NCBI GenBank assembly: GCA_023248155.1
Contig: JAHFFE010000007.1
Coordinates: forward strand, 4,401-68,400
Reading direction: 5' to 3'
Length of the DNA stretch: 64,000 bases
DNA from: Candidatus Omnitrophota bacterium
GTDB taxonomy: Bacteria; Omnitrophota; Gorgyraeia; 1-14-0-20-64-10
Of this stretch, positions 1 through 64,000 are shown piece after piece (within the stretch, counting starts at the first letter, position 1; every line of letters begins with the position of its first letter). The notes beneath the pieces were generated by a model that made no database searches, had not been told where the DNA came from, and worked only from the letters and a program-made list of their open reading frames with translations. The translations under genes were made by a program, and so were the position numbers.

Positions 1-734
1 ACCGCGAAGTCGGCACGATCCGCTGCACCGAAGGAGTCGCTTCCATTTATGTGCCGGTTACCGCGTTGCTGCAGGACCGGTTCAAGGTGGCGGTCAAGCT
101 GGAGCATGATGTGACCACGGCCGCCTACGGCGAATGGGCGCTGGGCGCCGGCAATGATGTCGATATCATGCTGTTCATGTACTCGGGCGTCGGCTGCGGC
201 ATGATCATCAACGGCGAAATTTATCATGGCATCAGCGGAACGGCCGGCGAAGTTTCGCTGAAAGATCACCTCGACATCGGCGATGTCTGGATCGGCAATA
301 TCTCGGCGTTAAAACCGTGGCCGGCCCACTTGGGCATTCCGGATGACGCGCGCGAGGCGATTGAAAAGGGATCGACTTCCCGGATACTGGCATTAGCCGG
401 CGGAAAGATGGAAGCGATCACGATGCAGAGCGTTTTAGAAGCGCTTCGTTCCGGCGACAAGCTGGCGACCGAGGTAGTTCAGAAGGCCGGCGAACGGCTG
501 GGCGTGCGCATCGCGTTTTTGATTAACCTGCTCAACCCCGGCGCGATTGTAATTGGCGGCGGCGTTGAAGCGGCCGGTCCGGTTTTGATTGAAGCGGTCA
601 AGAAAATGATCCGAGCCTGTTCGTTTGAAGAGATGGCCAACGCCGTCAAAGTGGTTCCTGCCCGGCTGGGTGAAAACTCAGTGGCGCTGGGTGCCGCAAG
701 TCTTGTTATCCGGGATGTTTTTGCCGCTGTCTAG
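1..734 (+). CDS. ROK-family sugar kinase/regulator, C-terminal part (5' end lies outside the window)
   Basis: The ORF is open to the window edge in the 51..734 frame. It carries a ROK-like glycine-rich signature (SGVGCGMIINGEIYHGISGTAGE) and the typical C-terminal LNPGAIVIGGGV stretch. It sits directly upstream of a sugar phosphorylase. Confidence 0.5.
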   Translation, partial: REVGTIRCTEGVASIYVPVTALLQDRFKVAVKLEHDVTTAAYGEWALGAGNDVDIMLFMYSGVGCGMIINGEIYHGISGTAGEVSLKDHLDIGDVWIGNISALKPWPAHLGIPDDAREAIEKGSTSRILALAGGKMEAITMQSVLEALRSGDKLATEVVQKAGERLGVRIAFLINLLNPGAIVIGGGVEAAGPVLIEAVKKMIRACSFEEMANAVKVVPARLGENSVALGAASLVIRDVFAAV

Positions 735-796
735 TGCTATAATTATTTAGCGATACCATCCGCACGAAAGACCAAATCTAATTCAAGGAGTTTTCC

Positions 797-3217
797 ATGC
801 AATACGGACATTTCAGCAAGGACGGCAGCGAATATATTGTCACCAACCCGGCCACGCCGCGGCCCTGGTTCAACTACCTGTTCAATGATGTTTACCACTG
901 CCTGATTTCGCAGACCGGCGGCGGCTTTTCCTATTACCGCGATCCGAAATATTACCGTTTGCACCGCTACGATCATATCAGCTCCGATCGTCCCGGCCGC
1001 TATGTTTACCTGCGCGAACCGTCGACGGGCAAGACTTGGTCGCTCAACTGGCAGCCGATGCGCAACAAACTTCCGAAGTGGGAGTGCAAGCACGGCCTGG
1101 GTTACACCACCATTTCCGCCACCGCCAATGGCATTGAAGGAACCGTCACTTATTTCGTGCCGCAGGAAGCGCCCGCCGAAATCTGGATTGTTTCGCTGAA
1201 AAACGTTTCCAAATCGCAGAAAACCATTCAGGCGTTCCCGTTTGTTGAACTGGTCGCCGGCGATGTCGCTCTGGAAACGCATTACCGCAACATTCTCTGT
1301 CTGTACAACGAAGCGTCGTACGACAAATCACTGAAGGCGATCACGGCCTCGAAACTTCCGTTTAAAACCTGGCACAAGCCGGGCACCGCGTTCTTCTCGG
1401 CGTCGTTCAATCCGGACGCGTACGAGTGCAACCGCGAAGATTTCCTCGGCCCCTACAACGATCTCGACCGTCCCGACGCGCTGAAGCAAAAGAAACTGGG
1501 CAACCACAACTGCCGCGGCGAGGATATGGTCGCTGTTCTGCAGGGCACCTTTAAACTCAAGCCGGGCCAGACACAGCAGTTCGTCGTCGTCAACGGCATT
1601 ACCGAGCACAAGGCCGATGTTCCGGGCATCATCAAGCAGTTCCGCTCCGTCGACGCGGCCGTCAAGGAATTCGAGAAGGTCCGCGCGTTCTGGAAAGAGG
1701 CGCTCAAGCCGGTCTGGATCACGACGCCCGACGCGAAACTCGACCTGATGATCAACCAGTGGGGCAAGTACCAGTTATTCGCGATTACCCATTGGCGCGG
1801 CACCTCCCATTATCATGGCGCCGAAGGCGGGCAGGGCTACCGCGATACCGCGCAGGATGTCGAAGGTCTGCTCAGCATCGATCTGAAAACGGCCCGCACC
1901 AAGCTGGAACGGCTGTTATTCTACCAGTACAAGAGCGGGCATGCGGTCTCCGGTTTCTCCGAAGTTGAAGGCACCTGGGAAAATACCGGCGCGGCCGGTG
2001 TGGTCAAGAAGGCCGATGTGGCCGTCTGGCTGCCGTACAGCGTCGTGTCCTATGTGAAAGAAACCGGCGATACCGAATTTTTGAAGAAGGTCATTCCGTT
2101 CCACGACGGCGATGAAGCGACCGTCTACGAACATGTATTGCGCGCGGTCCGGCATATCTACAACACGCACGGCGAGCATCGCCTTCCGTTGATCGGCCAT
2201 GCCGACTGGAACGACGCCTATGATCATGTGGGCGTCAAGGGCAAGGGCGAAAGCATCTGGCTGGGTATGGCGCTGGTTCGGGCCTGCCGGCAGGTGCAGG
2301 ACCTGGCCCGGTTCCTCGGCGACAAGGCGATCGAGCAGGAGATGAACGCCAAAGCCGAAGAGATGACCGAGATCGTCAATAAAGAAGGATGGGAAGAGGA
2401 CTGGTACCTGGCCGCCTTTAACGACGAGGGACTCAAGATTGGTTCCAAGTACAACAAAGAAGGCAAAGTTCCTCTGAACTCCCAGACCTGGGCGATTTTG
2501 TCCGGCGTCGTTACGCCCGACCGTCTGCCGAAAATTCTGGACAAGATCGATCGCACGCTTGATACGCCGTATGGTCCGGCCTTGTTTCTGCCGACCTACA
2601 CCTCGTTCAATCCCGGCATTGGCCGCGTGACGGCATTTGCCGGCGGCACCAAAGAAAACGCGGCGGTCTTCTCGCACGCCTGCGCGTTCAAAGTGGTGGC
2701 CGATTGCACGATCAAGCGCGGAGACCGGGCGTACGATACCTTCTCCAAGCTGCTGCCGATTTCCAAGGCCAAGCAGAACCACGATAAATACAAAGTTGAG
2801 CCGTATGTCTGGGCCGAGTATATCGTCGGACCCGGATCGGCCGACCGGTTCGGTGAGGGCGCCTTTACCTGGAACACCGGCACCACGCCCTGGATGTACA
2901 ACGCCGCGACCGAGTGGATTTTGGGCGTCCGCCGCGAGTTCGACGGGTTGCTGGTTGATCCCTGTTTCCCGAAGAATTGGAAGGAAGCATCGATCCGCCG
3001 TCCGTTCCGCGGAGCAGTCTACGAGGTCCATATCAAAAATCCGGAAGGGGTTTGTTCCGGCGTGAAAAAGATCACCGTAGACGGGGTAGAGCAGTCCACG
3101 CCGTTCATCAAGCCGCATGGCGACGGGAAAGTTCATAAGGTTGAGGTGGTGATGGGCAAGAACGCGCTCAAAGTTGAGGATCGTTTCTCCGCTTTAGCCG
3201 CCGCTGCCAACCGCTAA
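797..3217 (+). CDS. GH94-family glycoside phosphorylase (cellobiose/cellodextrin/chitobiose phosphorylase-like)
   Basis: An 806-aa ORF preceded by an AAGGAG SD. The N-terminus MQYGHFSKDGSEYIVTNPATPRPWFNYL resembles cellobiose phosphorylase N-termini (MKFGxFDDxxREYVITxPxTPxPWINYLG). Length and overall layout fit GH94. Confidence 0.75.
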   Translation: MQYGHFSKDGSEYIVTNPATPRPWFNYLFNDVYHCLISQTGGGFSYYRDPKYYRLHRYDHISSDRPGRYVYLREPSTGKTWSLNWQPMRNKLPKWECKHGLGYTTISATANGIEGTVTYFVPQEAPAEIWIVSLKNVSKSQKTIQAFPFVELVAGDVALETHYRNILCLYNEASYDKSLKAITASKLPFKTWHKPGTAFFSASFNPDAYECNREDFLGPYNDLDRPDALKQKKLGNHNCRGEDMVAVLQGTFKLKPGQTQQFVVVNGITEHKADVPGIIKQFRSVDAAVKEFEKVRAFWKEALKPVWITTPDAKLDLMINQWGKYQLFAITHWRGTSHYHGAEGGQGYRDTAQDVEGLLSIDLKTARTKLERLLFYQYKSGHAVSGFSEVEGTWENTGAAGVVKKADVAVWLPYSVVSYVKETGDTEFLKKVIPFHDGDEATVYEHVLRAVRHIYNTHGEHRLPLIGHADWNDAYDHVGVKGKGESIWLGMALVRACRQVQDLARFLGDKAIEQEMNAKAEEMTEIVNKEGWEEDWYLAAFNDEGLKIGSKYNKEGKVPLNSQTWAILSGVVTPDRLPKILDKIDRTLDTPYGPALFLPTYTSFNPGIGRVTAFAGGTKENAAVFSHACAFKVVADCTIKRGDRAYDTFSKLLPISKAKQNHDKYKVEPYVWAEYIVGPGSADRFGEGAFTWNTGTTPWMYNAATEWILGVRREFDGLLVDPCFPKNWKEASIRRPFRGAVYEVHIKNPEGVCSGVKKITVDGVEQSTPFIKPHGDGKVHKVEVVMGKNALKVEDRFSALAAAANR

Positions 3218-3232
3218 TTCATTAACAGTGTC

Positions 3233-3290
3233 ATCCTGAGAGTGTATTTGCTCAGGATCTTAAGATGCTGAGCAAACGCTAACTCAGCAT
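3233..3290 (+). repeat. Two tandem near-identical hairpins in the GH94 3' UTR
   Basis: Hairpin 1 is ATCCTGAG-N10-CTCAGGAT (3233..3258). Hairpin 2 is ATGCTGAG-N10-CTCAGCAT (3265..3290). The stems differ by one compensatory base pair. Confidence 0.5.
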
Positions 3291-3303
3291 GACAGCCGTA
3301 TCC

Positions 3304-3340
3304 GGGGTGCTAGGAATTCCTAGCACCCCTTTTTCTTTTT
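3304..3340 (+). terminator. Rho-independent terminator downstream of the GH94 gene
   Basis: A perfect 26-nt palindrome GGGGTGCTAGGAATTCCTAGCACCCC is immediately followed by TTTTTCTTTTT. Confidence 0.8.
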
Positions 3341-3389
3341 ATAGAACTATTCGGTTCTTGTTAGTCGTGGAACAAATTTATAGGTAATC

Positions 3390-3418
3390 TTGACTTTTTA
3401 AAAGGATTCAGGTATATT
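3390..3418 (+). promoter_or_regulatory. Sigma70-like promoter for the giant-protein array
   Basis: TTGACT (3390..3395), an exact 17-nt spacer, then TATATT (3413..3418). This makes the TTG at 3419 an implausible start codon. Confidence 0.55.
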
Positions 3419-3445
3419 TTGTACAAAGGGGATACCTATAAGAGG

Positions 3446-5197
3446 ATGATTATCAAGATATCCAGGATAGGGTTCATTTTTATATTCCTTTCTTTTTCAG
3501 GGACAGCGATCCCGTCTATCTACGCGGTCCAGGAAGAAGGCCCCAAAACTTTCTGGGAAAGCCATGGTAAAGTAGAAGACGAAGAATCCGCGCCCGGTTT
3601 CAGCGGTGAATCGTCGATCGATACCGGATCCAAATTCCAAAAGCCCGACCAGCCAATCCCATTAACACTTGAAAATCTTCGCATTCCCACTCAGGACGGT
3701 TCCCTCAAAAAAACATATTCCGCGCGCGAGCCGTTGGTGATTCATATTCAGGACGCGCATGCCAACTATGAAGCGCAGAAACATCTGGCCAGTATTCTGG
3801 AATATCTGGTGGTCACGCACGGTCTTTCACTGATCCTCGTTGAGGGCGGCTCCCGCAACGATTCGCTTTCCTATATGCGCACCTACGCGCCGATTGAGAA
3901 ACGCAAAGAAGTCGCCGAAGAATTCTTGAAGAGCGGAAAAATCTCCGGTGAAAACTACCTGGACCTGACCACCGACTACAACTTTACCGTTTATGGCATC
4001 GAGAAACCGGAACTGTACGACGAGAACATGGAAGCGTTCTTCAGTGTTGAAAAAGTCCAGCCGCAGGCGCTCTCCGCGATGAAATCGTTCCGCGAGGCGG
4101 TGGAAAATCTCAAGCAGACGATCTATCCCGACGAAGTCAAAACGCTGGAACTGCGCGAGCTGGAAGTGAAGGAAGGGCGCATCCCGCTGGCCCAGCATTA
4201 CCAGTCTTTGGCCGATGAGGCCGGCAAGCGCAAAGTGGCGCTCGACGATAAAACTTATCCGAACCTGCTCAAATTCATCCGCGCCAGCGGCATGGAAAAA
4301 GAGCTGAACTTCAAAACGGTCGAAACCGAGCGGACCAAATTTCTGGAAGCGCTGACCAAATCACTGCCGAAGCCGGAAATGGACAAACTGCTTCAGCAGA
4401 GCTTGGATTTAAAGAAAGGGCTGGTGACGCCGGCCTCATTCTACGGCAACCTGCGCGGGTATATGAAGCCGGGGCAGAACGCCGAATATCCGATATTGGC
4501 CAACTACATTGAGTACCTGGCGCTGTTCGAGGCGATCGACCACGCGTCACTGTTTACCGAGGTCGAAAATTTGAGCGACCAGATTAAAGACAGCTATTTC
4601 AAGGAGAAGGGGCAGCGCATATTGGCCAAGGCGGCTAAAGATGTCGGTGTGCTGGAAGATTTACTCGAGCTGAAATTAACGCCCGACAGCTACGACTATT
4701 ACCGCACGCACCGCAAAGAGTTTAAACCCGATGAATGGGCCGATAACCTGCGCGCGCTGGGCAGCCAGCAAAATCCGCCGATGACGCTGCTGCTTTCGCC
4801 CGGCCCGCTGAACGCGGCGATGCCGGCGATGAGCAGTTTTTACGAGGTGGCGCGCCAGCGCGACCAGGCGATGATGGACAATGCGCTCAAGCAGATCAAG
4901 GAATTCAATGTTCCGTTCGCGGTGCTGATTGCCGGCGGGTTTCATACGCCGGCGTTTGAACGGCTCTTTAAAGAACAGAAAGCGTCATACGCGGTAGTTG
5001 CGCCCAAGGTCAGCAAAGTGACGCAGGAAGACACCGATAAATACCACCGCGTGCTCAAAGAAACGTATGTGCCGATGTCGGAGAAATACCGGCAGAAGCA
5101 GGGATTGCCGTCGTCGTCGCTCGGTGCGGCTTCCGTGCAGACTCGCAAGACAGCGACAGCTTCATTAACTGAAACAGGGGCCGCTTCCGAAGGGTAA
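3446..5197 (+). CDS. Exported protein 1 of the array (584 aa from ATG 3446); possible TraB/GumN-family fold
   Basis: The N-terminal hydrophobic segment IGFIFIFLSFSGTAIPSIYA|VQEEG is a compact version of the motif shared by the next four genes. HxxH (IQDAHANYEAQKH) and C-terminal FAVLIAGGFHTPAF weakly resemble TraB/GumN (FxxVGAGHLxG). The start is uncertain: 3446 is the first ATG after the promoter. Confidence 0.6.
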   Translation: MIIKISRIGFIFIFLSFSGTAIPSIYAVQEEGPKTFWESHGKVEDEESAPGFSGESSIDTGSKFQKPDQPIPLTLENLRIPTQDGSLKKTYSAREPLVIHIQDAHANYEAQKHLASILEYLVVTHGLSLILVEGGSRNDSLSYMRTYAPIEKRKEVAEEFLKSGKISGENYLDLTTDYNFTVYGIEKPELYDENMEAFFSVEKVQPQALSAMKSFREAVENLKQTIYPDEVKTLELRELEVKEGRIPLAQHYQSLADEAGKRKVALDDKTYPNLLKFIRASGMEKELNFKTVETERTKFLEALTKSLPKPEMDKLLQQSLDLKKGLVTPASFYGNLRGYMKPGQNAEYPILANYIEYLALFEAIDHASLFTEVENLSDQIKDSYFKEKGQRILAKAAKDVGVLEDLLELKLTPDSYDYYRTHRKEFKPDEWADNLRALGSQQNPPMTLLLSPGPLNAAMPAMSSFYEVARQRDQAMMDNALKQIKEFNVPFAVLIAGGFHTPAFERLFKEQKASYAVVAPKVSKVTQEDTDKYHRVLKETYVPMSEKYRQKQGLPSSSLGAASVQTRKTATASLTETGAASEG

Positions 5198-5226
5198 CGC
5201 TCAGCCAGGAGAGAGATAAAAATCCA

Positions 5227-8200
5227 ATGAGAATATTTCAGCGGGAAAGATATCGAACCATAATTGCCTTCATTACAATCCTTTCTATTTCCTTTACCCA
5301 AGCTTTGCCTGCCTGGGCTCTGCGCCCTGGGATTGAAGGCCGCTCCCAAGGTGGTCTTGAAGAAAGTCTCCGCGGCGGTACAGCACTTTCAGCTTCTTCT
5401 TCCACTGCTTTACAGGCTGTTTTTTCCGCGGTCGGTCAGATTGAAGATCAGGAGGGCCAACTTCCTGCCACCACGCGGGAGATTGTCATCTCTCTGCTCG
5501 ATCAATTAGAGCAAACCGATCCCACGATTGCCGCTAAGGTGGGCAACCGGGCAGCTGTTCTGTCCCAGATGGACGAACTATTATCCAAAGCTCCAAATGA
5601 AACCTGTCTGACCTGCGGAACGCACGCCGTTTCCAATGTCGCTTTTTCCAGCGCTGAGCGGGCAAAGCCGGAAGGATTACAGTCGGATCGTTTTAACGAT
5701 ACCGAGGTGTTAACTGCCATTTTGATTGTCCTCGATCTGATCAACAGCGGCCGGGTTTTATCGCTATCCGAATCGGATGGGCATCAGGTTCTGGCCAATT
5801 CCATGCTTTCGCTGCGTCAGGCGCTGAATATGCTTGAGGATCGGTTGCCCTCTCAAGACCGGAAGTTATGGACGGGGGCTGAGATTAAACAGGCGGATAT
5901 GGAGAGGCTGCTGAAGGACGGCTATCAGGTTGTCGCGCATCTCGATGGGGATCACTTCGTGCAGGTTACCCGCGTTGAAGGCGGGCGAGTCTGGTACAGC
6001 GAGCCTCGTACTGCGCAGTTTGACGCTGAAAGCCAGCTTTCGATTCGTGATTTTGGCAAACGCTGGGGAAGAGGCGTTGTCTTAACCAACGGGCGAATTC
6101 CTTCATCCAGAACCACATTGGCTGATTCCGCGTTATTAAATTTGCAGGGCTGCTGCGGCATCAACACTGTTTTTGGACAGAATGGCGGAGTTCGTTCCTT
6201 GCTGGACGCGCTGCTTCGTTTGAAATACCGGGCTCCAGACAATACCGGCATCGCCGTCATGACGGAAAATGGGATACAGGTGGTCCGGGTGGGCAAGGAT
6301 GTGCAGGGACATGGAGACGGGGCTCCGGATACGATGGTGGCATTACTTTACAATAATCCGATTTATCCGGAGGCGGTTCCGCTGGCGGTGGAGTGGGGCA
6401 AGAAAAATAGGGCGGGCCAACAGTTCCATACCGAATTAGAGAAAGCAGTAAAGGAAGGAATAGATGATTTTAGAGAGGCGTTAAAATTGTCCAATGCGCC
6501 GCGAAAAGAGACTCTCTTGAAATCGGCCGCCGGGCATTTTGCCCGAGCTGAACAGTATAAAGAACAGCTGACGGTGATGGCTGTTCAACAGGTGCGTGAT
6601 ACCGGGAAAAAACTGCTGGACGATGAGGGTTTGCCGGATCGGCGCGCTGAATTAAAGGGAGATGCATCTACGCTGCGGAACTTGTTTAGTACGGGCATAG
6701 ACGCTGTTACCGTTCATATCGGCCAGGTTGGTGGTATTTGGGCCGGTGATCAATTTTTAATTCGCCATGATAATTTGCGGCAGTTAGTTGAGAAGATCTC
6801 CGCCGCGTTTGGCCTTAACGAAGAGTTTGTCCGCCTCTTTTTGCGCGTGGAGTTATCCAATGTGACCACCGAGCGGTTTGGAGAGAATTCAGCTCAGGCG
6901 GGCGCGGTTTTGGAAGTATTTGACCGATTGTCTTATTCTGCTGTTTTAGGGACACTGACGAATGACCAGCAGGCGGAATGGGATCAGAAAGTGATGAAAT
7001 ATTTGCTGGGGCGCTGGCTCAAAGTTCCGTCTGATTTTAATGTCGACGCAGTACGGCATGTTTTTCGAGCGCAGGCTTCTTTGCTTGGAATGATAAGCCC
7101 TCGCGATGAAAACCCCAGTCTGCATCCTGAATTTCTAAGTGAACTGGCAAAAGAATTTGATCGGCGCATGCCTTCCAGGAAGGGCCAGTTTATGGCCTAC
7201 TGGAAACGTGAACGCGATCTGAATCAGCCGGGGCATGCGTTTGCCGCGCTAAATGAGGTTTTTCATAAATGGGCGTACCAATACAAGGTTGACCTGTGGG
7301 ATGCGAATTCAAAGAGCTATAAACAGGTTCAGTTGCTGGATCAACAGCAGTACAGGGTGCTTGCCGGAACAGGACAGGCTTCCGCCGCCACGGTTCGATT
7401 AATTGGAGAATTGGTGGTTGGCCATGGCCGCTGGGCCATGACCGGAGATCCCAGCCGCTGGAATGCCCATCCGCATGAGAGCAGGGACATGGTTCTGGTT
7501 CATAACGGTACGATTAACGGAATTACGAATGCCACGCTGAAAACCGAGCATAATACCAATGGATTGGCGGCTGCTTACCATGAGAATGGCAACCTGGAAG
7601 GTCCTGAAATTTTAACGGATACGCGGATTATCGTTACGCATTGGCAGTATTTGCAGGATAAAGCGGCCGCGGATCTCGAGTCAGGCCGCATGGGAGAGGA
7701 TTTGATCTATGCCGATGAATCGGACGAGGGAACGGCGCTTGGAACGCGGCTCGAAAAGAAAGGCGAAGGCGACGATGCTGTTACCGGATCAAAAACAACC
7801 GGCCGCGTGCGGGAATGGAACGCCATTGTTCGGAATTTAAGGTCGTCGGGCCGTCAGCATATTTCCGAGAATGAAGTTGCCGTTCGTTTGGCGATGACGG
7901 AAATGGCGGAGGGGTCCGAGATCGGCGTCAGCGCCAACAGTTTGCATGACCCCTTTGTTACTTACGTTGTCAGCCATGACCGGCCGGTGGATATTGTGAT
8001 TCATGAAGGCAAAGTATTGGTGACTTCCGACATGGCGGCCGGCATTGCGTTGTTTCCGGCAGCCGATGTTTCGAGAGCGGCTCAGGAATTATCTAGAATG
8101 CACCGCCGGCTCCAGAGCGAGCTGGAGGATCTCCGCCAGAGGCGGGATGAGAATGACCTTACCCCCGAAGAATATGTGGTCGAGGTCAAGCAGGCGTTTG

Positions 8201-11200
8201 CCGCTTACAAAAAATCAGCCAACCCCATCAAAGAAAAATTCAAGATCGATGTCTATCATTTGAAAGAGTTGAACAAATTCGCCGCTATTCGCAGGGTAGT
8301 CAACAGCGCGGGTGAAATTGAATTAAGCGTTGATATTTCGCATTTGGACGGAACACCGCTGACCGAAAAAGAATGGAATAAAGAGGCAAAATTTGAAAAA
8401 GCCAAAGTAGATCCGGATGTCGGTGTTAAGGGCGGGTACGCCACCTTTATTGAAAAACACGTGGATGAAATCCCGTCGATTTTGTTGGATGACGCCACCT
8501 CGTACATTGAAGTTGACGACGGTCGTCCCGCGCGCGTTCACCTTCCGGATATTAAGACCGATAAACTGACCGGCCGGTTCGGTCCCAAGCTTGAGCGTCT
8601 GCGCCGGGTTTTCTTGATTGGTGTCGGTTCTTCGTGGCGCGACGCCAAAATTGTCGAACAGATGTTTGGCGATTTGCTGCAGGGGGTGGAACTGGTGCAG
8701 ATTTCCGTTCAGGATCCGGTGGAAATTCAGAACCTTGGGATTAAACTGAACCCGGAAACTGATCTGGCGATCGGCATGAGCTGGTCCGGATCAACGGCAT
8801 CGATGGTCAAGCTGTTCAACCGTCTTTCGAGCGGAGAAGACCAGGGCCAGGATGTTCCGTTGATCGCCGTGACCGGTAAGACTTCATCGGATATGGCCAG
8901 CGTTGCCAAGAGAAGCGCGGGGTATGTGGATGTGCAGTCCGGGCCGGAATCATCGGTAGCAACCACGAAAGGATTTGAATCGGTCCTTTACTGCCTCTGT
9001 TTGCTGGGCGTGCAGTTAAGCCAGATGCAGGGCAATGACAGTTTAGTATCGGCCCGCACCCAGTATGTTCAGGAATTATGGGATTTGGTTGACCAACACA
9101 TGGATGCATTGGTGCGGGAACCCGGAAAATCTTCCGGACAAAAAGAACGGTCCACCGCTAAAGTTGAAAATCCCCAGGAACGTTCGAAAGTTCAAAAAGT
9201 GGCCGATGCCTGGCATAGCCGGCAGAAAGTGCTCGTCATTGGAAGCCGCGCCAATCCGGTTTATGTCGAAGGGGAACTTAAGGCGGAAGAAATTGCCTGG
9301 ACGGTCGGCAAGGCGGCGGATATCCGTGATGACAGCTGGCGGTCTTTGCTGGAAAACAGCGCCGATCCCCATGTGACCGAATCGGAGCGAGTCGCCACCA
9401 TTTTTAACATGACGGATCCGGGCACGTTGGATCAGTTTATAAAGGCCATTCGTGAAGTGACGGATCAGGGTATCCAGGTGGTGGTCCAGACATTTCAAAA
9501 AGACAATTCCCATTACGCTGAACTGCAGCGGATGGAACAAGAAGGAAGAATCGCCCTGTTTGAAGTTCCGCGGGTTCGCACGACGCTGCAGGCGTTGGTC
9601 GACGCGATTTTCTTTTTTCAATTTTCAATTGCGTTTGCCCGTTCGCACGGGTTAACAGATCCGCAGATCGATAACCCGAGAAACCTCGCGAAATCAGTCA
9701 CTGTCAGCGGCGCTCGCTCATTGGAAGAGCTGGTCCGGAACTCGGCGACCCGCGTGGTGAAGGTGGACGATATTACTGGGCGGCTGGATGCTTTGCAGCG
9801 CATCTACTCTGTCTATCGGAGCGGTTTAGCCGCGCGATGGGCGGAGCTGCGCTCCGCTCGTCAGCAGGCCGGCGCCCGCCTGTCCGTATTGTTGAATGGG
9901 CTTGTCCGGGAATGGTTTGGAAAACTGGCCAAGCCGAATGAACCGCAATCTCTCTGGCCGGAGGCATCTCAGCGTGATCGCGCTGAACGGTTGCTTGCCC
10001 GGTTTAAACAAGCGGCCAATGCCGATAATCCGACGGCTAAGGTATTGATTGTAACCGACGAAGAAGCCACCCAATACGCCGGCGAAGCGGCTGCCGGCGT
10101 CTATGGTTCCCGCGAGGTGGTTGTTTCAGGCGAACATAAAGATCTCTATGATGCCGATAAAGGCATTAAAATTCGCGCCGGAAAATGGTATTACCGTGCT
10201 TCGTATGACGTTGTTGCCGAGAATTACACGCTGAAGTTTGACGCGAAGCTGAATCCTTACGCGAATCCAGGCGAGCAGCCGGCGGATGCCGGTCCCATCG
10301 TGATTGTCAAAGGACAACAGCAGGTTTCTCTCAACGGAAAACAGTACCGCGTGGATCAGGGCTCGTTTCTCAAGGATCCCAAGGAAAAAGACAAGCTGGT
10401 TTCCGGGCTTCAGATGCGGGCTGAACAGCCTGACCTATTGCTGGCCGGCGTCGAAAATATCCGGGTTGTTCGGGCAACGGATCCCAATGTGGATCAGATG
10501 GTTGATCAGGATACGGTGGTGGTGCTGGTTTCGCGCGCGCGAAACAGGGGATCGGACAATAATAAGGACACGCTCCTTACAAAGCCCGATACCAGGAAAC
10601 AACTTCCTATTCCTTCGAATGCCCAATCCGAACAGACTATGCGCGCGTTGGCGGATCGTTTGGCAAAAAAAGCGATCCCTCTGGTGACGATTGCCGATCG
10701 TGATTCTCTCTTGGAGGATCCTTCATTGGACGAAGTTCGGGTCACGCACTTTTCGCTGGGGAGTGATTTTACTTCATCAAGCGTTTATCCGTCGACTTAT
10801 GTGGCATTGCTGGCGGCGGGTGTCCGGATGGGAGATATCTTGGGGCGTGATGTCCAGCCGGTGGCCCGCTCTCTGTTCGCGGTGCCTGGCATGGTGTCGA
10901 ATGTTCTGGGTTCAGAGCAGCTTCAGAAGCATCTGGAACAGGTTTTGTATCGAGTTCGCGGGTATAAAAAGGTGCATATTATCGGCGGCGGCCAATCGTA
11001 CGCCGATGCTAAGGAATTAGCCCGGGTTCTTTCAACGCTGGGTATTTTTGCTGAAGCCCAGTTGAATGACTCTGCCTGGCATGGGCCGTTGGCCGCGGCG
11101 GATCCTAACCGCAGAAAATACGGAGAACCGGGATCGGATGCCTACAAATATAAATATGGCGTCAATGACGGTTACGATACCGATGGCGATACATTGGTTG

Positions 11201-14200
11201 TCATCCTTGCGACCGACAGCCGGTTTTTTGATTCGGCCATTACCGATGGGCAGGTTTATGATTCCCGCAATGCCCGGGTTCTTTTCCTGACTTCGGATTC
11301 CAACTACGCGCCGAATCTTCCAAGCGGCGATAAAAATCCGGTTCACCGTTCGATCATTGATTCCGGACCTTTGCAATTAGAGGAGTTAACGGAAGCGCAG
11401 GCAAAAGATCCGTCATTGAAAAATCCGGAGGGTGTTTTTACGGTTCTTGACGCGCCTGATTTTCTCTCTAATTTTGGAGCGTTTGCGTTTGGAATCATGC
11501 TGGCGGATGAATTCTCGCATCAGAATGAGGAATCCCTTCGAACTCGTCCCGCCGAAGAGATTAGCCGGTTTAATTTGAGTGCCGAGTCCGCCTCTCCTGC
11601 GGGGGTTCCATTGGACTCTGTTCCTTTGCCGCAGCCGTTGAACAGTCTGGAGACTTTTTTGACCACGAGCGGCGGCCGCCCATTGGGCGAATCAAATCTT
11701 TTTAATCAATTAAGCACTCTGTCGGCAAAGCAATCGATCCAGGGGGTAATGGCTCCTTATCGTGACAGGCCGCAACAGACGGCTGTTTATCTGGCGTTTC
11801 CCTATCAAGATCCGGGTCAGGCTCAAACCGTGCTTACCGGTATTGTTTCAGATGTTGCCAATTTTCTGAAAAAGCGAGACCCAATCATCGATTCCTTTGG
11901 CCGAAGTTACGATGGGATTTTTTATCTGACACTGGTATTTGATAATACAGTCTGGTCTGCCGTTCCCGGCTTGCTTCAGGCAATTCAATCGTCTGTTCAG
12001 GCCCGCGCAGTTCCGGGAGCGCCTGTTTCTATTGATTCTTCCGCGATGCCTGGCACGGGAGTACAATCATCCACGGTATTTACGGGTCTCAGGGAAGGGG
12101 TTGTTGGCGGAGATGCGGCCGCTGAGACGGCCTTTATTGCCGAAATGAACCGGGTGCTTGGATTTGAGCACGTGTCCGATCAGGGGGATGTCGCGAACCA
12201 AATTCTGGAAGGTTATCGCCGGTTCCATGAAACGCGTACTCCTCAGGTTTTCGCGGTGCCCCATCCTTCCGGGGAGGCCAACCGATTCATATTGGCGGCC
12301 ATCGATGAAAATCTTCCCCATTTGGTAAACGCGCATGTGACCGAGCCGCTTGATCGGAGGGAAGGATTGGATTATGCGACATTAGCGGGACAGAGAATCG
12401 ATCATGTCGCCGGATTGATGGTCATGGATGTTCAAAATGTTCTTGCGGATGATATTGCCGCGATCGCCGCGAAAGCTCAGAAATCTTTAAGAGGCGCGGA
12501 TGCTCCCGCCGCGTTCCTCGCGATTTTTGATCCGTTTGAGTACCAACTTCCGGGATCGCCGCTAAAATCTTCTGTCTACGCTGAATTCCTGCTTGTTCAG
12601 GAAGGGGCCAAAGTTCGGACCATCATTTCCGATTATGTTCCTCTTCGTGGGCAACAGAATGCCTTCTCGGTGACCTTTCGGGATGATACCTTATCTGCCG
12701 AAGCGCTTGACCGCGATATTCGCGCGGCCATCACCCGACATGGTTTAAAGATTGCAACCGACCCTGCCGCAAATGAAATGGTATTCTCGGTTGTCTATGA
12801 AGGGGTTCGCTTTATGCGATACATTGTGAATTCCATTACTACCGTAGACGGCAAGCTTGATGAGAGATTGTTAACAACGGTTGAAGAGGTTGACGCCTTT
12901 GTCGCTCCGTCTTCCGCGGACAGTGCCGTGGTGTTGCGCGATCAATTGGTTGAACAGGCGCACCAGGAATTTCTGGCGGACCCCATCCAGGGGATTCATT
13001 TTAAAGCCGAATACGATACGCAAACAAATCAAACGGTTTTGGTTGTTGTCAGTGAAATTGGTCAGCCCAATCTGGTGGCGGCTGTTTCTGCCGTCGTATC
13101 AGAGGCCAAGCTTGATCTTGGGAGAAACTTTGGCGCGCTTTCGGATCGTTCCGGAGAAGATGTGGAGTATTTCATCGTACCGGGCGAAGTGCCGGCCGCG
13201 ACCATTGACCAGATTCAAAACAGACTCTCGGCAACGGTTACGCTTCATTTCCAGAGAGCAGTGTTGGAAGTGCTGCCTTCTTTAAATTCAAACGAAATAG
13301 CTCTCCATTTTCGTGACTTTAGATCCGCGGTTGAGAACGGGGTTGCTTTCCCAACTTTGTTGGCTGAGGGCACTTCCAATCCGGATAAGCAAATCCTCTC
13401 GTTTGCTGTTCGTCAGCCATCCGTTGCTGATATGCGAATACAGTTATTACAATCTATCGTCAGAATTTTCGACTTAAACTCAAACGGGATTACCGGAAAC
13501 ACTTTTTTTGAATACGACGGTGTAATGATCTTCCATGCGAATATCGCAAAAACCGCACTCGGTTCCCCGATTAACGTTGTACAACAGCAGATCACGGAGG
13601 TCTTGCAGCCGTTCAAGGCTGGTTTGGAAGAAACCGCTGGAAAAGCCACCGAGGATCAACGGCTGGATGTGTTGGGCGCCAGCGCACGGTTCCTGCGGGT
13701 TTTGGAGGCGGGCGGTGCCACGGTTACATTCTCCGGTCCTTTGCACGATAACGGTTTGGTTAATTCGTTGGAGGGCGCTGTCAGCGTTGTGAACGCGCAG
13801 CGGCTGGAGGGAGGCGCTTATACGGTGGCAACCTATTACCCGGGTGGTGGAACAAAGACGAGCGCTGTTCTTTTGGAACAGAGGGAATTGCCGGATGTTC
13901 AGGTTAGGGATGTGACCAGCGACTTGAATAATTTGCGCGCCTCAACGGCTGAAGCGGTTACTTTCACTCTGAATCAGGTGCCGGTTGTTTCGAGTCAACA
14001 GGCGATAACCCAGGGATTTGTATTCGGATCTTCAACCGGGCTGGCTCTCGGGGTAGCGTTAAGCCGTGTCCAGGATTCTAACGGGAATCGTTTGCCCGCG
14101 GCTTTTGTGGTAGCCAACGGAGATCAGCGGGCTGTCTTGGAGCGGATCGACGGGATTTCTCCGGAGAGCATCCACGCTACGGCAGACCAGGCCGAAGCGT

Positions 14201-14382
14201 GGCTGTTGGAACAGTATCCGGCTGTTACGTCCGATGCAATTCAGGATTTCGGAATAACGAAACCGGTTTCTCAAACCGTGGTACAGATTTTTGAAATTCT
14301 GTTTGGCATCACGCCGGATGCCGCGCTTCAGTTCCAATTAGAACAGTTAGTTGCCCAGGCCACGCTGGCCTTCCAGGCATAA
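5227..14382 (+). CDS. Giant exported protein 2 (3051 aa) with an embedded GlmS-like module (class II glutamine amidotransferase + 2 SIS domains)
   Basis: An uninterrupted 9.2 kb ORF with a GGAGAGAGA SD. The N-terminus is TM/signal plus AWALRPG..GLEE. Internal matches to E. coli GlmS by eye: [23 protein letters not shown] (MCGIVG..LRRLEYRGYDSAGLAV), [29 protein letters not shown] ([29 protein letters not shown]), [11 protein letters not shown] (ETDTEVIAHL), SIS motifs [14 protein letters not shown] and [11 protein letters not shown] (VASTKAFTTQL), and C-terminal [10 protein letters not shown], identical to the GlmS C-terminus. Confidence 0.85.
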   Translation: [3051 protein letters not shown]

Positions 14383-14386
14383 AAAA

Positions 14387-17300
14387 ATGAAAATAAAATT
14401 TTCTCCGGTTTTTAAGAGATTTGCAGGCTGGCTTGCAATCGTTTCATTAACACTTTTGCAGGCAGTACCCAGTTATGCTCTACGCCCCCTTGCTGCCGGA
14501 CAGGAAGAGCGAACTCAAAGCAGTTTGAAGCAGTCACTGCGTTTATCAGCTGGGAATGCCACCTCCGGTTTTGAGGAAATTCCTGCTGAAGTTGCTGCAG
14601 AAGCTGAACTGCGCAGATGGAAAGAAGATAAAGGCACTGGCTTCTTTATTACTCCTCAGGGCGGACGGGTGGCAATTCATACCAATGTTCCTGGATTGGA
14701 TGTAAATATTTTCTCGATTGATCGGGAAGCTCAGATCTACTCCACCGCTGTTGTGCTTGGTGAGCAAACGGTTCTCAAGAAGGGCGCCCAGGTGTATGGC
14801 ATCGTGCAAGACGCGGAAGTGCATGAGAATGCCGTCCAGCGCGGTATTTTAAGAACGCTTGTTTCGTTGGCTGAGGATTGGAATCCGAAATTTTTGGGAG
14901 CGCAAGTTCCTTCTGATCCGGCGATTATGACAAAGATCAGCGGCAAAGAAGTCATCAAATCCGTTCTGGGCAAGGGAGCCCGTATTGAAACCAATGAGGT
15001 GGAATTAATCAACACCCATGTTGATTCGGTGGATGACGATAACTATCGAACTATTTTAGGATTGGGCGGCATGTACCAGAATGTTGAGATCGGCGCTGGA
15101 AACCGCCACGTGGGTCAGGGGCGCATCAAGGTCATGTTCCCCACCCGGTTTGAAGATCTGGTAACGGTTATGGCCGATGAGGGAGTGGTGCAAGAGTTCG
15201 CCGAGGCGCGAATTCCGATGGGCCGCACCTACGCGGGCGATGCGCATGGATATATTGAGTTTACAGGCTCTAATGGTTATTTGTGGATGGACGGGGTTGG
15301 CACTGTTCACGAAGTCAGCAATCTGCCCTCCGTGGGTGTTTCTATTGGTGAGATCTTTGCCAGCTTTGACGGCACTCTTCCGCTGAAGGAAGCTACCATT
15401 CCGAAATTGACTTCAAAGCAAGGAAGCGGCCACTGGTGGGTTGGCGGTGGGGCCGGGACGATTTCCGCGGGAGCGGTAGTCATTGGTCTTCACCATGGCG
15501 CTGTAACGGAAACCGGTGATCTTTTGAAGGCGTCCAATGTCACCGCGCCGGCTGGTTTTGTTGTGTTACAAAATTCAGTGACGGGCATCCCTTTTCCGGG
15601 TAGTCATGTTACCGGTTTGAGCCAAACCAAACAGCAGAATCCTCTGTGGGTGTTCCGTGAGCATCCCGAAGTGGTCTGGGGGTTGGTCTATGAAGCATGG
15701 CAACAGGCCAAGCGGGTGGCCGAATTGCGGGCCATACAAAATACTGAGTTTGATAAAAATGCCTACCTGAAACAAGCGGCCATCGATTTGGCCCAGTGGC
15801 CGCAGAGAATGCTTTCTACTGTTTCCGCATTGGCAGGGCAAAGGAATCGTTCGGATGTAAAGCAGCAGGCCGATTCATTAAGAAAACAATTCAGCATGGA
15901 AGCGAATACTCCGCAGCTGTTGGACCAGTTGGTTGAAGGGACAACCGCAAAGACAAATGGGTACAGCGATGCGGTTGCGTTGGCAAGAAAGCTGTGGAGT
16001 GAAAGCCCTCTCTCTAAAAAAGATGCCGTGGTTCGAGATGCTTTGAAACAGCATGTTTTATGGTCCGATCAGGATCGCCGTTTTTTTGAGAACGGAGCGC
16101 AATCTCCCATAGTTCAATCGTCCGTAGAAAAAGACCCAACCGCTGTTGTGATCGGATCCAATCGCTTGACGGGCAACACTTACTTGGGCCGGGGCGTCAT
16201 CGTCGTGGGTTCTGAACTGCACGATGTTCGCGTGGAGGGTGTTTCCGAAGCCGATTATGCGGCTGGCAAGAGGGTTCTGGTGATTAACAGCCGTGTTCAG
16301 CGGACTTCTGTTGGAGAGGGAACTTCTCTGGTTCAAGTGGTTGCCGACGGCATGAAATTGGGCAAGAATTCAGATTTCAGACTTTCACGGCTGGAGCGCG
16401 GCGCTGTCGGGGATCAATCATGGGCCTCAGGCGCTTATTTTGTAAATTCCGCTGTCGGCAGTAAAGCCGAATTGAAAACAGGTTCCTACACATTCAATAC
16501 GACCGCCGGAAACACGGTAATCATTGGCGGTATTCTAATGGAGTCCGTCGTTGGAGACGGTTATGTGATGAACCATGCCGGAGCGGCCGGTTTTGGTGTG
16601 CGTGCTTCGAACATTCCTGTTAAGAATGAGACTGGAAAATTATTGGGAACAGTGCCTAATCCGACCAACCATTCCGACGGGGTGTTGATGGGAGATCCTT
16701 CTAAAGGCCCGGATCAGGTCTTTCTAGACGGGCATGTAATGATGGGCGCTCACGCCTGGCTGAAAACGGTTACGGACGATGGGGAATTAAATCCGGTCCA
16801 TATCGGGGCCGGTTCTTTTGTAAAAGGATTTGTTCCGCCGGGGCAGAGGGTTATCCCGCTTCAGTTCTTTGACGCGGCAGTCAACGGGAGTGCGAATCCT
16901 TCTCTGGTGCTGGATCGTCTTGGGCCATCCTTCATTCAGTTTTTGATCGGTTATCCGCTGCGTAAAGCTAATCCTGATCAGGCGCAGCTGGTTGCTTATT
17001 TGATGCCGACATTGATCCGCGAAGCCATTGCTCAATGGGATCAATACGGCAAAGCCATGGGTTTTTCGCCCGAGCAAATAGCTGCTGTGAAAGCACAGCT
17101 GTCCGACGAGCATTTGAACAGCGGCAATTGGAATTCGGTTTGGGATCCGGGCCGATCTGCGCCAGAGGCAGTCCAGCCGGGGCTGGTTCTTCAAGTTCCG
17201 TTGTTTAAAACTCCTGACAACAAATATGCTTTTGGCGGACCCAAACCTTCCGTTGATTCAAAAAAACCTGTTGTTTCGCTGGAGTCGGTGCCTGTCCAAA

Positions 17301-20224
17301 ATCGCGTTCTTGCCATTGAGTTGGGAGGCACATTCATACGGGTGGCTTTGGTGGACAATCGTGGTGATGGGAAAATTCTACTGACCGTTCCGGATGCGCA
17401 AATCGCGTTTATCCCGAATGTAGTTCATAGCGACGCATCCCAGAGACAGACGGTTCTGGATCAGATTGCGGCACAGGAACAGGCGCTCCTGAGGGCAGCC
17501 GGAATTGACGCTGCACAAATTGGTAAAAAAGCTGTCAGTTCTCCCGGTATTATCGATCCAAGCGGATTCGTGAACCTTCAATATAACTTGCCGTTTACCG
17601 GACAGAGCCTAGCGCAATTGCTGCAGGCAGATGTCATGAACGACATGGTAGCCGCTGTCTTTTCGGAAGCCACACCGGCAGCTTTTGAAGGGGTGGGCCG
17701 TGTTTTCTATGCGACTATTTCCAGCGGTGTTGGTGCGGCAGATATCGATAAATCAGGTCAGGTAACGAATCGTGAACTCGGAGGGCTTGCAGTACCCGGA
17801 GGCAAGTTGGAAGATTTTGTATCAGGAATCGCATTGGGCAATCTTGCTCGTCAAAAAGTCGAACAGCAGGCTGAAGGGTTTCAGAGGATTCTTCAGTTGG
17901 CGGATGGAGATAAGCAAAAAATTGAGGGAGTAACGGTCGGACTGGCTTTTGCCGAGGGAAATCCGGTTGCCGTTGAATTGGTCAATAACGCGGCTCGAAT
18001 ATTAGCTGATGGAATCGTGAGCATGACTCGTACTGTTGCGGATGGACAGCCTGAGTCTGTCCGATGGATTCTTGGCGGCGGAGTCGGCCAGGGAATCGGC
18101 CAGAGATTCCTCTCTTTGGTAGATGAGCAAGTGCGGAAAAATTTGGGGCCCTCTTCTGACTTGAAAATATTTATCCAGTTGTCTACTCAAAACCCGCAGG
18201 AGCGCGGGTTGGTGGGTGCGGCTCGAAAAACCGCCGCTGGCCAGGAAGAGACCATTACGCTGGAATCGGCCGCGCAGATCGTACGCGGTTGGGATCAACT
18301 GCAGTTGGCTCAGCAACAGGCGGTGGTACAGTCGTTGGCCGATCACGGCTACACGACGGAAAAACATCTCCGCAATAGCGGATTGGTCGTGAACGGATCT
18401 TCGGATCTGCCGGCCAGTTTCGTGGCGTTCCCGCCGGTCGTGGATGGCACGCCGCGGGGAAACGAGCGTGAAAATTTACTGGCGACTGGATTGTCTCCAG
18501 CTGTGTTGCAGAAGCAGGGCGTGATTATCGCTGCGGCAGGGGAAGGGTCCCGTCTTTTGCAGGCCGCAATTGAGCAACAATTGTTGCCGTCCGATGGCGC
18601 CGATATTTACACAAAACCGACAGCTCCGGTCACTCCGGTTCGCGGGCAGTCCACGCTGGGATACCAACTTGAAACTTTGGCCGACATGGCCGCCACGCAC
18701 GGTGTTTCCATGCCGGTTCGCGTGGTTTTGCATCCTGAAGTCGGCCGCAAAGTGGCCGACTGGATCGCGGCCAATCGAAATTTCGGGCTGCAGCATCTGG
18801 AGCTTGTTTTTCAGGGGATGAATCCGGCGCTGGATGAAACGGGGCAGATTGTTTTGCGCGATGATAATACCGTTTCGTTTAATCCGGACGGGACCGGCGG
18901 TGTGGTTCAAGCGGCGTTGGCCAACCGCGGCGAGCAATGGTTTTTGAATCAGCTGGGGCAGGATGGGCGCGTTCAGGTGATCAACGGCGATATGCTGCTT
19001 GAAGCCAACCTGGTTGGATTAGTCGCCGGGGTCGGCGAGACAAAACCGGTGGTAGGCATCGGCTATAGATACCCTCTGGAGAAAGAATCTCCCACAGGTC
19101 CGCACCGGTTCAAACTGGGGACATTCACGGTGTTGAATGAAGGAGGTCGAACGGTTGCAAAAATTGTTGAGTACAAAGAGCGCGGATTGGTAACTGGCAT
19201 GGCGGGTGCCGTTGTAACCGCCGAACAAGCAGGAACACCGATTATAGCCAACAGCGGTGTTTACGCGTTCCCGGTTGCCGGTCTGGCGGCAAAGACCGCT
19301 GATTTGGTTCCGCATCATCAGAAAGATAAAGATGCGGCCGGGGTGGCTGAAAAAGTTCAAAAGGTTGAAAATTTTGCTACCGATATTCCTGCGACATTCT
19401 CGTCTGATCAAGTTGGGATTTTGTCGGTCGATCAGGCTGTTTTAACGCCTGTCAAAGATGCAGCCGCTCTGAAGCAGGTTCGTGACGGGGCCGTTGCTCG
19501 CGAGCGAGCGCGTGCCCAGGCGCTGGGAATTAAATTGTCGGACCGGGCAAGCGTGGAATTTCATCCGGCGTTATTGACGGCGGGTCGGGTTCAAATCGGA
19601 AAAAATGTTCGTGTTGAAGGCAATGTCGGTATTTATTTCGGGCCGAATGGCGTAACGCTTTACAGACAGGCTCAACCGGATAAACCCTGGGAACCGTTTG
19701 CCATGGATCAGACCGAGACTCTCCGGTTTGCGTCTTCCGCCGCCGGCGTAGTCATTCGAATTCCGGACAATACGGTCTTTTCTGAAACAGGCATTACCGC
19801 GGGCGCGGAAGAGCGTGGTCAATTGCCGTCGGCGACGGTGCAGCGCGCGAATGTGGGCGTGGTGGCCGCTACACCACGCGGATTGGCCCTTGGTGTGGCG
19901 ATCCAACAAGGCGTACAGGGTGTGGAAGTGGCGTTCGTGGCTGATAATGAAGCGCAGGCATCGGGATTGGAAGAACGCGGCGTCCGTCGTTCGGCGATCT
20001 TTCTTGCGCCGCAGTATGGGTCGGTTTCAGCGGCTGCCGATGCTGCAACGGAATGGCTTTCAGCGAAAGGTTTCAGCGCACAACCGCTGGGTGTTAATGG
20101 TCCCGTCACAGGCCGGATTGAACTTGTTTTATCGGGATTGGGTATTCAGTTGGCGGCTGGCGCCGAAGAGATTTGGAACAACTTCGTTAACAATGTTACT
20201 GCGGCAATGAGCGCCCAGGCATAA
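14387..20224 (+). CDS. Giant exported protein 3 (1945 aa from ATG 14387) with an ASKHA sugar-kinase-like domain, a UDPGP-family UDP-sugar pyrophosphorylase-like domain and left-handed beta-helix segments
   Basis: The ATG lies 4 nt after the preceding stop. The N-terminus has the TM plus SYALRPLAAGQEE. Kinase motifs: VLAIELGGTFIRVALVD, SSPGIIDP, YATISSGVGAA, ELGGLAV. UDPGP motifs: IIAAAGEGSRL and FNPDGTGGV (UAP1/UGPase-type PDGNGG). Hexapeptide-like runs are present, e.g. GKNVRVEGNVGIYFGPNG. Confidence 0.85.
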   Translation: MKIKFSPVFKRFAGWLAIVSLTLLQAVPSYALRPLAAGQEERTQSSLKQSLRLSAGNATSGFEEIPAEVAAEAELRRWKEDKGTGFFITPQGGRVAIHTNVPGLDVNIFSIDREAQIYSTAVVLGEQTVLKKGAQVYGIVQDAEVHENAVQRGILRTLVSLAEDWNPKFLGAQVPSDPAIMTKISGKEVIKSVLGKGARIETNEVELINTHVDSVDDDNYRTILGLGGMYQNVEIGAGNRHVGQGRIKVMFPTRFEDLVTVMADEGVVQEFAEARIPMGRTYAGDAHGYIEFTGSNGYLWMDGVGTVHEVSNLPSVGVSIGEIFASFDGTLPLKEATIPKLTSKQGSGHWWVGGGAGTISAGAVVIGLHHGAVTETGDLLKASNVTAPAGFVVLQNSVTGIPFPGSHVTGLSQTKQQNPLWVFREHPEVVWGLVYEAWQQAKRVAELRAIQNTEFDKNAYLKQAAIDLAQWPQRMLSTVSALAGQRNRSDVKQQADSLRKQFSMEANTPQLLDQLVEGTTAKTNGYSDAVALARKLWSESPLSKKDAVVRDALKQHVLWSDQDRRFFENGAQSPIVQSSVEKDPTAVVIGSNRLTGNTYLGRGVIVVGSELHDVRVEGVSEADYAAGKRVLVINSRVQRTSVGEGTSLVQVVADGMKLGKNSDFRLSRLERGAVGDQSWASGAYFVNSAVGSKAELKTGSYTFNTTAGNTVIIGGILMESVVGDGYVMNHAGAAGFGVRASNIPVKNETGKLLGTVPNPTNHSDGVLMGDPSKGPDQVFLDGHVMMGAHAWLKTVTDDGELNPVHIGAGSFVKGFVPPGQRVIPLQFFDAAVNGSANPSLVLDRLGPSFIQFLIGYPLRKANPDQAQLVAYLMPTLIREAIAQWDQYGKAMGFSPEQIAAVKAQLSDEHLNSGNWNSVWDPGRSAPEAVQPGLVLQVPLFKTPDNKYAFGGPKPSVDSKKPVVSLESVPVQNRVLAIELGGTFIRVALVDNRGDGKILLTVPDAQIAFIPNVVHSDASQRQTVLDQIAAQEQALLRAAGIDAAQIGKKAVSSPGIIDPSGFVNLQYNLPFTGQSLAQLLQADVMNDMVAAVFSEATPAAFEGVGRVFYATISSGVGAADIDKSGQVTNRELGGLAVPGGKLEDFVSGIALGNLARQKVEQQAEGFQRILQLADGDKQKIEGVTVGLAFAEGNPVAVELVNNAARILADGIVSMTRTVADGQPESVRWILGGGVGQGIGQRFLSLVDEQVRKNLGPSSDLKIFIQLSTQNPQERGLVGAARKTAAGQEETITLESAAQIVRGWDQLQLAQQQAVVQSLADHGYTTEKHLRNSGLVVNGSSDLPASFVAFPPVVDGTPRGNERENLLATGLSPAVLQKQGVIIAAAGEGSRLLQAAIEQQLLPSDGADIYTKPTAPVTPVRGQSTLGYQLETLADMAATHGVSMPVRVVLHPEVGRKVADWIAANRNFGLQHLELVFQGMNPALDETGQIVLRDDNTVSFNPDGTGGVVQAALANRGEQWFLNQLGQDGRVQVINGDMLLEANLVGLVAGVGETKPVVGIGYRYPLEKESPTGPHRFKLGTFTVLNEGGRTVAKIVEYKERGLVTGMAGAVVTAEQAGTPIIANSGVYAFPVAGLAAKTADLVPHHQKDKDAAGVAEKVQKVENFATDIPATFSSDQVGILSVDQAVLTPVKDAAALKQVRDGAVARERARAQALGIKLSDRASVEFHPALLTAGRVQIGKNVRVEGNVGIYFGPNGVTLYRQAQPDKPWEPFAMDQTETLRFASSAAGVVIRIPDNTVFSETGITAGAEERGQLPSATVQRANVGVVAATPRGLALGVAIQQGVQGVEVAFVADNEAQASGLEERGVRRSAIFLAPQYGSVSAAADAATEWLSAKGFSAQPLGVNGPVTGRIELVLSGLGIQLAAGAEEIWNNFVNNVTAAMSAQA

Positions 20225-20229
20225 TCGTA

Positions 20230-23200
20230 ATGAATTTAAATCCAAAAAAAATCATCAGCGGCCTTATTGTAGGCACTTTCTTTTTCTCCCAGGTTACGCC
20301 CAGCTACGCGCTGCGCGTTCAGCAGCCAGTCGGCGGCGAAGCCGCTTCGGGGCTGGAAGAGAGACTGATCAGCCGTCCATCGCAAGGTTTTGCGACGCGC
20401 GTTGGCGCTGTGCGCGGTGCGGTTCAGACGGCCCGCCGCTCGGTAGGTGCCAAGCAGGCCTCTGTTGCCTGGAACCTTAAAGACGGGCAATTGAGCCCGA
20501 TTGCGTGGGCGTCGGGTCCGGCACTCCCGAATGCGACTACCGTGGTTCCCGCCGTTTTGTCGCGCGCCGAGCAGGGACTTAAATGGTTGTATGGAAAACG
20601 GTCTTCGGTTGCTGTTGTTGAAAACTCTCTAAGGAACGATTTATTAGGCGATTCGGTCTCCGTTGAGTTGCGTGCCAATCATGGCATGACGCTCGATTTT
20701 GATCGCGGAGACAATGCAGTTCGCTTGGATACGACAATTGCCGAAGAATTGTTCGATTCTACCGATATCGATCAGAACGGTCTTTCGGTTTTATACGGAA
20801 TCGGCTTTTTTTATCAACTGCAGTTGGTGGCTGGTCGTTCTCCTCGGGAAGCGGCGCATCTGACGCTGGCACTCTATCAAAATATTTCCGATACTGAACG
20901 GGCTGCGTTGCTTTCTGTTTTAAGATCTCCGCAAATCGATCATGGCAACCAATGGGCTCGCTTCTTTGAGGAAGGATCTAAGCCGGCGGACTATCGCGGG
21001 ATTGATTCGTTGGAACTTGAAACGCGGCTGGAAACCGAAACCAACACGGACACTCGAACAGCGCTTGAAGCAGTTGTCAATCATCGCGACAAATTGGTTT
21101 CTTGGTTGCTGGGCCAACAGTTGATCGACCTTCCGTACGATCGGACAAAAATGCTCGAAGCGATGACGGCCTTTGAAACCAATGTGGATGCCGGTCGTTC
21201 TTTGGCATTTGAGGCGGTCAAAGGTTTCGACCGTAAAGTTGAACAGGCGAATGCCGATCGAGTCGGCACCATGATTCGCGAAGAGTGGCTTCCGGATAAT
21301 ATGCCATACCCGACACTGCTGGCTGGTCGTTACAGCCGCGCGTTTGGCAACCAGGGCGGGTTGGCAGCCAATGCCGTCTATGTGGAAGCTAATCCGGGAA
21401 TCCGTGATTTAGCCCAGTTGTTGGAAACAGAGGCAAAAGCAGAACAGTTGCTGGCTGAATTAAAAGCATTGGAGAGCAGCGTTCCTGCGCGTGCCTTGCC
21501 GAAATTTAGAAAAGCAGAACAAAGAATCGAAGCATTACTGGTTCAGTTGGGGCCCGGTATTGCGCGCATCCGTTTGCTTGTTTCAGGTCAGGCGGCTGCG
21601 TTGACGCAATATAAAGGAGCACTGCAGCAGATTCGTGAAAATATCACGATCTTTTACCGCGAAGCAGCAAGAGTCATTGAGTCGGCCCGTGACACGGCCA
21701 ATGCGGCCGGCGGCAAAGGAATCCTGCGACGGTTAACACAGAATGTTTCAAAACCATTTCAAGCCGCACAAGAAAAAGTGTCCGAATTTGCGGCCCAGAG
21801 CGGTCGTTTGGCAACAATTACCAATGATTTGGAAACCGCAGCGCTTCAGGCACCGTCACAGCCGGCTGCTTTTAGTGTTTTGTTGCAGCGGCCATCACCG
21901 ACCGGCTCCATCAACTTCAATGCCAACGAATTAGTCGAAAAACCAGAACAGGAACCGGCACTGCGCGAATTGGCCCGATTGGGAGGCCAGAATAGCTATA
22001 CCAGCCCCAGCTATGACTGGGTTTCTGAAGCGACCGATATCATTGAAGCCGCTCCGTTGTTTATTTATGAGCGGACCGTTGTACTGGAAGATGGCAAATC
22101 CGTCACTGTTTTTGAAGTCGACCAGGAAGGTCTCGAGCAGACAGTCCGGCAGATGGCCGATTACTGGGCGCTGAACATTGATAAAACAATCGATTCAGAA
22201 CATCTGGCATTAGCCCGCGAAATTGTTGTTGCCGCCGATCCTGTTCTTTCAGGGCGGGCCGGTCAATTAACAGGGCAGGGCATATCAGTAGAAGCGGCAC
22301 ATCGGCAGGTAATTTATGAAGCGTCTGAGAAGCGTCCTGAACTGCTGCGGCTGGTGGGAACCACGGCTGCCTGGCTGGCCGCGGAATTTGACCGGCGGAT
22401 TACGGAGGTTGAGAAACATACCGAAGCGGAATGGCAGAAAGATCATTTTATCGACCGGATGGAGTCATTGCGCGATGTCGTGGTTACGGGGCGCTCTCCA
22501 TCTGAGTTACTGTCATTGGCTCAGGATGCGATTGGGAGTCATACGGCCGAGGTAGACCGTTTGACACCATTGGCATTACGCCGTCGTAGACCGATGCCGG
22601 CATTTCATTTGTTAACGACGCAAGCGCCTGGCCTCGTGCAAGGTTTCTTTCAAGCGGTTCTTGAAGAAGAGATGGCGTTGCGCAATGTGGCCAAAGCCAA
22701 AGGGTTGGATGATGAGGTTCGCGATCGCGTAAAACGGTACCAGCAGAGAATCGCCGAATTGGGCCGCACCGTCATTCAGGAATTTGGTTATCAGCCGATT
22801 CTGGAACAAAAGAAATCAGAACTTCCGGCCAGTATGGCGGATGACGAGAAGGAACGGCAGGCGATTCAACGGACGATTGCCGATCATATGCCGTTGCAGC
22901 AGGAACTGGCAAAATTGGCAGTGCTGGTTGAGTTTGCGGAAGCCGAAGGAAAACCGATGGATCCGAGCCACCCCGATCCTTCGCAGGTGGAAGAAATTAT
23001 TTCCGGACAAACCGTCGAGTTGACTGCCGAGGCGGTTCGGGCCGTTTGGCAGCGCAACCAGCTGGATCCTGAGCTGGCTAATAAGGTGATAGCGCTTGAT
23101 TCGACGCAGACTGATGAAGCGGCGATTGCTCAGGCGATTCATCAAACACCGATCTATGAAGAAGAACTGCAAAGCAATATCCGCTGGCTGGCGCGTCAGC

Positions 23201-26200
23201 GCGCAATTGACCAATTATCCAGGCAGCACGCCGAGCTTTATCTTGCGGAGCAGGCCAAATCAAATGGTATTAACCCTCCAAATTGGTACAGAAATCATAC
23301 CTCGTTGGCACAAACGACGGCTCGCCGCGAAGCGATTGCCGCGCATAACCTGCAAGGGTTGTTGATGGATCCGCGCTACGCCTATTCCAACGGTGCGTTG
23401 AAAGAAACCAGCGAAGGCCGGCTTCGTCCGACCGGTGCGCGTAAACGGTACCATCTGATTTACGGTCCCAGCCGCGTGAACTTGGGCGCAGGCGAGCGCG
23501 ATTCGGTTGAGGTTTGGCCGCAGTGGGTAGGCGTTACCGATCCGTTGGCGGCCGCACATGCGCTGGCGTTTTATCAGTTGATCAACTTCAATCCTGAAGT
23601 CCGCACGATTATGGAAGCGGAGAACCTGAAAGTTTCTGAGAATCAGTGGACCGCAATGGTGCGCGCGGTGCGCAATGCTGAAGCCTATTTCGTTGGACGG
23701 CTGGGTGTAGGCGATATTGAAGATCTGGCGCATCAATTCAACCGGCGTAATGGTCTGCCCGGCGCCTGGCTGAAAGACGGAGAATCGTACGCGGCCGGAC
23801 CGACCACCGGCTACTGCATTCCAAAAGACCTCTTATTCAAAATGTTCGTTGCGACGGCACTCGATGGCCGCAAGATGACGCAGATCGGTGTTCCGAGACA
23901 TCTGCAAGCCGGTGTCTTTAAAATGATGTCGGAAATTTTAGCGGCTCAAGCTAATTTCGACACGGTCACCGACTGGGAAGCCTGGGCTGCGCAAACAATG
24001 CTTTCCGAAAGTTCTCTTCGAGAACGGTTCGGCGCAGCGGATGGCGGGAAATTAAACCAGCTATTCAGCCAATATGTTTCTGTTACCGGCGGCGTGACGG
24101 CTTTCCATCTGACGAAAATGCTTCAGATTCTTCAGATGGTTGGCGTTCCCAGCCCGACATTAGTCCCAGGCAAAAATCTGCACGACGCGCTTTGGGCGCA
24201 ATGGGCCGACTTGAAGTTGACGCTGGCTGCCGAGCAGGTGAACCGCTCTTTGATTTTCCCGATGACGCGCGAGATTCCCGATGGTGTTGCCGAAGCCCGC
24301 CGCTTGAACCCGGGCGTGAATATTGCTGCTCCGGAACAAGCCTCAATTCATATGTTTGGCACCTACAAAGGCGATGATGTCGAGGCTCCGCCGCCCGATG
24401 TCCGGTTCTCCTGGACGATGCGTGCATTTATGATTTTATCCGGCTATGGAAAAGAAGTAGCGCTTTCCCTGGATGAAGACGGACAACTTTTGGCGCGGTT
24501 AAGCTGGGATGGTTTTCTTCCAGATTCCACGGATGAGGAAGATATTAAAGTGGCTCGGTTTGTGGCGCAGAAATTTGCAGGTAAAGATCAATTCGGGGCT
24601 GAAGATTTCGCGTTAGTTGAAAAATTAAAACAAGATTTTCCGCATCATACGACGGTTGGCAACATCACGATTACGGTGGTTCCGGGCGTTTCGGCCGAAG
24701 ACTTGCTCGGTTTTAACGCCGAGACAAAATTATTGTTGGGCGATCGCGCCGCCGCAGTGCGCGAACTGCTTATCTCGAAGGGTATTAACACCGGCCAGAT
24801 TACCGCGAATGCTGTGTTGCGCCATGAATTTCCGGCAGAATGGATTCCGTTGCTTGATCTTGACGCCAAAGAACAAACTGCTTTGAAAGAGGCGGTTGCC
24901 GGCGGAATTCATCCGTTGGTATTGCAGCAGCGCGGACCGGGTACCGATTTCGAGCAAGATTTGCAGGCGCAGGATGTTGCCGTTTTCTCGGTCACGCATC
25001 CGGGAATTGTAACGATGGATCCGTCTAAATTGCGCGACTTGATGCAATTGGGCCGCCCGAATGGGTTACAGAGTGCGTTGGTGGCGCATGATATGGTGGC
25101 GCAGGGCCGGCACCGCGTCTGGTTTGACCGCGATGTGATGCTTTGGTACGCGGCTGCGCGCGGCATTGATGCTGAAGGTAATCCGATTCAAAATTGGTCT
25201 GACCGTGATCAGCAAGGCCGCAAGGCTGTTTATAAAGCGTTCGGTTATGGTGAAGATACCTACCGGCCGCTTCTGGGTACCGATCTGCGGCAGGAAACAG
25301 CCCGGCAGGAACGCCGCGCCGCCGAATTGTTTGAATTGGTCCGGAGGGTCGCCGATTCTGATTTAACCACGCAAGTCACTGCCATCACAGCTTTGCAACA
25401 GCAACTTGATGAACTACGGACGCAACTGCGTACCGAAGCCGAGCTGGCGATCAAATACGAGCAGGCAATGCTTTCATTCCGCCGCAACAAACCGCGTGAT
25501 CAGATCATCCGCGGCTCGCTGGTGGCGCTGGCGTCCGGAAAACCGGTTGAACAATTTGATTTCGTGGATTGGCTTGCAGTCGGCGGCATTTATCTGCTGA
25601 ACGGCGCGCCGCAAGCCCGGCAGGATGAGGTTCGTTCTGTTTTTGACCGGGCCGGCCAAAAGATGGCTTCCGGCTTGGAAGAAAATCCGAATGTCGCGTT
25701 GTTAATCCGTCCGCGCCTGGAGCCGACTTCATTGAGCCGTGCAGAAAGAAAAGGGGAAATGTTCTCCGTCAAAGCGACTGAAACTTTCGCCGAAAAAGCG
25801 GTTGCCCGCCGCAAGGGTTTGGCGCTGCAAGCCGCGCGCCAGTCAGCGCTGCAGGCACGCGAAGAAGGTTTTCGTTCGATTGAGCCGGTTAATTCCGTGG
25901 ATGGAATTCTGCCTGCACTCAATGAAGCGCGCGCTGCCCTCAATGGAATGACTGAGCAGGTAGCGAATCGATCCGGGAATGCGGCGCAGATTCACCGCCA
26001 GAGCGGGCAGGTGATGGGAACTGCGGTAGCGGTACTGAATCGTTTGAATCAGGAATTAACACCGGGACCAGACAGGGAAGAAGTCGCCAAGAAAATTCAG
26101 GCGCTTTCCAAGGGCCGCGAACTGGATGAGAAAGCATGGAGTTCGTTTGGCGGCACCTATGAAGACGCGGGCGTACTGGCCCGGTTTTTTGAGCAGGCCG

Positions 26201-29200
26201 GCCCGAATCGCCGTGAATTGGTGGCGGCCGCGATGGAACTTTTGTATCTGACGATGCTGATCGATAAAACGGCCGAATTTGCCGCATTGCCATCCGACGA
26301 TGTCGATGCTCGCCAACTTTGGCGCGCGCTGTCCGTTTATTACGCCGAAACGCTTGACGACCATTTTTATGAATATAATCCCTGGGCGTTTGACCCGAAG
26401 CGCGGTTCAGCGTTTGTCGATTATTATGATGATGTTGGCGTCCTTAAACCGGAACATCGTGAAGAGCTGTACGGTCTTTCGTGGGCGCATCATCGCGCCG
26501 CTTATTCCTATATCCGCGCGCTGGTTCGCGCAAAAACCGATTACGGCAAACTTCCAAAAGAGGAGTATAACGCGTTGCTCGGCGATGTAACGCTCGGCGC
26601 GACTCCCGATCAAGATCAATTAGCCGTTCAGGCAATCGGCGCCGGAGCGCCCGGTCCCAATGAGTTGTTTTGGCGCGCCTATGGCCAGTACCGTGAAATT
26701 GCTGTGATGCAGAATGACGGGTTCGGGGTGCCTGTGGTGTTTGACCAGTTTGATCCCAATACTCCGGAAGTGATCGACGCGCAGCACCGGCTGAACTTCG
26801 CGTTTGTTTCGCCGGTAGGGCGGACCCATTATTCGCGCGCGCTGATGTCGGCCGCGCAGATGGGATCGAACATTTTTATTACGCGTAACGCCGTCGTGAC
26901 CGAAGTTGCCGGTTCCAATGGAAAAGTCGCCACGATCTCCGACGCGCAGTTTTGGTTGACCGAAGCGCAGTACCGCGAAGCACTGATTCGTTTCCGCGGC
27001 ATGGCCCCCAGCGATGCCGATGCGCAGATCGCGCAAGACCGTGCAGCCGGGCGGATTACGCCGCTCGGGATTCGCGTAGCGGCCCGCTTTACGCAACCGG
27101 TGGTTATTTCGGCCGGAGTGTATCTGCACCATCATTCGATTGAGCCGGAATGGATTGCCGCCGGTTATCCGGCCACCGACAAATCGCCGGTGGTTTATGA
27201 AATCAGTTACGACAAGGCGCTCTATCCGAAAATTTACAATCCGGCCGCTGATACAGGCGTTAACCTTCCGCCTGAGATCGATTGGATGCAGACCGATACC
27301 GACGATAGACCCGAAACTGATGTAAAGCAAGATATCGCCAAAATGCTAAGGCCGTTTGCCGAAACGCATGGCATTATCGTTGCCAAAGGTTCTTCTGAGT
27401 CGGGCGCGCGCAACTTCCGGCGGTTCGATTTCTTCAATGACAACGGTTTTAACGAACAGGTTCTTTCGGAAGCGGTCGATTTTATTTATGAAGTGTCGAA
27501 GGGTCAGAATGTCACGATCCAGCGCGCTATCATCGTTACGCCGATCGCCTGGATGGACCCCTCGGGCGTGAACGATTTTGTCAGCCGCCAGATCCGCGAT
27601 CATGGCGTGCCGGCGAATATTCACCGCTATCCGAAAGACTGGGTTTACAGCACGCAGAGAATTATTATGTCGGCCGGTATGCCGAAAAATCTGAATGATC
27701 TTGATAATCCTGCCAACTGGGAAGCGTCGCATCCGATCAGCTTAAGTAGTTTGCAGGTGGCGACCAATGTAGGGCGGCAGGGAACGCTGGAACTGCTTTC
27801 TCCCGATTTAATCCGTCCGGAATTTCGCGATCAGTTTATCCAGGGATTGCAGGATGCGGGGCGCCGTTCAATGGCAGCGATGGCCAAATATGCCCGGCAA
27901 TATTGGCATGAAGTTTATTTGCCGGCTTATCGCGCCGCGCATGATGGAGCCGATCCGCCCGAATTCGATGCGACCGGTGTTCCCTATTGGTGGCCGCGGT
28001 ATCTAATGCTCGATTTTCTGGCCGAGCCGGTTTTTTACCGTAATGGAGTGGAAGCGGTCGGCGCCCGTGTGGTTGATGTGATTCCCGGTGACGCCGCGCG
28101 CAATGTTTCGGCCCGTTTCGTTTTGCAGGATGCCGACGGCAACCGGTTCGATGGCGAAATCCGCGGGTTTAAATATTGGCTGCTGGAACCGAATGTCGGC
28201 ATCGGATTGTGGCCGAATCTTTGGAAGCGGGAAGAACTTCACGAAAGAGCGCGCGCCAAAGCGGATGGCAATCGTCCGATGGATTGGAACCAGGTTGGCG
28301 TCAGCGACCGGGTTGTGCTTGGCAATTATTTGGCGGCCGGCGAAGCGTTTATGAAAGCAAAATTCGGTGGTGATCATTATGGTCCGGGCGGCCCGCGCCG
28401 CGATCCTCCGCCGATGGGTCCTACTTCTGCGGACATATCGCCGCCAGCAACGGCAGTCACTTTCGTGCAACCGCTTGTTACGGATGTTACTTCTCTACAG
28501 CGTGTCGAAGAATTGAAGTTGGATCAAGATTTAAGCCACCCGCTTGCTCCGGTGATCGAAATTCAGCAGGAACCGGCGTCCGCTGAGCAGTTGAGGGCGT
28601 TATTACCGCATGCGCAGACATTCGCTGTCGTTACCGGTAAGCGGACGCTGATGAACCACCATGTCTATCCGTTTGAGGTAGGTAAGGGAACTGCGGCGGT
28701 TAATGTGATTGGTGTGAACGACGAATGGTTGACTGCGGATGGAAAAGCCACTCGGCTGATGGTCTACAATCCGGAGACCGGGCGTTATCTGGAGTTTCCT
28801 CTTGAGCAGCCGGTCGCCATTAACTCTGCGTTCATTGTTGAGTTGCCGCAGAGCCGCGAAGTAGAACGTCATCAGGAGTTAACGCAGCTGCTTGCTTCCA
28901 ATGGCGTGCGTGTTGTTAACCAGGCCGGTGAAGCACAGCGGCATATGGATGATAAAGCCTGGTTACGGCATGAGAGGATTCCTGAGGTGTTGGTTCCCAC
29001 CGCGATGGTTGTGGAGAAAAGCTCCTCTACTGGGGAGGCCACACTAGGGATCATCGCACGGGGAAGTCCTGCCGGAATCATCATTCAGCCTCGGTCTGGA
29101 ACGACCGAAGGTGAAGGAGTCGCATGGTTTTCCGCCGCGGATACCGATGGACAGTTGGCGCATTTGCGGAATTTATTGAAGACCGGCGATGCGATGGTCT

Positions 29201-31983
29201 CTGCTTTCCGCGGTAATGTAACGGTGGGTGGCCGGCCGCTGGTACTGCGTTTCAACTCTATTTCAGATCAGGTGATCTCCGCGTCGGCAGTGGTGGGTCA
29301 GCCTGATTCCCGAGTCGCTTCTCTTGGGCAAGGCGGTGAAAATATTCCGCTGGCTGAAGCGCTTACTCAATTAACAGGACCAGATAACGCATCCGTTGCA
29401 ATCACTGCCGCTGATTGGCAGCAAATTCAGCAATCGGCGCAGAATGTTGCCGATGTGCTCAGAACACCGGTGGCCGGCATCGATATGGTACTTGAAACAA
29501 CACCGGATGGTCATATTCGCGGTGTTTTGATTGAAGCCAATGCCCGTCCCGGCACACTGATCTTGGGCGAGACGGTCCAGTTCCCAGCATCGGATGCCGT
29601 TGAGGATGCATCCATTGAAAGCAGTCCGGCCGCCCCGGTCGGCCCGGCATTTTGGACTGCTCTCGGAATTTCCCAAACAACCACGCGACCAACGCCCTCT
29701 TCAATCACTACTTTGTCACAATGGATCGATCTGTTGCGGAGTGGTCGAACCGATTGGATGACACCGCACTATACGGGAGATTTTGAAGCCCATCGGGTGA
29801 TTTTGGATGAATGGATCAGCCAAGCGCTGAAACGGGAAGTCCCGGGAACATCCGGCACTCCGTTGTTTGATCCGAATCGTCCGATCGCTATAACGCGAAC
29901 TCCCGGCCGGTTTCTGTTTCCGGTGACAGGCCGGCATCTGGATTATTTGGGCGGACAGGGCGGATCGATCGGATCACCTACCCAACAGGAAACGGTGCTC
30001 ATTGCGCAGGAAGTGGAAGGGTTAAATGGACAGATTGAAATTTATCAGATAGTTGCCCCTGATCCGTCTGTTGCCGAAGTCTATCCCAATAATGGATTGG
30101 GCGCCAGAACGATTGATCTAAATAGCCCCTTTGTAAATCCAGACCGGCCGATTCGGACGCTGGCCGATTGGGATACCTGGGCCAAAACGGTGACTGATCA
30201 GAGAAGAGTCGCCCGCGCCCCGGATACCAAAGTTAATTACGCGGACGATTTGGCCGCGGCAATCATCGCGTTTGCCCGCACCGAGCTCGGAGATCCTTCA
30301 GGTAAAATCCGCGCTTATCTGGACCGGATTGCCAGTGAAGGTAAGGGTTTTCGGTTTGCGCTGGCCAGCAACCTACCGACTGGCGGCGGATTGAGTTCCT
30401 CGTCGGCGGTGGCGATTGGATTCGCGCAGACATTGGCCCAGCTGGCTGGCGTTCAGTTGACACATGATCAACTGGTTAATTTTGGTTATGCCGAACGATT
30501 TTACGCCGGTACGCAGGGTGGCTTAAAAGACCACGCCCATCTTACCGGCGATACGGGATATCTTGGGGTTGCTCCTACGCGCACCATCGCGACGATGAGT
30601 CCAATTCCAGGCGCGTCGGTGTTGTTGCTCGATTCCGGCGTTTCGCGCGATAGAGCAATAGCCCTTTCTCCCAAACTAGGCAGCAAGGGCAATGACGAAC
30701 AGAATATTAAAGGTCGTACGGCTACTGGCTATGCATTGGTCAATCTCTTGCTGAGGCATATTCATCCTGAGTTAACAGCCCGGATTGCACCCGATACGCA
30801 AAATCCGGATGGTTATCTTCGCAATCTGGTTCCCGGTAATCCGGGTGGAATGTCGGTACAGGAAGTTTACAAATTGCTGGGCGAAATTCCGGCAGAAGGA
30901 CTCACCCGTAAACAAATGTATGAATTAATGCCGGAATTTAAGTCTGATCTTGATCGTTTATTTGCCAAGGGTGAGGAGCCGCCTGAGCCGTACGCGCTGC
31001 GTGAAATGGCATTGTTTTTCTTTGCCGAAGAATCGCGCAACTGGGAAGTGGTTCGCGTGCTTAACGCTTTGAAAGCGGATGAGATTAATTCGGATCAGGC
31101 GTTTGAACGGTTGATTGAAGTCGGACGCGCCGCGCACAATGGCGACCGCGTCACCCGTTATGAAATTACGCCAGGTGATCAGGGTTCTTTGAATGTCAAC
31201 GCGATCGGTTGGGATTGGCATCTTTCCGATCCGACGCTCGATCAGTATATCGCGAACTCTGATTCCAACGAAGCCGCGCTTTGGCGCCAGGCCGGCCGGC
31301 TGGAACGATCGATTGAACCGCTCGACCGGCTGGTGGATCTGGTTGAATATTATAACCAGCAGCATGGTGGAAATTCCGATGTTGCTGTCGTGATGGGCGC
31401 CGGTTTGGGTGGGACCGTCGGCGTTTTGGCCCGTTCTGATTCTGTCGATGGATTAACGCAATTTCTGAACGAGCATTATTACCAGCCGTTAGGCTTGACC
31501 CATGGACCGGTTATCCGCGCGCAAGCGGGTAAGGGTGCCAGTGTATTGGTTTCCCCAACGGCCGGTCTTGAGGAATCGGCTACCAAGGTTGCTGTTCCTT
31601 CGGCTAGCCGGACAGTGTTCAATGGTCTTGGCGTGGTGGCCGGACCGACCACCACCGGATTGCAGTGGGGGTTGGCCATTGCGCGCAATGGTAAACAGCG
31701 CGACGGCCGGCCGGTGCCGGTAGTTTTTCTGGTCAATAACGATGAGCAGCGCGCGCAGTTGACGAAGGCCGGTTTCGGCGATTTTATTTTCACAAATGAA
31801 TCGGAAGCCATCGCGGCGATTACCGGTTATGGCGTTAAACCGGTTCTGGTTGGTGTGGGTCAATCGGTGCCTGAATCGGTATTCGTCTTGTTTGCCGAGT
31901 TATTCGGCATCGAACTTTCTAATGTGCAGGCCGATTTTTGGCAGGGCGCTTATGCTTCCGCGGCGGTCGATGTCAACGCGTAA
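20230..31983 (+). CDS. Giant exported protein 4 (3917 aa) with a UDP-glucose/GDP-mannose dehydrogenase-like catalytic motif and a C-terminal GHMP-kinase-like domain
   Basis: It starts 5 nt after the preceding stop. The N-terminus has the TM plus SYALRVQQPVGGEAASGLEE. GPTTGYCIPKDLLFKMF matches the UDPGDH catalytic-Cys motif GGSCxPKD. GFRFALASNLPTGGGLSSSSAVAIG matches the GHMP kinase PxGSGLGSSAA motif. Confidence 0.85.
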   Translation: MNLNPKKIISGLIVGTFFFSQVTPSYALRVQQPVGGEAASGLEERLISRPSQGFATRVGAVRGAVQTARRSVGAKQASVAWNLKDGQLSPIAWASGPALPNATTVVPAVLSRAEQGLKWLYGKRSSVAVVENSLRNDLLGDSVSVELRANHGMTLDFDRGDNAVRLDTTIAEELFDSTDIDQNGLSVLYGIGFFYQLQLVAGRSPREAAHLTLALYQNISDTERAALLSVLRSPQIDHGNQWARFFEEGSKPADYRGIDSLELETRLETETNTDTRTALEAVVNHRDKLVSWLLGQQLIDLPYDRTKMLEAMTAFETNVDAGRSLAFEAVKGFDRKVEQANADRVGTMIREEWLPDNMPYPTLLAGRYSRAFGNQGGLAANAVYVEANPGIRDLAQLLETEAKAEQLLAELKALESSVPARALPKFRKAEQRIEALLVQLGPGIARIRLLVSGQAAALTQYKGALQQIRENITIFYREAARVIESARDTANAAGGKGILRRLTQNVSKPFQAAQEKVSEFAAQSGRLATITNDLETAALQAPSQPAAFSVLLQRPSPTGSINFNANELVEKPEQEPALRELARLGGQNSYTSPSYDWVSEATDIIEAAPLFIYERTVVLEDGKSVTVFEVDQEGLEQTVRQMADYWALNIDKTIDSEHLALAREIVVAADPVLSGRAGQLTGQGISVEAAHRQVIYEASEKRPELLRLVGTTAAWLAAEFDRRITEVEKHTEAEWQKDHFIDRMESLRDVVVTGRSPSELLSLAQDAIGSHTAEVDRLTPLALRRRRPMPAFHLLTTQAPGLVQGFFQAVLEEEMALRNVAKAKGLDDEVRDRVKRYQQRIAELGRTVIQEFGYQPILEQKKSELPASMADDEKERQAIQRTIADHMPLQQELAKLAVLVEFAEAEGKPMDPSHPDPSQVEEIISGQTVELTAEAVRAVWQRNQLDPELANKVIALDSTQTDEAAIAQAIHQTPIYEEELQSNIRWLARQRAIDQLSRQHAELYLAEQAKSNGINPPNWYRNHTSLAQTTARREAIAAHNLQGLLMDPRYAYSNGALKETSEGRLRPTGARKRYHLIYGPSRVNLGAGERDSVEVWPQWVGVTDPLAAAHALAFYQLINFNPEVRTIMEAENLKVSENQWTAMVRAVRNAEAYFVGRLGVGDIEDLAHQFNRRNGLPGAWLKDGESYAAGPTTGYCIPKDLLFKMFVATALDGRKMTQIGVPRHLQAGVFKMMSEILAAQANFDTVTDWEAWAAQTMLSESSLRERFGAADGGKLNQLFSQYVSVTGGVTAFHLTKMLQILQMVGVPSPTLVPGKNLHDALWAQWADLKLTLAAEQVNRSLIFPMTREIPDGVAEARRLNPGVNIAAPEQASIHMFGTYKGDDVEAPPPDVRFSWTMRAFMILSGYGKEVALSLDEDGQLLARLSWDGFLPDSTDEEDIKVARFVAQKFAGKDQFGAEDFALVEKLKQDFPHHTTVGNITITVVPGVSAEDLLGFNAETKLLLGDRAAAVRELLISKGINTGQITANAVLRHEFPAEWIPLLDLDAKEQTALKEAVAGGIHPLVLQQRGPGTDFEQDLQAQDVAVFSVTHPGIVTMDPSKLRDLMQLGRPNGLQSALVAHDMVAQGRHRVWFDRDVMLWYAAARGIDAEGNPIQNWSDRDQQGRKAVYKAFGYGEDTYRPLLGTDLRQETARQERRAAELFELVRRVADSDLTTQVTAITALQQQLDELRTQLRTEAELAIKYEQAMLSFRRNKPRDQIIRGSLVALASGKPVEQFDFVDWLAVGGIYLLNGAPQARQDEVRSVFDRAGQKMASGLEENPNVALLIRPRLEPTSLSRAERKGEMFSVKATETFAEKAVARRKGLALQAARQSALQAREEGFRSIEPVNSVDGILPALNEARAALNGMTEQVANRSGNAAQIHRQSGQVMGTAVAVLNRLNQELTPGPDREEVAKKIQALSKGRELDEKAWSSFGGTYEDAGVLARFFEQAGPNRRELVAAAMELLYLTMLIDKTAEFAALPSDDVDARQLWRALSVYYAETLDDHFYEYNPWAFDPKRGSAFVDYYDDVGVLKPEHREELYGLSWAHHRAAYSYIRALVRAKTDYGKLPKEEYNALLGDVTLGATPDQDQLAVQAIGAGAPGPNELFWRAYGQYREIAVMQNDGFGVPVVFDQFDPNTPEVIDAQHRLNFAFVSPVGRTHYSRALMSAAQMGSNIFITRNAVVTEVAGSNGKVATISDAQFWLTEAQYREALIRFRGMAPSDADAQIAQDRAAGRITPLGIRVAARFTQPVVISAGVYLHHHSIEPEWIAAGYPATDKSPVVYEISYDKALYPKIYNPAADTGVNLPPEIDWMQTDTDDRPETDVKQDIAKMLRPFAETHGIIVAKGSSESGARNFRRFDFFNDNGFNEQVLSEAVDFIYEVSKGQNVTIQRAIIVTPIAWMDPSGVNDFVSRQIRDHGVPANIHRYPKDWVYSTQRIIMSAGMPKNLNDLDNPANWEASHPISLSSLQVATNVGRQGTLELLSPDLIRPEFRDQFIQGLQDAGRRSMAAMAKYARQYWHEVYLPAYRAAHDGADPPEFDATGVPYWWPRYLMLDFLAEPVFYRNGVEAVGARVVDVIPGDAARNVSARFVLQDADGNRFDGEIRGFKYWLLEPNVGIGLWPNLWKREELHERARAKADGNRPMDWNQVGVSDRVVLGNYLAAGEAFMKAKFGGDHYGPGGPRRDPPPMGPTSADISPPATAVTFVQPLVTDVTSLQRVEELKLDQDLSHPLAPVIEIQQEPASAEQLRALLPHAQTFAVVTGKRTLMNHHVYPFEVGKGTAAVNVIGVNDEWLTADGKATRLMVYNPETGRYLEFPLEQPVAINSAFIVELPQSREVERHQELTQLLASNGVRVVNQAGEAQRHMDDKAWLRHERIPEVLVPTAMVVEKSSSTGEATLGIIARGSPAGIIIQPRSGTTEGEGVAWFSAADTDGQLAHLRNLLKTGDAMVSAFRGNVTVGGRPLVLRFNSISDQVISASAVVGQPDSRVASLGQGGENIPLAEALTQLTGPDNASVAITAADWQQIQQSAQNVADVLRTPVAGIDMVLETTPDGHIRGVLIEANARPGTLILGETVQFPASDAVEDASIESSPAAPVGPAFWTALGISQTTTRPTPSSITTLSQWIDLLRSGRTDWMTPHYTGDFEAHRVILDEWISQALKREVPGTSGTPLFDPNRPIAITRTPGRFLFPVTGRHLDYLGGQGGSIGSPTQQETVLIAQEVEGLNGQIEIYQIVAPDPSVAEVYPNNGLGARTIDLNSPFVNPDRPIRTLADWDTWAKTVTDQRRVARAPDTKVNYADDLAAAIIAFARTELGDPSGKIRAYLDRIASEGKGFRFALASNLPTGGGLSSSSAVAIGFAQTLAQLAGVQLTHDQLVNFGYAERFYAGTQGGLKDHAHLTGDTGYLGVAPTRTIATMSPIPGASVLLLDSGVSRDRAIALSPKLGSKGNDEQNIKGRTATGYALVNLLLRHIHPELTARIAPDTQNPDGYLRNLVPGNPGGMSVQEVYKLLGEIPAEGLTRKQMYELMPEFKSDLDRLFAKGEEPPEPYALREMALFFFAEESRNWEVVRVLNALKADEINSDQAFERLIEVGRAAHNGDRVTRYEITPGDQGSLNVNAIGWDWHLSDPTLDQYIANSDSNEAALWRQAGRLERSIEPLDRLVDLVEYYNQQHGGNSDVAVVMGAGLGGTVGVLARSDSVDGLTQFLNEHYYQPLGLTHGPVIRAQAGKGASVLVSPTAGLEESATKVAVPSASRTVFNGLGVVAGPTTTGLQWGLAIARNGKQRDGRPVPVVFLVNNDEQRAQLTKAGFGDFIFTNESEAIAAITGYGVKPVLVGVGQSVPESVFVLFAELFGIELSNVQADFWQGAYASAAVDVNA

Positions 31984-34900
31984 TACACTTTTCCAAAAGA
32001 TCTCAGGCGCCGTTCTTATCGGCGCCTTTCTTTTTGTGAACGCGGCGCCGGGTTATGCACTGCGCGCCACTCAGCCGGTAGTGGGCTCCGGTGCCGAAGA
32101 GCTTAGACAAAAACTTTCCGTCAATAATTCCGTTCCTGCTTTTGCCGGACAGGAGGAAACGCCGCCATCGCCGATTATGGGCCATCGTTTGGTGGAGACC
32201 GGAATTCCGGGTTACCGCCGCGTTGTTTATTTTCTGCAGGACGGTTCTTCGTGGAATGGCGGTGTTGTCCGTTCTGATGTCCCTGAAAATGCGATTGCTT
32301 CGACCGCTTATCTAGCCCCGTACAGTTTTGCGGAAGGGGCAGCGGCGCGATTGGAAGATGGCGCGCAGGTGGCAGACGGATCGGCCGTTATTAATTCGGC
32401 GATTCGTTCCGGCGCGAAGTTGAATGGTTCCGTCGCGGAAAATGCGCTGGTTCATCCGGCGGCCTGGGTTTCGTATTCAGCGCTGGGTCCGGCGTTTGAT
32501 GACGACAGCTGGAGTTATTCGCTAGCGACCGAAAGAGACTCCGAGCTTTCAGTTCGCAATCATTTGGCTTTTTTTGCGCGTAATACTTACCGCGTGGAAG
32601 TCGGTTACAACAGTTCGGTGCGCGGATCGGTTTTTCAAGACAGCGCTGTCGGCCCGGACAGTGATATTTTTGGGAGCGCGTTGGTAATCAGCCGCTGGGG
32701 TGAACAGACCCGCATGGACGGCGGCGTAAAATCGTGGCTGGCGGTCGGCGCGCAGGGCCATGCCGATATTGCCGGCGTTCAGCATCGTCCTGACGGGACC
32801 GAGATTCCGGCCGCGCTGGAAATCGCCGAGGCCGCTTATCAGGGATTGCCGGCCGAACAATATCCCGGCACTCAAATTCACGAGCACCATGTCGGTTATA
32901 CAGAGGCGGTTATTACCAACAGCGTACCGTTAGTCGGTTATACCGCCGGGGAATTAACTGTTACACCTTATCTGGTTCCTCCCATAACCTTATTCGGCGA
33001 TTACACAATTTTCTCGATCTTCGCCGGTTCTCCGAATCCACAGGGAATTAAAACTGACGGCAGGCCGACGCCCGGTGTTATTACGCGCTTGACCGGCGGT
33101 CCCGGCGAACAGAGCAGTCAGCATGGCCGGATTATTTCCGACCCGCTTTCAATTCTCCCCGGATTTTCAAATGTGATCGGCCGTCTGCTGGGATTCCCGG
33201 AACTGGATAATCCATTGGCACTGCTGACCGAACCGGAAGTGACGCATCTGGGCCCTCTCTCGGCTGTCGGCGCCGATGCGCAGCTCGGTTTAAATGGTCT
33301 GGAAGGATGGGGGCAGATATTACCGGCCGAAGCGCGCGGCCAGTTAAGCCGCGGTTCCGGCATTGCGCCCTGGGTATTTTTGTATTCTCCCGAGGTTCTT
33401 TTTTCTTTGATGGGTCAGCTGGCTTCCGGTTTACCTGCGAATGATCAGTCCCGGTACGATGATTTGCCGCAGCGGTTACTGGAATCAGGACTGGCCTTAA
33501 GCCGATGGATGCTCGATCAGGAACAGGCAAAAGACGCGCAAGCCAACGCGCAGGTGATTGAACGGCTTGAGCGGTACATCGCTGGTTTTTCGGCATTGAT
33601 TGAGAGCGAGGCCTGGGCCGGAAAATGGGTGCAGGATGGGGAACTGCGTCACCCGGAACAGTGGCAACGCTATGGCGATCGGTGGGAAACCAGTTCTCTA
33701 AATCTTGCAAACATGCATCGTCAGATTCATCCATTTGCCGATTCGGTTCCGTATACGCAAGTTCCTCTTCGTTACTTGTTGGCGGTTCCCGATGGTGTCG
33801 ATCGTCCCGATTGGAGCCAGTGGACCGGCTACTATCTGAAACCCGAAGACCTTCAGACCAGTCCGCCCACACCGCTCGATCAATTAGAGCAGGTGGATGA
33901 ATCGTTAAAAGAATGGAGAATTATCGGACAGGACGCAAAATTTTATTACACGGTCGAGGGCGGCCGGATCGGCCGTGAAGTCGATTTAAAGATGATTCAT
34001 CCTTCTGCGCTGATTGGTCCCGGCACGGTGTTAATCGGAGCGGCCACTTCGGTGGGCGAAGGGACCCGCCTGCTTCGCGTCATTGCCGATAATACGGTAA
34101 TCGGCAGCGAAACCCATCTGACCGCCGTTTATTCCAGAAGCACTGTTTTTGGAAACGGGATTAAACTGACTTGGGCGAAAACGACCCGCCTGGTGAGGAT
34201 TGGAGATGGCACCGTCGGTTCCTATGTCGGCATCTCGGAAGGGAGTGTCGTTGGAAAAAATAATACCTTTGAGCCATTTGCGCTGGTGATTAATTCCACC
34301 ACGGGACCTAATAACGTGATCGGCATTTCGTTGGTGAACAGCCAGGTTCAGCCTGGTTTCATGGGACGGCATCTTTCGACGGCGGTGCATAACCTTCAGC
34401 AGCAATCGGTTCGTTTTCAAGTCAACGGAAAAAACTATGATTTGAAGGCCGCTTCCCTCAATGTGGCTGGTGGGTTGTTCGTTCAGGGCAATGATAAGAC
34501 CCCGGTTCGTTTGAGTTCGGCTTATCCGCTTTCGCTGACAACGATTGATCCGGGGAATGGACAGAAGTTCGCAGTCGGCGCTTTCAGCGTTCTTAAAAAT
34601 CAAATTCGTCTCGACGACGGGCAAATCCTGCCACTGACATTTCATGCGTTCAATCATGTGGCATCCACTGATCCGCTATTTGCCCAGCCGGGCCGGCACA
34701 ACGACTCCATCGGCGGCGCGCTGGAATTCCCGGGAATTTTTCTGCGCAATTTTATCTATCGGACGAAGAAAGGAATTTATGACGATCTGGCCGCGCAGGG
34801 ATTAACGCGCGAGCAGATTCTTGTCCATCCGCGGATGCTGCAGTCCGATTATATGATTGAGGCGACCATTGTCAGCGCGCTGGTGCAGGTAATCAATCAA

Positions 34901-35734
34901 CTGCGCGAGATCGATATGGATGCGTATGATCATTTGGTTGGAACCGGTAATGCGGCGCTGGGCCGGCTGTTAAAATTGGCGGAAGGTGATCTGTCGCAAA
35001 TTGAGCAGGGCGATCAATCTGCGCTAGGTGTTCGAACTCCCCAGCTGCAGGTACAAATTAAAATGGCTATTAGGCAGGTTCAGCAGGCATTGGATTCTTT
35101 GCCGGGAAGCCGTCCTTCCGCCGGCACCGTTTCTTCGTCGGGGCATACGGCCGCGCAGTTATTGGAAGGGGTTGCGCGGTTGTCGCAAAATCTCGATGGC
35201 CGCTGGCGGATGCGCAACCACACGTTTACTGAAGTCGAATGGCGTTACCAGGCGTACGATGCGTCCCGCCGCGCGCGCGATACCTGGGTTCCTGTCTCGA
35301 AACCCGATTCATTGCCGATTCCGCTGCCGGCCGGAGCATTGTCCGAAGGGAAATATCTTTTTATCGCCCCGAGCGTGGCTGTTCCCGAACTTTGGGCTGG
35401 TTTGGGCCGGCTGAAGCCGTCTTCCGGAGAAACAATCGGTCTGGTTATTTTTGGCCGAGATGCCGGTCATCTGGAAACTATTCGGGCAGAGATGATGGGG
35501 TATTCATTTGCGTCATCGGCGAAATTCATCGATCTATCTCAGTACAGCGACGATTTGATGCGGGCGGTTGCGGGTCAGGTGGCTGTGCTGGGCAGTAATG
35601 ATGCATTTGAATACCGGCTGATCCGAACATTCAGCGATCTCGGTGTTATTGGGAAGTTCCTCCAAATTCCGGATATTTCGTTCCGTGCCTGGGAGCGGCA
35701 AATTCAGAACGCCGGGTTCGAAGAATATGTATAA
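31970..35734 (+). CDS. Giant exported protein 5 (1254 aa from ATG 31970) with a left-handed beta-helix (hexapeptide acyltransferase-like) region
   Basis: The ATG overlaps the last 14 nt of gene 4. The N-terminus is MSTRNTLFQKISGAVLIGAFLFVNAAPGYALRATQPVVGSGAEELRQ. An LbH-like run IGPGTVLIGAATSVGEGTRLLRVIADNTVIGSETHLTAV...IGDGTVGSYVGISEGSVVGKNN is present. The upstream in-frame ATGs at 31796 and 31952 would add a non-hydrophobic extension, so 31970 is preferred. Confidence 0.8.
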   Translation: MSTRNTLFQKISGAVLIGAFLFVNAAPGYALRATQPVVGSGAEELRQKLSVNNSVPAFAGQEETPPSPIMGHRLVETGIPGYRRVVYFLQDGSSWNGGVVRSDVPENAIASTAYLAPYSFAEGAAARLEDGAQVADGSAVINSAIRSGAKLNGSVAENALVHPAAWVSYSALGPAFDDDSWSYSLATERDSELSVRNHLAFFARNTYRVEVGYNSSVRGSVFQDSAVGPDSDIFGSALVISRWGEQTRMDGGVKSWLAVGAQGHADIAGVQHRPDGTEIPAALEIAEAAYQGLPAEQYPGTQIHEHHVGYTEAVITNSVPLVGYTAGELTVTPYLVPPITLFGDYTIFSIFAGSPNPQGIKTDGRPTPGVITRLTGGPGEQSSQHGRIISDPLSILPGFSNVIGRLLGFPELDNPLALLTEPEVTHLGPLSAVGADAQLGLNGLEGWGQILPAEARGQLSRGSGIAPWVFLYSPEVLFSLMGQLASGLPANDQSRYDDLPQRLLESGLALSRWMLDQEQAKDAQANAQVIERLERYIAGFSALIESEAWAGKWVQDGELRHPEQWQRYGDRWETSSLNLANMHRQIHPFADSVPYTQVPLRYLLAVPDGVDRPDWSQWTGYYLKPEDLQTSPPTPLDQLEQVDESLKEWRIIGQDAKFYYTVEGGRIGREVDLKMIHPSALIGPGTVLIGAATSVGEGTRLLRVIADNTVIGSETHLTAVYSRSTVFGNGIKLTWAKTTRLVRIGDGTVGSYVGISEGSVVGKNNTFEPFALVINSTTGPNNVIGISLVNSQVQPGFMGRHLSTAVHNLQQQSVRFQVNGKNYDLKAASLNVAGGLFVQGNDKTPVRLSSAYPLSLTTIDPGNGQKFAVGAFSVLKNQIRLDDGQILPLTFHAFNHVASTDPLFAQPGRHNDSIGGALEFPGIFLRNFIYRTKKGIYDDLAAQGLTREQILVHPRMLQSDYMIEATIVSALVQVINQLREIDMDAYDHLVGTGNAALGRLLKLAEGDLSQIEQGDQSALGVRTPQLQVQIKMAIRQVQQALDSLPGSRPSAGTVSSSGHTAAQLLEGVARLSQNLDGRWRMRNHTFTEVEWRYQAYDASRRARDTWVPVSKPDSLPIPLPAGALSEGKYLFIAPSVAVPELWAGLGRLKPSSGETIGLVIFGRDAGHLETIRAEMMGYSFASSAKFIDLSQYSDDLMRAVAGQVAVLGSNDAFEYRLIRTFSDLGVIGKFLQIPDISFRAWERQIQNAGFEEYV

Positions 35735-35830
35735 TATAGATATAGGTTCGATTTACATTTCTTTAGGTGCCATTGACGAACCATCGGTTATCGGCGATAC
35801 TTCGAGCAGACAGAGGAGACCAGGACTTTT

Positions 35831-37744
35831 ATGAATATCCCAAGCGATAAATCGCCCCGTTTCGTTTTCCGGTTTTTTTCAGCTTTGTTTATGGTGGCCC
35901 TGGTTTTCGTAATGCCTGCAACCCTCTTTGCCGATCCAACGCCGGTTCCCGAATCTTCCGCTGAAGCGGCCAAACCGCCTACGGCCCAGAATAACAAGGA
36001 TTATGTGCCGGGCGAGGTATTGGTCCGTATCAAGGATGGTGTTCCGGTCTCGCAGGTGGCGGCACTCGCCAAATCGATGGGCGCGAACCTCGACCGCCGC
36101 GTTACTTCGTGGGGACTCTATCTTTTTAAGTTCAGTGATTCCGCTCCAATTGATGAAGTTGTCAATCGTCTTCGCCAGCACCCGGCGGTTCAATATGCCG
36201 AGCCCAACGGAAAAATGCAGTTGTTCGGCGTCGGCGACGGCAGCGGATCCGGTTCGGAAAATTCTTCGGCAGGAACCCCGATTCTGGTGGCCGTGATTGA
36301 TACCGGCATTGATTTGAATCATACGGCGTTCGCCGGACATCTGTATCAGAACCTGCGCGAGATCGCCGGCGACGGCATTGATAACGACGGCAACGGTTAT
36401 GTCGACGACGTCAATGGATTTGATTTTTACAGCCGTTCCTCCTCCCCGATGGGAACGGCTGGTTCCGGCGCGCACGGTACGCAGGTGACCGGGCGCATTT
36501 TGCAGGGTGCCGTCGACGCGCCGGTTTCGGTGATGGCGCTGAGGGTCGGCCCCGGGCCGTCGCTTTCGTTGGCGGCCATCGTTGAAGCGATCGATTACGC
36601 CGTCAACAACGGCGCGAAAGTTATCAATATGAGCCTCGGCGCAACGATGCCGTATCAGGCGCTTTCCGAAGCGGTTCAGCGCGCGATTGACCGCGGCGTG
36701 ATTGTCGTGGCGGCGGCTGGCAACAGCGGCGCCGTGACGCCGAACTATCCGGCCGCTTTGCCGGGCGTGATATCGGTGGCCGCGTCCGACGCCAATGGCG
36801 CAAAAACCTGGTGGTCAAACTACGGCAGCACTGTCGATTTCACGGCGCCCGGTGATCAGGTAGTCACTACGACTTTCGGCGGAGGAAACGCCGCCGTCAG
36901 CGGAACTTCATTCTCGGCGCCGTTTGTGGCCGGCATGGTCGCGCGTATTCTTTCGGCCATGCCGAACCTCGGCGTAAATGATGTGATTAATAATTTGAAG
37001 GCATTTGCCAAAGATATTTACGCGGTGAACCACAGTTTTTACCAGGGCAAGCTGGGGCAGGGATTCCTCGACGAGCAGGTGGCTTCGCGCATCGCGCAGG
37101 CATTTCCGTTAGCGCCGCGGTCTCCGGCCGATCAGCCGCAGAATCAGAAGGATATGCTCGATGCCCAATTGGCCGCCGCGCAGAGGGAAGTCGCCCGGCT
37201 TGAATCGGAACTTTCCGCCGCAGACCGGAACCTGACCGCCGCGCATGAAGCTACTGTCGCTGCGAATGCACAAGTGGATCAGGCGGTGCAGAATGCCAAC
37301 CAGGCCTGGAAAGATTTCACGAATGCCTGGAGCGCCTGGTTCCGCGCCAGTTACTCGATCCGTGTTTCTCCGCAGGAAAAAGAATCACTGCGCCAGAAAA
37401 TGCAGCAGGCCTGGGAAAAAATGAACAAGGCCAACGCCGAAAAGCAGGATGCCCAGGCCCGCCAGCGCGTGGCGCAGTCGGATGAGAACCGGATCCGGAC
37501 CCAGCGTGAATCAATCGCCACCCAGCTGCGCGGCGCGCGCCAGCAGGTGGACGACATCAACCGGCGCCTTTCGGCGCTGATCAACCCGGCGCAGGGGGGA
37601 CAGGCCGAAACGAACTCGTTGTTGGGCCGTCTGCACGCGATTTCTCAATCGCTTAGTTTCGGGCCGCGCGGTCTGGGAATGCAGGAAGCGTCCGAATTGT
37701 CGCTGCCGGGTTCCGACAACGATCAGAATACAAGCGCTAAATAA
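35831..37744 (+). CDS. Secreted S8 subtilisin-like serine protease with a C-terminal coiled-coil region
   Basis: A GAGGAGA SD precedes the ATG. There is a signal peptide. Catalytic triad motifs: VAVIDTGID (Asp), HGTQVTG (His), GTSFSAPFVAG (Ser). The C-terminal ~180 aa are Q/A/R/E-rich heptad-like sequence. Confidence 0.85.
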   Translation: MNIPSDKSPRFVFRFFSALFMVALVFVMPATLFADPTPVPESSAEAAKPPTAQNNKDYVPGEVLVRIKDGVPVSQVAALAKSMGANLDRRVTSWGLYLFKFSDSAPIDEVVNRLRQHPAVQYAEPNGKMQLFGVGDGSGSGSENSSAGTPILVAVIDTGIDLNHTAFAGHLYQNLREIAGDGIDNDGNGYVDDVNGFDFYSRSSSPMGTAGSGAHGTQVTGRILQGAVDAPVSVMALRVGPGPSLSLAAIVEAIDYAVNNGAKVINMSLGATMPYQALSEAVQRAIDRGVIVVAAAGNSGAVTPNYPAALPGVISVAASDANGAKTWWSNYGSTVDFTAPGDQVVTTTFGGGNAAVSGTSFSAPFVAGMVARILSAMPNLGVNDVINNLKAFAKDIYAVNHSFYQGKLGQGFLDEQVASRIAQAFPLAPRSPADQPQNQKDMLDAQLAAAQREVARLESELSAADRNLTAAHEATVAANAQVDQAVQNANQAWKDFTNAWSAWFRASYSIRVSPQEKESLRQKMQQAWEKMNKANAEKQDAQARQRVAQSDENRIRTQRESIATQLRGARQQVDDINRRLSALINPAQGGQAETNSLLGRLHAISQSLSFGPRGLGMQEASELSLPGSDNDQNTSAK

Positions 37745-37796
37745 CGGCCCTCGCCGCCGTCTTGTCATCGCTCCACGCCTCTGGTAAACTGATTCC

Positions 37797-38252
37797 GTGA
37801 AGAAACAATTCATTTTTTGGATCATTTTTTTGTCTTTTTTCGCTTCCGCGCATGCGGCAGAACTTGATCTGTTTGCCCAGGTGGACCGGCAGCAGCTGCG
37901 CCCAGGAGAACGGCTGACCTACGCCGTTACACTGGTGGGAGCGATGGTTCACGGCACGCCCCGTTTGGAACTCAACGAATTCAAGGGATTTTCGGTTATT
38001 TCTACCGGTCAGTCCCAGCAGGTTCGGATGCACAACGGGCAGACCCAGCAGGCGGTTACATTGACCTACACGCTTTCTCCATCGACGCCGGGCACTTATC
38101 TTTTAGGTCCGGCGCGCGTCGAATACGAAGGCAAGGTCTATGCCACTGAAGCCATTGAAATTCAGGTTGTTGAAGACGGTGAACAAAAAGTTCCGCCGGC
38201 TCGGGGCAACCCGCGTAAAGCTCCGGCGTTAAGAGGAGGAGTCGTTTTGTGA
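37797..38252 (+). CDS. Small secreted protein of unknown function
   Basis: A GTG start is followed by a signal peptide MKKQFIFWIIFLSFFASAHA. No family was recognised. Confidence 0.5.
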   Translation: MKKQFIFWIIFLSFFASAHAAELDLFAQVDRQQLRPGERLTYAVTLVGAMVHGTPRLELNEFKGFSVISTGQSQQVRMHNGQTQQAVTLTYTLSPSTPGTYLLGPARVEYEGKVYATEAIEIQVVEDGEQKVPPARGNPRKAPALRGGVVL

Positions 38253-38992
38253 ACAGGCATTTTTTTCCCGCGCTGGCGCTGATTCTTTCAATCGGGCTTG
38301 TCGGCGGCTGCGCCGGCGGCCAGAAAAAGCGGCAGATCGAAACACTTGAAACGCGCACAACAGAACTGCAACAGCAGTTGTCCGATGCCGAAAATTCGCG
38401 CCGCTCTCTGCAGCGCGCGCTGGATCAGGCCCGCGCCGACTTAAGCGAGGCGCAGCGCGACCATGCCGATCAGATTCGCCGGCTTTTGCAGGATAAAGAA
38501 AAGGAAACCGACAGCCTCGTAGAAGCGCAGCGCCGCCTGGCGATCAGCCTGAAAAAAGAGCTCGACGATTCCAAAGCCAAGCTGGAAATGACCGAGCGCG
38601 GGCTCGTCTTGACGCTGCTCGACGAAATTTTCTTTGATTCCGGCAAGGCCGTCATTAAAGAGGAAAGTTTCCCGACGCTCGATAAGGTGGCCAAGGTTCT
38701 CAAGGAGACCGTTCCGAACAGTTCGGTGGCGGTGGAAGGGCACACCGACGACCAGCCGATCAAATATTCGGGCTGGCGGACCAACTGGGAACTTTCCAGC
38801 GGCCGGGCGTTGGCCGTGGTTCATTACTTTATCGATCAGCAAAAGGTAGCCTCAGAACGGATGCAGGCGGTAGCCCGCGGGGAATTTCACCCAGTGGCTT
38901 CTAATACGACCGCAGAAGGCCGCCGGCAGAATCGGCGCGTGGAAGTAGTGATCCTGCCCAGCCATCTCAAGAAAGACAAGCCGGGGCGCTGA
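38249..38992 (+). CDS. OmpA/MotB-family lipoprotein with a coiled-coil linker
   Basis: Lipobox LVGGC. The coiled-coil region (ELQQQLSDAENSRRSLQRALDQAR...) is followed by an OmpA-like C-terminal domain (FFDSGKAVIKEES...VEGHTDDQP...GRRQNRRVEVV). Confidence 0.75.
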   Translation: MNRHFFPALALILSIGLVGGCAGGQKKRQIETLETRTTELQQQLSDAENSRRSLQRALDQARADLSEAQRDHADQIRRLLQDKEKETDSLVEAQRRLAISLKKELDDSKAKLEMTERGLVLTLLDEIFFDSGKAVIKEESFPTLDKVAKVLKETVPNSSVAVEGHTDDQPIKYSGWRTNWELSSGRALAVVHYFIDQQKVASERMQAVARGEFHPVASNTTAEGRRQNRRVEVVILPSHLKKDKPGR

Positions 38993-38999
38993 TAAAATC

Positions 39000-40238
39000 A
39001 TGTCATGGATGAAAGGTCTCCGCTGCCGCGAATGCGGGCGCGATTTTCCGGCTAAAGCGCTGTTTGTCTGCGAATACTGTTTCGGGTCGCTCGAGGTTGA
39101 TTACGACTACGAAGCGATGCACGGCAAACTGACGCGCGCCGCGATTGAAAAGCGGCCGGCCAATATCTGGCGCTACCGCGAACTGCTTCCGATTGACGGC
39201 GATCCAACGGTCGGTTTCCATACCGGCATGACGCCGCTGTTCCGCGCCGAACGATTGGGCAAGGCGCTGGGCGTCAAAGAACTGTACATCAAAGACGATT
39301 CCGTCTGCCATCCGACACTGTCATTTAAAGACCGCGTCGTTTCGGTTGCGCTTTCCCGCGCCAAAGAACTTGGTTTTGATACGGCCGCTTGCGCGTCCAC
39401 CGGAAACCTGGGCAACTCCGTCGCATCGCTTTCAGCCAAGGCCGGCATGAAGCGCGTGATTTTTATTCCGGCCGATCTGGAGATGGGCAAGGTGGTCGGT
39501 TCCTTGATCTACGCGCCGAACCTGGTGGCCGTTGAAGGGAACTACGACGAAGTCAACCGCCTCTGCGCCGAGATCGCGGGCCGCTACCACTGGGCGTTCG
39601 TGAATATCAACATTCGTCCCTATTACGCTGAAGGATCCAAAACCTACGGATTTGAAATCGCCGAACAGATGGGGTGGACAACGCCCAAGCATATCGTGGT
39701 TCCGGCGGCCAGCGGTTCGTTGCTGGTGAAAATCTGGAAGGGGTTCAAGGAACTCCACAAGCTGGGTCTGATTTCAAAACCGGAATCCCGTCTGTACGCG
39801 GCGCAGCCCGACGGCTGTTCGCCGATCGTGACGGCCGTCAACAGCGGCGTGGATGTGATCAAGCCGGTCAAGCCGAAGACGATCGCAAAATCGCTGGCGA
39901 TCGGCAACCCGGCCGACGGTTATTACGCGACTGACGCGATCCGCGAAACGCAGGGCGGCGCGGCCTCGGTCACCGACGCCGAAATCGTCGATGCGATGAA
40001 GTTATTGGCCCAGACCGAAGGAATCTTTACCGAGACGGCCGGCGGCGTAACCGTGGCGGCCGCGAAGAAGCTGATCGAAGAAAAGAAAATTCCGCGTGAT
40101 GAATCGATTGTGATCTGTATCACCGGGCAGGGTTTGAAAACGCAGGAAGCGGTAATGGATCATATCGGCAAGCCGATCAAAATCCGGCCGACGCTGGAAT
40201 CGTTTGAGACGGAAGTCGCTTCTAAAACCAACTTGTAA
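39000..40238 (+). CDS. Threonine-synthase-like PLP-dependent enzyme with an N-terminal Zn-ribbon (ThrC homolog of the sulfide-dependent homocysteine pathway type)
   Basis: An N-terminal CRECG...CEYC ribbon, the PLP-lysine motif SFKDR and a fold-type II PLP core (ACASTGNLGNS). Confidence 0.8.
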   Translation: MSWMKGLRCRECGRDFPAKALFVCEYCFGSLEVDYDYEAMHGKLTRAAIEKRPANIWRYRELLPIDGDPTVGFHTGMTPLFRAERLGKALGVKELYIKDDSVCHPTLSFKDRVVSVALSRAKELGFDTAACASTGNLGNSVASLSAKAGMKRVIFIPADLEMGKVVGSLIYAPNLVAVEGNYDEVNRLCAEIAGRYHWAFVNINIRPYYAEGSKTYGFEIAEQMGWTTPKHIVVPAASGSLLVKIWKGFKELHKLGLISKPESRLYAAQPDGCSPIVTAVNSGVDVIKPVKPKTIAKSLAIGNPADGYYATDAIRETQGGAASVTDAEIVDAMKLLAQTEGIFTETAGGVTVAAAKKLIEEKKIPRDESIVICITGQGLKTQEAVMDHIGKPIKIRPTLESFETEVASKTNL

Positions 40239-40248
40239 GGAGGAGAGC

Positions 40249-40524
40249 ATGGCGATTGTTGTTCGAATTCCGACCCCGCTCCAGAAATTGACGGGCGATA
40301 AAGCTGAAGTGACCGCCGAGGGCGGAAGTGTGCAGGATTTGTTGACCGATTTGGACCGGCAGTTTCCGGGACTGAAAGACCGGCTTTGCGATCCAAGCGG
40401 CAAACTGCGCCGGTTTGTGAATTTGTATGTCAACGAAGAAGACATTCGCTTTTTAAAGCAGGAATCGACGGCGCTGAAAGACGGCGACGAAGTGTCGATC
40501 ATTCCCGCGATAGCCGGAGGATAA
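40249..40524 (+). CDS. MoaD/ThiS-family sulfur carrier protein ending in Gly-Gly
   Basis: A 91-aa ORF with a GGAGGAG SD. The C-terminus is ...SIIPAIAGG-stop. Its GG codons also form the SD of the next gene. Confidence 0.75.
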   Translation: MAIVVRIPTPLQKLTGDKAEVTAEGGSVQDLLTDLDRQFPGLKDRLCDPSGKLRRFVNLYVNEEDIRFLKQESTALKDGDEVSIIPAIAGG

Positions 40525-40530
40525 CCAACC

Positions 40531-40773
40531 ATGCCCAAGCGAATGGTTCAGCTGATTTTTCCGCAAAAGCTGATTAAGAAACCGGTCATTTACACGATGG
40601 CCGTCAAATGCAAGGTGGTTCCGAATGTCCGCCGCGCCAAAGTGACCGAGACCGTCGGCAATATGACGCTGGAACTGGAAGGAACCAAAGAGAACCTCGA
40701 AAAAGGAATTAAATTCCTGATCCGGCAGGGCGTCAAGGTGGAACCTGTCATGGGCGATGTCCTCGAGTCTTAA
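40531..40773 (+). CDS. NIL-domain protein (stand-alone MetN C-terminal-like domain)
   Basis: An 80-aa ORF whose pattern VIYTMAVKCKVVPNVRRAKVTETVGNMTLELEG...FLIRQGVKVEPV resembles NIL domains associated with sulfur/methionine systems. Confidence 0.5.
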   Translation: MPKRMVQLIFPQKLIKKPVIYTMAVKCKVVPNVRRAKVTETVGNMTLELEGTKENLEKGIKFLIRQGVKVEPVMGDVLES

Positions 40774-40776
40774 CTC

Positions 40777-40897
40777 GTCCGCTGAAAAAGCTCCGTCTGC
40801 TTTGTTGCATGCGGCGCTCTCTCGTGCGGCGTATAAGCCACATACGCCTCCTCGGTCGCTTGCATGCGCCGTGCATCCGAGAGCTTTTTGAGCGGAC
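40777..40897 (+). repeat. 120-nt element bounded by 17-bp near-perfect inverted repeats
   Basis: GTCCGCTGAAAAAGCTC (40777..40793) pairs with GAGCTTTTTGAGCGGAC (40881..40897), 16 of 17 complementary. Additional internal complementarity exists (GCATGCGGCG / CGCCGTGCAT). Confidence 0.5.
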
Positions 40898-40936
40898 TTT
40901 CAAAACAGGTTTTCTCATAACCCGGTTTCATTCCTG

Positions 40937-41524
40937 ATGAATGAGTTTCTTCCCGATGACCGCGCGCTGATCGAGGGCGTTGCGGCGCGGGATCCCGAAG
41001 CGTTCCGGTCCGTCATGGAACAGTATTCGGGGCCGGTGTTCAATTTGTCCTACCGTTTTTTGTCCAATCGCGCCGACGCCGAAGAAGTCGCGCAGGAAGT
41101 TTTCTTAAAGCTCTATCTTCATCCTCCTGTTCTGCAGCCCTCCGTCAAATTATTTACCTGGCTTTACCGCGTGACCGTCAATGCGTCGCTGGACGCCTTG
41201 CGCCGCCGCAAGCGTGCCGGGATTGCTTTCTCTACCGATCAGACCTATGAAACCGCCGAAGGCGAAACCGTTTCTCCGGGCACGCTGCTGGCCGATCCTA
41301 TCGGACCGCGCACGCGGATCGAAAACCGCGACCGTCTGCGCTGCGCGCGTGAAGCGATCGCGCAGCTGCCTGATGCATTAAAGGCACCGCTTATTTTGTC
41401 GGTTCTTGAGGAACTACCGCATTCCGAGATCGCCGTTATTTTAAAAATCAGCCCCAAGGCGGTCGAGCGCCGGATCCATCGTGCCCGTCAGCTTTTGAGC
41501 GATCAGTTGCGGTCATTTTTATAA
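40937..41524 (+). CDS. ECF-type RNA polymerase sigma-70 factor
   Basis: Region 2 is AEEVAQEVFLKLYLH..WLYRVTVNASLD. Region 4 HTH is LPHSEIAVILKISPKAVERRIHRARQLL. Confidence 0.85.
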   Translation: MNEFLPDDRALIEGVAARDPEAFRSVMEQYSGPVFNLSYRFLSNRADAEEVAQEVFLKLYLHPPVLQPSVKLFTWLYRVTVNASLDALRRRKRAGIAFSTDQTYETAEGETVSPGTLLADPIGPRTRIENRDRLRCAREAIAQLPDALKAPLILSVLEELPHSEIAVILKISPKAVERRIHRARQLLSDQLRSFL

Positions 41525-41560
41525 GGTAGGGGGGATTCGCCGATTCCCGGCGTTTAATAG

Positions 41561-41917
41561 ATGAAGGGAATAAATGGCATGAAAAACGAAAAATCAGATC
41601 AACCGTTGGATCAATTACTGCGGGATGCCTGCGCGCCTGTACCGGTCTCGGCCGATTTCCGGCGTCAGTTGTGGGGCCGTTTGATAAAACCGGCCGAAGT
41701 TGTTTCCATTTCTGTCTGGTCGGGTGCTTTGGCCGCCGCTGTTTTTCTGGGTGTTTTTATTGGAACCGTGCAAACCGCTTTGCCGGTCGCGCGCGCAGAT
41801 GCCGCGGTTCAATCTGTTTTAACCCGCCATGAACGGTGGGATCTGTTCGCCGATGCGCCGCACGACACGCTGGCTGGATCGGTGATCCGCTTAAGTGCCA
41901 AAGGAGAAAAACAATGA
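41561..41917 (+). CDS. Putative single-pass anti-sigma factor
   Basis: It lies directly downstream of the ECF sigma gene and has one TM helix (ISVWSGALAAAVFLGVFIGTV). The start may be the ATG at 41579. It overlaps the next gene by ATGA. Confidence 0.5.
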   Translation: MKGINGMKNEKSDQPLDQLLRDACAPVPVSADFRRQLWGRLIKPAEVVSISVWSGALAAAVFLGVFIGTVQTALPVARADAAVQSVLTRHERWDLFADAPHDTLAGSVIRLSAKGEKQ

Positions 41918-42369
41918 AACGGTTCTGGATCGCCGCGGTGTTGCTGGCATTGTCCGGTTTGGCTGCGTACGGATTGGCGCGCGGCTGCTGCCGTTTTTGG
42001 GCAAAAAAAGAAGGGGTCAACGAACAGATTCTTGACCGCCTGGCGCTGACGAGTGAACAGCGATTGGCCGTGGCGCCGATTGAGGCCGATTATTTGAAAA
42101 AGAAAAACGCCACCTGCGAATTGCTTTGCGCCAAGCGCGCCCAGTTGATTCAAACGATGAAGCAGCCCGAATGGGACCGCGATGTTTTATTTCAGTTGGT
42201 TCAGGAGATCGGGCAGGAGCAAACATTGTTTGAGCAGGAAACGATCGATTATTTAACTGCGCTCAATCAGTATCTGGATGAACCGCAAAAGAAGCGGCTC
42301 AGGGAGCTGGTTACAGCGGAGCTGCGTACCGCCTGCCAGGCCACGGCTTGTGGGAGGAATTCAAAATGA
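41914..42369 (+). CDS. Periplasmic stress/metal sensor of the Spy/CpxP/CnrX (LTxxQ) family
   Basis: An AAGGAGA SD, a signal peptide MKRFWIAAVLLALSGLAAYG, then an LTSEQRLAV motif and helical repeats. Its position after sigma/anti-sigma mirrors cnrYXH-type modules. Confidence 0.5.
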   Translation: MKRFWIAAVLLALSGLAAYGLARGCCRFWAKKEGVNEQILDRLALTSEQRLAVAPIEADYLKKKNATCELLCAKRAQLIQTMKQPEWDRDVLFQLVQEIGQEQTLFEQETIDYLTALNQYLDEPQKKRLRELVTAELRTACQATACGRNSK

Positions 42370-42803
42370 AGAAAAACCTTTTAGTGATGCTGGCACTTTC
42401 CGTTTCTCTGCTGTTCTCGGGCGTCGCATCGGCAGAGCATGATGCGAGCCATATGAAAATGGATGCCATCCAGAAACCGGTCGTTGCCAAAACACCGTCC
42501 CCGATTGAGGTGAAGCCGGGCCAGTTGATCCTTGAGGTCGACGGGCTTGTCTGCGCGGTCTGCGGTTACGGCATTGAGCGCAATGTCGCAAAACTTGACT
42601 TTATCGACCGGAAGAAATTCAGCCATGGCGTATTGACCGACGTCTACAATCAGCGGTTGGTTCTGGCGCTTGTGCCGGGAAAATCGGTGGATCTAAAAGC
42701 GCTTTCGGAAGCAATCAAACATGCCGGCTATCCGCTCAAGGCCGTCTACCTATTCTCGGCTGAGGGGCATCCAACACGGATTGAGGCGGCGGATATTCGA
42801 TGA
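42366..42803 (+). CDS. Periplasmic heavy-metal-binding (HMA-like, CxxC) protein
   Basis: A GGGAGG SD, a signal peptide, and LEVDGLVCAVCGYGIERNVAKL, which resembles an HMA GMxCxxC-type site. Confidence 0.5.
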   Translation: MKKNLLVMLALSVSLLFSGVASAEHDASHMKMDAIQKPVVAKTPSPIEVKPGQLILEVDGLVCAVCGYGIERNVAKLDFIDRKKFSHGVLTDVYNQRLVLALVPGKSVDLKALSEAIKHAGYPLKAVYLFSAEGHPTRIEAADIR

Positions 42804-43669
42804 AACGGAAGGCGGCTTTGCTGCTGCTTGTTCTCTTGCTGGGCGCCGTTTCAACGGCCTGGGCACGCCAGCCGGTTATGGATATGATGCCTCGGTGGAA
42901 GCATGGGTATGGCTTCCAGTTTGCCCATTCCTCCCGTACGTCTTCCACGCTGAAAGAAGGCGATTCTGAAATTAACAATCCTTTTGGCCGGAAACGCCGC
43001 GTGGAAATGGAATGGCTGCAGGGGGTTTATTCGTTCAGTCAGGAGCGCCGCGTTTCTTTCAAGATCCCTTGGGTTAACCAAAGCCGGACCACGCTAAGGC
43101 ATGGTGCCCCAGTAAAAGAAACCGGAACCGGTTGGGGGGACCTGATTCTCGGTTTTCTCTTTAAAAAATATTGGGACAGAGAAAATACCACCGCCAATGT
43201 GAGCGTGGTGCCGTCTATCCGTATTCCGACCGGCAGCACCGACGATGCTTATCCCGTGGGTGACGGCAGCACCGATTTTGGTTTAAGCTTCTCCTACAAC
43301 CGCGATACTCCGCGCACCTATCAGTTTTACGAAACATTTTATTGGCTCAACGGGCATGGCCGGCAGGGGATCTCCCAGGGCGATGAAATCGGCCTCAATG
43401 CCGATCTGGGATTGAACGTCTACCGGAACCAGGAAAAGAATTGGGGCATTATGCTGGCCTGGAGCAATACGCTGCGGCACGAAATGCAGGGAGTGGACCA
43501 GGAGGGAGAAACCGGCGGAACGCTCTTGTCGATGGGGCCGATGGTGATGTTCTCCTGGAGAAATTTTATCAGTCATGTGGGATATAAAATACCGGTCTAC
43601 GAACGGCTTCAGGATCAGCAGGTTTCTTATGGTCCGGAACTGGAGATTGAAGCAGGGATGGCCTTCTGA
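42800..43669 (+). CDS. Outer membrane beta-barrel protein, possibly of the small OM transport family often found in metal operons
   Basis: A signal peptide MKRKAALLLLVLLLGAVSTAWA, alternating beta-strand-like pattern, and a C-terminal ...GMAF with terminal Phe. Confidence 0.45.
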   Translation: MKRKAALLLLVLLLGAVSTAWARQPVMDMMPRWKHGYGFQFAHSSRTSSTLKEGDSEINNPFGRKRRVEMEWLQGVYSFSQERRVSFKIPWVNQSRTTLRHGAPVKETGTGWGDLILGFLFKKYWDRENTTANVSVVPSIRIPTGSTDDAYPVGDGSTDFGLSFSYNRDTPRTYQFYETFYWLNGHGRQGISQGDEIGLNADLGLNVYRNQEKNWGIMLAWSNTLRHEMQGVDQEGETGGTLLSMGPMVMFSWRNFISHVGYKIPVYERLQDQQVSYGPELEIEAGMAF

Positions 43670-45096
43670 TGATAACGATCCGCCGATTAGTTCCCGGAAT
43701 AGCGATCCTCTTTTTATTAGCGGGATGCGCAACGGTGTCCGCGAAAACGGATTTTTCCGGAGTGCAGAAAACGGTCGCTTCACGCACGGAAGCGCGCGTG
43801 CATTGGAATCAGGGCGGGCCCGAGGATGCGGCGGTGGCCCAGGCCATTGAATCAACATTGGGAAAAGAACTTACCGTAGAGGCCGCGGTGCAGCTGGCGC
43901 TCTTGAACAACCGGACTCTTCAGGCTACCTTCGAAGAATTAGGGATTGCCCAGGCCGATTTGGTGCAGGCCGGTCTGCTTAAGAATCCTGTCTTTGCAGG
44001 TCATGTCCGGTTTTCCGATCAGTCCGGTCAAGGGACCAACACAGAATTTTCGGTTTCACAGGATTTTATGGAACTTTTCGCGCGGTCCCTGCGGAAAAAA
44101 GTTGCCGCCGCGCAGCTTGAGAGTGTCCAGTTTCGGGTCAGCGATGCCGTGTTGAAATTGTCTGCCGAAGTTCGCTTGGCCTATTACGCTCTGCAAGGAG
44201 CGGAACATTCTCAAAAATCGTTTGAGACCATTGTGCAAGCGGCCCAGGCGGCCGTGGATCTGGCCGAGCGTCAGCACACTGCGGGCAATAGTAACGATTT
44301 GGAATTTGCCGGCGAACAGGCCGCTTTTCAGCAAGCCAATCTGGATCTGATACGAAGCCAGGCCGAATTGCTTTCTGCCCGCGAGAGATTGAATCGTCTG
44401 ATCGGTCTTACGGAAAATCCGTCATGGACCATTTCGGAAATAGTGCCCGCAATGCCTTCCAGGGAACCTTCCGGTGAAACGCTGGAACAACAGGCGCTTT
44501 CTCAGCGGCTGGATTTATTGGCTGCCCGGAACGATGTTCACGCATCGGAGCAAGTAGTGGATCTGGCCCGTCGGGGAGCGTGGCCGGCGGTTAACATCGG
44601 GGTGGATACCGAACGGGATCCGGATGGCACCCGCGTTACCGGCCCATCCTGGGAAGCGGAACTTCCGGTTTTTGATCAGAAGCAAACACCTGTTGCCAGG
44701 GCGCAGGCCCAGCTCCGCCAGAACCAGAACCGGGTTGCCGCTCTGGAAACCCAGATTCGCTCCGAAGTCCGCGCCTCCCTGAACCATGTTCAGGTATCCC
44801 GTCAGCTGATTGACCGGTATCGGGATGAAATGATTCCGCTTCGGGAGAAAATCGTCGCGGAAACTCAGAAACATTACAACTTTATGCTCAAAGGCGCTTT
44901 TCAACTTTTGCAGGCCAAACGCGATGAATTGAACGCCTACCGCGAATATATGAACGCTTTGCAGGATTACTGGCAGGCCCGAACCGATTTGGAGCGGGCC
45001 GTGGGCGGGCGCCTGCCGGTTTCCGAATCGAGCCCCATTCCGATGGCTCACCCGGCGGAACCAAAACAGGAAGCCGCGCACCACCATCATCATTAG
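43669..45096 (+). CDS. TolC/CusC-like outer membrane efflux factor (OMF) with a C-terminal His5 tail
   Basis: Lipoprotein-like N-terminus (LLAGC). The OMF signature LTVEAAVQLALLNNRTLQATFEELGIAQADLVQAGLLKNP and two helical repeats. It ends AAHHHHH-stop. Confidence 0.8.
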   Translation: MITIRRLVPGIAILFLLAGCATVSAKTDFSGVQKTVASRTEARVHWNQGGPEDAAVAQAIESTLGKELTVEAAVQLALLNNRTLQATFEELGIAQADLVQAGLLKNPVFAGHVRFSDQSGQGTNTEFSVSQDFMELFARSLRKKVAAAQLESVQFRVSDAVLKLSAEVRLAYYALQGAEHSQKSFETIVQAAQAAVDLAERQHTAGNSNDLEFAGEQAAFQQANLDLIRSQAELLSARERLNRLIGLTENPSWTISEIVPAMPSREPSGETLEQQALSQRLDLLAARNDVHASEQVVDLARRGAWPAVNIGVDTERDPDGTRVTGPSWEAELPVFDQKQTPVARAQAQLRQNQNRVAALETQIRSEVRASLNHVQVSRQLIDRYRDEMIPLREKIVAETQKHYNFMLKGAFQLLQAKRDELNAYREYMNALQDYWQARTDLERAVGGRLPVSESSPIPMAHPAEPKQEAAHHHHH

Positions 45097-45109
45097 AAGG
45101 GAATTTACG

Positions 45110-46507
45110 ATGGCGAAACTGATACTAAAACTTTGGGCAGTGACATTTTTGATTGCCATGGTAACTGCGCCTGCTATGGCAGATCCGACTGATATTCAGC
45201 CAGAGAAGGCCCAGAATTCATCAGCGTATACTCCCGTGGTCACCCCTAACGGAAGCACCCTTTGTTGGAAGATGGTGGATGGCGTTAAGGAGTTCCACCT
45301 GACTGTTGAGGAGGTTGAATGGGAGGTGGCTCCCGGCATGAAAATTAAGGCCTGGGGCTACAATGGCCAGACTCCCGGACCTACCCTCGAGGCGGTGGAA
45401 GGTGATCGGGTCCGCATTCTTGTGACGAACAAACTTCCTGAACCGACCGCGGTTCATTGGCACGGAGTCCTTCTTCCCAGCGGAATGGACGGCGTGCAGG
45501 GGCTTACTCAAAAACCGATTATGCCGGGTGAAACTTTCGCCTATGAATTCACGCTCAAGCAGCACGGCACCCAGATGTACCATTCCCACGGCGATGAAAT
45601 GGTCCAGATGGGGCTGGGGGCGATGGGGTTCTTTATCATTCATCCCAAAACTGCTCCCACTAAAATTGACCGGGACTACGCGATCTTTTTGAACGAATGG
45701 TTCGTGAAGCCGGGAACCTCCCGGCCCGACCCGAATGTCATGACCGACTTCAACCTCTTCACCTTCAACAGCCGCGCATTCCCCGGAACCGCTCCGCTTT
45801 TGGCAAGGCCGGGCGAGCGGGTTCGTATTCGTGTCGGGAATGTGGGCCAGGAGTTCCATGCGATTCACCTGCACGGGCATAATTTTAAAATGGTTGGCAC
45901 CGAGGGCGGGGATATTCCGGAATCGGCGCAGTATCCGGAAACAACCGTGGCGATCGGGCCGGGCCAGACGCGCGATTTCGAATTTACCGCCGTTCCCGGA
46001 GACTGGGCGTTTCACTGCCATCTGCGGCATCACCCGATGAACGCCATGGCGCATGATATTCCCAATGTGATCGGTGTCAGCCAAGAAGGCGTGGAGGAGA
46101 AAATCCAGGCGCTTCTGCCGGACTACATGGCGATGGGTGAGAGCGGAATGGGCGAACATTCCGAGCATGCCAAGCATATGCAAGGGCCGGCCAATACGCT
46201 TCCGATGATGGGCGGCGAGGGGCCTTTTGGAAATGTCGGTATGGGCGGCATGTTTACGGTGCTTAAAGTTCACGAGGATGTTCCCGATTTTAAAGACGCG
46301 GATGATTACACGAAACAAGTGAAACTGCCCGGCGATTTCGGATGGTACAAAAATCCCGCGGGAACCGTGGCCGAACTTGCTCCCGGATATGAAAACCAGT
46401 TAACAAAGGAGGGAACGATCTATACCTGCCCGATGCACCCGGAAGTCAGACAGGATAAACCCGGTGCTTGCCCCAAATGCGGCATGACTTTAGAAAAGGA
46501 GAAATAA
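45110..46507 (+). CDS. Multicopper oxidase (CopA/CueO-like) with a Met/His-rich segment and a C-terminal CPMHPE...CPKCGM metal-binding module
   Basis: Copper-site motifs HWHG, HSHGDEM and HCHLRHHPMNAMAH. Met-rich stretch MGESGMGEHSEHAKHMQGPANTLPMMGG. C-terminal [22 protein letters not shown]. Confidence 0.85.
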   Translation: MAKLILKLWAVTFLIAMVTAPAMADPTDIQPEKAQNSSAYTPVVTPNGSTLCWKMVDGVKEFHLTVEEVEWEVAPGMKIKAWGYNGQTPGPTLEAVEGDRVRILVTNKLPEPTAVHWHGVLLPSGMDGVQGLTQKPIMPGETFAYEFTLKQHGTQMYHSHGDEMVQMGLGAMGFFIIHPKTAPTKIDRDYAIFLNEWFVKPGTSRPDPNVMTDFNLFTFNSRAFPGTAPLLARPGERVRIRVGNVGQEFHAIHLHGHNFKMVGTEGGDIPESAQYPETTVAIGPGQTRDFEFTAVPGDWAFHCHLRHHPMNAMAHDIPNVIGVSQEGVEEKIQALLPDYMAMGESGMGEHSEHAKHMQGPANTLPMMGGEGPFGNVGMGGMFTVLKVHEDVPDFKDADDYTKQVKLPGDFGWYKNPAGTVAELAPGYENQLTKEGTIYTCPMHPEVRQDKPGACPKCGMTLEKEK

Positions 46508-46508
46508 A

Positions 46509-46907
46509 ATGCGCAACATAGTAATGGCCGGAATGGCGGCGGCGTTTTTGATGATGTTGGGTTTCTCGAATTTACCGGCGGCTGTGGCGCACGATGCCAA
46601 TATGCCGGGGATGGAGAACGGAAGGGATGTGGCTATTAAAGGGGAACTGGTGGATTCTCTCTGCTATGTGGCGATGGCCGGAAAAGGTTCGGGCCATAAA
46701 CAGTGCGCGATGGATTGCGCGAAAGCCGGAATTCCCGTCAGTATCGTTGAAGAGGGCACCGGTAAGTTGTATACGGTTCTTCCTAAAGAGGACAAGACAG
46801 GGTATCCTGCCAGCGTTATCAGCAAAATGGGCCAACAAGTAACGTTGAAGGGTGATCTTTACGAGACCGGCGGCAATAAGTATGTGACCGTCGAATCGGT
46901 GGAATAA
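46509..46907 (+). CDS. Periplasmic Cys/His/Met-containing protein, putative metal-binding
   Basis: A signal peptide, the motif CYVAMAGKGSGHKQCAMDCAKAG, and location inside the copper operon. Confidence 0.4.
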   Translation: MRNIVMAGMAAAFLMMLGFSNLPAAVAHDANMPGMENGRDVAIKGELVDSLCYVAMAGKGSGHKQCAMDCAKAGIPVSIVEEGTGKLYTVLPKEDKTGYPASVISKMGQQVTLKGDLYETGGNKYVTVESVE

Positions 46908-46912
46908 AGCCG

Positions 46913-47386
46913 ATGCTGTCCGGAGCGCGGCACCTGCAGAATATTCATCCGCTCATCGTTCACTTTCCGATAGCGTTTTTGATCGCTGCCGCGCTCTTTT
47001 ATTTTATGGCGTGGGTTTTTAATAAGGATGATTTTGCCAGAACAGGATTCCGGGTGCTTTTGCTCGGGGCCCTGTCTTTGGCGGTCGCCGTCTGGACAGG
47101 GCTTCGTGCCGAAGACGGAGTCATGGTGGCACTGGATGTGAGGCAGAAGCTTCTTTTGCCCCACGAGCAATTCATGATTGCCACGGCGGTTTTGTGCGCT
47201 ATCGTTACGCTGTGGGCGATTGTCGGAAGGCCTTTTCCGAAAAAAGGAAGAGTCCTGTTTTTAGCGCTGCTTCTCGCGATGGTCATTACGATGACGATCG
47301 GCGCTGATTTTGGCGGGCAGCTTGTTTACGATTACAATGCCGGCGGTAGCTTGCCGCAGCCGATTCACTTTAAAATAGTTCAATGA
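46913..47386 (+). CDS. Small integral membrane protein (DUF2231-like, [10 protein letters not shown] motif)
   Basis: About four predicted TM helices and a conserved [13 protein letters not shown]-terminal helix. It lies between the periplasmic protein and the ATPase. Confidence 0.5.
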
Positions 47387-49494
47387 AATACACCTGTCCG
47401 ATGCATCCGGAAATTATTTTAGATCAACCCGGTTCTTGCCCGAAATGCGGGATGTTTTTGGAGCTTAAAGACGCCGCGGGTTCTCCCGAAGACCTCGAAT
47501 ACAGACAGATGTCGCGCCGGTTCTGGGCGAGCCTCATACTGTCCGTTCCGATTATTTTACTCGCGATCCCAGAATTGATTCCGGGCAATCCTTTGGAAAA
47601 AATTGTTTCCATGCGCGTTATCAACTGGATTGAATTTGCTTTCGCTACGCCGGTGGTGCTCTGGGGCGGGGGGTGGTTTTTTGAGCGCGGGGTTTTATCC
47701 GTTGCGCGGCGAAGCCTTAACATGTTTACGCTGATTGCCTTGGGCGTAGGAGCGGCTTATGGGTACAGCGTGATCGCGCTGGTTTTCCCTTCCGTATTTC
47801 CGAGCGCTTTCCAAAGTCACGGCGGTGAAGTCCCGGTTTATTTCGAAGCCGCGGCAGCGATCACGGTGCTGGTTATTTTGGGTCAGCTCCTGGAGCTCAG
47901 GGCGCGCCGCCAGACCAGTGACGCCATCAAGGCGCTTCTTAATCTTGCGCCAAAGACGGCAAGGGTGATTCGGGATAACAACAACGAAGAAGATATCCCA
48001 TTGGAACAGGTAGCGGTGGGAGATAGGCTTCGCGTGCGTCCCGGCGAAAGTATTCCCACGGACGGCGTGGTTCTGGAAGGATCCAGCTCTGTGGATGAGT
48101 CGATGGTGACCGGGGAACCCATTCCCGTGGAAAAAGTCGCGGGGTCTAAAGTCGTGGGAGGGACGGTCAGCGGCACCGGCAGTTTTATTATGCGCGCCGA
48201 GCGCGTGGGAGCCGACACGCTCCTTTCTAAAATCGTTCATATGGTGAGCGAGGCGCAAAGAAGCCGCGCCCCCATTCAGCGCCTTGTCGACAGTGTCTCA
48301 GCCTATTTTGTGCCGGCGGTTATTCTTGCGGCGATTTCGACCTCTGTTATTTGGGGATTTTTCGGACCTGAACCGCGAATGGCTTATGCGATCGTGAATG
48401 CCGTCGCCGTGTTGATCATCGCTTGCCCGTGCGCTTTGGGACTGGCCACGCCCATGTCCATTATGGTCGGTGTCGGCCGCGGCGCGACGATGGGCATTCT
48501 GATCAAGAACGCCGAAGCCCTTGAGACTTTCCGGAAAGTCGACACGCTTATTTTCGACAAAACAGGCACGCTCACGGAAGGCAAGCCCAGACTTGTTTCC
48601 ATTCTGCCCGAAGCAGGAGTAAGCGAAGAAGAATTTCTGCATCTCGCGGCCAGCCTTGAACGGGGGAGTGAACACCCGCTGGCGCAGGCGATCGTGAAGG
48701 GAGCCGAATCCAAAAATGTCCGGTTCGTCGAAACCAAAGCTTTTAAATCAGTGACGGGTAAAGGCGTGGCGGGAACCGTCGACGGAAAAAATATCGTTCT
48801 TGGAAATCAGGAATGGATCGAAGAGCTGGGCATTTCATCGGCGCGGTTGATACCCAAGGCCGACGAATTGCGGAAGGACGGACAGACCGTCATGTTTTTA
48901 GCGGATAAGGGCCGTCTGCTTGGAATTCTCGGCGTTTCAGATTCCATCAAGGCTTCTACTCCCGAAGCGATCCGGATGCTGCATAACGAGGGACTGCGTT
49001 TAATCATGGTCACCGGAGACAATCAAGTGACTGCCGATGCGGTAGCGCGCAAGCTCGGCATTGATGAGGTGCGGGCCGGAATATTGCCCGAGAAAAAAGG
49101 AGAAATTATCAGGGAACTCCAGGCCAAAGGGCATTTGGTTGCCATGGCTGGTGACGGTGTCAATGATGCCCCCGCGCTGGCGCAGGCAAATGTGGGCATC
49201 GCGATGGGCAGCGGAACGGATGTCGCCATCGAAAGCGCGGGCGTGACGCTGGTGAAAGGAGATCTGCGGGGCATCGCCAAGGCAAGGAAATTAAGCCGTG
49301 CGACCATGCGCAATATCCGCGAAAACCTCTTTTTCGCTTTCGTTTATAATATTCTCGGAGTTCCCGTCTCGGCCGGGATTCTCTATCCATTTTTCGGCAT
49401 CCTGCTTTCTCCGGTCATCGCGAGCACGGCGATGAGTTTTAGTTCGGTATCGGTCATCGTGAACGCTTTACGATTGCGCAGGGTTTCGCTTTAG
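47383..49494 (+). CDS. copA: Copper-translocating P1B-type ATPase with an N-terminal CPMHPE...CPKCGM metal-binding module
   Basis: [24 protein letters not shown], the CPC motif ([11 protein letters not shown]), [15 protein letters not shown], and 8 TM segments. Confidence 0.9.
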
Positions 49495-49497
49495 CCT

Positions 49498-50364
49498 ATG
49501 TCCGAACATTCACACGATCCGTTGACAACAAGGGCCGCCTCGCCGCTGGCGGGCGCGTTGATCATTACGGCCACGGTCATGGTGTTGGAAATCATTGCCG
49601 GCCTTCTTTCGAACAGCCTGGCTCTTTTAGCGGATGCCGGGCATATGGCCACCGATGCTGCGGCGCTCGGAATGAGTTTGTTCGCCTGCTGGATTGCCCG
49701 TCAGCCGGCAACCCGGACCAAAACCTATGGGTTCTACCGGACCGAGATTTTAGCGGCGCTCTTGAATGGGCTGACCCTCTGGCTGGTTGTGGCATGGATC
49801 ATCTATCACGCTGTTCAGCGGTTCGTTCATCCTCCCGTTGTTCGCGCCCCGATGATGCTGGTAACGGCTGTCATTGGTCTGGCGGCGAACCTGGGGTGCG
49901 CCTGGCTGTTGAGGCCCTCTCAGGCGCAAAGTCTCAATATGCGCAGCGCTTATCTGCATGTCTTATCGGATGCGCTGGGTTCTGTCAGCGTCATCGCGGC
50001 CGCGGTGGTTATCCAAATGACTGGCTGGTCCCTGGCAGATCCCTTGGCGAGTCTTCTCGTTTGCGGCCTTATTCTCTGGAGTTCATGGAAGTTGATTTCT
50101 CAGTCGGTCAATATTTTACTGGAAGGGACGCCGCCCCATATCGATGCCATGGAAGTGACGCGGGCCATGCAAGCCGTTGCAGGGGTGCGATCGGTTCACG
50201 ATGTTCATATCTGGACGATTACTTCGGGGATGGAGGCGATGAGCGCCCATGTGGTGGTTGATAATTCGAACGACAGCCGGGGATTGTTGGATCGCCTGAA
50301 TACGCTTCTGTGTGACCGGTTCAAGATCCATCACACGACCATTCAGTTGGAAGAAGCTCTGTGA
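49498..50364 (+). CDS. Cation diffusion facilitator (CzcD-type) metal efflux transporter
   Basis: His-rich N-terminus (SEHSHD), the CDF signature LLSNSLALLADAGHMATD, six TM segments and a C-terminal cytoplasmic domain. Confidence 0.85.
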   Translation: MSEHSHDPLTTRAASPLAGALIITATVMVLEIIAGLLSNSLALLADAGHMATDAAALGMSLFACWIARQPATRTKTYGFYRTEILAALLNGLTLWLVVAWIIYHAVQRFVHPPVVRAPMMLVTAVIGLAANLGCAWLLRPSQAQSLNMRSAYLHVLSDALGSVSVIAAAVVIQMTGWSLADPLASLLVCGLILWSSWKLISQSVNILLEGTPPHIDAMEVTRAMQAVAGVRSVHDVHIWTITSGMEAMSAHVVVDNSNDSRGLLDRLNTLLCDRFKIHHTTIQLEEAL

Positions 50365-50394
50365 TACGATAATCCAAACTCAGGGAGGTTGTTG

Positions 50395-50580
50395 ATGCCG
50401 ATTATTACCGTAGATCTATTTGAGGGCCGCTCGCGCGAACAAAAAGAAGCGTTCGCGAAAAAAGTGACCGATGCCGCCGTGGAGTTGCTCAAAGCACCGG
50501 CCGATCATACCTGGGTTGTTTACAACGACCATGCCAAGTCCGACTGGGCGATGGGCGGAAAACTGTGCGACGGGAGATAA
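50395..50580 (+). CDS. 4-oxalocrotonate tautomerase family protein
   Basis: A 61-aa ORF starting MPIITVDLFEGRSREQKEAFAKKVTDA, with Pro-1 after Met. A GGGAGG SD lies ~8 nt upstream. Confidence 0.7.
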   Translation: MPIITVDLFEGRSREQKEAFAKKVTDAAVELLKAPADHTWVVYNDHAKSDWAMGGKLCDGR

Positions 50581-50584
50581 TGCC

Positions 50585-51310
50585 ATGGCTGACCTGAACC
50601 TGATCGCGGCGTTTGGCGCCGGATTTTTGTCGTTTCTTTCACCCTGTGTTCTGCCGTTGATTCCCGGGTATATCTCGTTTATCTCGGGTCTTTCTTTGGG
50701 TGATTTACAGGGATCGGATGAGGGGGGTGCTGTGGTGCGGCGCGCGTTTCTCAGCAGTCTCTGGTTCGTCTTCGGTTTCTCAGCCGTTTTTGTAGCATTG
50801 GGTGCTTCGGCCACAGCCGTCGGCGTCTTATTGCTGGAGCGGCTTGATCTGTTCCGGTGGATTGCCGGTGCTTTGATTATTCTGTTCGGCATCCATTTAA
50901 CCGGCATCATCCGGATTCCGTTCCTGCAGTACGAGAAGAAAATTGATGTTCGCCAGCGCCCGCTTTCTGCGGTCGGCGCGTTTTTAGTCGGCGCGGCTTT
51001 CGCGTTTGGCTGGACGCCCTGTATCGGCCCGATTTTGGCCGGCATTCTGGGGTTGGCCGCTACGCAGGAAACGGTCGGCAAGGGGATGCTGCTGCTGCTG
51101 GTCTATTCGGCCGGATTAGGCATTCCGTTTTTGCTTACCAGTTTGGGTGTGGCGCAGTTTATGAAATGGTTTGCCCGGTTTCGCCGTTATCTGCGCATCG
51201 TCGAAATTTTCAGCGGTGTTTTGCTGATTGTGATCGGACTCTTTATCGTCACAGACCGTTTGAGCTGGCTGGCCCGCTATTTGACCATGCTCGATGGTTT
51301 CTCAAAATAA
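50585..51310 (+). CDS. ccdA: Cytochrome c-type biogenesis/thiol-disulfide electron transporter CcdA (DsbD family)
   Basis: MADLNLIAAFGAGFLSFLSPCVLPLIPGYISF with the first conserved Cys, a second Cys in GWTPCIGPIL, and six TM segments. Confidence 0.8.
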   Translation: MADLNLIAAFGAGFLSFLSPCVLPLIPGYISFISGLSLGDLQGSDEGGAVVRRAFLSSLWFVFGFSAVFVALGASATAVGVLLLERLDLFRWIAGALIILFGIHLTGIIRIPFLQYEKKIDVRQRPLSAVGAFLVGAAFAFGWTPCIGPILAGILGLAATQETVGKGMLLLLVYSAGLGIPFLLTSLGVAQFMKWFARFRRYLRIVEIFSGVLLIVIGLFIVTDRLSWLARYLTMLDGFSK

Positions 51311-51326
51311 TTGAGGAGATTTTAAA

Positions 51327-51884
51327 ATGAAAAAGATGGCCTTATTGCTTTTAATCGCCGGTTTTGTCGCAGCCGGCTGCCAGCAATCGAATCAAACGGC
51401 TCCGGAGAAGAAAGAGTCTTCTTCCGCTCAGCCACAGCCGAGCCTCACCAGCGGATCTTTCGTGAACCGGATGCCTGCCGCCCAGTTCCAGTTAACCGAC
51501 ATCGCCGGAAAGCCGGTCTCGCTTTCAGCGTTGAAAGGGAAGGTGGTCATCCTTGATTTCTGGGCGACCTGGTGTCCGCCGTGCCGGCAGGAGATCCCCC
51601 ATTTCAAGGAATTGTACGCGCAGTACAAAGAGCGTGGCCTGGAAATCGTCGGATTATCGGTCGATGACAGCAGCGCCGAAGTCGTTTCGTTCGTGAAAGA
51701 AAATAAAATCGGATATCCGGTCGCGATGGCCGACGGCGCGCTCCAAAAAGCATATGGGGGTATTCGCGGAATTCCAACCACATTTATGCTCGACAAAAGG
51801 GGCGCCATTGCCAAGAAATATGTCGGTTATCAGGATAAATCGGTCTTCGAAAGCGACATCGTCGCGTTGTTAAACGAGGCGTAG
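51327..51884 (+). CDS. TlpA/ResA-family periplasmic thiol:disulfide oxidoreductase lipoprotein
   Basis: Lipobox LLIAGFVAAGC and the thioredoxin motif WATWCPPC. Confidence 0.85.
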   Translation: MKKMALLLLIAGFVAAGCQQSNQTAPEKKESSSAQPQPSLTSGSFVNRMPAAQFQLTDIAGKPVSLSALKGKVVILDFWATWCPPCRQEIPHFKELYAQYKERGLEIVGLSVDDSSAEVVSFVKENKIGYPVAMADGALQKAYGGIRGIPTTFMLDKRGAIAKKYVGYQDKSVFESDIVALLNEA

Positions 51885-51896
51885 GCCTGGTATAAT
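51867..51896 (+). promoter_or_regulatory. Putative promoter of the gcv operon with an extended -10
   Basis: TTGTTA, an 18-nt spacer, then TGgTATAAT (-10 at 51891..51896). The gcvT ATG at 51905 is only ~9 nt downstream, so the transcript would be leaderless or near-leaderless. There is no room for a glycine riboswitch. Confidence 0.45.
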
Positions 51897-51904
51897 ACCA
51901 ATTT

Positions 51905-53023
51905 ATGTCGTCCTCGCATTCCGTTCTGCCTTCCGAATCGTTGAAGCGGACCGTGCTGTATTCGCGGCACGTTCAGCTGGGCGCCCGCATCGGTCCGTTT
52001 GCCGGCTGGGAGCTTCCGCTTTACTATAGTTCCATTTTGCAGGAACATCAGGCTGTTCGCACCGCGGTCGGATTGTTTGACGTTTCCCATCTGGGCCATC
52101 TGGAACTGCACGGGCCCGGAACAGCCTCGCAGCTGCAGCTGTTGTTCACGCAGGACTTGGCTGGTATGCAAATCGGCAGCGCCGTTTACAGTCCGATGCT
52201 TAATCCTCAGGGCTGGATCATCGATGAGATGATCATCTACCGCCTCGGGCAGGAACGGTTCCGCCTGGTGGTGAATGCGGCCAACGGCGGCAAGGTGATC
52301 CACTGGCTGAAAGCGCACCTTTCAAAAAATGTCCGTATTGACGATCTGCGCGAAAAATATGGAACGCTGGCCGTTCAGGGGCCGCGCGCCGTCGAACTGT
52401 TCAGCAAGATTTCATCGATGGATTTTGCCGGCGTGCCGCGCTACCGGATTGTTTCGGCAATCATGGCGGAGCGTTCCGTTTGGGTGGCGCGCACCGGATA
52501 CACCGGAGAAGACGGCGGGGAACTGTTTGCCTCATCAGCCGATCTGCCTTATTTGTGGGACGCGCTGCTGGAAGCCGGCAAGCCGATGGGCATTCAACCG
52601 GTTGGTCTGGGCGCGCGCGACACTTTGCGGCTCGAGGCCGGGCTTCCGCTGGGCGGCATTGATCTCGATGAACAGACCACACCGTTGGAAGCCGGACTGG
52701 ACTGGACTATTTTCTGGCGCAAAGGGCCGTTCATGGGCCGTGAAGCGCTGGAAAAACAGCAGCGCAACGGGTTGCATCGCCGGCTGGCCGGTTTTCAGAT
52801 GGACGGCGCCGGGATCCCGCGTTTGGGGTACCCGATTTATTCGGGAGAAGACAAAGTCGGCCTGGTGACCAGCGGAACGATGCTGGCCGACGGGCGGGGA
52901 ATCGGAATGGGGTATCTGCCGCCGTTATTGGGGAAACCGGGTACACCGGTTAAGATTGGAATTCATCAGCGCGCCGTTGATGCGCATGTCGTACAACTGC
53001 CATTTTACCGGAGAAAAAAATAA
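51905..53023 (+). CDS. gcvT: Glycine cleavage system T protein (aminomethyltransferase)
   Basis: LYSRHVQLGARIGPFAGWELPLYY...VGLFDVSHLG is the canonical GcvT N-terminus. It is followed by gcvH and gcvP. Confidence 0.9.
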   Translation: MSSSHSVLPSESLKRTVLYSRHVQLGARIGPFAGWELPLYYSSILQEHQAVRTAVGLFDVSHLGHLELHGPGTASQLQLLFTQDLAGMQIGSAVYSPMLNPQGWIIDEMIIYRLGQERFRLVVNAANGGKVIHWLKAHLSKNVRIDDLREKYGTLAVQGPRAVELFSKISSMDFAGVPRYRIVSAIMAERSVWVARTGYTGEDGGELFASSADLPYLWDALLEAGKPMGIQPVGLGARDTLRLEAGLPLGGIDLDEQTTPLEAGLDWTIFWRKGPFMGREALEKQQRNGLHRRLAGFQMDGAGIPRLGYPIYSGEDKVGLVTSGTMLADGRGIGMGYLPPLLGKPGTPVKIGIHQRAVDAHVVQLPFYRRKK

Positions 53024-53025
53024 CC

Positions 53026-53412
53026 ATGGATTTGAACGGATTGAAATATACGAAAACCCACGAATGGCTGCGCGTCGAGGGTCAGCTGGGCATCGTCGGT
53101 ATTACACAGCATGCGCAGGAAGAAATTTCCGACGTGGTTTTTGTCGAGCTTCCGAAGGTCGGCAAAATGGTCAGCCAGGGCGAAGAAACCGCCGTGGTCG
53201 AATCGGTCAAGGCCGCATTCTCGATCTACGCGCCGATCTCCGGAACGATCACCACGGTCAATGAATCGCTTTCCAAAGATCCCGGGCTGATCAACCGTTC
53301 TCCGCTCGAACAGGGTTGGATTTATAAAATAGAATTGCGCGATCCTGCCGAAGCCAAGGCATTAATGGATGCGCCCGCTTACGAAGCCTGGGCCAAGGGG
53401 AATAAACACTAA
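53026..53412 (+). CDS. gcvH: Glycine cleavage system H protein (lipoyl carrier)
   Basis: YTKTHEWLRVEG...ESVKA carries the lipoyl-lysine motif. Confidence 0.9.
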   Translation: MDLNGLKYTKTHEWLRVEGQLGIVGITQHAQEEISDVVFVELPKVGKMVSQGEETAVVESVKAAFSIYAPISGTITTVNESLSKDPGLINRSPLEQGWIYKIELRDPAEAKALMDAPAYEAWAKGNKH

Positions 53413-53414
53413 AG

Positions 53415-54758
53415 ATGGATTATGTTCCGATCACCGACCATGACCGGGAGGTGATGCTTGAGAAAATCGGTGTTTCCAGCGTTCAGAATCTGCTGAACAT
53501 TCCGCGCGATGTTCCGCGCGCGCGGCTGCAGCTGCCGCCGCCGCTGAGCGAGCCGGAACTGCTCGATCTTTGCCGCCAGATCGCGCTAAGCAACCGCTCC
53601 ATCGATCCGAAACGGTCGTTTTTGGGCGCCGGTGCTTATTCGCATTACGCGCCCAGTATTGTGCGCTACATCGCGTCGCGCGGCGAATTTTTAACGGCCT
53701 ATACGCCGTATCAGCCCGAAGCGTCGCAGGGGACGCTGCAGGCGATGTACGAATTTCAAAGTTTGTTGTGCGAGTTGACCGGCATGGATGTCGCCAACTG
53801 CTCATTGTACGACGGCGCGACTGCCGTCGCCGAGGCCTGCCTCGTCGCGCTGCGCGAAACCGACCGCAAAAAACTGATCCTTTCATCCGGACTGCATCCG
53901 GAGTACCGCCAAACGGTCCGCACCTATTTTCAGCATTCCGATATTGAGGTCATCGAAGCGCCCTTGCAGAGCGGAACCACCGATCTTGATTTTCTGAATT
54001 CGTCCGTCAACTCTGAGGTGGCCGCCGTCGTTGTGCAGGTTCCCAACGCGCTCGGTCTTCTGGAACCGGTCGATGCGATTGAAAAAACAACGCATGCCAA
54101 AGGCGCGTTGTTCATCACTTCGGTCAACCCGGTCTCGCTTGGCATTTTAAAACCGCCCGGGGAGTATGGCGCCGACATCGTCGTGGGCGAAGGCCAGCCG
54201 CTCGGCATCGACGCCGCTTATGGCGGGCCGTACCTCGGTTTGTTCGCCTGCCGGCAGACGCTGGTGCGCAAGATGCCGGGCCGCGTCGTCGGCATGACGC
54301 GCGACGCGCATGGCCGGCGCGGATTCGTGCTGACGCTGCAGACGCGCGAACAGCATATCCGCCGCGCGAAAGCGACTTCCAATATCTGCACCAACGAAGC
54401 AATGATGGCGCTAGCCGCCGCTGTGTATATGGCGTCGCACGGGCAGCAGGGCTTCCGTGAACTGGCCGAGCAAAATCTGCGCAAAGCGCATTATGCCTGC
54501 GAACAACTCTCTAAAATTCCCGGAGTTTCGCCGATGTTCGGCAAACCGTTCTTTAACGAATTCGCGCTCGAGGTTCCGATTGATCCGGAAACGTTGAACC
54601 GCCGCCTCGAAGCCAAAGGTTTTCTGGGCGGGTTGCCGCTGGCGCGTTGGGACGCGCAATGGAAACGCGGATGGCTCGTCTGCGCGACGGAAGTCCAGAC
54701 CAAAGAATCGATCGACGCGTTCGCGCAGGCCGTTGCCGAAAGCTGTAAAGACCGATGA
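53415..54758 (+). CDS. gcvPA: Glycine dehydrogenase (decarboxylating) subunit 1
   Basis: A 447-aa N-terminal-subunit type P protein (FLGAGAYSHYAPSIV, YTPYQPEASQGTLQAMYEFQ). Confidence 0.9.
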   Translation: MDYVPITDHDREVMLEKIGVSSVQNLLNIPRDVPRARLQLPPPLSEPELLDLCRQIALSNRSIDPKRSFLGAGAYSHYAPSIVRYIASRGEFLTAYTPYQPEASQGTLQAMYEFQSLLCELTGMDVANCSLYDGATAVAEACLVALRETDRKKLILSSGLHPEYRQTVRTYFQHSDIEVIEAPLQSGTTDLDFLNSSVNSEVAAVVVQVPNALGLLEPVDAIEKTTHAKGALFITSVNPVSLGILKPPGEYGADIVVGEGQPLGIDAAYGGPYLGLFACRQTLVRKMPGRVVGMTRDAHGRRGFVLTLQTREQHIRRAKATSNICTNEAMMALAAAVYMASHGQQGFRELAEQNLRKAHYACEQLSKIPGVSPMFGKPFFNEFALEVPIDPETLNRRLEAKGFLGGLPLARWDAQWKRGWLVCATEVQTKESIDAFAQAVAESCKDR

Positions 54759-56239
54759 GCGAGGTCACGATGGAAAAAAAGCATTCGCCGGGCCGGATCC
54801 TTGAACCGTTGCTGAAGGATCTCGGTCAGGACGGCCGGCGTGCGTTCCAGCTTCCTAAAACCGATCTGCCGGCTGTTGCCCCGGAGACGCAAATTCCGTC
54901 GGACTGGGTGCGCAGCAAACCGGCCGCGCTGCCGGAGCTCAGCGAGCGCGACCTGGTCAAACATTTCATGCGGCTGGCCCATTTGAATTTCTCGGTCGAG
55001 ACTAATTTTTATCCGCTCGGTTCCTGCACGATGAAATACAATCCGCGCGTTCATGAAGAGATCGCTGGTCTCTCCGGTTTCGCGCAGCTGCATCCGTACG
55101 CGCCCGATTCTCTGTCGCAAGGCACGCTGCAACTGTTGTTTGAACTGGAACGGATGCTTGCGGAAGTTCTCGGCATGGATGCCGTCACATTGCAGCCGGC
55201 CGCCGGCGCGCACGGCGAATTCACGGCGCTGTTAATGGCGCGCGCCTATCATGAGGCGCAGGGCCGTCCGCGCAAAAAAGTAGTGGTGACCGATTCATCG
55301 CACGGAACCAACCCGGCCAGCGCCGCTCTCTGCGGGTTTGATGTCGTCGAAGTGAAATCGAACGCGCGCGGCCGCGTTTCGCTGGAGTCGCTCGCGTCGG
55401 TCGTCGATCACGACACCGCGGTTTTTATGATGACCAACCCGAACACGCTCGGCTTGTTCGAAGAAGAAGTGATGAAAGTGACACAGCTCGTTCATGACAA
55501 AGGCGGACTGGTTTACATGGACGGCGCGAATATGAACGCGTTGCTGGGGCAGGTGCGCCCCGGCGATATGGGTTTCGACATGGTCCATGTGAATATCCAT
55601 AAAACATTTTCGATTCCGCATGGCAGCGGCGGCCCCGGCGGCGGGCCCGTCGGCGTGAAGGCCCATTTGAAGCCGTTCCTGCCAGCGCCGATGGTGGCCT
55701 CCGGCTCGGCTGGTTACCGCCTGGAATCGCCGGGTCCGCAGTCGATCGGCCGCGTCCGCTCGTTCTTCGGGAATGTCGGCGCGCTGGTACGCGCTTACGC
55801 CTACATTCGCAGTCTCGGAACCGACGGCTTGAAACAGGTTTCAGAAGGCGCGATCTTAAACGCCAACTACCTGAAGGAACTTTTGCGCGGCATCTACCCG
55901 ATTGCCGTCGATGAATCGTGCATGCATGAATTCATTGCCTCAGCCAAAGAAATGAAAGCCAGCCAGGGGATCAAGGCGATGGATATCGCCAAGCGCCTGC
56001 TTGATTACGGTTTTTACGCGCCGACAATCTGCTTCCCGCTGATCGTCGAAGAAGCGCTGATGATCGAGCCGTCCGAAACCGAATCGCGGCAGACGCTCGA
56101 ATCATTTGCCGACGCGCTGGCCAAGATCAAGCACGAATCGGAAGAAACGCCAGAGCGGCTTCGCACGGCGCCGCACCGGATGCCGGTTTCCCGCCTCGAC
56201 GAAGTTCAAGCCGCGCGCGAGCCAAATCTGCGTTGGTAG
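54755..56239 (+). CDS. gcvPB: Glycine dehydrogenase (decarboxylating) subunit 2
   Basis: A 494-aa C-terminal-subunit P protein with PLP-lysine context (HVNIHKTFSIPHGGGGPG). Confidence 0.9.
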   Translation: MSEVTMEKKHSPGRILEPLLKDLGQDGRRAFQLPKTDLPAVAPETQIPSDWVRSKPAALPELSERDLVKHFMRLAHLNFSVETNFYPLGSCTMKYNPRVHEEIAGLSGFAQLHPYAPDSLSQGTLQLLFELERMLAEVLGMDAVTLQPAAGAHGEFTALLMARAYHEAQGRPRKKVVVTDSSHGTNPASAALCGFDVVEVKSNARGRVSLESLASVVDHDTAVFMMTNPNTLGLFEEEVMKVTQLVHDKGGLVYMDGANMNALLGQVRPGDMGFDMVHVNIHKTFSIPHGSGGPGGGPVGVKAHLKPFLPAPMVASGSAGYRLESPGPQSIGRVRSFFGNVGALVRAYAYIRSLGTDGLKQVSEGAILNANYLKELLRGIYPIAVDESCMHEFIASAKEMKASQGIKAMDIAKRLLDYGFYAPTICFPLIVEEALMIEPSETESRQTLESFADALAKIKHESEETPERLRTAPHRMPVSRLDEVQAAREPNLRW

Positions 56240-56772
56240 GTTTTTGCGTTTGGTTCACGGGACTGCCTGCTTCCGGAAAGACGACTCACGCCCAGTTGCT
56301 TGCTCAATCCCTCAAGCGCCAATCCTGCCCAGTTGAACTATTCGATGGGGACCGTCTCCGTCAGGAGATTTCCCGCGGGTTAGGTTTCAGCAAGCAGGAC
56401 AGGGATCTCCATGTTCAACGGGTAGGGGAACTCGCGTTAGAGCGCGTGCGGGCCGGACAGGTGGCCGTCTGCGCGTTGGTGAGCCCCTACCGGGTGGCGC
56501 GCGATCACTGCCGCGCGATGATAGGAACCGACCGGTTTATTGAAGTTTTTGTGCAGGCTCCTTTATCGGAGTGTGAGCGCAGAGATCCTAAGGGATTGTA
56601 CGCAAAAGCCCGCTCAGGGAAATTGCCCGGCTTCACCGGTATCAGTGATCCGTATGAACCGCCGTTGGCCCCCGACCTCGTTTTAGATACAGCGGTTTGT
56701 TCCATACAGGAAAATGTTCAACGGCTGGACTCTTATCTGACGCATCAGGGATTTCTGCCATGGCCCCACTAG
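56233..56772 (+). CDS. cysC: Adenylylsulfate (APS) kinase
   Basis: A TTG start overlaps gcvPB. P-loop VWFTGLPASGKTT (APS kinase: IWLTGLSGSGKST), plus DGD..R and LSExERRDPKGLY motifs. Confidence 0.7.
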   Translation: MVGFCVWFTGLPASGKTTHAQLLAQSLKRQSCPVELFDGDRLRQEISRGLGFSKQDRDLHVQRVGELALERVRAGQVAVCALVSPYRVARDHCRAMIGTDRFIEVFVQAPLSECERRDPKGLYAKARSGKLPGFTGISDPYEPPLAPDLVLDTAVCSIQENVQRLDSYLTHQGFLPWPH

Positions 56773-57377
56773 ATAAAGAAATGTGCAATCTGCGTTTCAT
56801 TAGTGATCCCCGGATGGACCCGGCGGAAAATATGAAGAAAGACCTCGAAATCGCGCAGGACGTTTGCGCGGGACAGGCGCCGGTTACATTGCGTTTATAC
56901 GGTTGGGACCGTCCGGCTCTTTCCCTGGGGCGCCGGCAGAAACTGGAACAACTGCCTGCTGATCAGATTGGGTCAGGCCGCGTGATTGTGGAGCGTCCTA
57001 CGGGCGGGGGAGCGGTACTGCACGATGCCGATGAATTCACCTACGCGTTAGCGCTTCCGCGCACTGCGTTTCAGAACCGGATGAAGCCCTCCGATATTCC
57101 CGCCTGGATCCATCAATCACTCAAAGAACAACTGCAGAAACAAGTCTCTCTGCCGGATCTGCAATGCGCGCCGGCTCGGCCGGCTTCTTCAGAGTTTTGT
57201 TTTCAGTCGCCTGTTCTGGGTGATCTTTTGATCGGCAATCGAAAAGTGGCCGGTTCAGCGATGCGCGTCTGGCGCGGCGGGCTGTTGATCCAGGGATCTA
57301 TTCAGGGTCTGCCTGTGGCGCGCGAGGTGCTTCGGGAATCACTGAATGCGGTTATTGAGCGTTTTTTGATTCTTTAA
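56760..57377 (+). CDS. Lipoate-protein ligase/octanoyltransferase family catalytic domain (LplA/LipB-like)
   Basis: VIVERPTGGGAVLHDADEFTYAL matches the LplA/LipB RxxSGGGAVxHD motif. It is adjacent to the gcvH operon. The start is uncertain: ATG 56760 overlaps cysC, and an alternative ATG lies at 56781. Confidence 0.6.
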   Translation: MAPLDKEMCNLRFISDPRMDPAENMKKDLEIAQDVCAGQAPVTLRLYGWDRPALSLGRRQKLEQLPADQIGSGRVIVERPTGGGAVLHDADEFTYALALPRTAFQNRMKPSDIPAWIHQSLKEQLQKQVSLPDLQCAPARPASSEFCFQSPVLGDLLIGNRKVAGSAMRVWRGGLLIQGSIQGLPVAREVLRESLNAVIERFLIL

Positions 57378-57390
57378 ATGGAGATCTAGA

Positions 57391-58101
57391 TTGCAATACT
57401 CCGTTGTTATTCCAGTGCACAATGAACGTGAATCGATCCGCATTTTGCATGAAGAGTTAGAGGAAGTCCTGAGATTTCTTGGCCGGACTTACGAAATTAT
57501 TTTCGTGGACGACGGGTCAGCGGATGGAACGACAGAAGTTCTGCGATCTTTGTGTTCCAGTCATCCGGAACTGCTCGCGGTCTATTTTCCGAATCGGCGC
57601 GGGCAGTCTGCGGCTTTTGAGACAGGATTTGCGCTTTCCTCAGGGGATGTGGTCATTACTCTGGATGCGGACCTTCAAAACAACCCGCGGGATATCCCCC
57701 GTTTGTTGGAAAAACTGGAAGAAGGCTACGATGTGGTCTGCGGATGGAGAACGCACCGTTGCGACCCCTGGCATCGCAGGTGGAGTTCTGGGGCTGCCAA
57801 CTTTATGCGCCGTAGATTTTTAGGCGAGAAAATACATGATGTCGGGTGCTCTTTAAGGGTTTACCGAAAACAAGTGCTCCGGAAATTGAGTTTGGGCGCG
57901 TATGGTCATCGTTTTATAACCGCTTTGCTCTTGAGATCAGGTTTGAAGGTTTGTGAGGTTTCGGTCCGGCATCACCCTCGCCGGTTTGGCCGTTCAAAAT
58001 ATAACTTAAGAAACCGGTTTTATGAAAGCACAGCGGGATTTGTTCGTCTTCTTCTCAGTCGATCGCCGGATCTATTTGATCAAAAGCAGTGTTCCTCCTG
58101 A
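57391..58101 (+). CDS. GT2-family glycosyltransferase, polyprenyl-phosphate sugar synthase type (ArnC/DPM1-like)
   Basis: A TTG start. YSVVIPVHNERESI...YEIIFVDDGSADGT...DADLQNNP fits GT2 DxD/ED topology. The C-terminal region has a predicted TM segment. Confidence 0.8.
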   Translation: MQYSVVIPVHNERESIRILHEELEEVLRFLGRTYEIIFVDDGSADGTTEVLRSLCSSHPELLAVYFPNRRGQSAAFETGFALSSGDVVITLDADLQNNPRDIPRLLEKLEEGYDVVCGWRTHRCDPWHRRWSSGAANFMRRRFLGEKIHDVGCSLRVYRKQVLRKLSLGAYGHRFITALLLRSGLKVCEVSVRHHPRRFGRSKYNLRNRFYESTAGFVRLLLSRSPDLFDQKQCSS

Positions 58102-59534
58102 ATTCCATTTTAAGCCGTCCTATTCTCGGCCGGCCAAGCGCGGCCAGAATCCGCGCAATTCTCTTTCTTGTTGTAGTCATGGGCCTGGCGTTTCGTATCT
58201 TTGGTTTATCGTTGGAATCTTTCTGGCGCGATGAGATACGGACCGTTACGGTGTCGAGCTGGCCGATCCCACAGCTGATTTTCGACCGGCTTCACCGCGG
58301 ACATAGTCCCGTTTATTTTCTTCTCATGCACGGCTGGTTGCGGCTTGTCCCTCTCACGGAGTTTTGGATACGGTTTCCGTCCGCGGTTATGGGGGCCGCG
58401 AGCATTCCATTGATGTTTTTTGTTGGCAGGTCATTGCTGGGAACTCGAGCAGCTCTTGTTGCCGCTCTTTTTTTCTCTCTCAATACTTTTCAAATCGAAT
58501 ATGCGCAGGAAGCCCGGATGTACAGCGCTGTGGTTTTCTTCGGACTCTTATCTACGAGTTGTCTTCTGAATGTCCTCAAATTCCGAACGAGATACGGGTG
58601 GAACGCGTACGGAATTGCCTCCTTGGTAGGGCTTTCGTTGAGCGCGTCTTATTTCTTTGTATTGATTGGACAGGTTTTCTTGGGGCAGGCGCGTCTTGCG
58701 GTTGATTCCGTCGATCGGAAACGTTTTTATGGCTGGTTGTTTTCTTTGATCGTTGTTTTTGTCCTTCTCTGGTCAGTGATTTTCTTTCTTTCCCGAGGTT
58801 ACGGCATACTAAGCGTTGCTCCGGCCCATTTTTCTGTTTGGGAGTGGCTCCAGGGAATCTTTCAAAAATTTTGGTCTCTTGAGTACTTGCCAATAGACCT
58901 GAATCTTACGGCATTCGTGATTTTCGGACTTATTCCTGGAATTCTTGGGTACGAGTTGTGGGTTTCAGGTTTATCCCGTGAGCGGATCGCCCTGTTGTTC
59001 TGGTTATTTTTTCCCGTGGTGTTGCTGGCGCTCTTATCGCCGTGCATTCGGCATGATATCCGATACCTATTGTTTCCTGCCTGCGCCTGGCCGCTTCTTT
59101 TGGGAGCTTTTTTTGCTGTTAGGAGACGAAGCGCAATCAGGGTGGGTGTGTTCACGGTGGTTCTTTGCTTGAATTTGTTAAACCTGGCCTACTATTATTT
59201 TCTGCCGCAAAAACCTTCCTGGAGAGAAATCGGATCTTACGCAATGCAGCACGCTCGGGGTAGAGAACCGATGTACGTCTATCCGGAGGACCTGGTTTAT
59301 GACTTGAGCTACTATTATAAAAGCGGCGAGGTCCGACCCCTCCGATTGCAATCCGATTTTACCAATCGAGAGATATTGGATGCCGGCGGCGGGTGGATTG
59401 TTTTGGTTTGGCAGTCGCACGGTTCCGATCCGGGTTTGCGGCGATGGCTGTACTTGATCGAACGCCGTTTCGGCGCTGTGTATCACCGTTCATGGAGAGG
59501 GGCTCAGCTTTATCATTATGAATCCTCGCTCTGA
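58089..59534 (+). CDS. Integral membrane glycosyltransferase of the PMT_2/ArnT (GT39/GT83-like) family
   Basis: A multi-TM 481-aa protein with a first-loop WRDE motif (FWRDEIRT). It overlaps the GT2 gene. This is the classic pairing of a polyprenyl-P-sugar synthase with a transferase. Confidence 0.65.
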   Translation: MFLLNSILSRPILGRPSAARIRAILFLVVVMGLAFRIFGLSLESFWRDEIRTVTVSSWPIPQLIFDRLHRGHSPVYFLLMHGWLRLVPLTEFWIRFPSAVMGAASIPLMFFVGRSLLGTRAALVAALFFSLNTFQIEYAQEARMYSAVVFFGLLSTSCLLNVLKFRTRYGWNAYGIASLVGLSLSASYFFVLIGQVFLGQARLAVDSVDRKRFYGWLFSLIVVFVLLWSVIFFLSRGYGILSVAPAHFSVWEWLQGIFQKFWSLEYLPIDLNLTAFVIFGLIPGILGYELWVSGLSRERIALLFWLFFPVVLLALLSPCIRHDIRYLLFPACAWPLLLGAFFAVRRRSAIRVGVFTVVLCLNLLNLAYYYFLPQKPSWREIGSYAMQHARGREPMYVYPEDLVYDLSYYYKSGEVRPLRLQSDFTNREILDAGGGWIVLVWQSHGSDPGLRRWLYLIERRFGAVYHRSWRGAQLYHYESSL

Positions 59535-60249
59535 GCTAAAAAAGCACTACGCTAAAATCGGTGATTCGACAAACGATTTTAGATGCCAGGCCTTGTTTGC
59601 CTGGATATGCCGTCATCTGGAACAATCTCCCGTGTTGGATTTTGGGTGCGGGACGGGCGGATTCCTCCGTTTTCTGAAGAACAAAAAAGGCTGGCTAGGA
59701 GTGGGGCTGGATCCCGACCCCGAGATGGTTCTCCGTGCGAAAGCGTTTGATCCCGCGCTGGATTTTTGTGTAGGCGGGATAGGAACCGCTGCAGCTCTCC
59801 AAGGCGCTTTCGGGACGATTGTCCTTATCGATGTGCTGGAGCATATTTCCGATGATGAGCAGACGCTCGTTCAACTTCAGGATAAACTTCTGCCTGGCGG
59901 GCGGCTGATCGTTGCCGTTCCTGCCTATCCCGGATTGTTCGGTCAAAGGGATTTAGCCATAGGACATTACCGGCGATATCAAAAAGCGGAGCTGGTCAAA
60001 AAAATCGAGAAAGCCGGATATGCCGTTCGACAAATTCGGTATTGGAATATGCTCGGTGTTATTCCTTACGCAGTCAGCCAAAAACTCTTGGGAAAGACCG
60101 AGGGTTGCTCATGGAGGAATGCGGACTCTGGGGGATTGCTGGAAAAAATTATGCGGCAGATTCTTCATGGCTGGTACGTCTGTGTAGAGAACAACATCAG
60201 CGCGGGCTGGGGCCTCACCTTGCTGTGCGTTGCGTCGAAGGTGAGTTAA
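59518..60249 (+). CDS. Class I SAM-dependent methyltransferase
   Basis: Motif I VLDFGCGTGGF and motif II LIVAVPA. Confidence 0.8.
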   Translation: MNPRSELKKHYAKIGDSTNDFRCQALFAWICRHLEQSPVLDFGCGTGGFLRFLKNKKGWLGVGLDPDPEMVLRAKAFDPALDFCVGGIGTAAALQGAFGTIVLIDVLEHISDDEQTLVQLQDKLLPGGRLIVAVPAYPGLFGQRDLAIGHYRRYQKAELVKKIEKAGYAVRQIRYWNMLGVIPYAVSQKLLGKTEGCSWRNADSGGLLEKIMRQILHGWYVCVENNISAGWGLTLLCVASKVS

Positions 60250-62207
60250 AACCCCTCTCCGTAAACCTGAGTGAAGTCGGTATTCCGGATGAATGCTTCG
60301 ACTTCTTCGTAATTTTCTATTTGTTCCTGCAGTGGAAGCAAAGATTGTTTCACGAGATTGCTCGATACCCGTCTTTTTGGCAATTCCAGAAAATCAAATA
60401 TTTTAGAGTCAAATGTTTTCTGGGGATCCAGCGAAAACTCCTCATAGGACAACCACAGACATTTTCTTTTTTTATTTAAACATTGAGCCGCGTGGCTAAG
60501 GTCGGCCTTGATCCCATTGTGGTAGGCCAATGCCTGATCAGGAAGTAACTTTATCGCGACGGGGCGGGGTATTTCATCGCAGTCATTACTTTGCAGCCAT
60601 ACTCCCGTTTTAGTCGCTGTGAGATAGGACACGAATTGGTTTAGGGTATTTAGACGATAAAGAACAATCCATTTCACCTCTGGAAATTCGCGGCTAAGTT
60701 CTTGAAAAGATATTTTTAGCCGTCTTAGATGACCGAAGAAAATCTTGAGTCCGCATACAGTTGCGTTACAGTTATTTAAGGTATAGCGCAAGTGACGGAA
60801 AACGTCTTTTTTAGAAGTAAAACATTTGCCCAGGCCGTAGGTTTGAGCGGTGGACAGGACTTCATCTGCGAAAGAGGCTGCAGGATGGGAGTTCAGATAA
60901 TTAATGAGAAGGTTGCTGCCGGTTCTTTCATGGCAAAGAATGAACACCGGTTTTTCGAGTTTCTTTTTTTTGAGGTAATAATGAGCGGCAATTCTTATTC
61001 TAAATAAACTTCGCTTAAGGCCAAGAGGGAGTTTCTTTTTGAGGTCTGCGAAAATTGTCGTAAATTTATTCCCAACAGGTTTTATTAAGTTGAGCCACAG
61101 GTTTTTCCAATGCATTAGGTACATTGCCAAGCCGCTTTTTTTTCCGGCATAGTATGCCGGATTGGGAAGGAAATATCCGGCTGTGTAGCGGATCCGGTCG
61201 ATCGGTGACCGAAGCTGTCTCGATAAATCAGTTTTCGGAACACGTTCTTTTTGATAAATTTCCGAAGTTTTTTCAAATATGAAGAATTGAATCAGCCTCT
61301 CCGTCGTCCGATCGTTTTTGAAAGTGTTTTGAACGTCTTCCAATAGCACTTTGATTTTTTTTCTGGAAGCAGCGGCTGGTTCTGGGAACTGGCTTAAGAT
61401 TTTTTCCACCGCCGTGTTTCCAAGCAGGTTCATGACGAGTGCCAGGTCCAAAAGTTGGATCAGGCTCGGGTTGTACATTTCTGCGGTGTGAAGCGCTAGA
61501 TGGCCGGCTGCGTCCTCGTCCGAGAATACCCGAACATTTTCTCCGAAAGCGGGGTAAGGTTTTGAATTCGCCCACGCTTCTTCGAGATTCATTTCAATTA
61601 CATGGCCGCCGATTGGGTAGTTGAGCCGCCAGTGTAAATCAATGTCCAACCCATCTTTTTCAAACGAAGCGCGGCCGCCGGGATTTTCCTTCAGCAGCTT
61701 ATGGGGGGCAAAGTGTATCTGGTCATGCCACCGATTTTTAGTCGGATATTTCCTTAAACCGAAGCCTTCACCTAGAAGGAGTTGTTCGACGGCGGTTAGA
61801 TCGCTTTCTCGGATTAGGATATCGATGTCAGCCATTTCCCTGAACGACATCTTTTCGTATACGCGCAGGCTCAGGTCGATTCCTTTAAGAGGGATGACCG
61901 GAATATTGTGATGAGAAAGATCCAGGGCGATCTTCTTGAACTGCGACAGCTTGTGATGATTGTGCCATTCGGACTGCATCAGTGTCTTGGTCAATGCTGC
62001 GCACACTTTTGGGTCCATGGAAGAAAACGCCCCGTTCTTCTCCAGCACAAAAGCGACGAATCCAAGTACGCGCTGGTTTCGTCCGATACGGAGCATTTCT
62101 GCCCAATTCAAAACAGAAAGATCCAGAATGTTTGGATCCAGATGTTCTGTTTGAGGTGAGGCGATCCACCGAAGGCATTGAAGGATCAATTTCATTTCAC
62201 TTTCCAT
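60246..62207 (-). CDS. Fusion of an uncharacterised nucleotidyltransferase (NTP_transf_5-like) with a Stf0-type sulfotransferase domain
   Basis: A 653-aa minus-strand ORF in an AT-richer region. The N-terminal half has a DxD-like nucleotidyltransferase pattern (REMADIDILIRESD). The C-terminal half has a PAPS-binding-like FILCHERTGSNLL (Stf0: RSGST-LL). Confidence 0.6.
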   Translation of the reverse strand: MESEMKLILQCLRWIASPQTEHLDPNILDLSVLNWAEMLRIGRNQRVLGFVAFVLEKNGAFSSMDPKVCAALTKTLMQSEWHNHHKLSQFKKIALDLSHHNIPVIPLKGIDLSLRVYEKMSFREMADIDILIRESDLTAVEQLLLGEGFGLRKYPTKNRWHDQIHFAPHKLLKENPGGRASFEKDGLDIDLHWRLNYPIGGHVIEMNLEEAWANSKPYPAFGENVRVFSDEDAAGHLALHTAEMYNPSLIQLLDLALVMNLLGNTAVEKILSQFPEPAAASRKKIKVLLEDVQNTFKNDRTTERLIQFFIFEKTSEIYQKERVPKTDLSRQLRSPIDRIRYTAGYFLPNPAYYAGKKSGLAMYLMHWKNLWLNLIKPVGNKFTTIFADLKKKLPLGLKRSLFRIRIAAHYYLKKKKLEKPVFILCHERTGSNLLINYLNSHPAASFADEVLSTAQTYGLGKCFTSKKDVFRHLRYTLNNCNATVCGLKIFFGHLRRLKISFQELSREFPEVKWIVLYRLNTLNQFVSYLTATKTGVWLQSNDCDEIPRPVAIKLLPDQALAYHNGIKADLSHAAQCLNKKRKCLWLSYEEFSLDPQKTFDSKIFDFLELPKRRVSSNLVKQSLLPLQEQIENYEEVEAFIRNTDFTQVYGEGF

Positions 62208-62248
62208 AAAAAGCTATTGTACACTATTCCTATTCCCGAAAGGATCGC

Positions 62249-62506
62249 ATGGCTACGGTAGACAAGAAAAAAGTACTTTGGCGGGAGGTGGCCGATCAAA
62301 CGGTCATTCTACGGATGGAGACTGGATTCTCTTATTCACTCGATGGGGCCGCCCGTTTGATCTGGAGCGGAGTGGTGATGGGAAAGAGTTCGGAAGAGAT
62401 TGCCGCGGAATTGTCTCGGGCCTATGCGATTGATGAGCGTACCTCCAAACAAGATGTCCAGGCGTTTTTGGAAGATCTCTGCAAAGAAGGCTTGATTGAT
62501 CCCTAG
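62249..62506 (+). CDS. PqqD-family RiPP recognition element (RRE) protein 1
   Basis: An 85-aa ORF with VILRMETGFSYSLDGAARLIWSGVVMGKSSEEIAAEL...FLEDLCKEGLI, the typical PqqD/B1 pattern. Confidence 0.7.
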   Translation: MATVDKKKVLWREVADQTVILRMETGFSYSLDGAARLIWSGVVMGKSSEEIAAELSRAYAIDERTSKQDVQAFLEDLCKEGLIDP

Positions 62507-62529
62507 TTTCTCCAAAGGAACAAGCATCG

Positions 62530-62853
62530 ATGAAAATGAATAACGCAAAGAAGGGCCCTTTTCTCTGCAGGGCGGAGCACGTGGTTTGGAAGATTATCAA
62601 GGATAAGGTTGTCCTGCTGAATCTCGACAGCGGAGCTTATTTTGAAACGAATGGATTGGGTCTGGATATTTTTAAGCTGTGCGATGGAAAAAAAACTCTT
62701 GAAGAGATCGCTTCCATTGTCAGTTCCAAATTCAAGAAAGGAACGGACCGGGTTTACAAAGAATCTAAAAGTTTTATAGAGGAGCTTGAGAAACAGAACT
62801 TGGTGAAGGCTCTAAAAAAGTCTCTGTCCGTTATTCGCCCGATAAGAAGGTAA
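62530..62853 (+). CDS. PqqD-family RiPP recognition element (RRE) protein 2
   Basis: A 107-aa ORF with VVLLNLDSGAYFETNGLGLDIFKLCDGKKTLEEIASIV...FIEELEKQNLV. Confidence 0.7.
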   Translation: MKMNNAKKGPFLCRAEHVVWKIIKDKVVLLNLDSGAYFETNGLGLDIFKLCDGKKTLEEIASIVSSKFKKGTDRVYKESKSFIEELEKQNLVKALKKSLSVIRPIRR

Positions 62854-62938
62854 CTTGGCGCAGGTTGCCGAGGTGTTTTAGTACCGGTTTTTGGTACTTA
62901 GTAGATTTGGTCTTCTTTTGATCCTTCTTTTCACTCAT
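62831..62938 (-). CDS. 35-aa peptide with a lasso-type leader motif (candidate RRE-binding leader/precursor-like peptide)
   Basis: The minus-strand ORF encodes MSEKKDQKKTKSTKYQKPVLKHLGNLRQVTFLSGE. A strong SD GAGGTGG lies 5 nt upstream of the ATG. Its own promoter is listed below. YQKPVLKHLGNLRQVTF matches YxxPxLx3Gx5Tx exactly. It overlaps the last 23 nt of PqqD-like gene 2 on the other strand. Confidence 0.4.
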   Translation of the reverse strand: MSEKKDQKKTKSTKYQKPVLKHLGNLRQVTFLSGE

Positions 62939-62962
62939 AGGTTCCACCTCGCTTTAGGATAG

Positions 62963-62992
62963 AATATAGCAGTGAAACGAACGCCCGTCAAG
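62963..62992 (-). promoter_or_regulatory. Sigma70-like promoter (minus strand) for the 35-aa peptide
   Basis: On the minus strand: TTGACG (plus 62986..62991), an exact 17-nt spacer, then TATATT (plus 62963..62968), ~25 nt upstream of the peptide ATG. Confidence 0.5.
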
Positions 62993-63691
62993 ATTTCTGT
63001 CATTATGCCCGCTTACAACGCTGCCCTTACCATCCGTGCGGCTATTCGTTCGGTTCTTCGTCAAAAAGGCCCATCATTTGAATTATTGATAGCCGACGAT
63101 GCTTCCACCGATTCGACTTGGGGCTGTATTCAGAAATTCCGGCAGGATCCAAGAATCCGATCGTTTCGTTTCCGGCGCAATCGAGGAGTAGCCGCGGCCA
63201 GTAATTATCTGATCAGCGAGGCGAGAGGGAAGTATCTCTCGTCCTGCGATGCCGACGATATGCTTCTGCCCGGCAATTTGCGCCGGCTCGCGCATGTTTT
63301 GGACACCAGTCCTTCTTGTGGAGTGGCCTATGCCGACTCGTTGATCGTATCCTCCTCTCGAACACGAAGGATGGTGTCCCGATCTGCCATTGAGACTTTC
63401 TGGGAGCTTCTCGGCGGACGCTTTACCAACGGTGGGACGCTGATCCGACGATCTTTGGTCAAAAGAATAGGCGGCTATCGTACTCAATTTGTTTTTCTTG
63501 AGGACTGCGACCTTTTTGTCCGCTTGTCCGAGATCACGAAGTTTTACTACGTCAAAGGTAAACCGCTGTATTGTCAGAGGAAGACAAAAGGCTCTCTTTC
63601 CGATCAGTCTCAAAGAAAATTGAGACAAGTTTCCCGGATCATTCTTCGTGATGCGCTCAAGAGGCGGTATGGCTACCAAGCACAGTGGTGA
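62972..63691 (+). CDS. GT2-family glycosyltransferase
   Basis: A GTG start. KISVIMPAYNAALTI...ELLIADDASTDST...CDADD fits GT2 motifs. Confidence 0.8.
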   Translation: MKRTPVKISVIMPAYNAALTIRAAIRSVLRQKGPSFELLIADDASTDSTWGCIQKFRQDPRIRSFRFRRNRGVAAASNYLISEARGKYLSSCDADDMLLPGNLRRLAHVLDTSPSCGVAYADSLIVSSSRTRRMVSRSAIETFWELLGGRFTNGGTLIRRSLVKRIGGYRTQFVFLEDCDLFVRLSEITKFYYVKGKPLYCQRKTKGSLSDQSQRKLRQVSRIILRDALKRRYGYQAQW

Positions 63692-64000
63692 GTCCGGCGT
63701 ACCGGTTCTTATCTCCGGCTCGGCGGCGAATCAGTTAAATCTGGCTTCGGCTTTTGGTTCTAGCATGAAACCCTTCATTCGCTCCGGCGCCGAACTTGTG
63801 TTGGAGCATGTTTCGCCGGCTCGCATTCGGCCGGGCGATATCATCGCCTATGCCGCTCTCTCAGGGGCATCCGTCACGCACCGCGTTGTCAAAGTGTTCA
63901 TTAAAGAAAAAACACTTCTTTTTCTGACCAAAGGGGACAACAAGTCCATTCCAGACCCGATTGTTCATCAAAAACAAATTCTGGGCAGGGTTGTGAAAAT
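63669..64000 (+). CDS. S26-family (signal peptidase I-like) serine peptidase, 3'-truncated by the window end
   Basis: The ATG at 63669 overlaps the GT2 stop. FGSSMKPFIRSG matches the SPase I box B (SxSMxPT, Ser nucleophile). TKGDNKSIPD matches the GDNRxxSxD box. It is open to the window end. Confidence 0.5.
   Translation, partial: MATKHSGESGVPVLISGSAANQLNLASAFGSSMKPFIRSGAELVLEHVSPARIRPGDIIAYAALSGASVTHRVVKVFIKEKTLLFLTKGDNKSIPDPIVHQKQILGRVVK

What the first reader, a model, noticed from the sequence alone, without database searches (positions are those of the whole stretch)
60246..64000. RiPP-like peptide-modification locus: nucleotidyltransferase-sulfotransferase fusion, two PqqD RREs, GT2, S26 peptidase
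Two tandem PqqD-family proteins next to an NTP_transf_5-like/Stf0 sulfotransferase fusion is the accessory gene set described around some proteobacterial lasso peptide clusters. No lasso cyclase or B2 protease is in the window. A GT2 and an S26-type peptidase are present instead. The locus is AT-richer than the rest of the window and has divergent and convergent gene orientation.
Basis: partly seen in the sequence, partly recalled or inferred. Interest (0 to 1): 0.7.

Follow-up and report, generated by a model that had tools for sequence, protein, structure and literature searches.

The report
Cyclase-less lasso-leader glycopeptide gene cluster

Summary
All five gene products match their Pfam or NCBIfam models, and the locus is about 8-9 GC points lower than the rest of the window.

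The main new result is a 35-aa gene on the minus strand (62831-62938), MSEKKDQKKTKSTKYQKPVLKHLGNLRQVTFLSGE. It fits the lasso leader motif YxxPxLx3Gx5Tx in exact register and then stops after 4 residues.

About 35 relatives, from 23 distinct DNA sequences, end the same way, always with Ser, Thr, Cys or Tyr at position +2. Differences between them fall mainly on third codon positions.

In every related locus with enough sequence around it, the peptide lies next to orthologues of PqqD2, the GT2, and a soluble SEC11/SipW-type S26 peptidase that is usually fused to a tandem GNAT. HPr-kinase-like domains, NTP_transf_5, sulfotransferases, more glycosyltransferases and ABC transporters recur. NTP_transf_5-PqqD and GT2-PqqD fusions exist.

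No lasso cyclase or B2 protease appears in the window, in 1.8 kb of extension, or in the flanks of related peptide-bearing loci. The core is too short to form a lasso.

Best reading: a lasso-derived RiPP pathway without a cyclase, which (phospho)glycosylates and sulfates Ser+2. The chemistry is inferred. The family is rare (Omnitrophota and Planctomycetota, mostly groundwater), and I found no description of it in the searchable literature.

The parts
62831..62938 (-). Precursor peptide gene, 35 aa: MSEKKDQKKTKSTKYQKPVLKHLGNLRQVTFLSGE. Residues 1-31 form a Lys-rich lasso-type leader (Y15 at -17, P18 at -14, L20 at -12, G24, T30 at -2). The 'core' is LSGE, with the conserved Ser33 at +2. The 3' end overlaps the 3' end of PqqD2 by 23 nt on the opposite strand.
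   Evidence: ORF found, and called independently by the ENA gene caller. A GAGGTG Shine-Dalgarno sequence lies 6 nt before the ATG. Orthologues occur in more than 25 loci. Differences by codon position are 1235/912/3047.
62963..62991 (-). Sigma-70-like promoter match (TTGACG-17-TATATT with an extended TG) just upstream of the peptide gene.
   Evidence: This is a consensus match only, 10 of 12 positions.
62530..62853 (+). PqqD2: a 107-aa RRE-type PqqD protein, convergent with the peptide gene and overlapping it. Its orthologue flanks the peptide in nearly every related locus.
   Evidence: PF05402 E 8.6e-13; TbiB1 E 6.6e-6; synteny.
62249..62506 (+). PqqD1: an 85-aa RRE-type PqqD protein, divergent from the NTP_transf_5 gene. 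Its type is fused to NTP_transf_5 in L023 and to GT2 in L007.
   Evidence: PF05402 E 6.1e-14; lasso_PqqD models E about 1e-10, below their cutoffs; TbiB1 E 1e-8; fusions.
60246..62207 (-). NTP_transf_5 (pol-beta-fold nucleotidyltransferase, PsmN-like, res 1-390) fused to a PAPS-type sulfotransferase (res about 400-653). The ENA call starts at Met5 (62195).
   Evidence: Pfam. Invariant G105, D123 and D125. AF2 pLDDT about 90 for res 1-390. Fold matches ANT(2'')-Ia, LnuA and FKRP. This fusion was seen only in this organism's own sequence. Free sulfotransferase orthologues at 36-52% identity occur in related loci.
62972..63691 (+). GT2a: a 239-aa GT-A fold family-2 glycosyltransferase, divergent from the peptide gene. 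It is the most conserved enzyme of the cassette (48-71% identity across loci).
   Evidence: PF00535 E 5e-30; synteny and identities; PDB relatives K4CP and SpsA.
63669..64000 (+). First 110 codons of a 510-aa soluble protein that continues to window-equivalent position 65201. It has an S26B (SEC11/SipW-type, Ser32-His71-Asp90) peptidase domain followed by a tandem GNAT.
   Evidence: L001 extension; TIGR02228 above its cutoff; SEC11A/C and Naa30 matches; invariant S32, H71 and D90 and the RGxGIGT motif; tandem-GNAT fold; no transmembrane segment.
59518..60249 (+). SAM-dependent methyltransferase, 243 aa. Probable cluster member.
   Evidence: Methyltransf_23 E 5e-17; orthologues at 33-35% identity in L008, L021 and L036.
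58089..59534 (+). PMT_2 / GT-C membrane glycosyltransferase, 481 aa. Possible cluster member.
   Evidence: PF13231 E 1e-7. A PMT/PMT_2 gene lies in related locus L024.
57391..58101 (+). ArnC/DPM1-like GT2 (polyprenyl-phosphate sugar synthase type), 236 aa. Possible cluster member.
   Evidence: PF00535 E 2e-36; PRK10714 E 2e-46, below its cutoff; paired with the methyltransferase orthologue in L021 and L036.
56233..56772 (+). APS kinase (CysC). Probable PAPS supply for the sulfotransferase.
   Evidence: PF01583 E 2.5e-55. An orthologue at 61% identity sits inside related cluster L038.

Best explanation
This is the core of a RiPP gene cluster that uses the lasso-peptide recognition system (a YxxPxL...T leader plus B1-type PqqD RREs) but makes no lasso.

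Proposed pathway:
1. A 35-aa peptide is translated from its own minus-strand gene.
2. The two RREs bind its leader and deliver it to the tailoring enzymes. PqqD1 serves the NTP_transf_5-sulfotransferase. PqqD2 serves GT2a and the peptidase.
3. The conserved hydroxyl residue two positions past the lasso-type junction (Ser33) is O-modified. This happens either by direct glycosylation (GT2a), or by phosphorylation (an HPr-kinase-like enzyme seen in relatives) followed by sugar transfer onto the phosphate by the PsmN-like NTP_transf_5.
4. Further GT2s extend the sugar. The fused sulfotransferase sulfates it, using PAPS from the nearby APS kinase.
5. The soluble SEC11/SipW-type S26 domain takes the place of the lasso B2 protease and removes the leader.
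6. The fused tandem GNAT acetylates either the new alpha-amine or an amino sugar.

The product would be a very short (2-4 residue), heavily decorated glycopeptide, exported in relatives by an ABC transporter.

Shown: the genes, the domains, the conserved peptide and the synteny. Inferred: the order of steps, the modified residue, the chemistry and the cleavage site.
For: - Precursor: the ORF has a Shine-Dalgarno sequence and a promoter-like site. Its leader register is identical to lasso leaders, with Y at -17, P at -14, L at -12 and T at -2 (PMC10368454).
- Family: 16 peptides were found among 5.8e9 proteins and 21 among 1.84e9 representatives. Most end 4-6 residues after GNLRx[IV], and all the short-tailed ones have S, T, C or Y at +2.
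- Coding selection: across 23 distinct genes, third-position differences are 3047 against 1235 and 912 at positions 1 and 2.
- RREs: both pass PF05402 and are closest to TbiB1.
- Context of loci found by the peptide alone: they carry S26-GNAT, PqqD, GT2/GT4 and HprK-like genes, and several also carry NTP_transf_5, a sulfotransferase or an ABC-2 transporter.
- Fusions linking enzymes to RREs: NTP_transf_5-PqqD (L023), GT2-PqqD (L007) and S26-sulfotransferase (L008).
- NTP_transf_5: the DxD motif is invariant. Its fold matches ANT(2'') entries 5cfs and 4xje, the same entries reported for PsmN, which adds hexoses to phospho-Ser (PMC6993621).
- RRE-dependent kinase precedent: a lasso kinase phosphorylates Ser3 of the core and is strongly enhanced by the RRE (PMC10368454). 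Kinase motifs are kept in relatives.
- Peptidase and GNAT: the S26 triad and the GNAT AcCoA motif are invariant, and the protein is soluble.
- Sulfation supply: an APS kinase orthologue lies inside a related cluster.
Against: - There is no chemistry: no product, modification site or cleavage site has been observed.
- No HPr-kinase-like gene lies in the window or in the 1.8-kb extension, where the contig ends. The phospho route therefore rests on relatives.
- S, T, C and Y at +2 do not all fit a kinase: BsfK does not accept Tyr, and Cys is unlikely.
- GT2a resembles polysaccharide GT-A enzymes (K4CP, SpsA). No solved glycocin-type peptide glycosyltransferase matched at E<=0.001.
- The residues around the lasso-type junction (V/I at -3, F, S or A at -1) are not a classic signal-peptidase A-x-A site.
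- The tandem GNAT is closest to a glucosamine N-acetyltransferase, so N-terminal acetylation is only one option.
- The many glycosyltransferases in relatives, up to eight, would also fit a polymer.
Confidence: 0.55

Rival explanations
1. Peptide-primed glycan. The peptide is not the product but a ribosomal primer or carrier. A long, sulfated, acetylated oligo- or polysaccharide is assembled on its Ser+2 in the cytoplasm and exported by an ABC-2 (Wzm/Wzt-like) transporter. It may then be released or transferred by the S26 peptidase and the GT-C enzyme.
For: - Related clusters carry up to 8 glycosyltransferases (L022).
- ABC-2 type transporters are present in L009, L013, L019, L023 and L036.
- ArnC-like GT2 and PMT_2 (GT-C) genes lie in the window and in L024.
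- GT2a and the tandem GNAT resemble polysaccharide and amino-sugar enzymes.
- The core is only 2-4 residues, so most of the product's mass would be sugar.
Against: - No initiating phosphoglycosyltransferase, Wzy/Wzx or chain-length regulator turned up in the Pfam annotation and scans of these loci.
- The window itself shows only 3-4 glycosyltransferases.
- I know of no precedent for peptide-primed polysaccharide synthesis in bacteria.
- This differs from the best explanation only in glycan length and fate.
Confidence: 0.2
2. An ordinary cell-envelope polysaccharide or glycolipid locus. The PqqD proteins and the small ORF would be incidental or regulatory, for example a stand-alone leader that activates enzymes allosterically, with no peptide being modified.
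For: Glycosyltransferases, a methyltransferase, a sulfotransferase, GNAT domains and a GT-C enzyme dominate the neighbourhood. No product is known.
Against: - The peptide is conserved under purifying selection, with an invariant hydroxyl or thiol at +2.
- RREs are fused to NTP_transf_5 and to GT2.
- A soluble peptidase is always adjacent.
- A search starting from the peptide alone recovers the same enzyme set.
Confidence: 0.08
3. A conventional lasso peptide cluster whose cyclase, B2 protease and true precursor lie beyond the end of the window. The genes seen here would be only its tailoring set.
For: The leader motif, B1-like RREs and K/N/sulfotransferase-type genes are all lasso features (PMC8498205). 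The sequence beyond window-equivalent position 65777 could not be obtained.
Against: - The core is 2-4 residues with no Asp/Glu at positions 7-9.
- No Asn_synthase or transglutaminase-like gene lies in the 1.8-kb extension.
- None lies in the flanks (up to 10 kb each side) of L004, L008, L009, L019, L020, L023, L024 or L036.
- The only Asn_synthase seen (L007) carries a GATase domain, lies among polysaccharide genes, and no peptide was found in that locus.
Confidence: 0.04
4. A peptide-derived small molecule or cofactor, like mycofactocin or PQQ. The C-terminal residues would be chemically rebuilt, excised by the peptidase and then glycosylated.
For: - The short peptide, RRE, peptidase and GT2 layout mirrors MftA/B/E/F.
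- The second GT2's best NCBIfam hit is MftF (E 1.7e-17, far below its cutoff).
- L009 has a radical SAM/SPASM gene nearby.
Against: - No radical SAM enzyme, flavoenzyme or other redox enzyme is in the window cluster or in most relatives.
- The variable C-terminal residues after +2 (none, M, F, A, GE, GV...) argue against a fixed rebuilt scaffold.
Confidence: 0.05

Closest known systems
Tailoring module of kinase-containing lasso peptide clusters (paeninodin PadeK, pseudomycoidin PsmK/PsmN, Bradymonas BsfK/BsfN/BsfB1)
   Same: - Leader with YxxPxL at -17..-12 and T at -2.
- A discrete B1-type PqqD RRE.
- An NTP_transf_5 / ANT(2'')-fold 'N' enzyme with a DxD motif.
- Ser at or near the C-terminus, or just after the junction, as the acceptor.
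- HPr-kinase-like enzymes in relatives.
- Sulfotransferase genes, which have also been noted in such clusters.
(PMC8498205, PMC6993621, PMC10368454.)
   Different: - No cyclase and no B2 protease.
- A core of only 2-4 residues.
- An S26-tandem-GNAT protein in place of B2.
- Several GT2/GT4 enzymes.
- Two RRE paralogues.
- The nucleotidyltransferase is fused to a sulfotransferase in this window.
- The phyla are Omnitrophota and Planctomycetota.
Glycocins (sublancin, glycocin F; SunS/ThuS-type GT2 peptide S-/O-glycosyltransferases)
   Same: A family-2 glycosyltransferase next to a ribosomal peptide. The acceptor position tolerates Ser, Thr and Cys, as S-/O-glycosyltransferases do (the latter point from my own knowledge of ThuS).
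   Different: - No double-glycine leader, C39 transporter or disulfide hairpin.
- This system depends on an RRE.
- GT2a gave no solved glycocin glycosyltransferase among its PDB sequence matches at E<=0.001.
- The enzyme set implies many more modifications than one sugar.
Mycofactocin pathway (MftA-F)
   Same: A roughly 30-aa peptide whose extreme C-terminus is the only part that matters, a PqqD-type RRE, a dedicated peptidase, and a GT2 that builds an oligosaccharide on the product.
   Different: No radical SAM enzyme (MftC) or flavoenzyme (MftD). The peptidase family differs (S26, not creatininase-like). The leader is lasso-type.
SynChlorMet cassette and HprK-related PqqD systems (TIGRFAM-defined, function unknown)
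   Same: PqqD-related protein plus an HPr-kinase-like ScmC-type protein. PqqD2 hits ScmD at E 1e-7, and ScmC Pfam hits occur on the kinase domains of relatives.
   Different: All scores are far below the equivalog cutoffs. The cassette's radical SAM/SPASM pair is absent here. That cassette is defined without the S26, GT2a or NTP_transf_5 genes (from my own knowledge).

Membership tests
Lasso peptide biosynthetic gene cluster | Leader with YxxPxL at -17..-12 and Thr (or Ile/Val) at -2 | tested here: met
   Y15, P18, L20, G24 and T30 are in exact register. The motif is as defined in PMC10368454.
Lasso peptide biosynthetic gene cluster | B1-type PqqD RRE | tested here: met
   PF05402 above the gathering score for both proteins. 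Best PDB relative is TbiB1, E 1e-8 and 7e-6. The NCBIfam lasso_PqqD models are hit, but below their cutoffs.
Lasso peptide biosynthetic gene cluster | Core peptide long enough for a 7-9-residue macrolactam, with Asp/Glu at position 7-9 | tested here: not met
   The core is LSGE (4 aa). The family's cores are mostly 2-4 aa.
Lasso peptide biosynthetic gene cluster | Asn-synthetase-like lasso cyclase (C) | tested here: not met
   Absent from the window genes scanned, 31.8-64 kb, from the 1.8-kb extension, and from the flanks of L004, L008, L009, L019-L024 and L036. Sequence beyond window-equivalent position 65777 was not available.
Lasso peptide biosynthetic gene cluster | Transglutaminase-like Cys protease (B2) | tested here: not met
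   No such Pfam hit in the same set of loci. An S26 Ser/His peptidase is conserved instead.
Lasso K/N tailoring module (PsmK/PsmN, BsfK/BsfN) | NTP_transf_5-type nucleotidyltransferase with a catalytic DxD | tested here: met
   PF14907 E 5.6e-38. D123 and D125 are invariant. The fold matches ANT(2'') entries 5cfs and 4xje, as reported for PsmN.
Lasso K/N tailoring module (PsmK/PsmN, BsfK/BsfN) | HPr-kinase-like peptide kinase with the H...GxxGxGKS...DD motif | tested here: inconclusive
   Not present in the window or its extension, where the contig ends inside the next GT2. Present with an intact motif in L004, L008, L009, L011, L014, L019, L023 and L025.
RiPP (generic) | Genetically encoded precursor adjacent to RRE-bearing modification enzymes and a peptidase | tested here: met
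   RRE-enzyme fusions.
RiPP (generic) | A post-translationally modified peptide product | not testable with these tools
   Needs expression and mass spectrometry.
Glycocin | SunS-like GT2, a double-glycine leader with a C39 ABC transporter, and a Cys-stabilised helical hairpin | tested here: not met
   The peptide has no Cys pair and no GG motif. GT2a gave no solved glycocin glycosyltransferase among its PDB matches at E<=0.001.
Mycofactocin/PQQ-type peptide-derived cofactor | Radical SAM/SPASM enzyme partnered with the RRE | tested here: not met
   No Radical_SAM hit in the window cluster or its extension. Only L009 has one nearby.
Type I signal peptidase (S26) | Catalytic Ser plus His/Lys, and a membrane anchor | tested here: inconclusive
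   Ser32, His71 and Asp90 are invariant, and TIGR02228 is above its cutoff. No hydrophobic segment reaches the transmembrane threshold, so the fold and triad are met but the membrane-bound secretory role is not.

The most novel reading that the evidence does not exclude
These clusters define a new RiPP class. The lasso leader and B1 recognition pair has been detached from lasso formation and now directs assembly of a multi-sugar, sulfated and acetylated glycan on a single residue of a 2-4-residue core. In effect this is a ribosomally primed glycoconjugate, released by a cytoplasmic SEC11-like peptidase. It is found in Omnitrophota and Planctomycetota from groundwater.
Probability: 0.35. Interest if true: 0.85.

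Novelty: new variant of a known kind. Interest (0 to 1): 0.72.

Why it matters
- It would show that the lasso leader/RRE recognition system is a portable module that evolution reused without the lasso fold. That bears on how RiPP classes arise.
- It gives the uncharacterised NTP_transf_5 family (PF14907) and a soluble SEC11/SipW-type peptidase a concrete, testable peptide substrate.
- A 2-4-residue core carrying most of its mass as sugar and sulfate blurs the line between RiPPs and glycoconjugates.
- It points to unexplored chemistry in uncultured Omnitrophota and Planctomycetota.
- The system is small enough (a 35-aa peptide and about six enzymes) to reconstitute in E. coli.

Tried and rejected
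- **NCBIfam on the peptide:** no precursor family matched, even at E up to 10.
- **NCBIfam on the fusion protein:** no family matched.
- **Sequence beyond 64000:** only 1.8 kb was recovered, from an identical ENA contig. The 85-kb NCBI contig listed for these proteins was not returned by the look-up of encoding contigs. The genome was not among the genome-contig hits, and cluster look-up gave no accession or organism name.
- **First peptide profile search:** It was rerun with the sequences reordered.
- **Literature:** searches for NTP_transf_5, PF14907, RRE with glycosyltransferase and sulfotransferase, HPr kinase with RRE, and Omnitrophota with RiPP found no description of this cassette.
- **Sulfotransferase structure:** the sulfotransferase half of the AF2 model was unusable (pLDDT below 50), because the alignment covered it with one sequence only.
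- **PDB sequence search with the fusion:** nothing significant.
- **Rfam, 56-64 kb:** no hits.
- **S26 as a C-terminal trimming enzyme:** I considered that the S26 domain might trim residues after Ser+2 to expose a C-terminal Ser. I rejected this as its sole role, because S26 is equally conserved where Ser is already the last residue (L012, L020, L021, L024).
- **L007 Asn synthase as a lasso cyclase:** rejected. It carries GATase domains, lies among polysaccharide genes, and no peptide was found in that locus.

Full report
**1. Checking the observation**

- The minus-strand ORF 60246-62207 (653 aa) matches NTP_transf_5 (PF14907, E 5.6e-38, residues 34-272) and Sulfotransfer_3 (E 9.7e-11), with a weak Stf0 match.
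- ORFs 62249-62506 and 62530-62853 both pass the PqqD model (E 6e-14 and 9e-13).
- ORF 62972-63691 is a GT2 (E 5e-30).
- The last ORF starts at 63669 and runs off the window.
- An ENA metagenome contig (L001) is 100% identical over the 501 bases I aligned and extends 1,777 bases further. On it the last ORF is 510 aa. Residues 25-111 match archaeal/SipW-type signal peptidase I (TIGR02228, 59.3 bits against a cutoff of 51.85). GNAT domains follow. Next comes a second GT2, a paralogue of the first, where the contig ends.
- GC content falls to 0.445-0.466 at 60-63 kb, against about 0.54 for the window.

**2.

Between PqqD2 and the GT2, on the minus strand, lies a 35-codon ORF (62831-62938): MSEKKDQKKTKSTKYQKPVLKHLGNLRQVTFLSGE.

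- The ENA gene caller called it independently.
- It has a GAGGTG Shine-Dalgarno sequence 6 nt upstream of the ATG.
- A sigma-70-like promoter match lies at 62991-62963 (a consensus match only).
- Its sequence fits the lasso leader motif in exact register. YxxPxL occupies positions -17 to -12 and Thr occupies -2, as defined in PMC10368454. Here these are Y15, P18, L20, G24 and T30.
- Only four residues, LSGE, follow the position where a lasso core would begin.

**3. The peptide defines a conserved, rare family**

- Loci found through homologues of the NTP_transf_5 domain carry the same kind of peptide:
  - L004: ...KYQKPALKRLGNLKQVTFLSM
  - L008: ...KYNKPTLKKLGNLRKITFFSM
  - L012: ...KYQKPTLKRLGNLRQITFLS
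  - L009: ...SYEPPRLTREGNLRLVSSMC
  - L013...AYEPPRLTREGNLRLISSMTA
- A profile of six peptides found 16 significant called peptides among 5.8 billion proteins.
- A profile of those 16 found 21 among 1.84 billion cluster representatives.
- A metagenome scan added 15 loci.
- Almost all members are 32-46 aa and end 4-6 residues after GNLRx[IV]. Observed tails are TFLS, TFLSM/F/A, TFLSGE, TFASL, TFGS, TSFS, TSFT, TSFSGV, TSFSSY, TAFY, TAWT, TSMY, TQMS, TQLS, TTLS, THFSF, TGFSF, SSFYLE, SSMS, SAMS, SSMC and SSMT[ALP].
- The residue at +2, counted from the lasso-type junction, is Ser, Thr, Cys or Tyr in every short-tailed member. The residue at +1 is hydrophobic or small.
- Across 23 distinct DNA versions, pairwise differences fall 1235/912/3047 on codon positions 1/2/3. 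Synonymous codon differences outnumber non-synonymous ones, 2171 to 1310. The ORF is therefore under purifying selection as a protein.
- A few more distant hits share the leader but have long tails or repeated units (P0045, P0049, P0050, P0054, P0057, P0058). The leader type is evidently shared with other RiPP families.

**4. Conserved neighbourhood**

I labelled ORFs in all fetched loci by BLAST against the window's proteins and used the Pfam annotation supplied with the loci.

- In most loci the peptide gene is convergent with a PqqD2 orthologue (30-52% identity) and usually overlaps it.
- Next to it lie a GT2a orthologue (48-71% identity, the best-conserved enzyme) and a protein with the S26 domain.
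- The S26 domain appears in several forms:
  - fused to a tandem GNAT (window, L009, L012, L013, L019, L020, L021, L023, L024, L028, L032, L036);
  - fused to a single GNAT-like domain (L033);
  - fused to a sulfotransferase (L008);
  - without a fused domain (L004, L025, L038).
- Loci found from the peptide alone (L019-L022) show the same set. That is an independent test of the association.
- Recurrent further members:
  - HPr-kinase-like/ScmC-like domains, often fused to a GT2 (L004, L008, L009, L011, L014, L019, L021, L023, L025, L036), with an intact H...GxxGAGKS...SDE motif in the eight checked;
  - NTP_transf_5;
  - one or two sulfotransferases (36-52% identity to the window's domain);
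  - extra GT2 and GT4 enzymes, up to eight in L022;
  - methyltransferases, MBOAT and HTTM proteins;
  - ABC-2 or other ABC transporters.
- Domain fusions tie the enzymes to the RRE: NTP_transf_5-PqqD in L023 and GT2-PqqD in L007.
- L038 carries an APS kinase 61% identical to the window's (56233-56772) inside the cluster. L024 has a PMT_2 gene. L021 and L036 have the ArnC-like GT2 and methyltransferase pair.
- The window's cluster therefore probably starts near 57.4 kb, or at 56.2 kb if the kinase is included. Genes scanned further upstream, at 35.8-56 kb, are unrelated: a subtilase, OmpA, copper resistance genes and the glycine cleavage system.

**5. No lasso machinery**

- No Asn-synthetase-like cyclase or transglutaminase-like protease occurs among the window genes scanned or in the extension.
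- None occurs in the flanks (up to 10 kb each side) of the related peptide-bearing loci, several of which lie on contigs of 50-310 kb.
- The only Asn synthase seen (L007) has GATase domains and lies among polysaccharide genes. No peptide was found in that locus.
- With 2-4 core residues and no acceptor Asp/Glu at positions 7-9, a macrolactam cannot form.

**6. What the individual proteins look like**

- **RREs.** The best solved relative of both PqqD proteins is TbiB1, the lasso leader-binding RRE (E 1e-8 and 6.6e-6).
- **NTP_transf_5 domain.**
  - It is modelled with pLDDT about 90.
  - It matches the pol-beta-fold O-nucleotidyltransferases ANT(2'')-Ia and LnuA, and more weakly FKRP.
  - The matched entries 5cfs and 4xje are the ones Zyubko et al. 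found for PsmN. PsmN is the lasso tailoring enzyme needed to add one or two hexoses to the phosphorylated C-terminal Ser of pseudomycoidin. Its D134/D136 pair is essential (PMC6993621).
  - The window protein and its homologues keep G105, D123 and D125.
- **Fusion to a sulfotransferase.** This was seen only in this organism's own sequence (P0001).
- **S26 domain.**
  - It keeps Ser32 (GxSMxPF), His71 (THRVVK) and Asp90 (TKGDN) in all seven close homologues.
  - By sequence it resembles SEC11A/C.
  - The protein has no segment hydrophobic enough for a membrane anchor. It is therefore a soluble, presumably cytoplasmic, peptidase rather than a secretory signal peptidase.
- **C-terminal roughly 340 residues.**
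  - They fold as a tandem GNAT.
  - The closest structures are a glucosamine N-acetyltransferase (5kf1, E 8e-14), MAB_4324, VipF and MshD.
  - The second GNAT keeps the RGxGIGT acetyl-CoA motif.
  - By sequence it resembles the N-alpha-acetyltransferase Naa30.

**7. Most likely mechanism**

Shown: a conserved ribosomal peptide with a lasso-type leader, B1-like RREs, and a fixed set of adjacent enzymes, some of them fused to RREs.

Inferred:
1. The RREs bind the YxxPxL leader and present the peptide to the enzymes.
2. The hydroxyl or thiol residue at +2 (Ser33 here) is the modification site.
3. Modification is glycosylation. It happens either directly, by GT2a, or through a phosphate installed by an HPr-kinase-like enzyme, with NTP_transf_5 then acting as PsmN does. 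BsfK offers a precedent. It is a lasso kinase that phosphorylates Ser3 of the core and is strongly stimulated by its RRE (PMC10368454).
4. Additional GT2s extend the glycan, and the sulfotransferase adds sulfate from PAPS supplied by the APS kinase.
5. The S26 domain removes the leader in place of B2. The fused tandem GNAT acetylates the new amine or an amino sugar.

Weak points:
- No kinase gene lies within the sequence available for this organism.
- Tyr and Cys at +2 fit a glycosyltransferase better than a kinase.
- The junction is not a classical A-x-A site.
- GT2a looks like polysaccharide GT-A enzymes.

**8. Rivals**

- **Peptide-primed oligo- or polysaccharide, with the same parts but a longer glycan (0.2).** This is the most serious alternative. 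The many glycosyltransferases and the ABC-2 transporters in relatives favour it.
- **Plain polysaccharide locus with an incidental peptide (0.08).** This is hard to square with the peptide's conservation, the RRE fusions and the peptide-first search.
- **Ordinary lasso cluster continuing off-window (0.04).** The core length and all the long related contigs contradict it.
- **Mycofactocin-like cofactor route (0.05).** The cluster lacks any redox or radical SAM enzyme.

**9. Comparison and novelty**

- The system works like the K/N tailoring module of lasso clusters. It shares the leader, the RRE and the N enzyme with them. It fails three defining lasso features: core, cyclase and B2.
- It is not a glycocin and not a mycofactocin system.
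- Ten literature searches, including PF14907, NTP_transf_5, RRE with glycosyltransferase and sulfotransferase, and Omnitrophota with RiPP, found no description of this cassette.
- Named relatives come from Omnitrophota (L010, L013), Planctomycetia (L012, L014) and one bin labelled Parcubacteria (L022). Many of the others come from groundwater metagenomes.
- I rate it a new variant of a known kind: a RiPP built from lasso-derived parts. It has a fair chance (about 0.35) of being accepted as a new RiPP class if the chemistry is confirmed.

**10. Verdict**

Interest is 0.72.

The single most useful next step is co-expression of the 35-aa peptide with the six neighbouring genes, followed by mass spectrometry. 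Alongside that, the rest of the source contig should be retrieved.

Noticed in passing
window 5227-35734 (+): Four consecutive giant ORFs (3051, 1957, 3917 and 1312 aa) cover about 30 kb. Pfam finds almost nothing in them: only short SIS-like, ROK-like and GHMP-kinase-like stretches in the first three and no hit in the fourth.
   Followed up: partly
window 56233-56772 (+): An APS kinase gene (PF01583, E 2.5e-55) overlaps both neighbours (gcvPB and an LplA-like gene). The ENA gene caller did not call it on the identical contig. A 61%-identical copy sits inside related cluster L038.
   Followed up: partly
L023 6400-7734; L007 19605-21194: Natural fusions of the RRE to enzymes: NTP_transf_5-PqqD (444 aa) and two GT2-PqqD proteins. 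These could be used as ready-made constructs to test RRE-dependent catalysis.
   Followed up: partly
P0045, P0049, P0058 (no locus fetched): These precursor-like proteins carry two to four tandem repeats of the same YEPPRL..LGNLR leader-type unit, each followed by a longer variable segment. They suggest multi-core precursors that use the same leader type in other pathways.
   Followed up: no
L020 3422-4939; L024 12061-12876: HTTM (vitamin K-dependent gamma-carboxylase-like) domain proteins lie within or beside two of the related clusters. MBOAT acyltransferases lie beside PqqD2 in L008 and L033.
   Followed up: no
L004 8578-9627 (+): An ArnC-like GT2 is split over two adjacent ORFs on the plus strand (42% and 34% identity to the window's GT2 at 57391-58101). 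The JGI annotation calls an unannotated 223-aa gene on the opposite strand here. This may be a frameshift, a pseudogene or a miscall.
   Followed up: no
L011 6464-6598 (+): A divergent candidate precursor, MNVTDKKKDDIPKTDKLKKKYQAPSVKKYNKLHRRALGS, lies directly upstream of an S26-domain ORF. It keeps YxxP and a C-terminal Ser but lacks the GNLR block.
   Followed up: no
window 43669-49494 (+): A copper-homeostasis set: an outer-membrane efflux protein, a multicopper oxidase with an HMBD domain, and a P-type ATPase with an HMBD domain. It is unrelated to the finding.
   Followed up: no

Follow-up and report, generated by a model that had tools for sequence, protein, structure and literature searches.

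The minus-strand open reading frame at 62831..62938 of the window, by which we mean the whole 64,000-nucleotide stretch analysed here, is, as judged from comparison with related sequences, a real, conserved and separately transcribed precursor peptide gene. Its product is MSEKKDQKKTKSTKYQKPVLKHLGNLRQVTFLSGE, of 35 aa, followed by a TAA stop codon. We think it probable that it serves as the precursor ('A') gene in a RiPP-like pathway of lasso descent, related to the linear polyphosphorylated peptides (LPPs), with a minimal core and of a sulfotransferase type. The decisive evidence that the ORF is real is comparative, because about 35 homologues keep its frame and stop and 13 of the 14 checked relatives keep its promoter.

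The gene is preceded by a sigma-70-type promoter (62963..62991, minus strand), which overlaps the 5' end of a divergent GT2 gene and consists of a -35 hexamer TTGACG (62991-62986), a 17-nt spacer and a TG-extended -10 hexamer TATATT (62968-62963). These are 10 of 12 consensus matches, to be read against 0.8 promoter-like sites expected in a shuffled 1-kb region. In the relatives examined, all but one of 14 have an exact TTGACA placed 17 nt before a -10-like hexamer of the form TAnnnT, and in 3 of those with this conserved promoter it is clear of the GT2 gene. The Shine-Dalgarno sequence GAGGTGG (62944..62950, minus strand) lies 5 nt before the ATG at 62938, and a second in-frame start, a GTG at 62947, is found upstream, within it. 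This Shine-Dalgarno sequence is specific to the window, the majority of the relatives appearing leaderless. The 35-aa ORF was also predicted by an independent gene caller on the ENA contig of the same organism. An earlier note on this DNA had described the ORF with its promoter, Shine-Dalgarno sequence and leader motif, and its overlap with the 3' end of PqqD2, and all of these were confirmed.

The peptide begins with a Lys-rich N-terminus and fully matches the lasso-type leader consensus YxxPxLx3Gx5Tx, through Y15, P18, L20, G24 and T30, and these five residues are invariant across the peptide family. Since a looser form of the motif occurs 4 times in a six-frame scan of the window, the motif by itself is weak evidence. 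The segment Y15-x-x-P18-x-L20 is the putative RRE-binding part; the invariant block LGNLRQVT (residues 23-30) and a short tail, F31-L32-S33-G34-E35, complete the peptide, and Ser33 is the predicted modification site. A PDB search with the peptide gave nothing relevant. Only 4 residues follow the lasso-type cleavage site (Phe31) in the window peptide, and 2-4 in the relatives; the window peptide cannot form a macrolactam ring, which bears out the earlier view that its core is too short for one.

Homologues were collected with phmmer, with DNA pattern scans of metagenomes and genomes, and with a profile search. Against 1.84 billion representatives, phmmer returned 1 true homologue and 1 spurious match to a TPR repeat. 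The metagenome pattern scan gave 14 matches, 12 true and 2 by chance, and among the 16 matches of the genome scan 10 arose by chance and 4 were true. When PqqD2, or the peptide lengthened to 40 aa by padding, was used in word-indexed protein searches, the query itself was the only match. Altogether, this search of related genomes, which the earlier note had suggested, yielded about 35 homologous peptides from metagenomes and MAGs (Planctomycetia, Omnitrophica), all with short tails of 3-5 residues after the conserved Thr. Literature searches brought up no report matching the peptide sequence, 'HprK-related kinase' or the set of RRE, GT and sulfotransferase.

In every one of these homologues, which come from different phyla, the stop falls 3-5 residues past an invariant LGNLRQ(I/V)T, and the stop codons used are different. 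Counted from the conserved Thr, position +3 is S, T or Y without exception, and in most cases the peptide ends there. The tails are FLS, FGS, FASL, FVSI, FLSF, FLSA and FLSGE, and also SFS, SFSSY, AFY, AFT, TLS, SLT and ASY. Both TCN and AGC are used as Ser codons. The pN/pS ratio of 19 distinct DNA copies is 0.16, and 0.28 on the codons that were not constrained by the search patterns; the peptide frame is thus under purifying selection, which we describe as strong. The region 3' of the stop is unrelated between loci and corresponds to the antisense of a variable PqqD tail; it is the peptide frame, and not the overlapping PqqD C-terminus, that is conserved, the reverse of the pattern which the earlier note had named as refuting. 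Because the post-stop sequence is unconserved, the peptide is not a truncated precursor, and the earlier proposal of an in-frame continuation after the TAA is refuted.

Three further peptides with the same leader and a 15-residue Cys-rich core (L032, L033 and P0020) were considered as full-length relatives. Since they adjoin rhodanese, GtrA or thioredoxin genes and are without a nearby RRE, we assigned them to another system.

Two PqqD-family RREs are encoded on the plus strand beside the peptide gene. PqqD2 (107 aa; 62530..62853; Pfam PqqD 8.6e-13) overlaps it tail-to-tail by 23 nt, and a PqqD2 ortholog lies at most 3 kb from the peptide in all 19 relative loci having enough flank. PqqD1 (85 aa; 62249..62506; Pfam PqqD 6.1e-14) is accessory, with orthologs in only 2 relative loci (L005, L015). 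The nearest solved structure to PqqD2 is the lasso RRE TbiB1 (6.6e-06), which is also matched by PqqD1 (1e-08) together with chains 9x90_B and 9x8z_B. Against the NCBIfam lasso_PqqD models the two proteins score 40.5 and 28.5 bits, far under the cutoffs of 70-80, and PqqD1 reaches 15.8 bits with PqqD_rel_X of the Haft 'HPr-rel-A' system (TIGR04352/04353/04355), with a cutoff of 35. The residue equivalent to D70 of LppB, which binds the leader Tyr, is acidic in 19 of 19 PqqD1 and PqqD2 sequences, and the equivalent of the Pro-fixing N33 is N, D, S, E or G. In the solved LPP and lasso complexes, the RRE contacts are limited to the YxxPxL segment of the leader (PMC13381572). Directly 3' of the PqqD2 stop, a terminator-like hairpin with a T-run (62849..62869, plus strand) is antisense to the peptide codons G-N-L-R-Q-V-T. 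The Leu and Gln codons of the relatives show possible covariation at this hairpin.

The closest conserved enzyme neighbour of the peptide is the divergent GT2 glycosyltransferase, GT2b (62972..63691, plus strand; Pfam PF00535 5.3e-30), whose orthologs in the relatives have 40-65% identity. It is followed by the 5' part of an S26-GNAT fusion gene (63648..64000, plus strand), which leaves the window and has its full 517 aa at L001 10677-12230. The S26 domain is an archaeal/ER-type signal peptidase I whose Ser, His and Asp residues fall inside the window, and it scores 59.4 bits with NCBIfam sigpep_I_arch (cutoff 51.85). BLASTP aligned it with LppS at 31% over 84 aa (E 1e-14), with the equivalents of S29, H68 and D93 in place; this triad is invariant in 9 S26 orthologs. 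Among solved structures, the peptidase domain matches SEC11A/C, and the closest match of the GNAT domain is the N-alpha-acetyltransferase NAA30.

On the other side, a minus-strand gene (60246..62207) encodes a fusion of an NTP_transf_5 nucleotidyltransferase (residues 34-272; PF14907 5.6e-38) and a sulfotransferase (residues ~420-650; PF13469 9.7e-11) with a PAPS-loop-like RTGS. A PDB search found no solved homologue of this NT-ST fusion. The two functions are separate genes in L005, L008, L011, L014, L026, L027 and L034. Additionally, an APS kinase gene (56233..56772, plus strand; APS_kinase 2.5e-55) could possibly supply PAPS to the sulfotransferase; it is found in the window locus only, with no orthologs in the loci of the relatives. 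A GT2 (57391-58101), a PMT_2-type GT-C (58089-59534) and a SAM methyltransferase (59518-60249), all on the plus strand and assigned by Pfam, are probable accessory glycan-tailoring genes. These genes (57391..60249) are attributed to the pathway by adjacency only, and the loci of the relatives contain other GT2/GT4, MBOAT, deacetylase and methyltransferase genes. As the cluster lies among polysaccharide-type genes, part of the neighbourhood may serve a glycan pathway with which it has nothing to do. The giant upstream ORFs were considered as NRPS/PKS genes and rejected, the two that were scanned (3051 aa and 1312 aa) having essentially no Pfam matches.

The set that recurs in Planctomycetia and Omnitrophica MAGs and metagenomes comprises PqqD2, GT2b, S26-GNAT, GT2c, NTP_transf_5 and a sulfotransferase. 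Several of these enzymes are joined to one another, as NT-ST in the window, S26-GNAT in most loci, S26-ST in L005 and GT2-HprK-like in L026. The subfamily with ASY tails has an HprK-like kinase and is without a sulfotransferase. HprK-like domains occur in the relatives L035/L036 and L026, and their HprK_rel_A matches are weak (51 bits in L026 and 29 bits in L035, with a cutoff of 200). Among the scanned ORFs of the window and L001 there is no HprK-like protein, and the sulfotransferase is found there instead. An MsbA-like exporter is encoded in L026 and L038; it was not found in the window plus 2 kb, where the cluster is cut off.

The closest parallel is with the LPPs, described for the lppA-K-B-S-D-N cluster of Paenibacillus alginolyticus (Popov et al., Nat Commun 2026, PMC13381572). 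There, LppA is cleaved after T(-1) and polyphosphorylated at Ser3, LppN is inactive in the heterologous host and the end product is unknown (PMC13381572). Both systems have a discrete PqqD-type RRE and a YxxP leader, and the acidic Tyr-binding residue is kept; binding of the leader is predicted here as well. They also share an LppS-like archaeal-type signal peptidase I with a Ser/His/Asp triad, an NTP_transf_5-type NTP transferase (PF14907, likened to LppN by type), the lack of a macrolactam cyclase and a location in polysaccharide-type loci. Some relatives have, in addition, the MsbA-like exporter (L026, L038) or the HprK-like kinase (L035/L036, L026). In an ungapped extension from YxxP, the spacing of Y(-16), P(-13), T(-1) and the hydroxyl at +3 is identical to that of LppA. 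When set against the LPP motif YxxPxVLxHQxIxFETxxS, the peptide agrees in register at Y, P, T-1 and S+3 and in having a hydrophobic residue at -11, while the middle of the leader differs (LKRLGNLRQIT here and VLxHQxIxFET in LPPs). An hhalign comparison of the peptide family with the LPP precursors aligned 8 columns only, the YxxPxL octet, with a non-significant E of 0.09. The differences concern also the core, of 3-5 residues here compared to ~20-45 in the LPPs of Supplementary Data 1, and the enzymes: in the window and in most relatives a sulfotransferase, fused to the NT or the peptidase, is present where LPP systems have the kinase, a GNAT domain is fused to the peptidase and GT2 genes belong to the conserved core. 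Finally, the hosts are Planctomycetia, Omnitrophica and environmental MAGs, whereas LPPs are reported only from Bacillota (PMC13381572).

The resemblance to lasso systems (TbiA/TbiB1, PDB 5v1u/5v1v) lies in the exact YxxPxLx3Gx5Tx match, with a Gly at +9 that brings the leader consensus nearer to lasso peptides than to LPPs, in TbiB1 being the nearest solved homologue of both PqqDs, and in the retention of a Transglut_core3 (B2-like) protease in one relative, L016. In this locus the protease stands beside the RRE without an S26 peptidase, and cleavage would be expected there after Phe. Lasso cores, however, have ~14 or more residues with an Asp or Glu at 7-9, and the window peptide is without such a core. 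A scan of the window and of loci L001-L017 turned up no SGGxDS motif of the Asn-synthetase-type cyclase. No Asn_synthase Pfam match was obtained among the window ORFs scanned (two giant ORFs left out, and with the cluster continuing beyond +2 kb), and none to the B2 protease (Transglut_core3, PF13471) among the scanned window or L001 proteins, L016 being the only locus with one. The AsnB genes of L027 and L035 encode glutamine-amidotransferase domains; in L035 the protein begins MCGIAG, with a Cys2 nucleophile.

In paeninodin/pseudomycoidin-type lasso peptides, the C-terminal Ser is phosphorylated by an HprK-like kinase and then glycosylated via a nucleotidyltransferase (PMC8498205, PMC6993621). 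The lasso-type leader, an RRE resembling the B1 type and the tailoring at a C-terminal Ser, predicted here, are common to both, and accessory genes for a nucleotidyltransferase and a sulfotransferase recur in those clusters; the window is without the lasso core, the cyclase and the B2 protease. A different kind of comparison is offered by two RiPPs that give very small products and use a long recognition sequence, 2-3 C-terminal residues and a PqqD-type RRE. Mycofactocin is built from a C-terminal Val-Tyr, with the PqqD-like MftB and the GT2 MftF, and crocagin from a C-terminal tripeptide. The GT2s of our locus resemble MftF weakly, the NCBIfam mycofact_glyco matches (1.7e-17 and 2.4e-12) being far under the cutoff, and no radical SAM enzyme or other defining enzyme of these pathways is present. 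The chemistry here is presumably O-modification of a hydroxyl, unlike the C-C/C-N crosslinking in mycofactocin and crocagin. We know of no precedent for Ser O-sulfation of a RiPP.

For the LPP-related pathway we infer, in the following scheme, which residue is modified and by what chemistry, where the leader is cleaved, that acetylation takes place and what is made. The peptide is nearly all leader, with a basic N-terminus, a YxxPxL segment that PqqD2 would bind and an LGNLRQ(I/V)T block that would present the C-terminus to the enzymes, and its substrate part would be T-x-x-(S/T/Y) only, i.e. T30-F-L-S33-G-E in the window. Its gene would be read in the direction opposite to the enzyme genes, from a strong sigma-70 promoter of its own, and the RRE would capture the peptide through its leader. 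The Ser33 hydroxyl would then be O-modified by the sulfotransferase, standing in for the HprK-like kinase of the LPP and paeninodin systems, and by the fused NTP_transf_5 domain, and the GT2s would probably elaborate this modification afterwards; the sulfotransferase may act on a sugar rather than on the peptide Ser. The LppS-like S26 peptidase would cut the leader off at Thr30, possibly at Phe31, and the fused GNAT domain would acetylate the newly exposed N-terminus. The core LSGE given in the earlier note assumed a cut after Phe31; by analogy with LppS the cut may follow Thr30, and the core would then be FLSGE with Ser at position 3. The product would be either a modified peptide of very small size or a glycan linked to a peptide. 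A more specific version, possible but distinctly less probable than the general scheme, is that the single terminal hydroxyl (Ser, Thr or Tyr) of the RRE-held peptide is sulfated or nucleotidylated and primes the cytoplasmic assembly of a decorated glycan, a capped (N-acetylated) stub of 2-5 residues being clipped off by the signal-peptidase-like enzyme. In that version, priming on a peptide would lead to a sulfated glycoconjugate or a tiny sulfo-glycopeptide, and no earlier RiPP-type pathway would have had a sulfotransferase in the role of the class-defining kinase.

The rival closest to this scheme takes the peptide for an RRE-held primer or carrier, not the source of a small peptide natural product; on its terminal hydroxyl the GT2/GT4 enzymes would build a sulfated, acetylated and methylated oligo- or polysaccharide, and S26 would free this glycan with a short stub for export. 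One would expect a priming site to resemble the lone conserved hydroxyl at the very C-terminus, and the loci are rich in glycan enzymes: 2-4 GT2s, double-GT2 proteins, GT4s, a PMT_2 GT-C and MBOAT, and also a polysaccharide deacetylase, a capsule-synthesis protein, FkbM and SAM methyltransferases and AsnB. LPP clusters lie likewise in capsule loci. Yet the glycan genes vary among the loci while the RRE, S26-GNAT, GT2b, NT and ST are constant, and RRE-guided priming is, to our knowledge, without precedent; we consider this reading unlikely. It overlaps largely with the preferred one, the early steps being shared and the product alone differing.

Another suggestion of the earlier note was a leader-only RRE ligand, such as a decoy or a regulatory peptide; it would bind the PqqDs unmodified and titrate or regulate an RRE-dependent pathway whose true substrate is encoded elsewhere. 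The peptide is indeed almost entirely leader, the window encodes two RREs, and a strong promoter of its own, antisense to the enzyme genes, could permit regulation. But its invariance reaches far past the RRE-contacting YxxPxL, to the C-terminal T-x-x-S/T/Y, the most conserved part lying beyond the contact segment. The leader peptidase, moreover, is co-conserved and fused to other pathway enzymes, and no locus has a second motif-bearing ORF with a longer core, L016 holding only a second mini-precursor; we regard a decoy as improbable. Far less probable still is a degenerate lasso precursor, whether a pseudogene or an ORF whose TAA is an error of sequencing or assembly and whose true core continues downstream. 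It would account for the exact lasso leader consensus, for the closeness of both PqqDs to lasso B1 proteins and for P0025, a canonical-looking lasso precursor that carries the leader type of the peptide family. But about 35 homologues of different phyla, with various stop codons, stop 3-5 residues past the Thr, the downstream frame is unconserved while the peptide is under strong purifying selection, and neither the SGGxDS cyclase motif (window and L001-L017) nor Asn_synthase or Transglut_core3 (scanned window ORFs) was found; the comparative data already refute this reading. Among the three readings of the earlier note, the best supported is that the sulfotransferase or GT enzymes encoded alongside have in this peptide a new type of substrate.

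If the preferred, LPP-related reading is true, a lasso-type leader and its RRE machinery would have been re-used down to a core of about one functional residue. The LPP class would then also occur in Planctomycetota, Omnitrophota and further uncultured lineages, sulfation replacing phosphorylation. Being a 35-mer in which one hydroxyl is invariant, the peptide would be a very simple substrate to probe the widespread, uncharacterised NTP_transf_5 enzymes and the sulfotransferases of lasso and LPP clusters, and the alternation of S, T and Y at the modified position, together with that of kinase and sulfotransferase between subfamilies, leads to directly testable predictions.

The minus-strand frame at 62831-62938 translates to MSEKKDQKKTKSTKYQKPVLKHLGNLRQVTFLSGE, a peptide of 35 residues, followed by TAA. 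Its ATG is preceded, 5 nt upstream, by the Shine-Dalgarno sequence GAGGTGG (62950-62944, minus) and, on the same strand, by TTGACG (62991-62986) and, 17 nt further on, a TG-extended TATATT (62968-62963), together a 10/12 match to sigma-70 promoters; the shuffled 1-kb region gave a mean of 0.8 promoter-like sites. The peptide matches the leader motif YxxPxLx3Gx5Tx exactly. Six-frame translation of the window yields four matches to a relaxed form, so the motif on its own is not strong evidence. The 3' end overlaps the final 23 nt of PqqD2, the opposite-strand PqqD-family gene (62530-62853). All these features, described in the earlier note, were confirmed in the sequence, and an ENA metagenome contig from this organism carries the 35-aa ORF as well, annotated there by an independent gene caller.

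The promoter is kept in 13 of 14 relatives, as an exact TTGACA followed after 17 nt by a TAnnnT -10, and the pattern is also present in three loci where the peptide does not adjoin a GT2 gene, so that GT2 coding constraints do not explain it. With no more than 7-11 nt between the end of the -10 and the ATG, transcripts of the relatives would be leaderless; in the window copy this spacer measures 24 nt and contains the Shine-Dalgarno sequence. At 62849-62869 (plus strand), immediately 3' of the PqqD2 stop, a terminator-like hairpin with a T-run is the antisense of the G-N-L-R-Q-V-T codons. In the relatives' loci L003-L030, base 1 of the Leu codon tends to change together with base 3 of the Gln codon (CTG/CAG, TTG/CAA, TTA/CAA, some CTG/CAA), giving AAYYTG-CGC-CARRTT palindromes; this may reflect a conserved small hairpin, or chance or shared ancestry.

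The homologue search proposed in the earlier note was carried out in four ways (phmmer, two degenerate DNA patterns and a profile search). With phmmer, 1.84 billion representative proteins gave one true homologue, ending in KYQKPTLKRLGNLRQITFLS, from a locus arranged as in the window (GT2 <- peptide -> PqqD <-). The pattern P-x-L-x2-L-G-N-L-R-Q-x-T-F yielded 12 true copies in metagenome contigs, and a looser one yielded four in species-representative genomes (two Planctomycetia MAGs, one Omnitrophica MAG and one unclassified MAG). The profile search of 5.8 billion proteins brought the family to some 35 distinct members, which carry the motif and, without exception, a very short tail. In the stretch of 20 codons that begins at K-Y-Q-K-P and ends with the tail, 19 distinct DNA copies showed a pS of 0.79, a pN of 0.13 and a pN/pS of 0.16, or 0.28 on the codons left free by the search patterns. 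Synonymous variation occurs at the Leu, Lys, Tyr and Thr codons, and four codons (TCG, TCC, TCT and AGC) serve for the tail Ser. Conservation of the PqqD C-terminus rather than of the minus-strand frame would have spoken against the peptide, as the earlier note pointed out; the reverse was found, the PqqD tail being the variable partner of the overlap. We are highly confident that the peptide is a real precursor-type gene. The copy of Omnitrophica bacterium GWA2_52_8 (locus L026, 7266-7334) keeps the last 22 codons only, EAKYQKPALKRLGNLRHITFLS, preceded by an in-frame stop, lacking a start codon and abutted by a sulfotransferase gene; the gene may have suffered a deletion recently, or the assembly may be at fault.

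All members end 3-5 residues past an invariant Thr, with TAA, TAG or TGA as the stop, and the in-frame sequence beyond it shows no relatedness between loci. The universal early stop and the unrelated downstream frame refute the proposal that the peptide is a truncated precursor with an in-frame continuation. The tails are FLS, FGS, FASL, FVSI, FLSF, FLSA, FLSGE, SFS, SFSSY, AFY, AFT, TLS, SLT and ASY, FLSGE being that of the window and the longest of its group. The residue at +3 from the Thr is Ser, Thr or Tyr in all of them, and C-terminal in most. From sequence comparison, such a hydroxyl conserved at a fixed distance from the leader points to O-modification at that position, and we lean slightly towards the +3 hydroxyl as the modified site.

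In the window, the convergent, overlapping PqqD2 is followed outward by PqqD1 (62249..62506), a 653-aa NTP_transf_5-sulfotransferase fusion, and then methyltransferase, PMT_2 GT-C, GT2 and APS kinase genes. On the other side, a divergent GT2 (GT2b, 62972..63691), whose start overlaps the peptide promoter, is followed by a 517-aa archaeal/ER-type signal peptidase I-GNAT fusion (S26-GNAT, from 63648, plus strand) and, where the available sequence ends, by another GT2. The Asn-synthetase-type cyclase motif SGGxDS was found neither in the window nor in loci L001-L017. Genes unrelated to the cluster occupy the window's first 52 kb. Among them are four successive giant ORFs (5227-35734, plus strand; 3051, 1957, 3917 and 1312 aa). 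An NRPS/PKS identity was rejected for the two scanned with Pfam, which gave only a marginal SIS match (3051 aa) and none (1312 aa). Downstream of the four ORFs come a subtilase S8 (35831-37744), a BatD-like and an OmpA-like protein. A heavy-metal resistance block (40937-50364) has an ECF-type sigma factor, a Metal_resist protein, an outer-membrane efflux protein, a multicopper oxidase with an HMBD domain, a P-type ATPase and a CDF transporter; DsbD and thioredoxin genes come next, then the glycine-cleavage genes gcvT/H/P1/P2 and, immediately upstream of the cluster, a lipoate-ligase-like gene.

By tblastn of the relatives' loci, PqqD2, GT2b, S26(-GNAT), GT2c, NTP_transf_5 and sulfotransferase form a common core wherever the flank suffices, the peptide and PqqD2 being usually tail-to-tail. 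The domain fusions differ (NTP_transf_5-sulfotransferase in the window, S26-GNAT in most loci, S26-sulfotransferase in L005, GT2-HprK-like in L026), which ties the enzymes to the peptidase in one pathway. In the ASY-tail subfamily (L035, L036) an HprK-like kinase adjoins GT2b and the sulfotransferase is absent, so kinase and sulfotransferase alternate between subfamilies. An AsnB with glutamine-amidotransferase domains is encoded directly beside the PqqD gene in this subfamily (L035 10415-12172 and L036 8545-10302, minus) and 5 kb off in L027 (5800-7761, minus); the L035 N-terminus is MCGIAG with the Cys2 nucleophile, and C-terminal or uronic-acid amidation are possible roles. MsbA-like exporters are present in L026 and L038. 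The high-GC relative L016 has no S26 peptidase; a Transglut_core3 (lasso B2-like) protease (4890-6071, minus) lies beside PqqD2, and its two mini-precursors end in FGS and AFT. The second, a paralogue at about 4440-4590 (plus), ends in LGNLRQITAFT and is convergent with PqqD2; an ABC-2 transporter pair is also present. In three relatives (L005 2594-5079, L011 6910-9387, L028 2511-4988) PqqD2 is separated from the peptide or GT2b by an MBOAT (AlgI/DltB-like) gene and the gene of a 340-416-aa partner that lacks Pfam matches, a hint that tailoring optionally includes O-acylation.

Linear polyphosphorylated peptide (LPP) clusters lie within capsule loci of Bacillota, to which their authors report them restricted, the Planctomycetota entries of the dataset being RRE-less Brocadia peptidases only; their core genes encode a SipW-like signal peptidase I (LppS), a discrete RRE (LppB), an HprK-like kinase (LppK), an NTP transferase (LppN) and an MsbA-like exporter. 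LppS, aided by LppB, cuts the precursor (YxxPxVLxHQxIxFETxxS) after T(-1), and LppK polyphosphorylates core Ser3 (Popov et al. 2026, PMC13381572). The window S26 domain shares 31% identity with LppS over 84 residues (E 1e-14), in an alignment spanning S29, H68 and D93 of LppS, which are invariant in nine orthologs of the domain. The position of the Tyr-binding D70 of LppB is acidic in 19/19 PqqD1 and PqqD2 sequences, and that of the Pro-fixing N33 is Asn or Asp in most. Thr30 and Ser33 of the peptide are in register with T(-1) and S3 of the precursor LppA by ungapped extension from YxxP; past the YxxPxL octet, hhalign found no significant similarity between the two families. In contrast to LPPs, whose cores count at least 20 residues (Supplementary Data 1, PMC13381572), the tails here have 3-5, the ORFs scanned in the window include no HprK-like kinase, and the leader, with Gly at +9, is nearer the lasso consensus. 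Tailoring of the C-terminal Ser in the paeninodin and pseudomycoidin lasso clusters begins with phosphorylation, after which a nucleotidyltransferase glycosylates the residue, and such clusters are also accompanied by sulfotransferase genes (PMC8498205, PMC6993621).

The same leader type also serves apparently genuine lasso peptides, as in the canonical-looking precursor P0025 (58 aa, 1.3-kb contig), where YRKPELVRLGNLREMTR runs on into ATGYFGQAD and Asp occupies core position 9; for the peptide itself, the comparative data contradict and refute a degenerate lasso precursor. In Actinomycetota and Thermoleophilia MAGs this leader type (Y-K-K-P-E-L-V-R-L-G-N-L-K-E-I-T-F) precedes a 15-residue Cys-rich core, ECSGWQCSVVVPPAP, with Cys at +3 after the Thr (L032 2444-2611; L033 near 7055-7105, minus; L037 10001-10132; proteins P0010, P0017, P0020, P0032). 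Their neighbours are rhodanese-domain, GtrA-like, or thioredoxin and thioredoxin-reductase genes, and the flanks examined contain no PqqD.

The analysis shows a conserved, separately transcribed peptide gene with a conserved enzyme set, an LppS-like peptidase with an intact catalytic triad and RREs apparently equipped for a YxxP leader. The peptide probably belongs to an LPP/lasso-related, RRE-dependent pathway with S26 processing. The invariant C-terminal block speaks against a pure decoy, the leader-only or regulatory RRE ligand of the earlier note, and so does the peptidase conserved along with it. The observation made in that note stands, and its interpretation is supported in part. In the pathway that we favour, PqqD2 would hold the leader and Ser33 would be O-modified by the sulfotransferase together with the NTP_transf_5 enzyme, as LppK acts on Ser3; the nearby APS kinase could supply PAPS. 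Sulfation of the +3 residue specifically, proposed by analogy, is tentative and rather doubtful. The GT2s would extend the modification, and the S26 domain would cleave after Thr30, as in LPPs, or after Phe31, as in lasso peptides (compare the B2 protease of L016). The fused GNAT, to which the N-alpha-acetyltransferase NAA30 is the closest solved structure (E 7.5e-05), would cap the new N-terminus. What results would be either a tiny modified peptide or a glycan linked to a peptide; a role of the peptide in glycan priming, the rival to this scheme, has its early steps in common and differs in the product.

Judged from sequence, the feature would be a variant of LPP and paeninodin-type tailoring, a recently described kind, and is set apart by the minimal T-x-x-S/T/Y core, the sulfotransferase replacing the kinase, the peptidase-GNAT fusion and the occurrence outside Bacillota.
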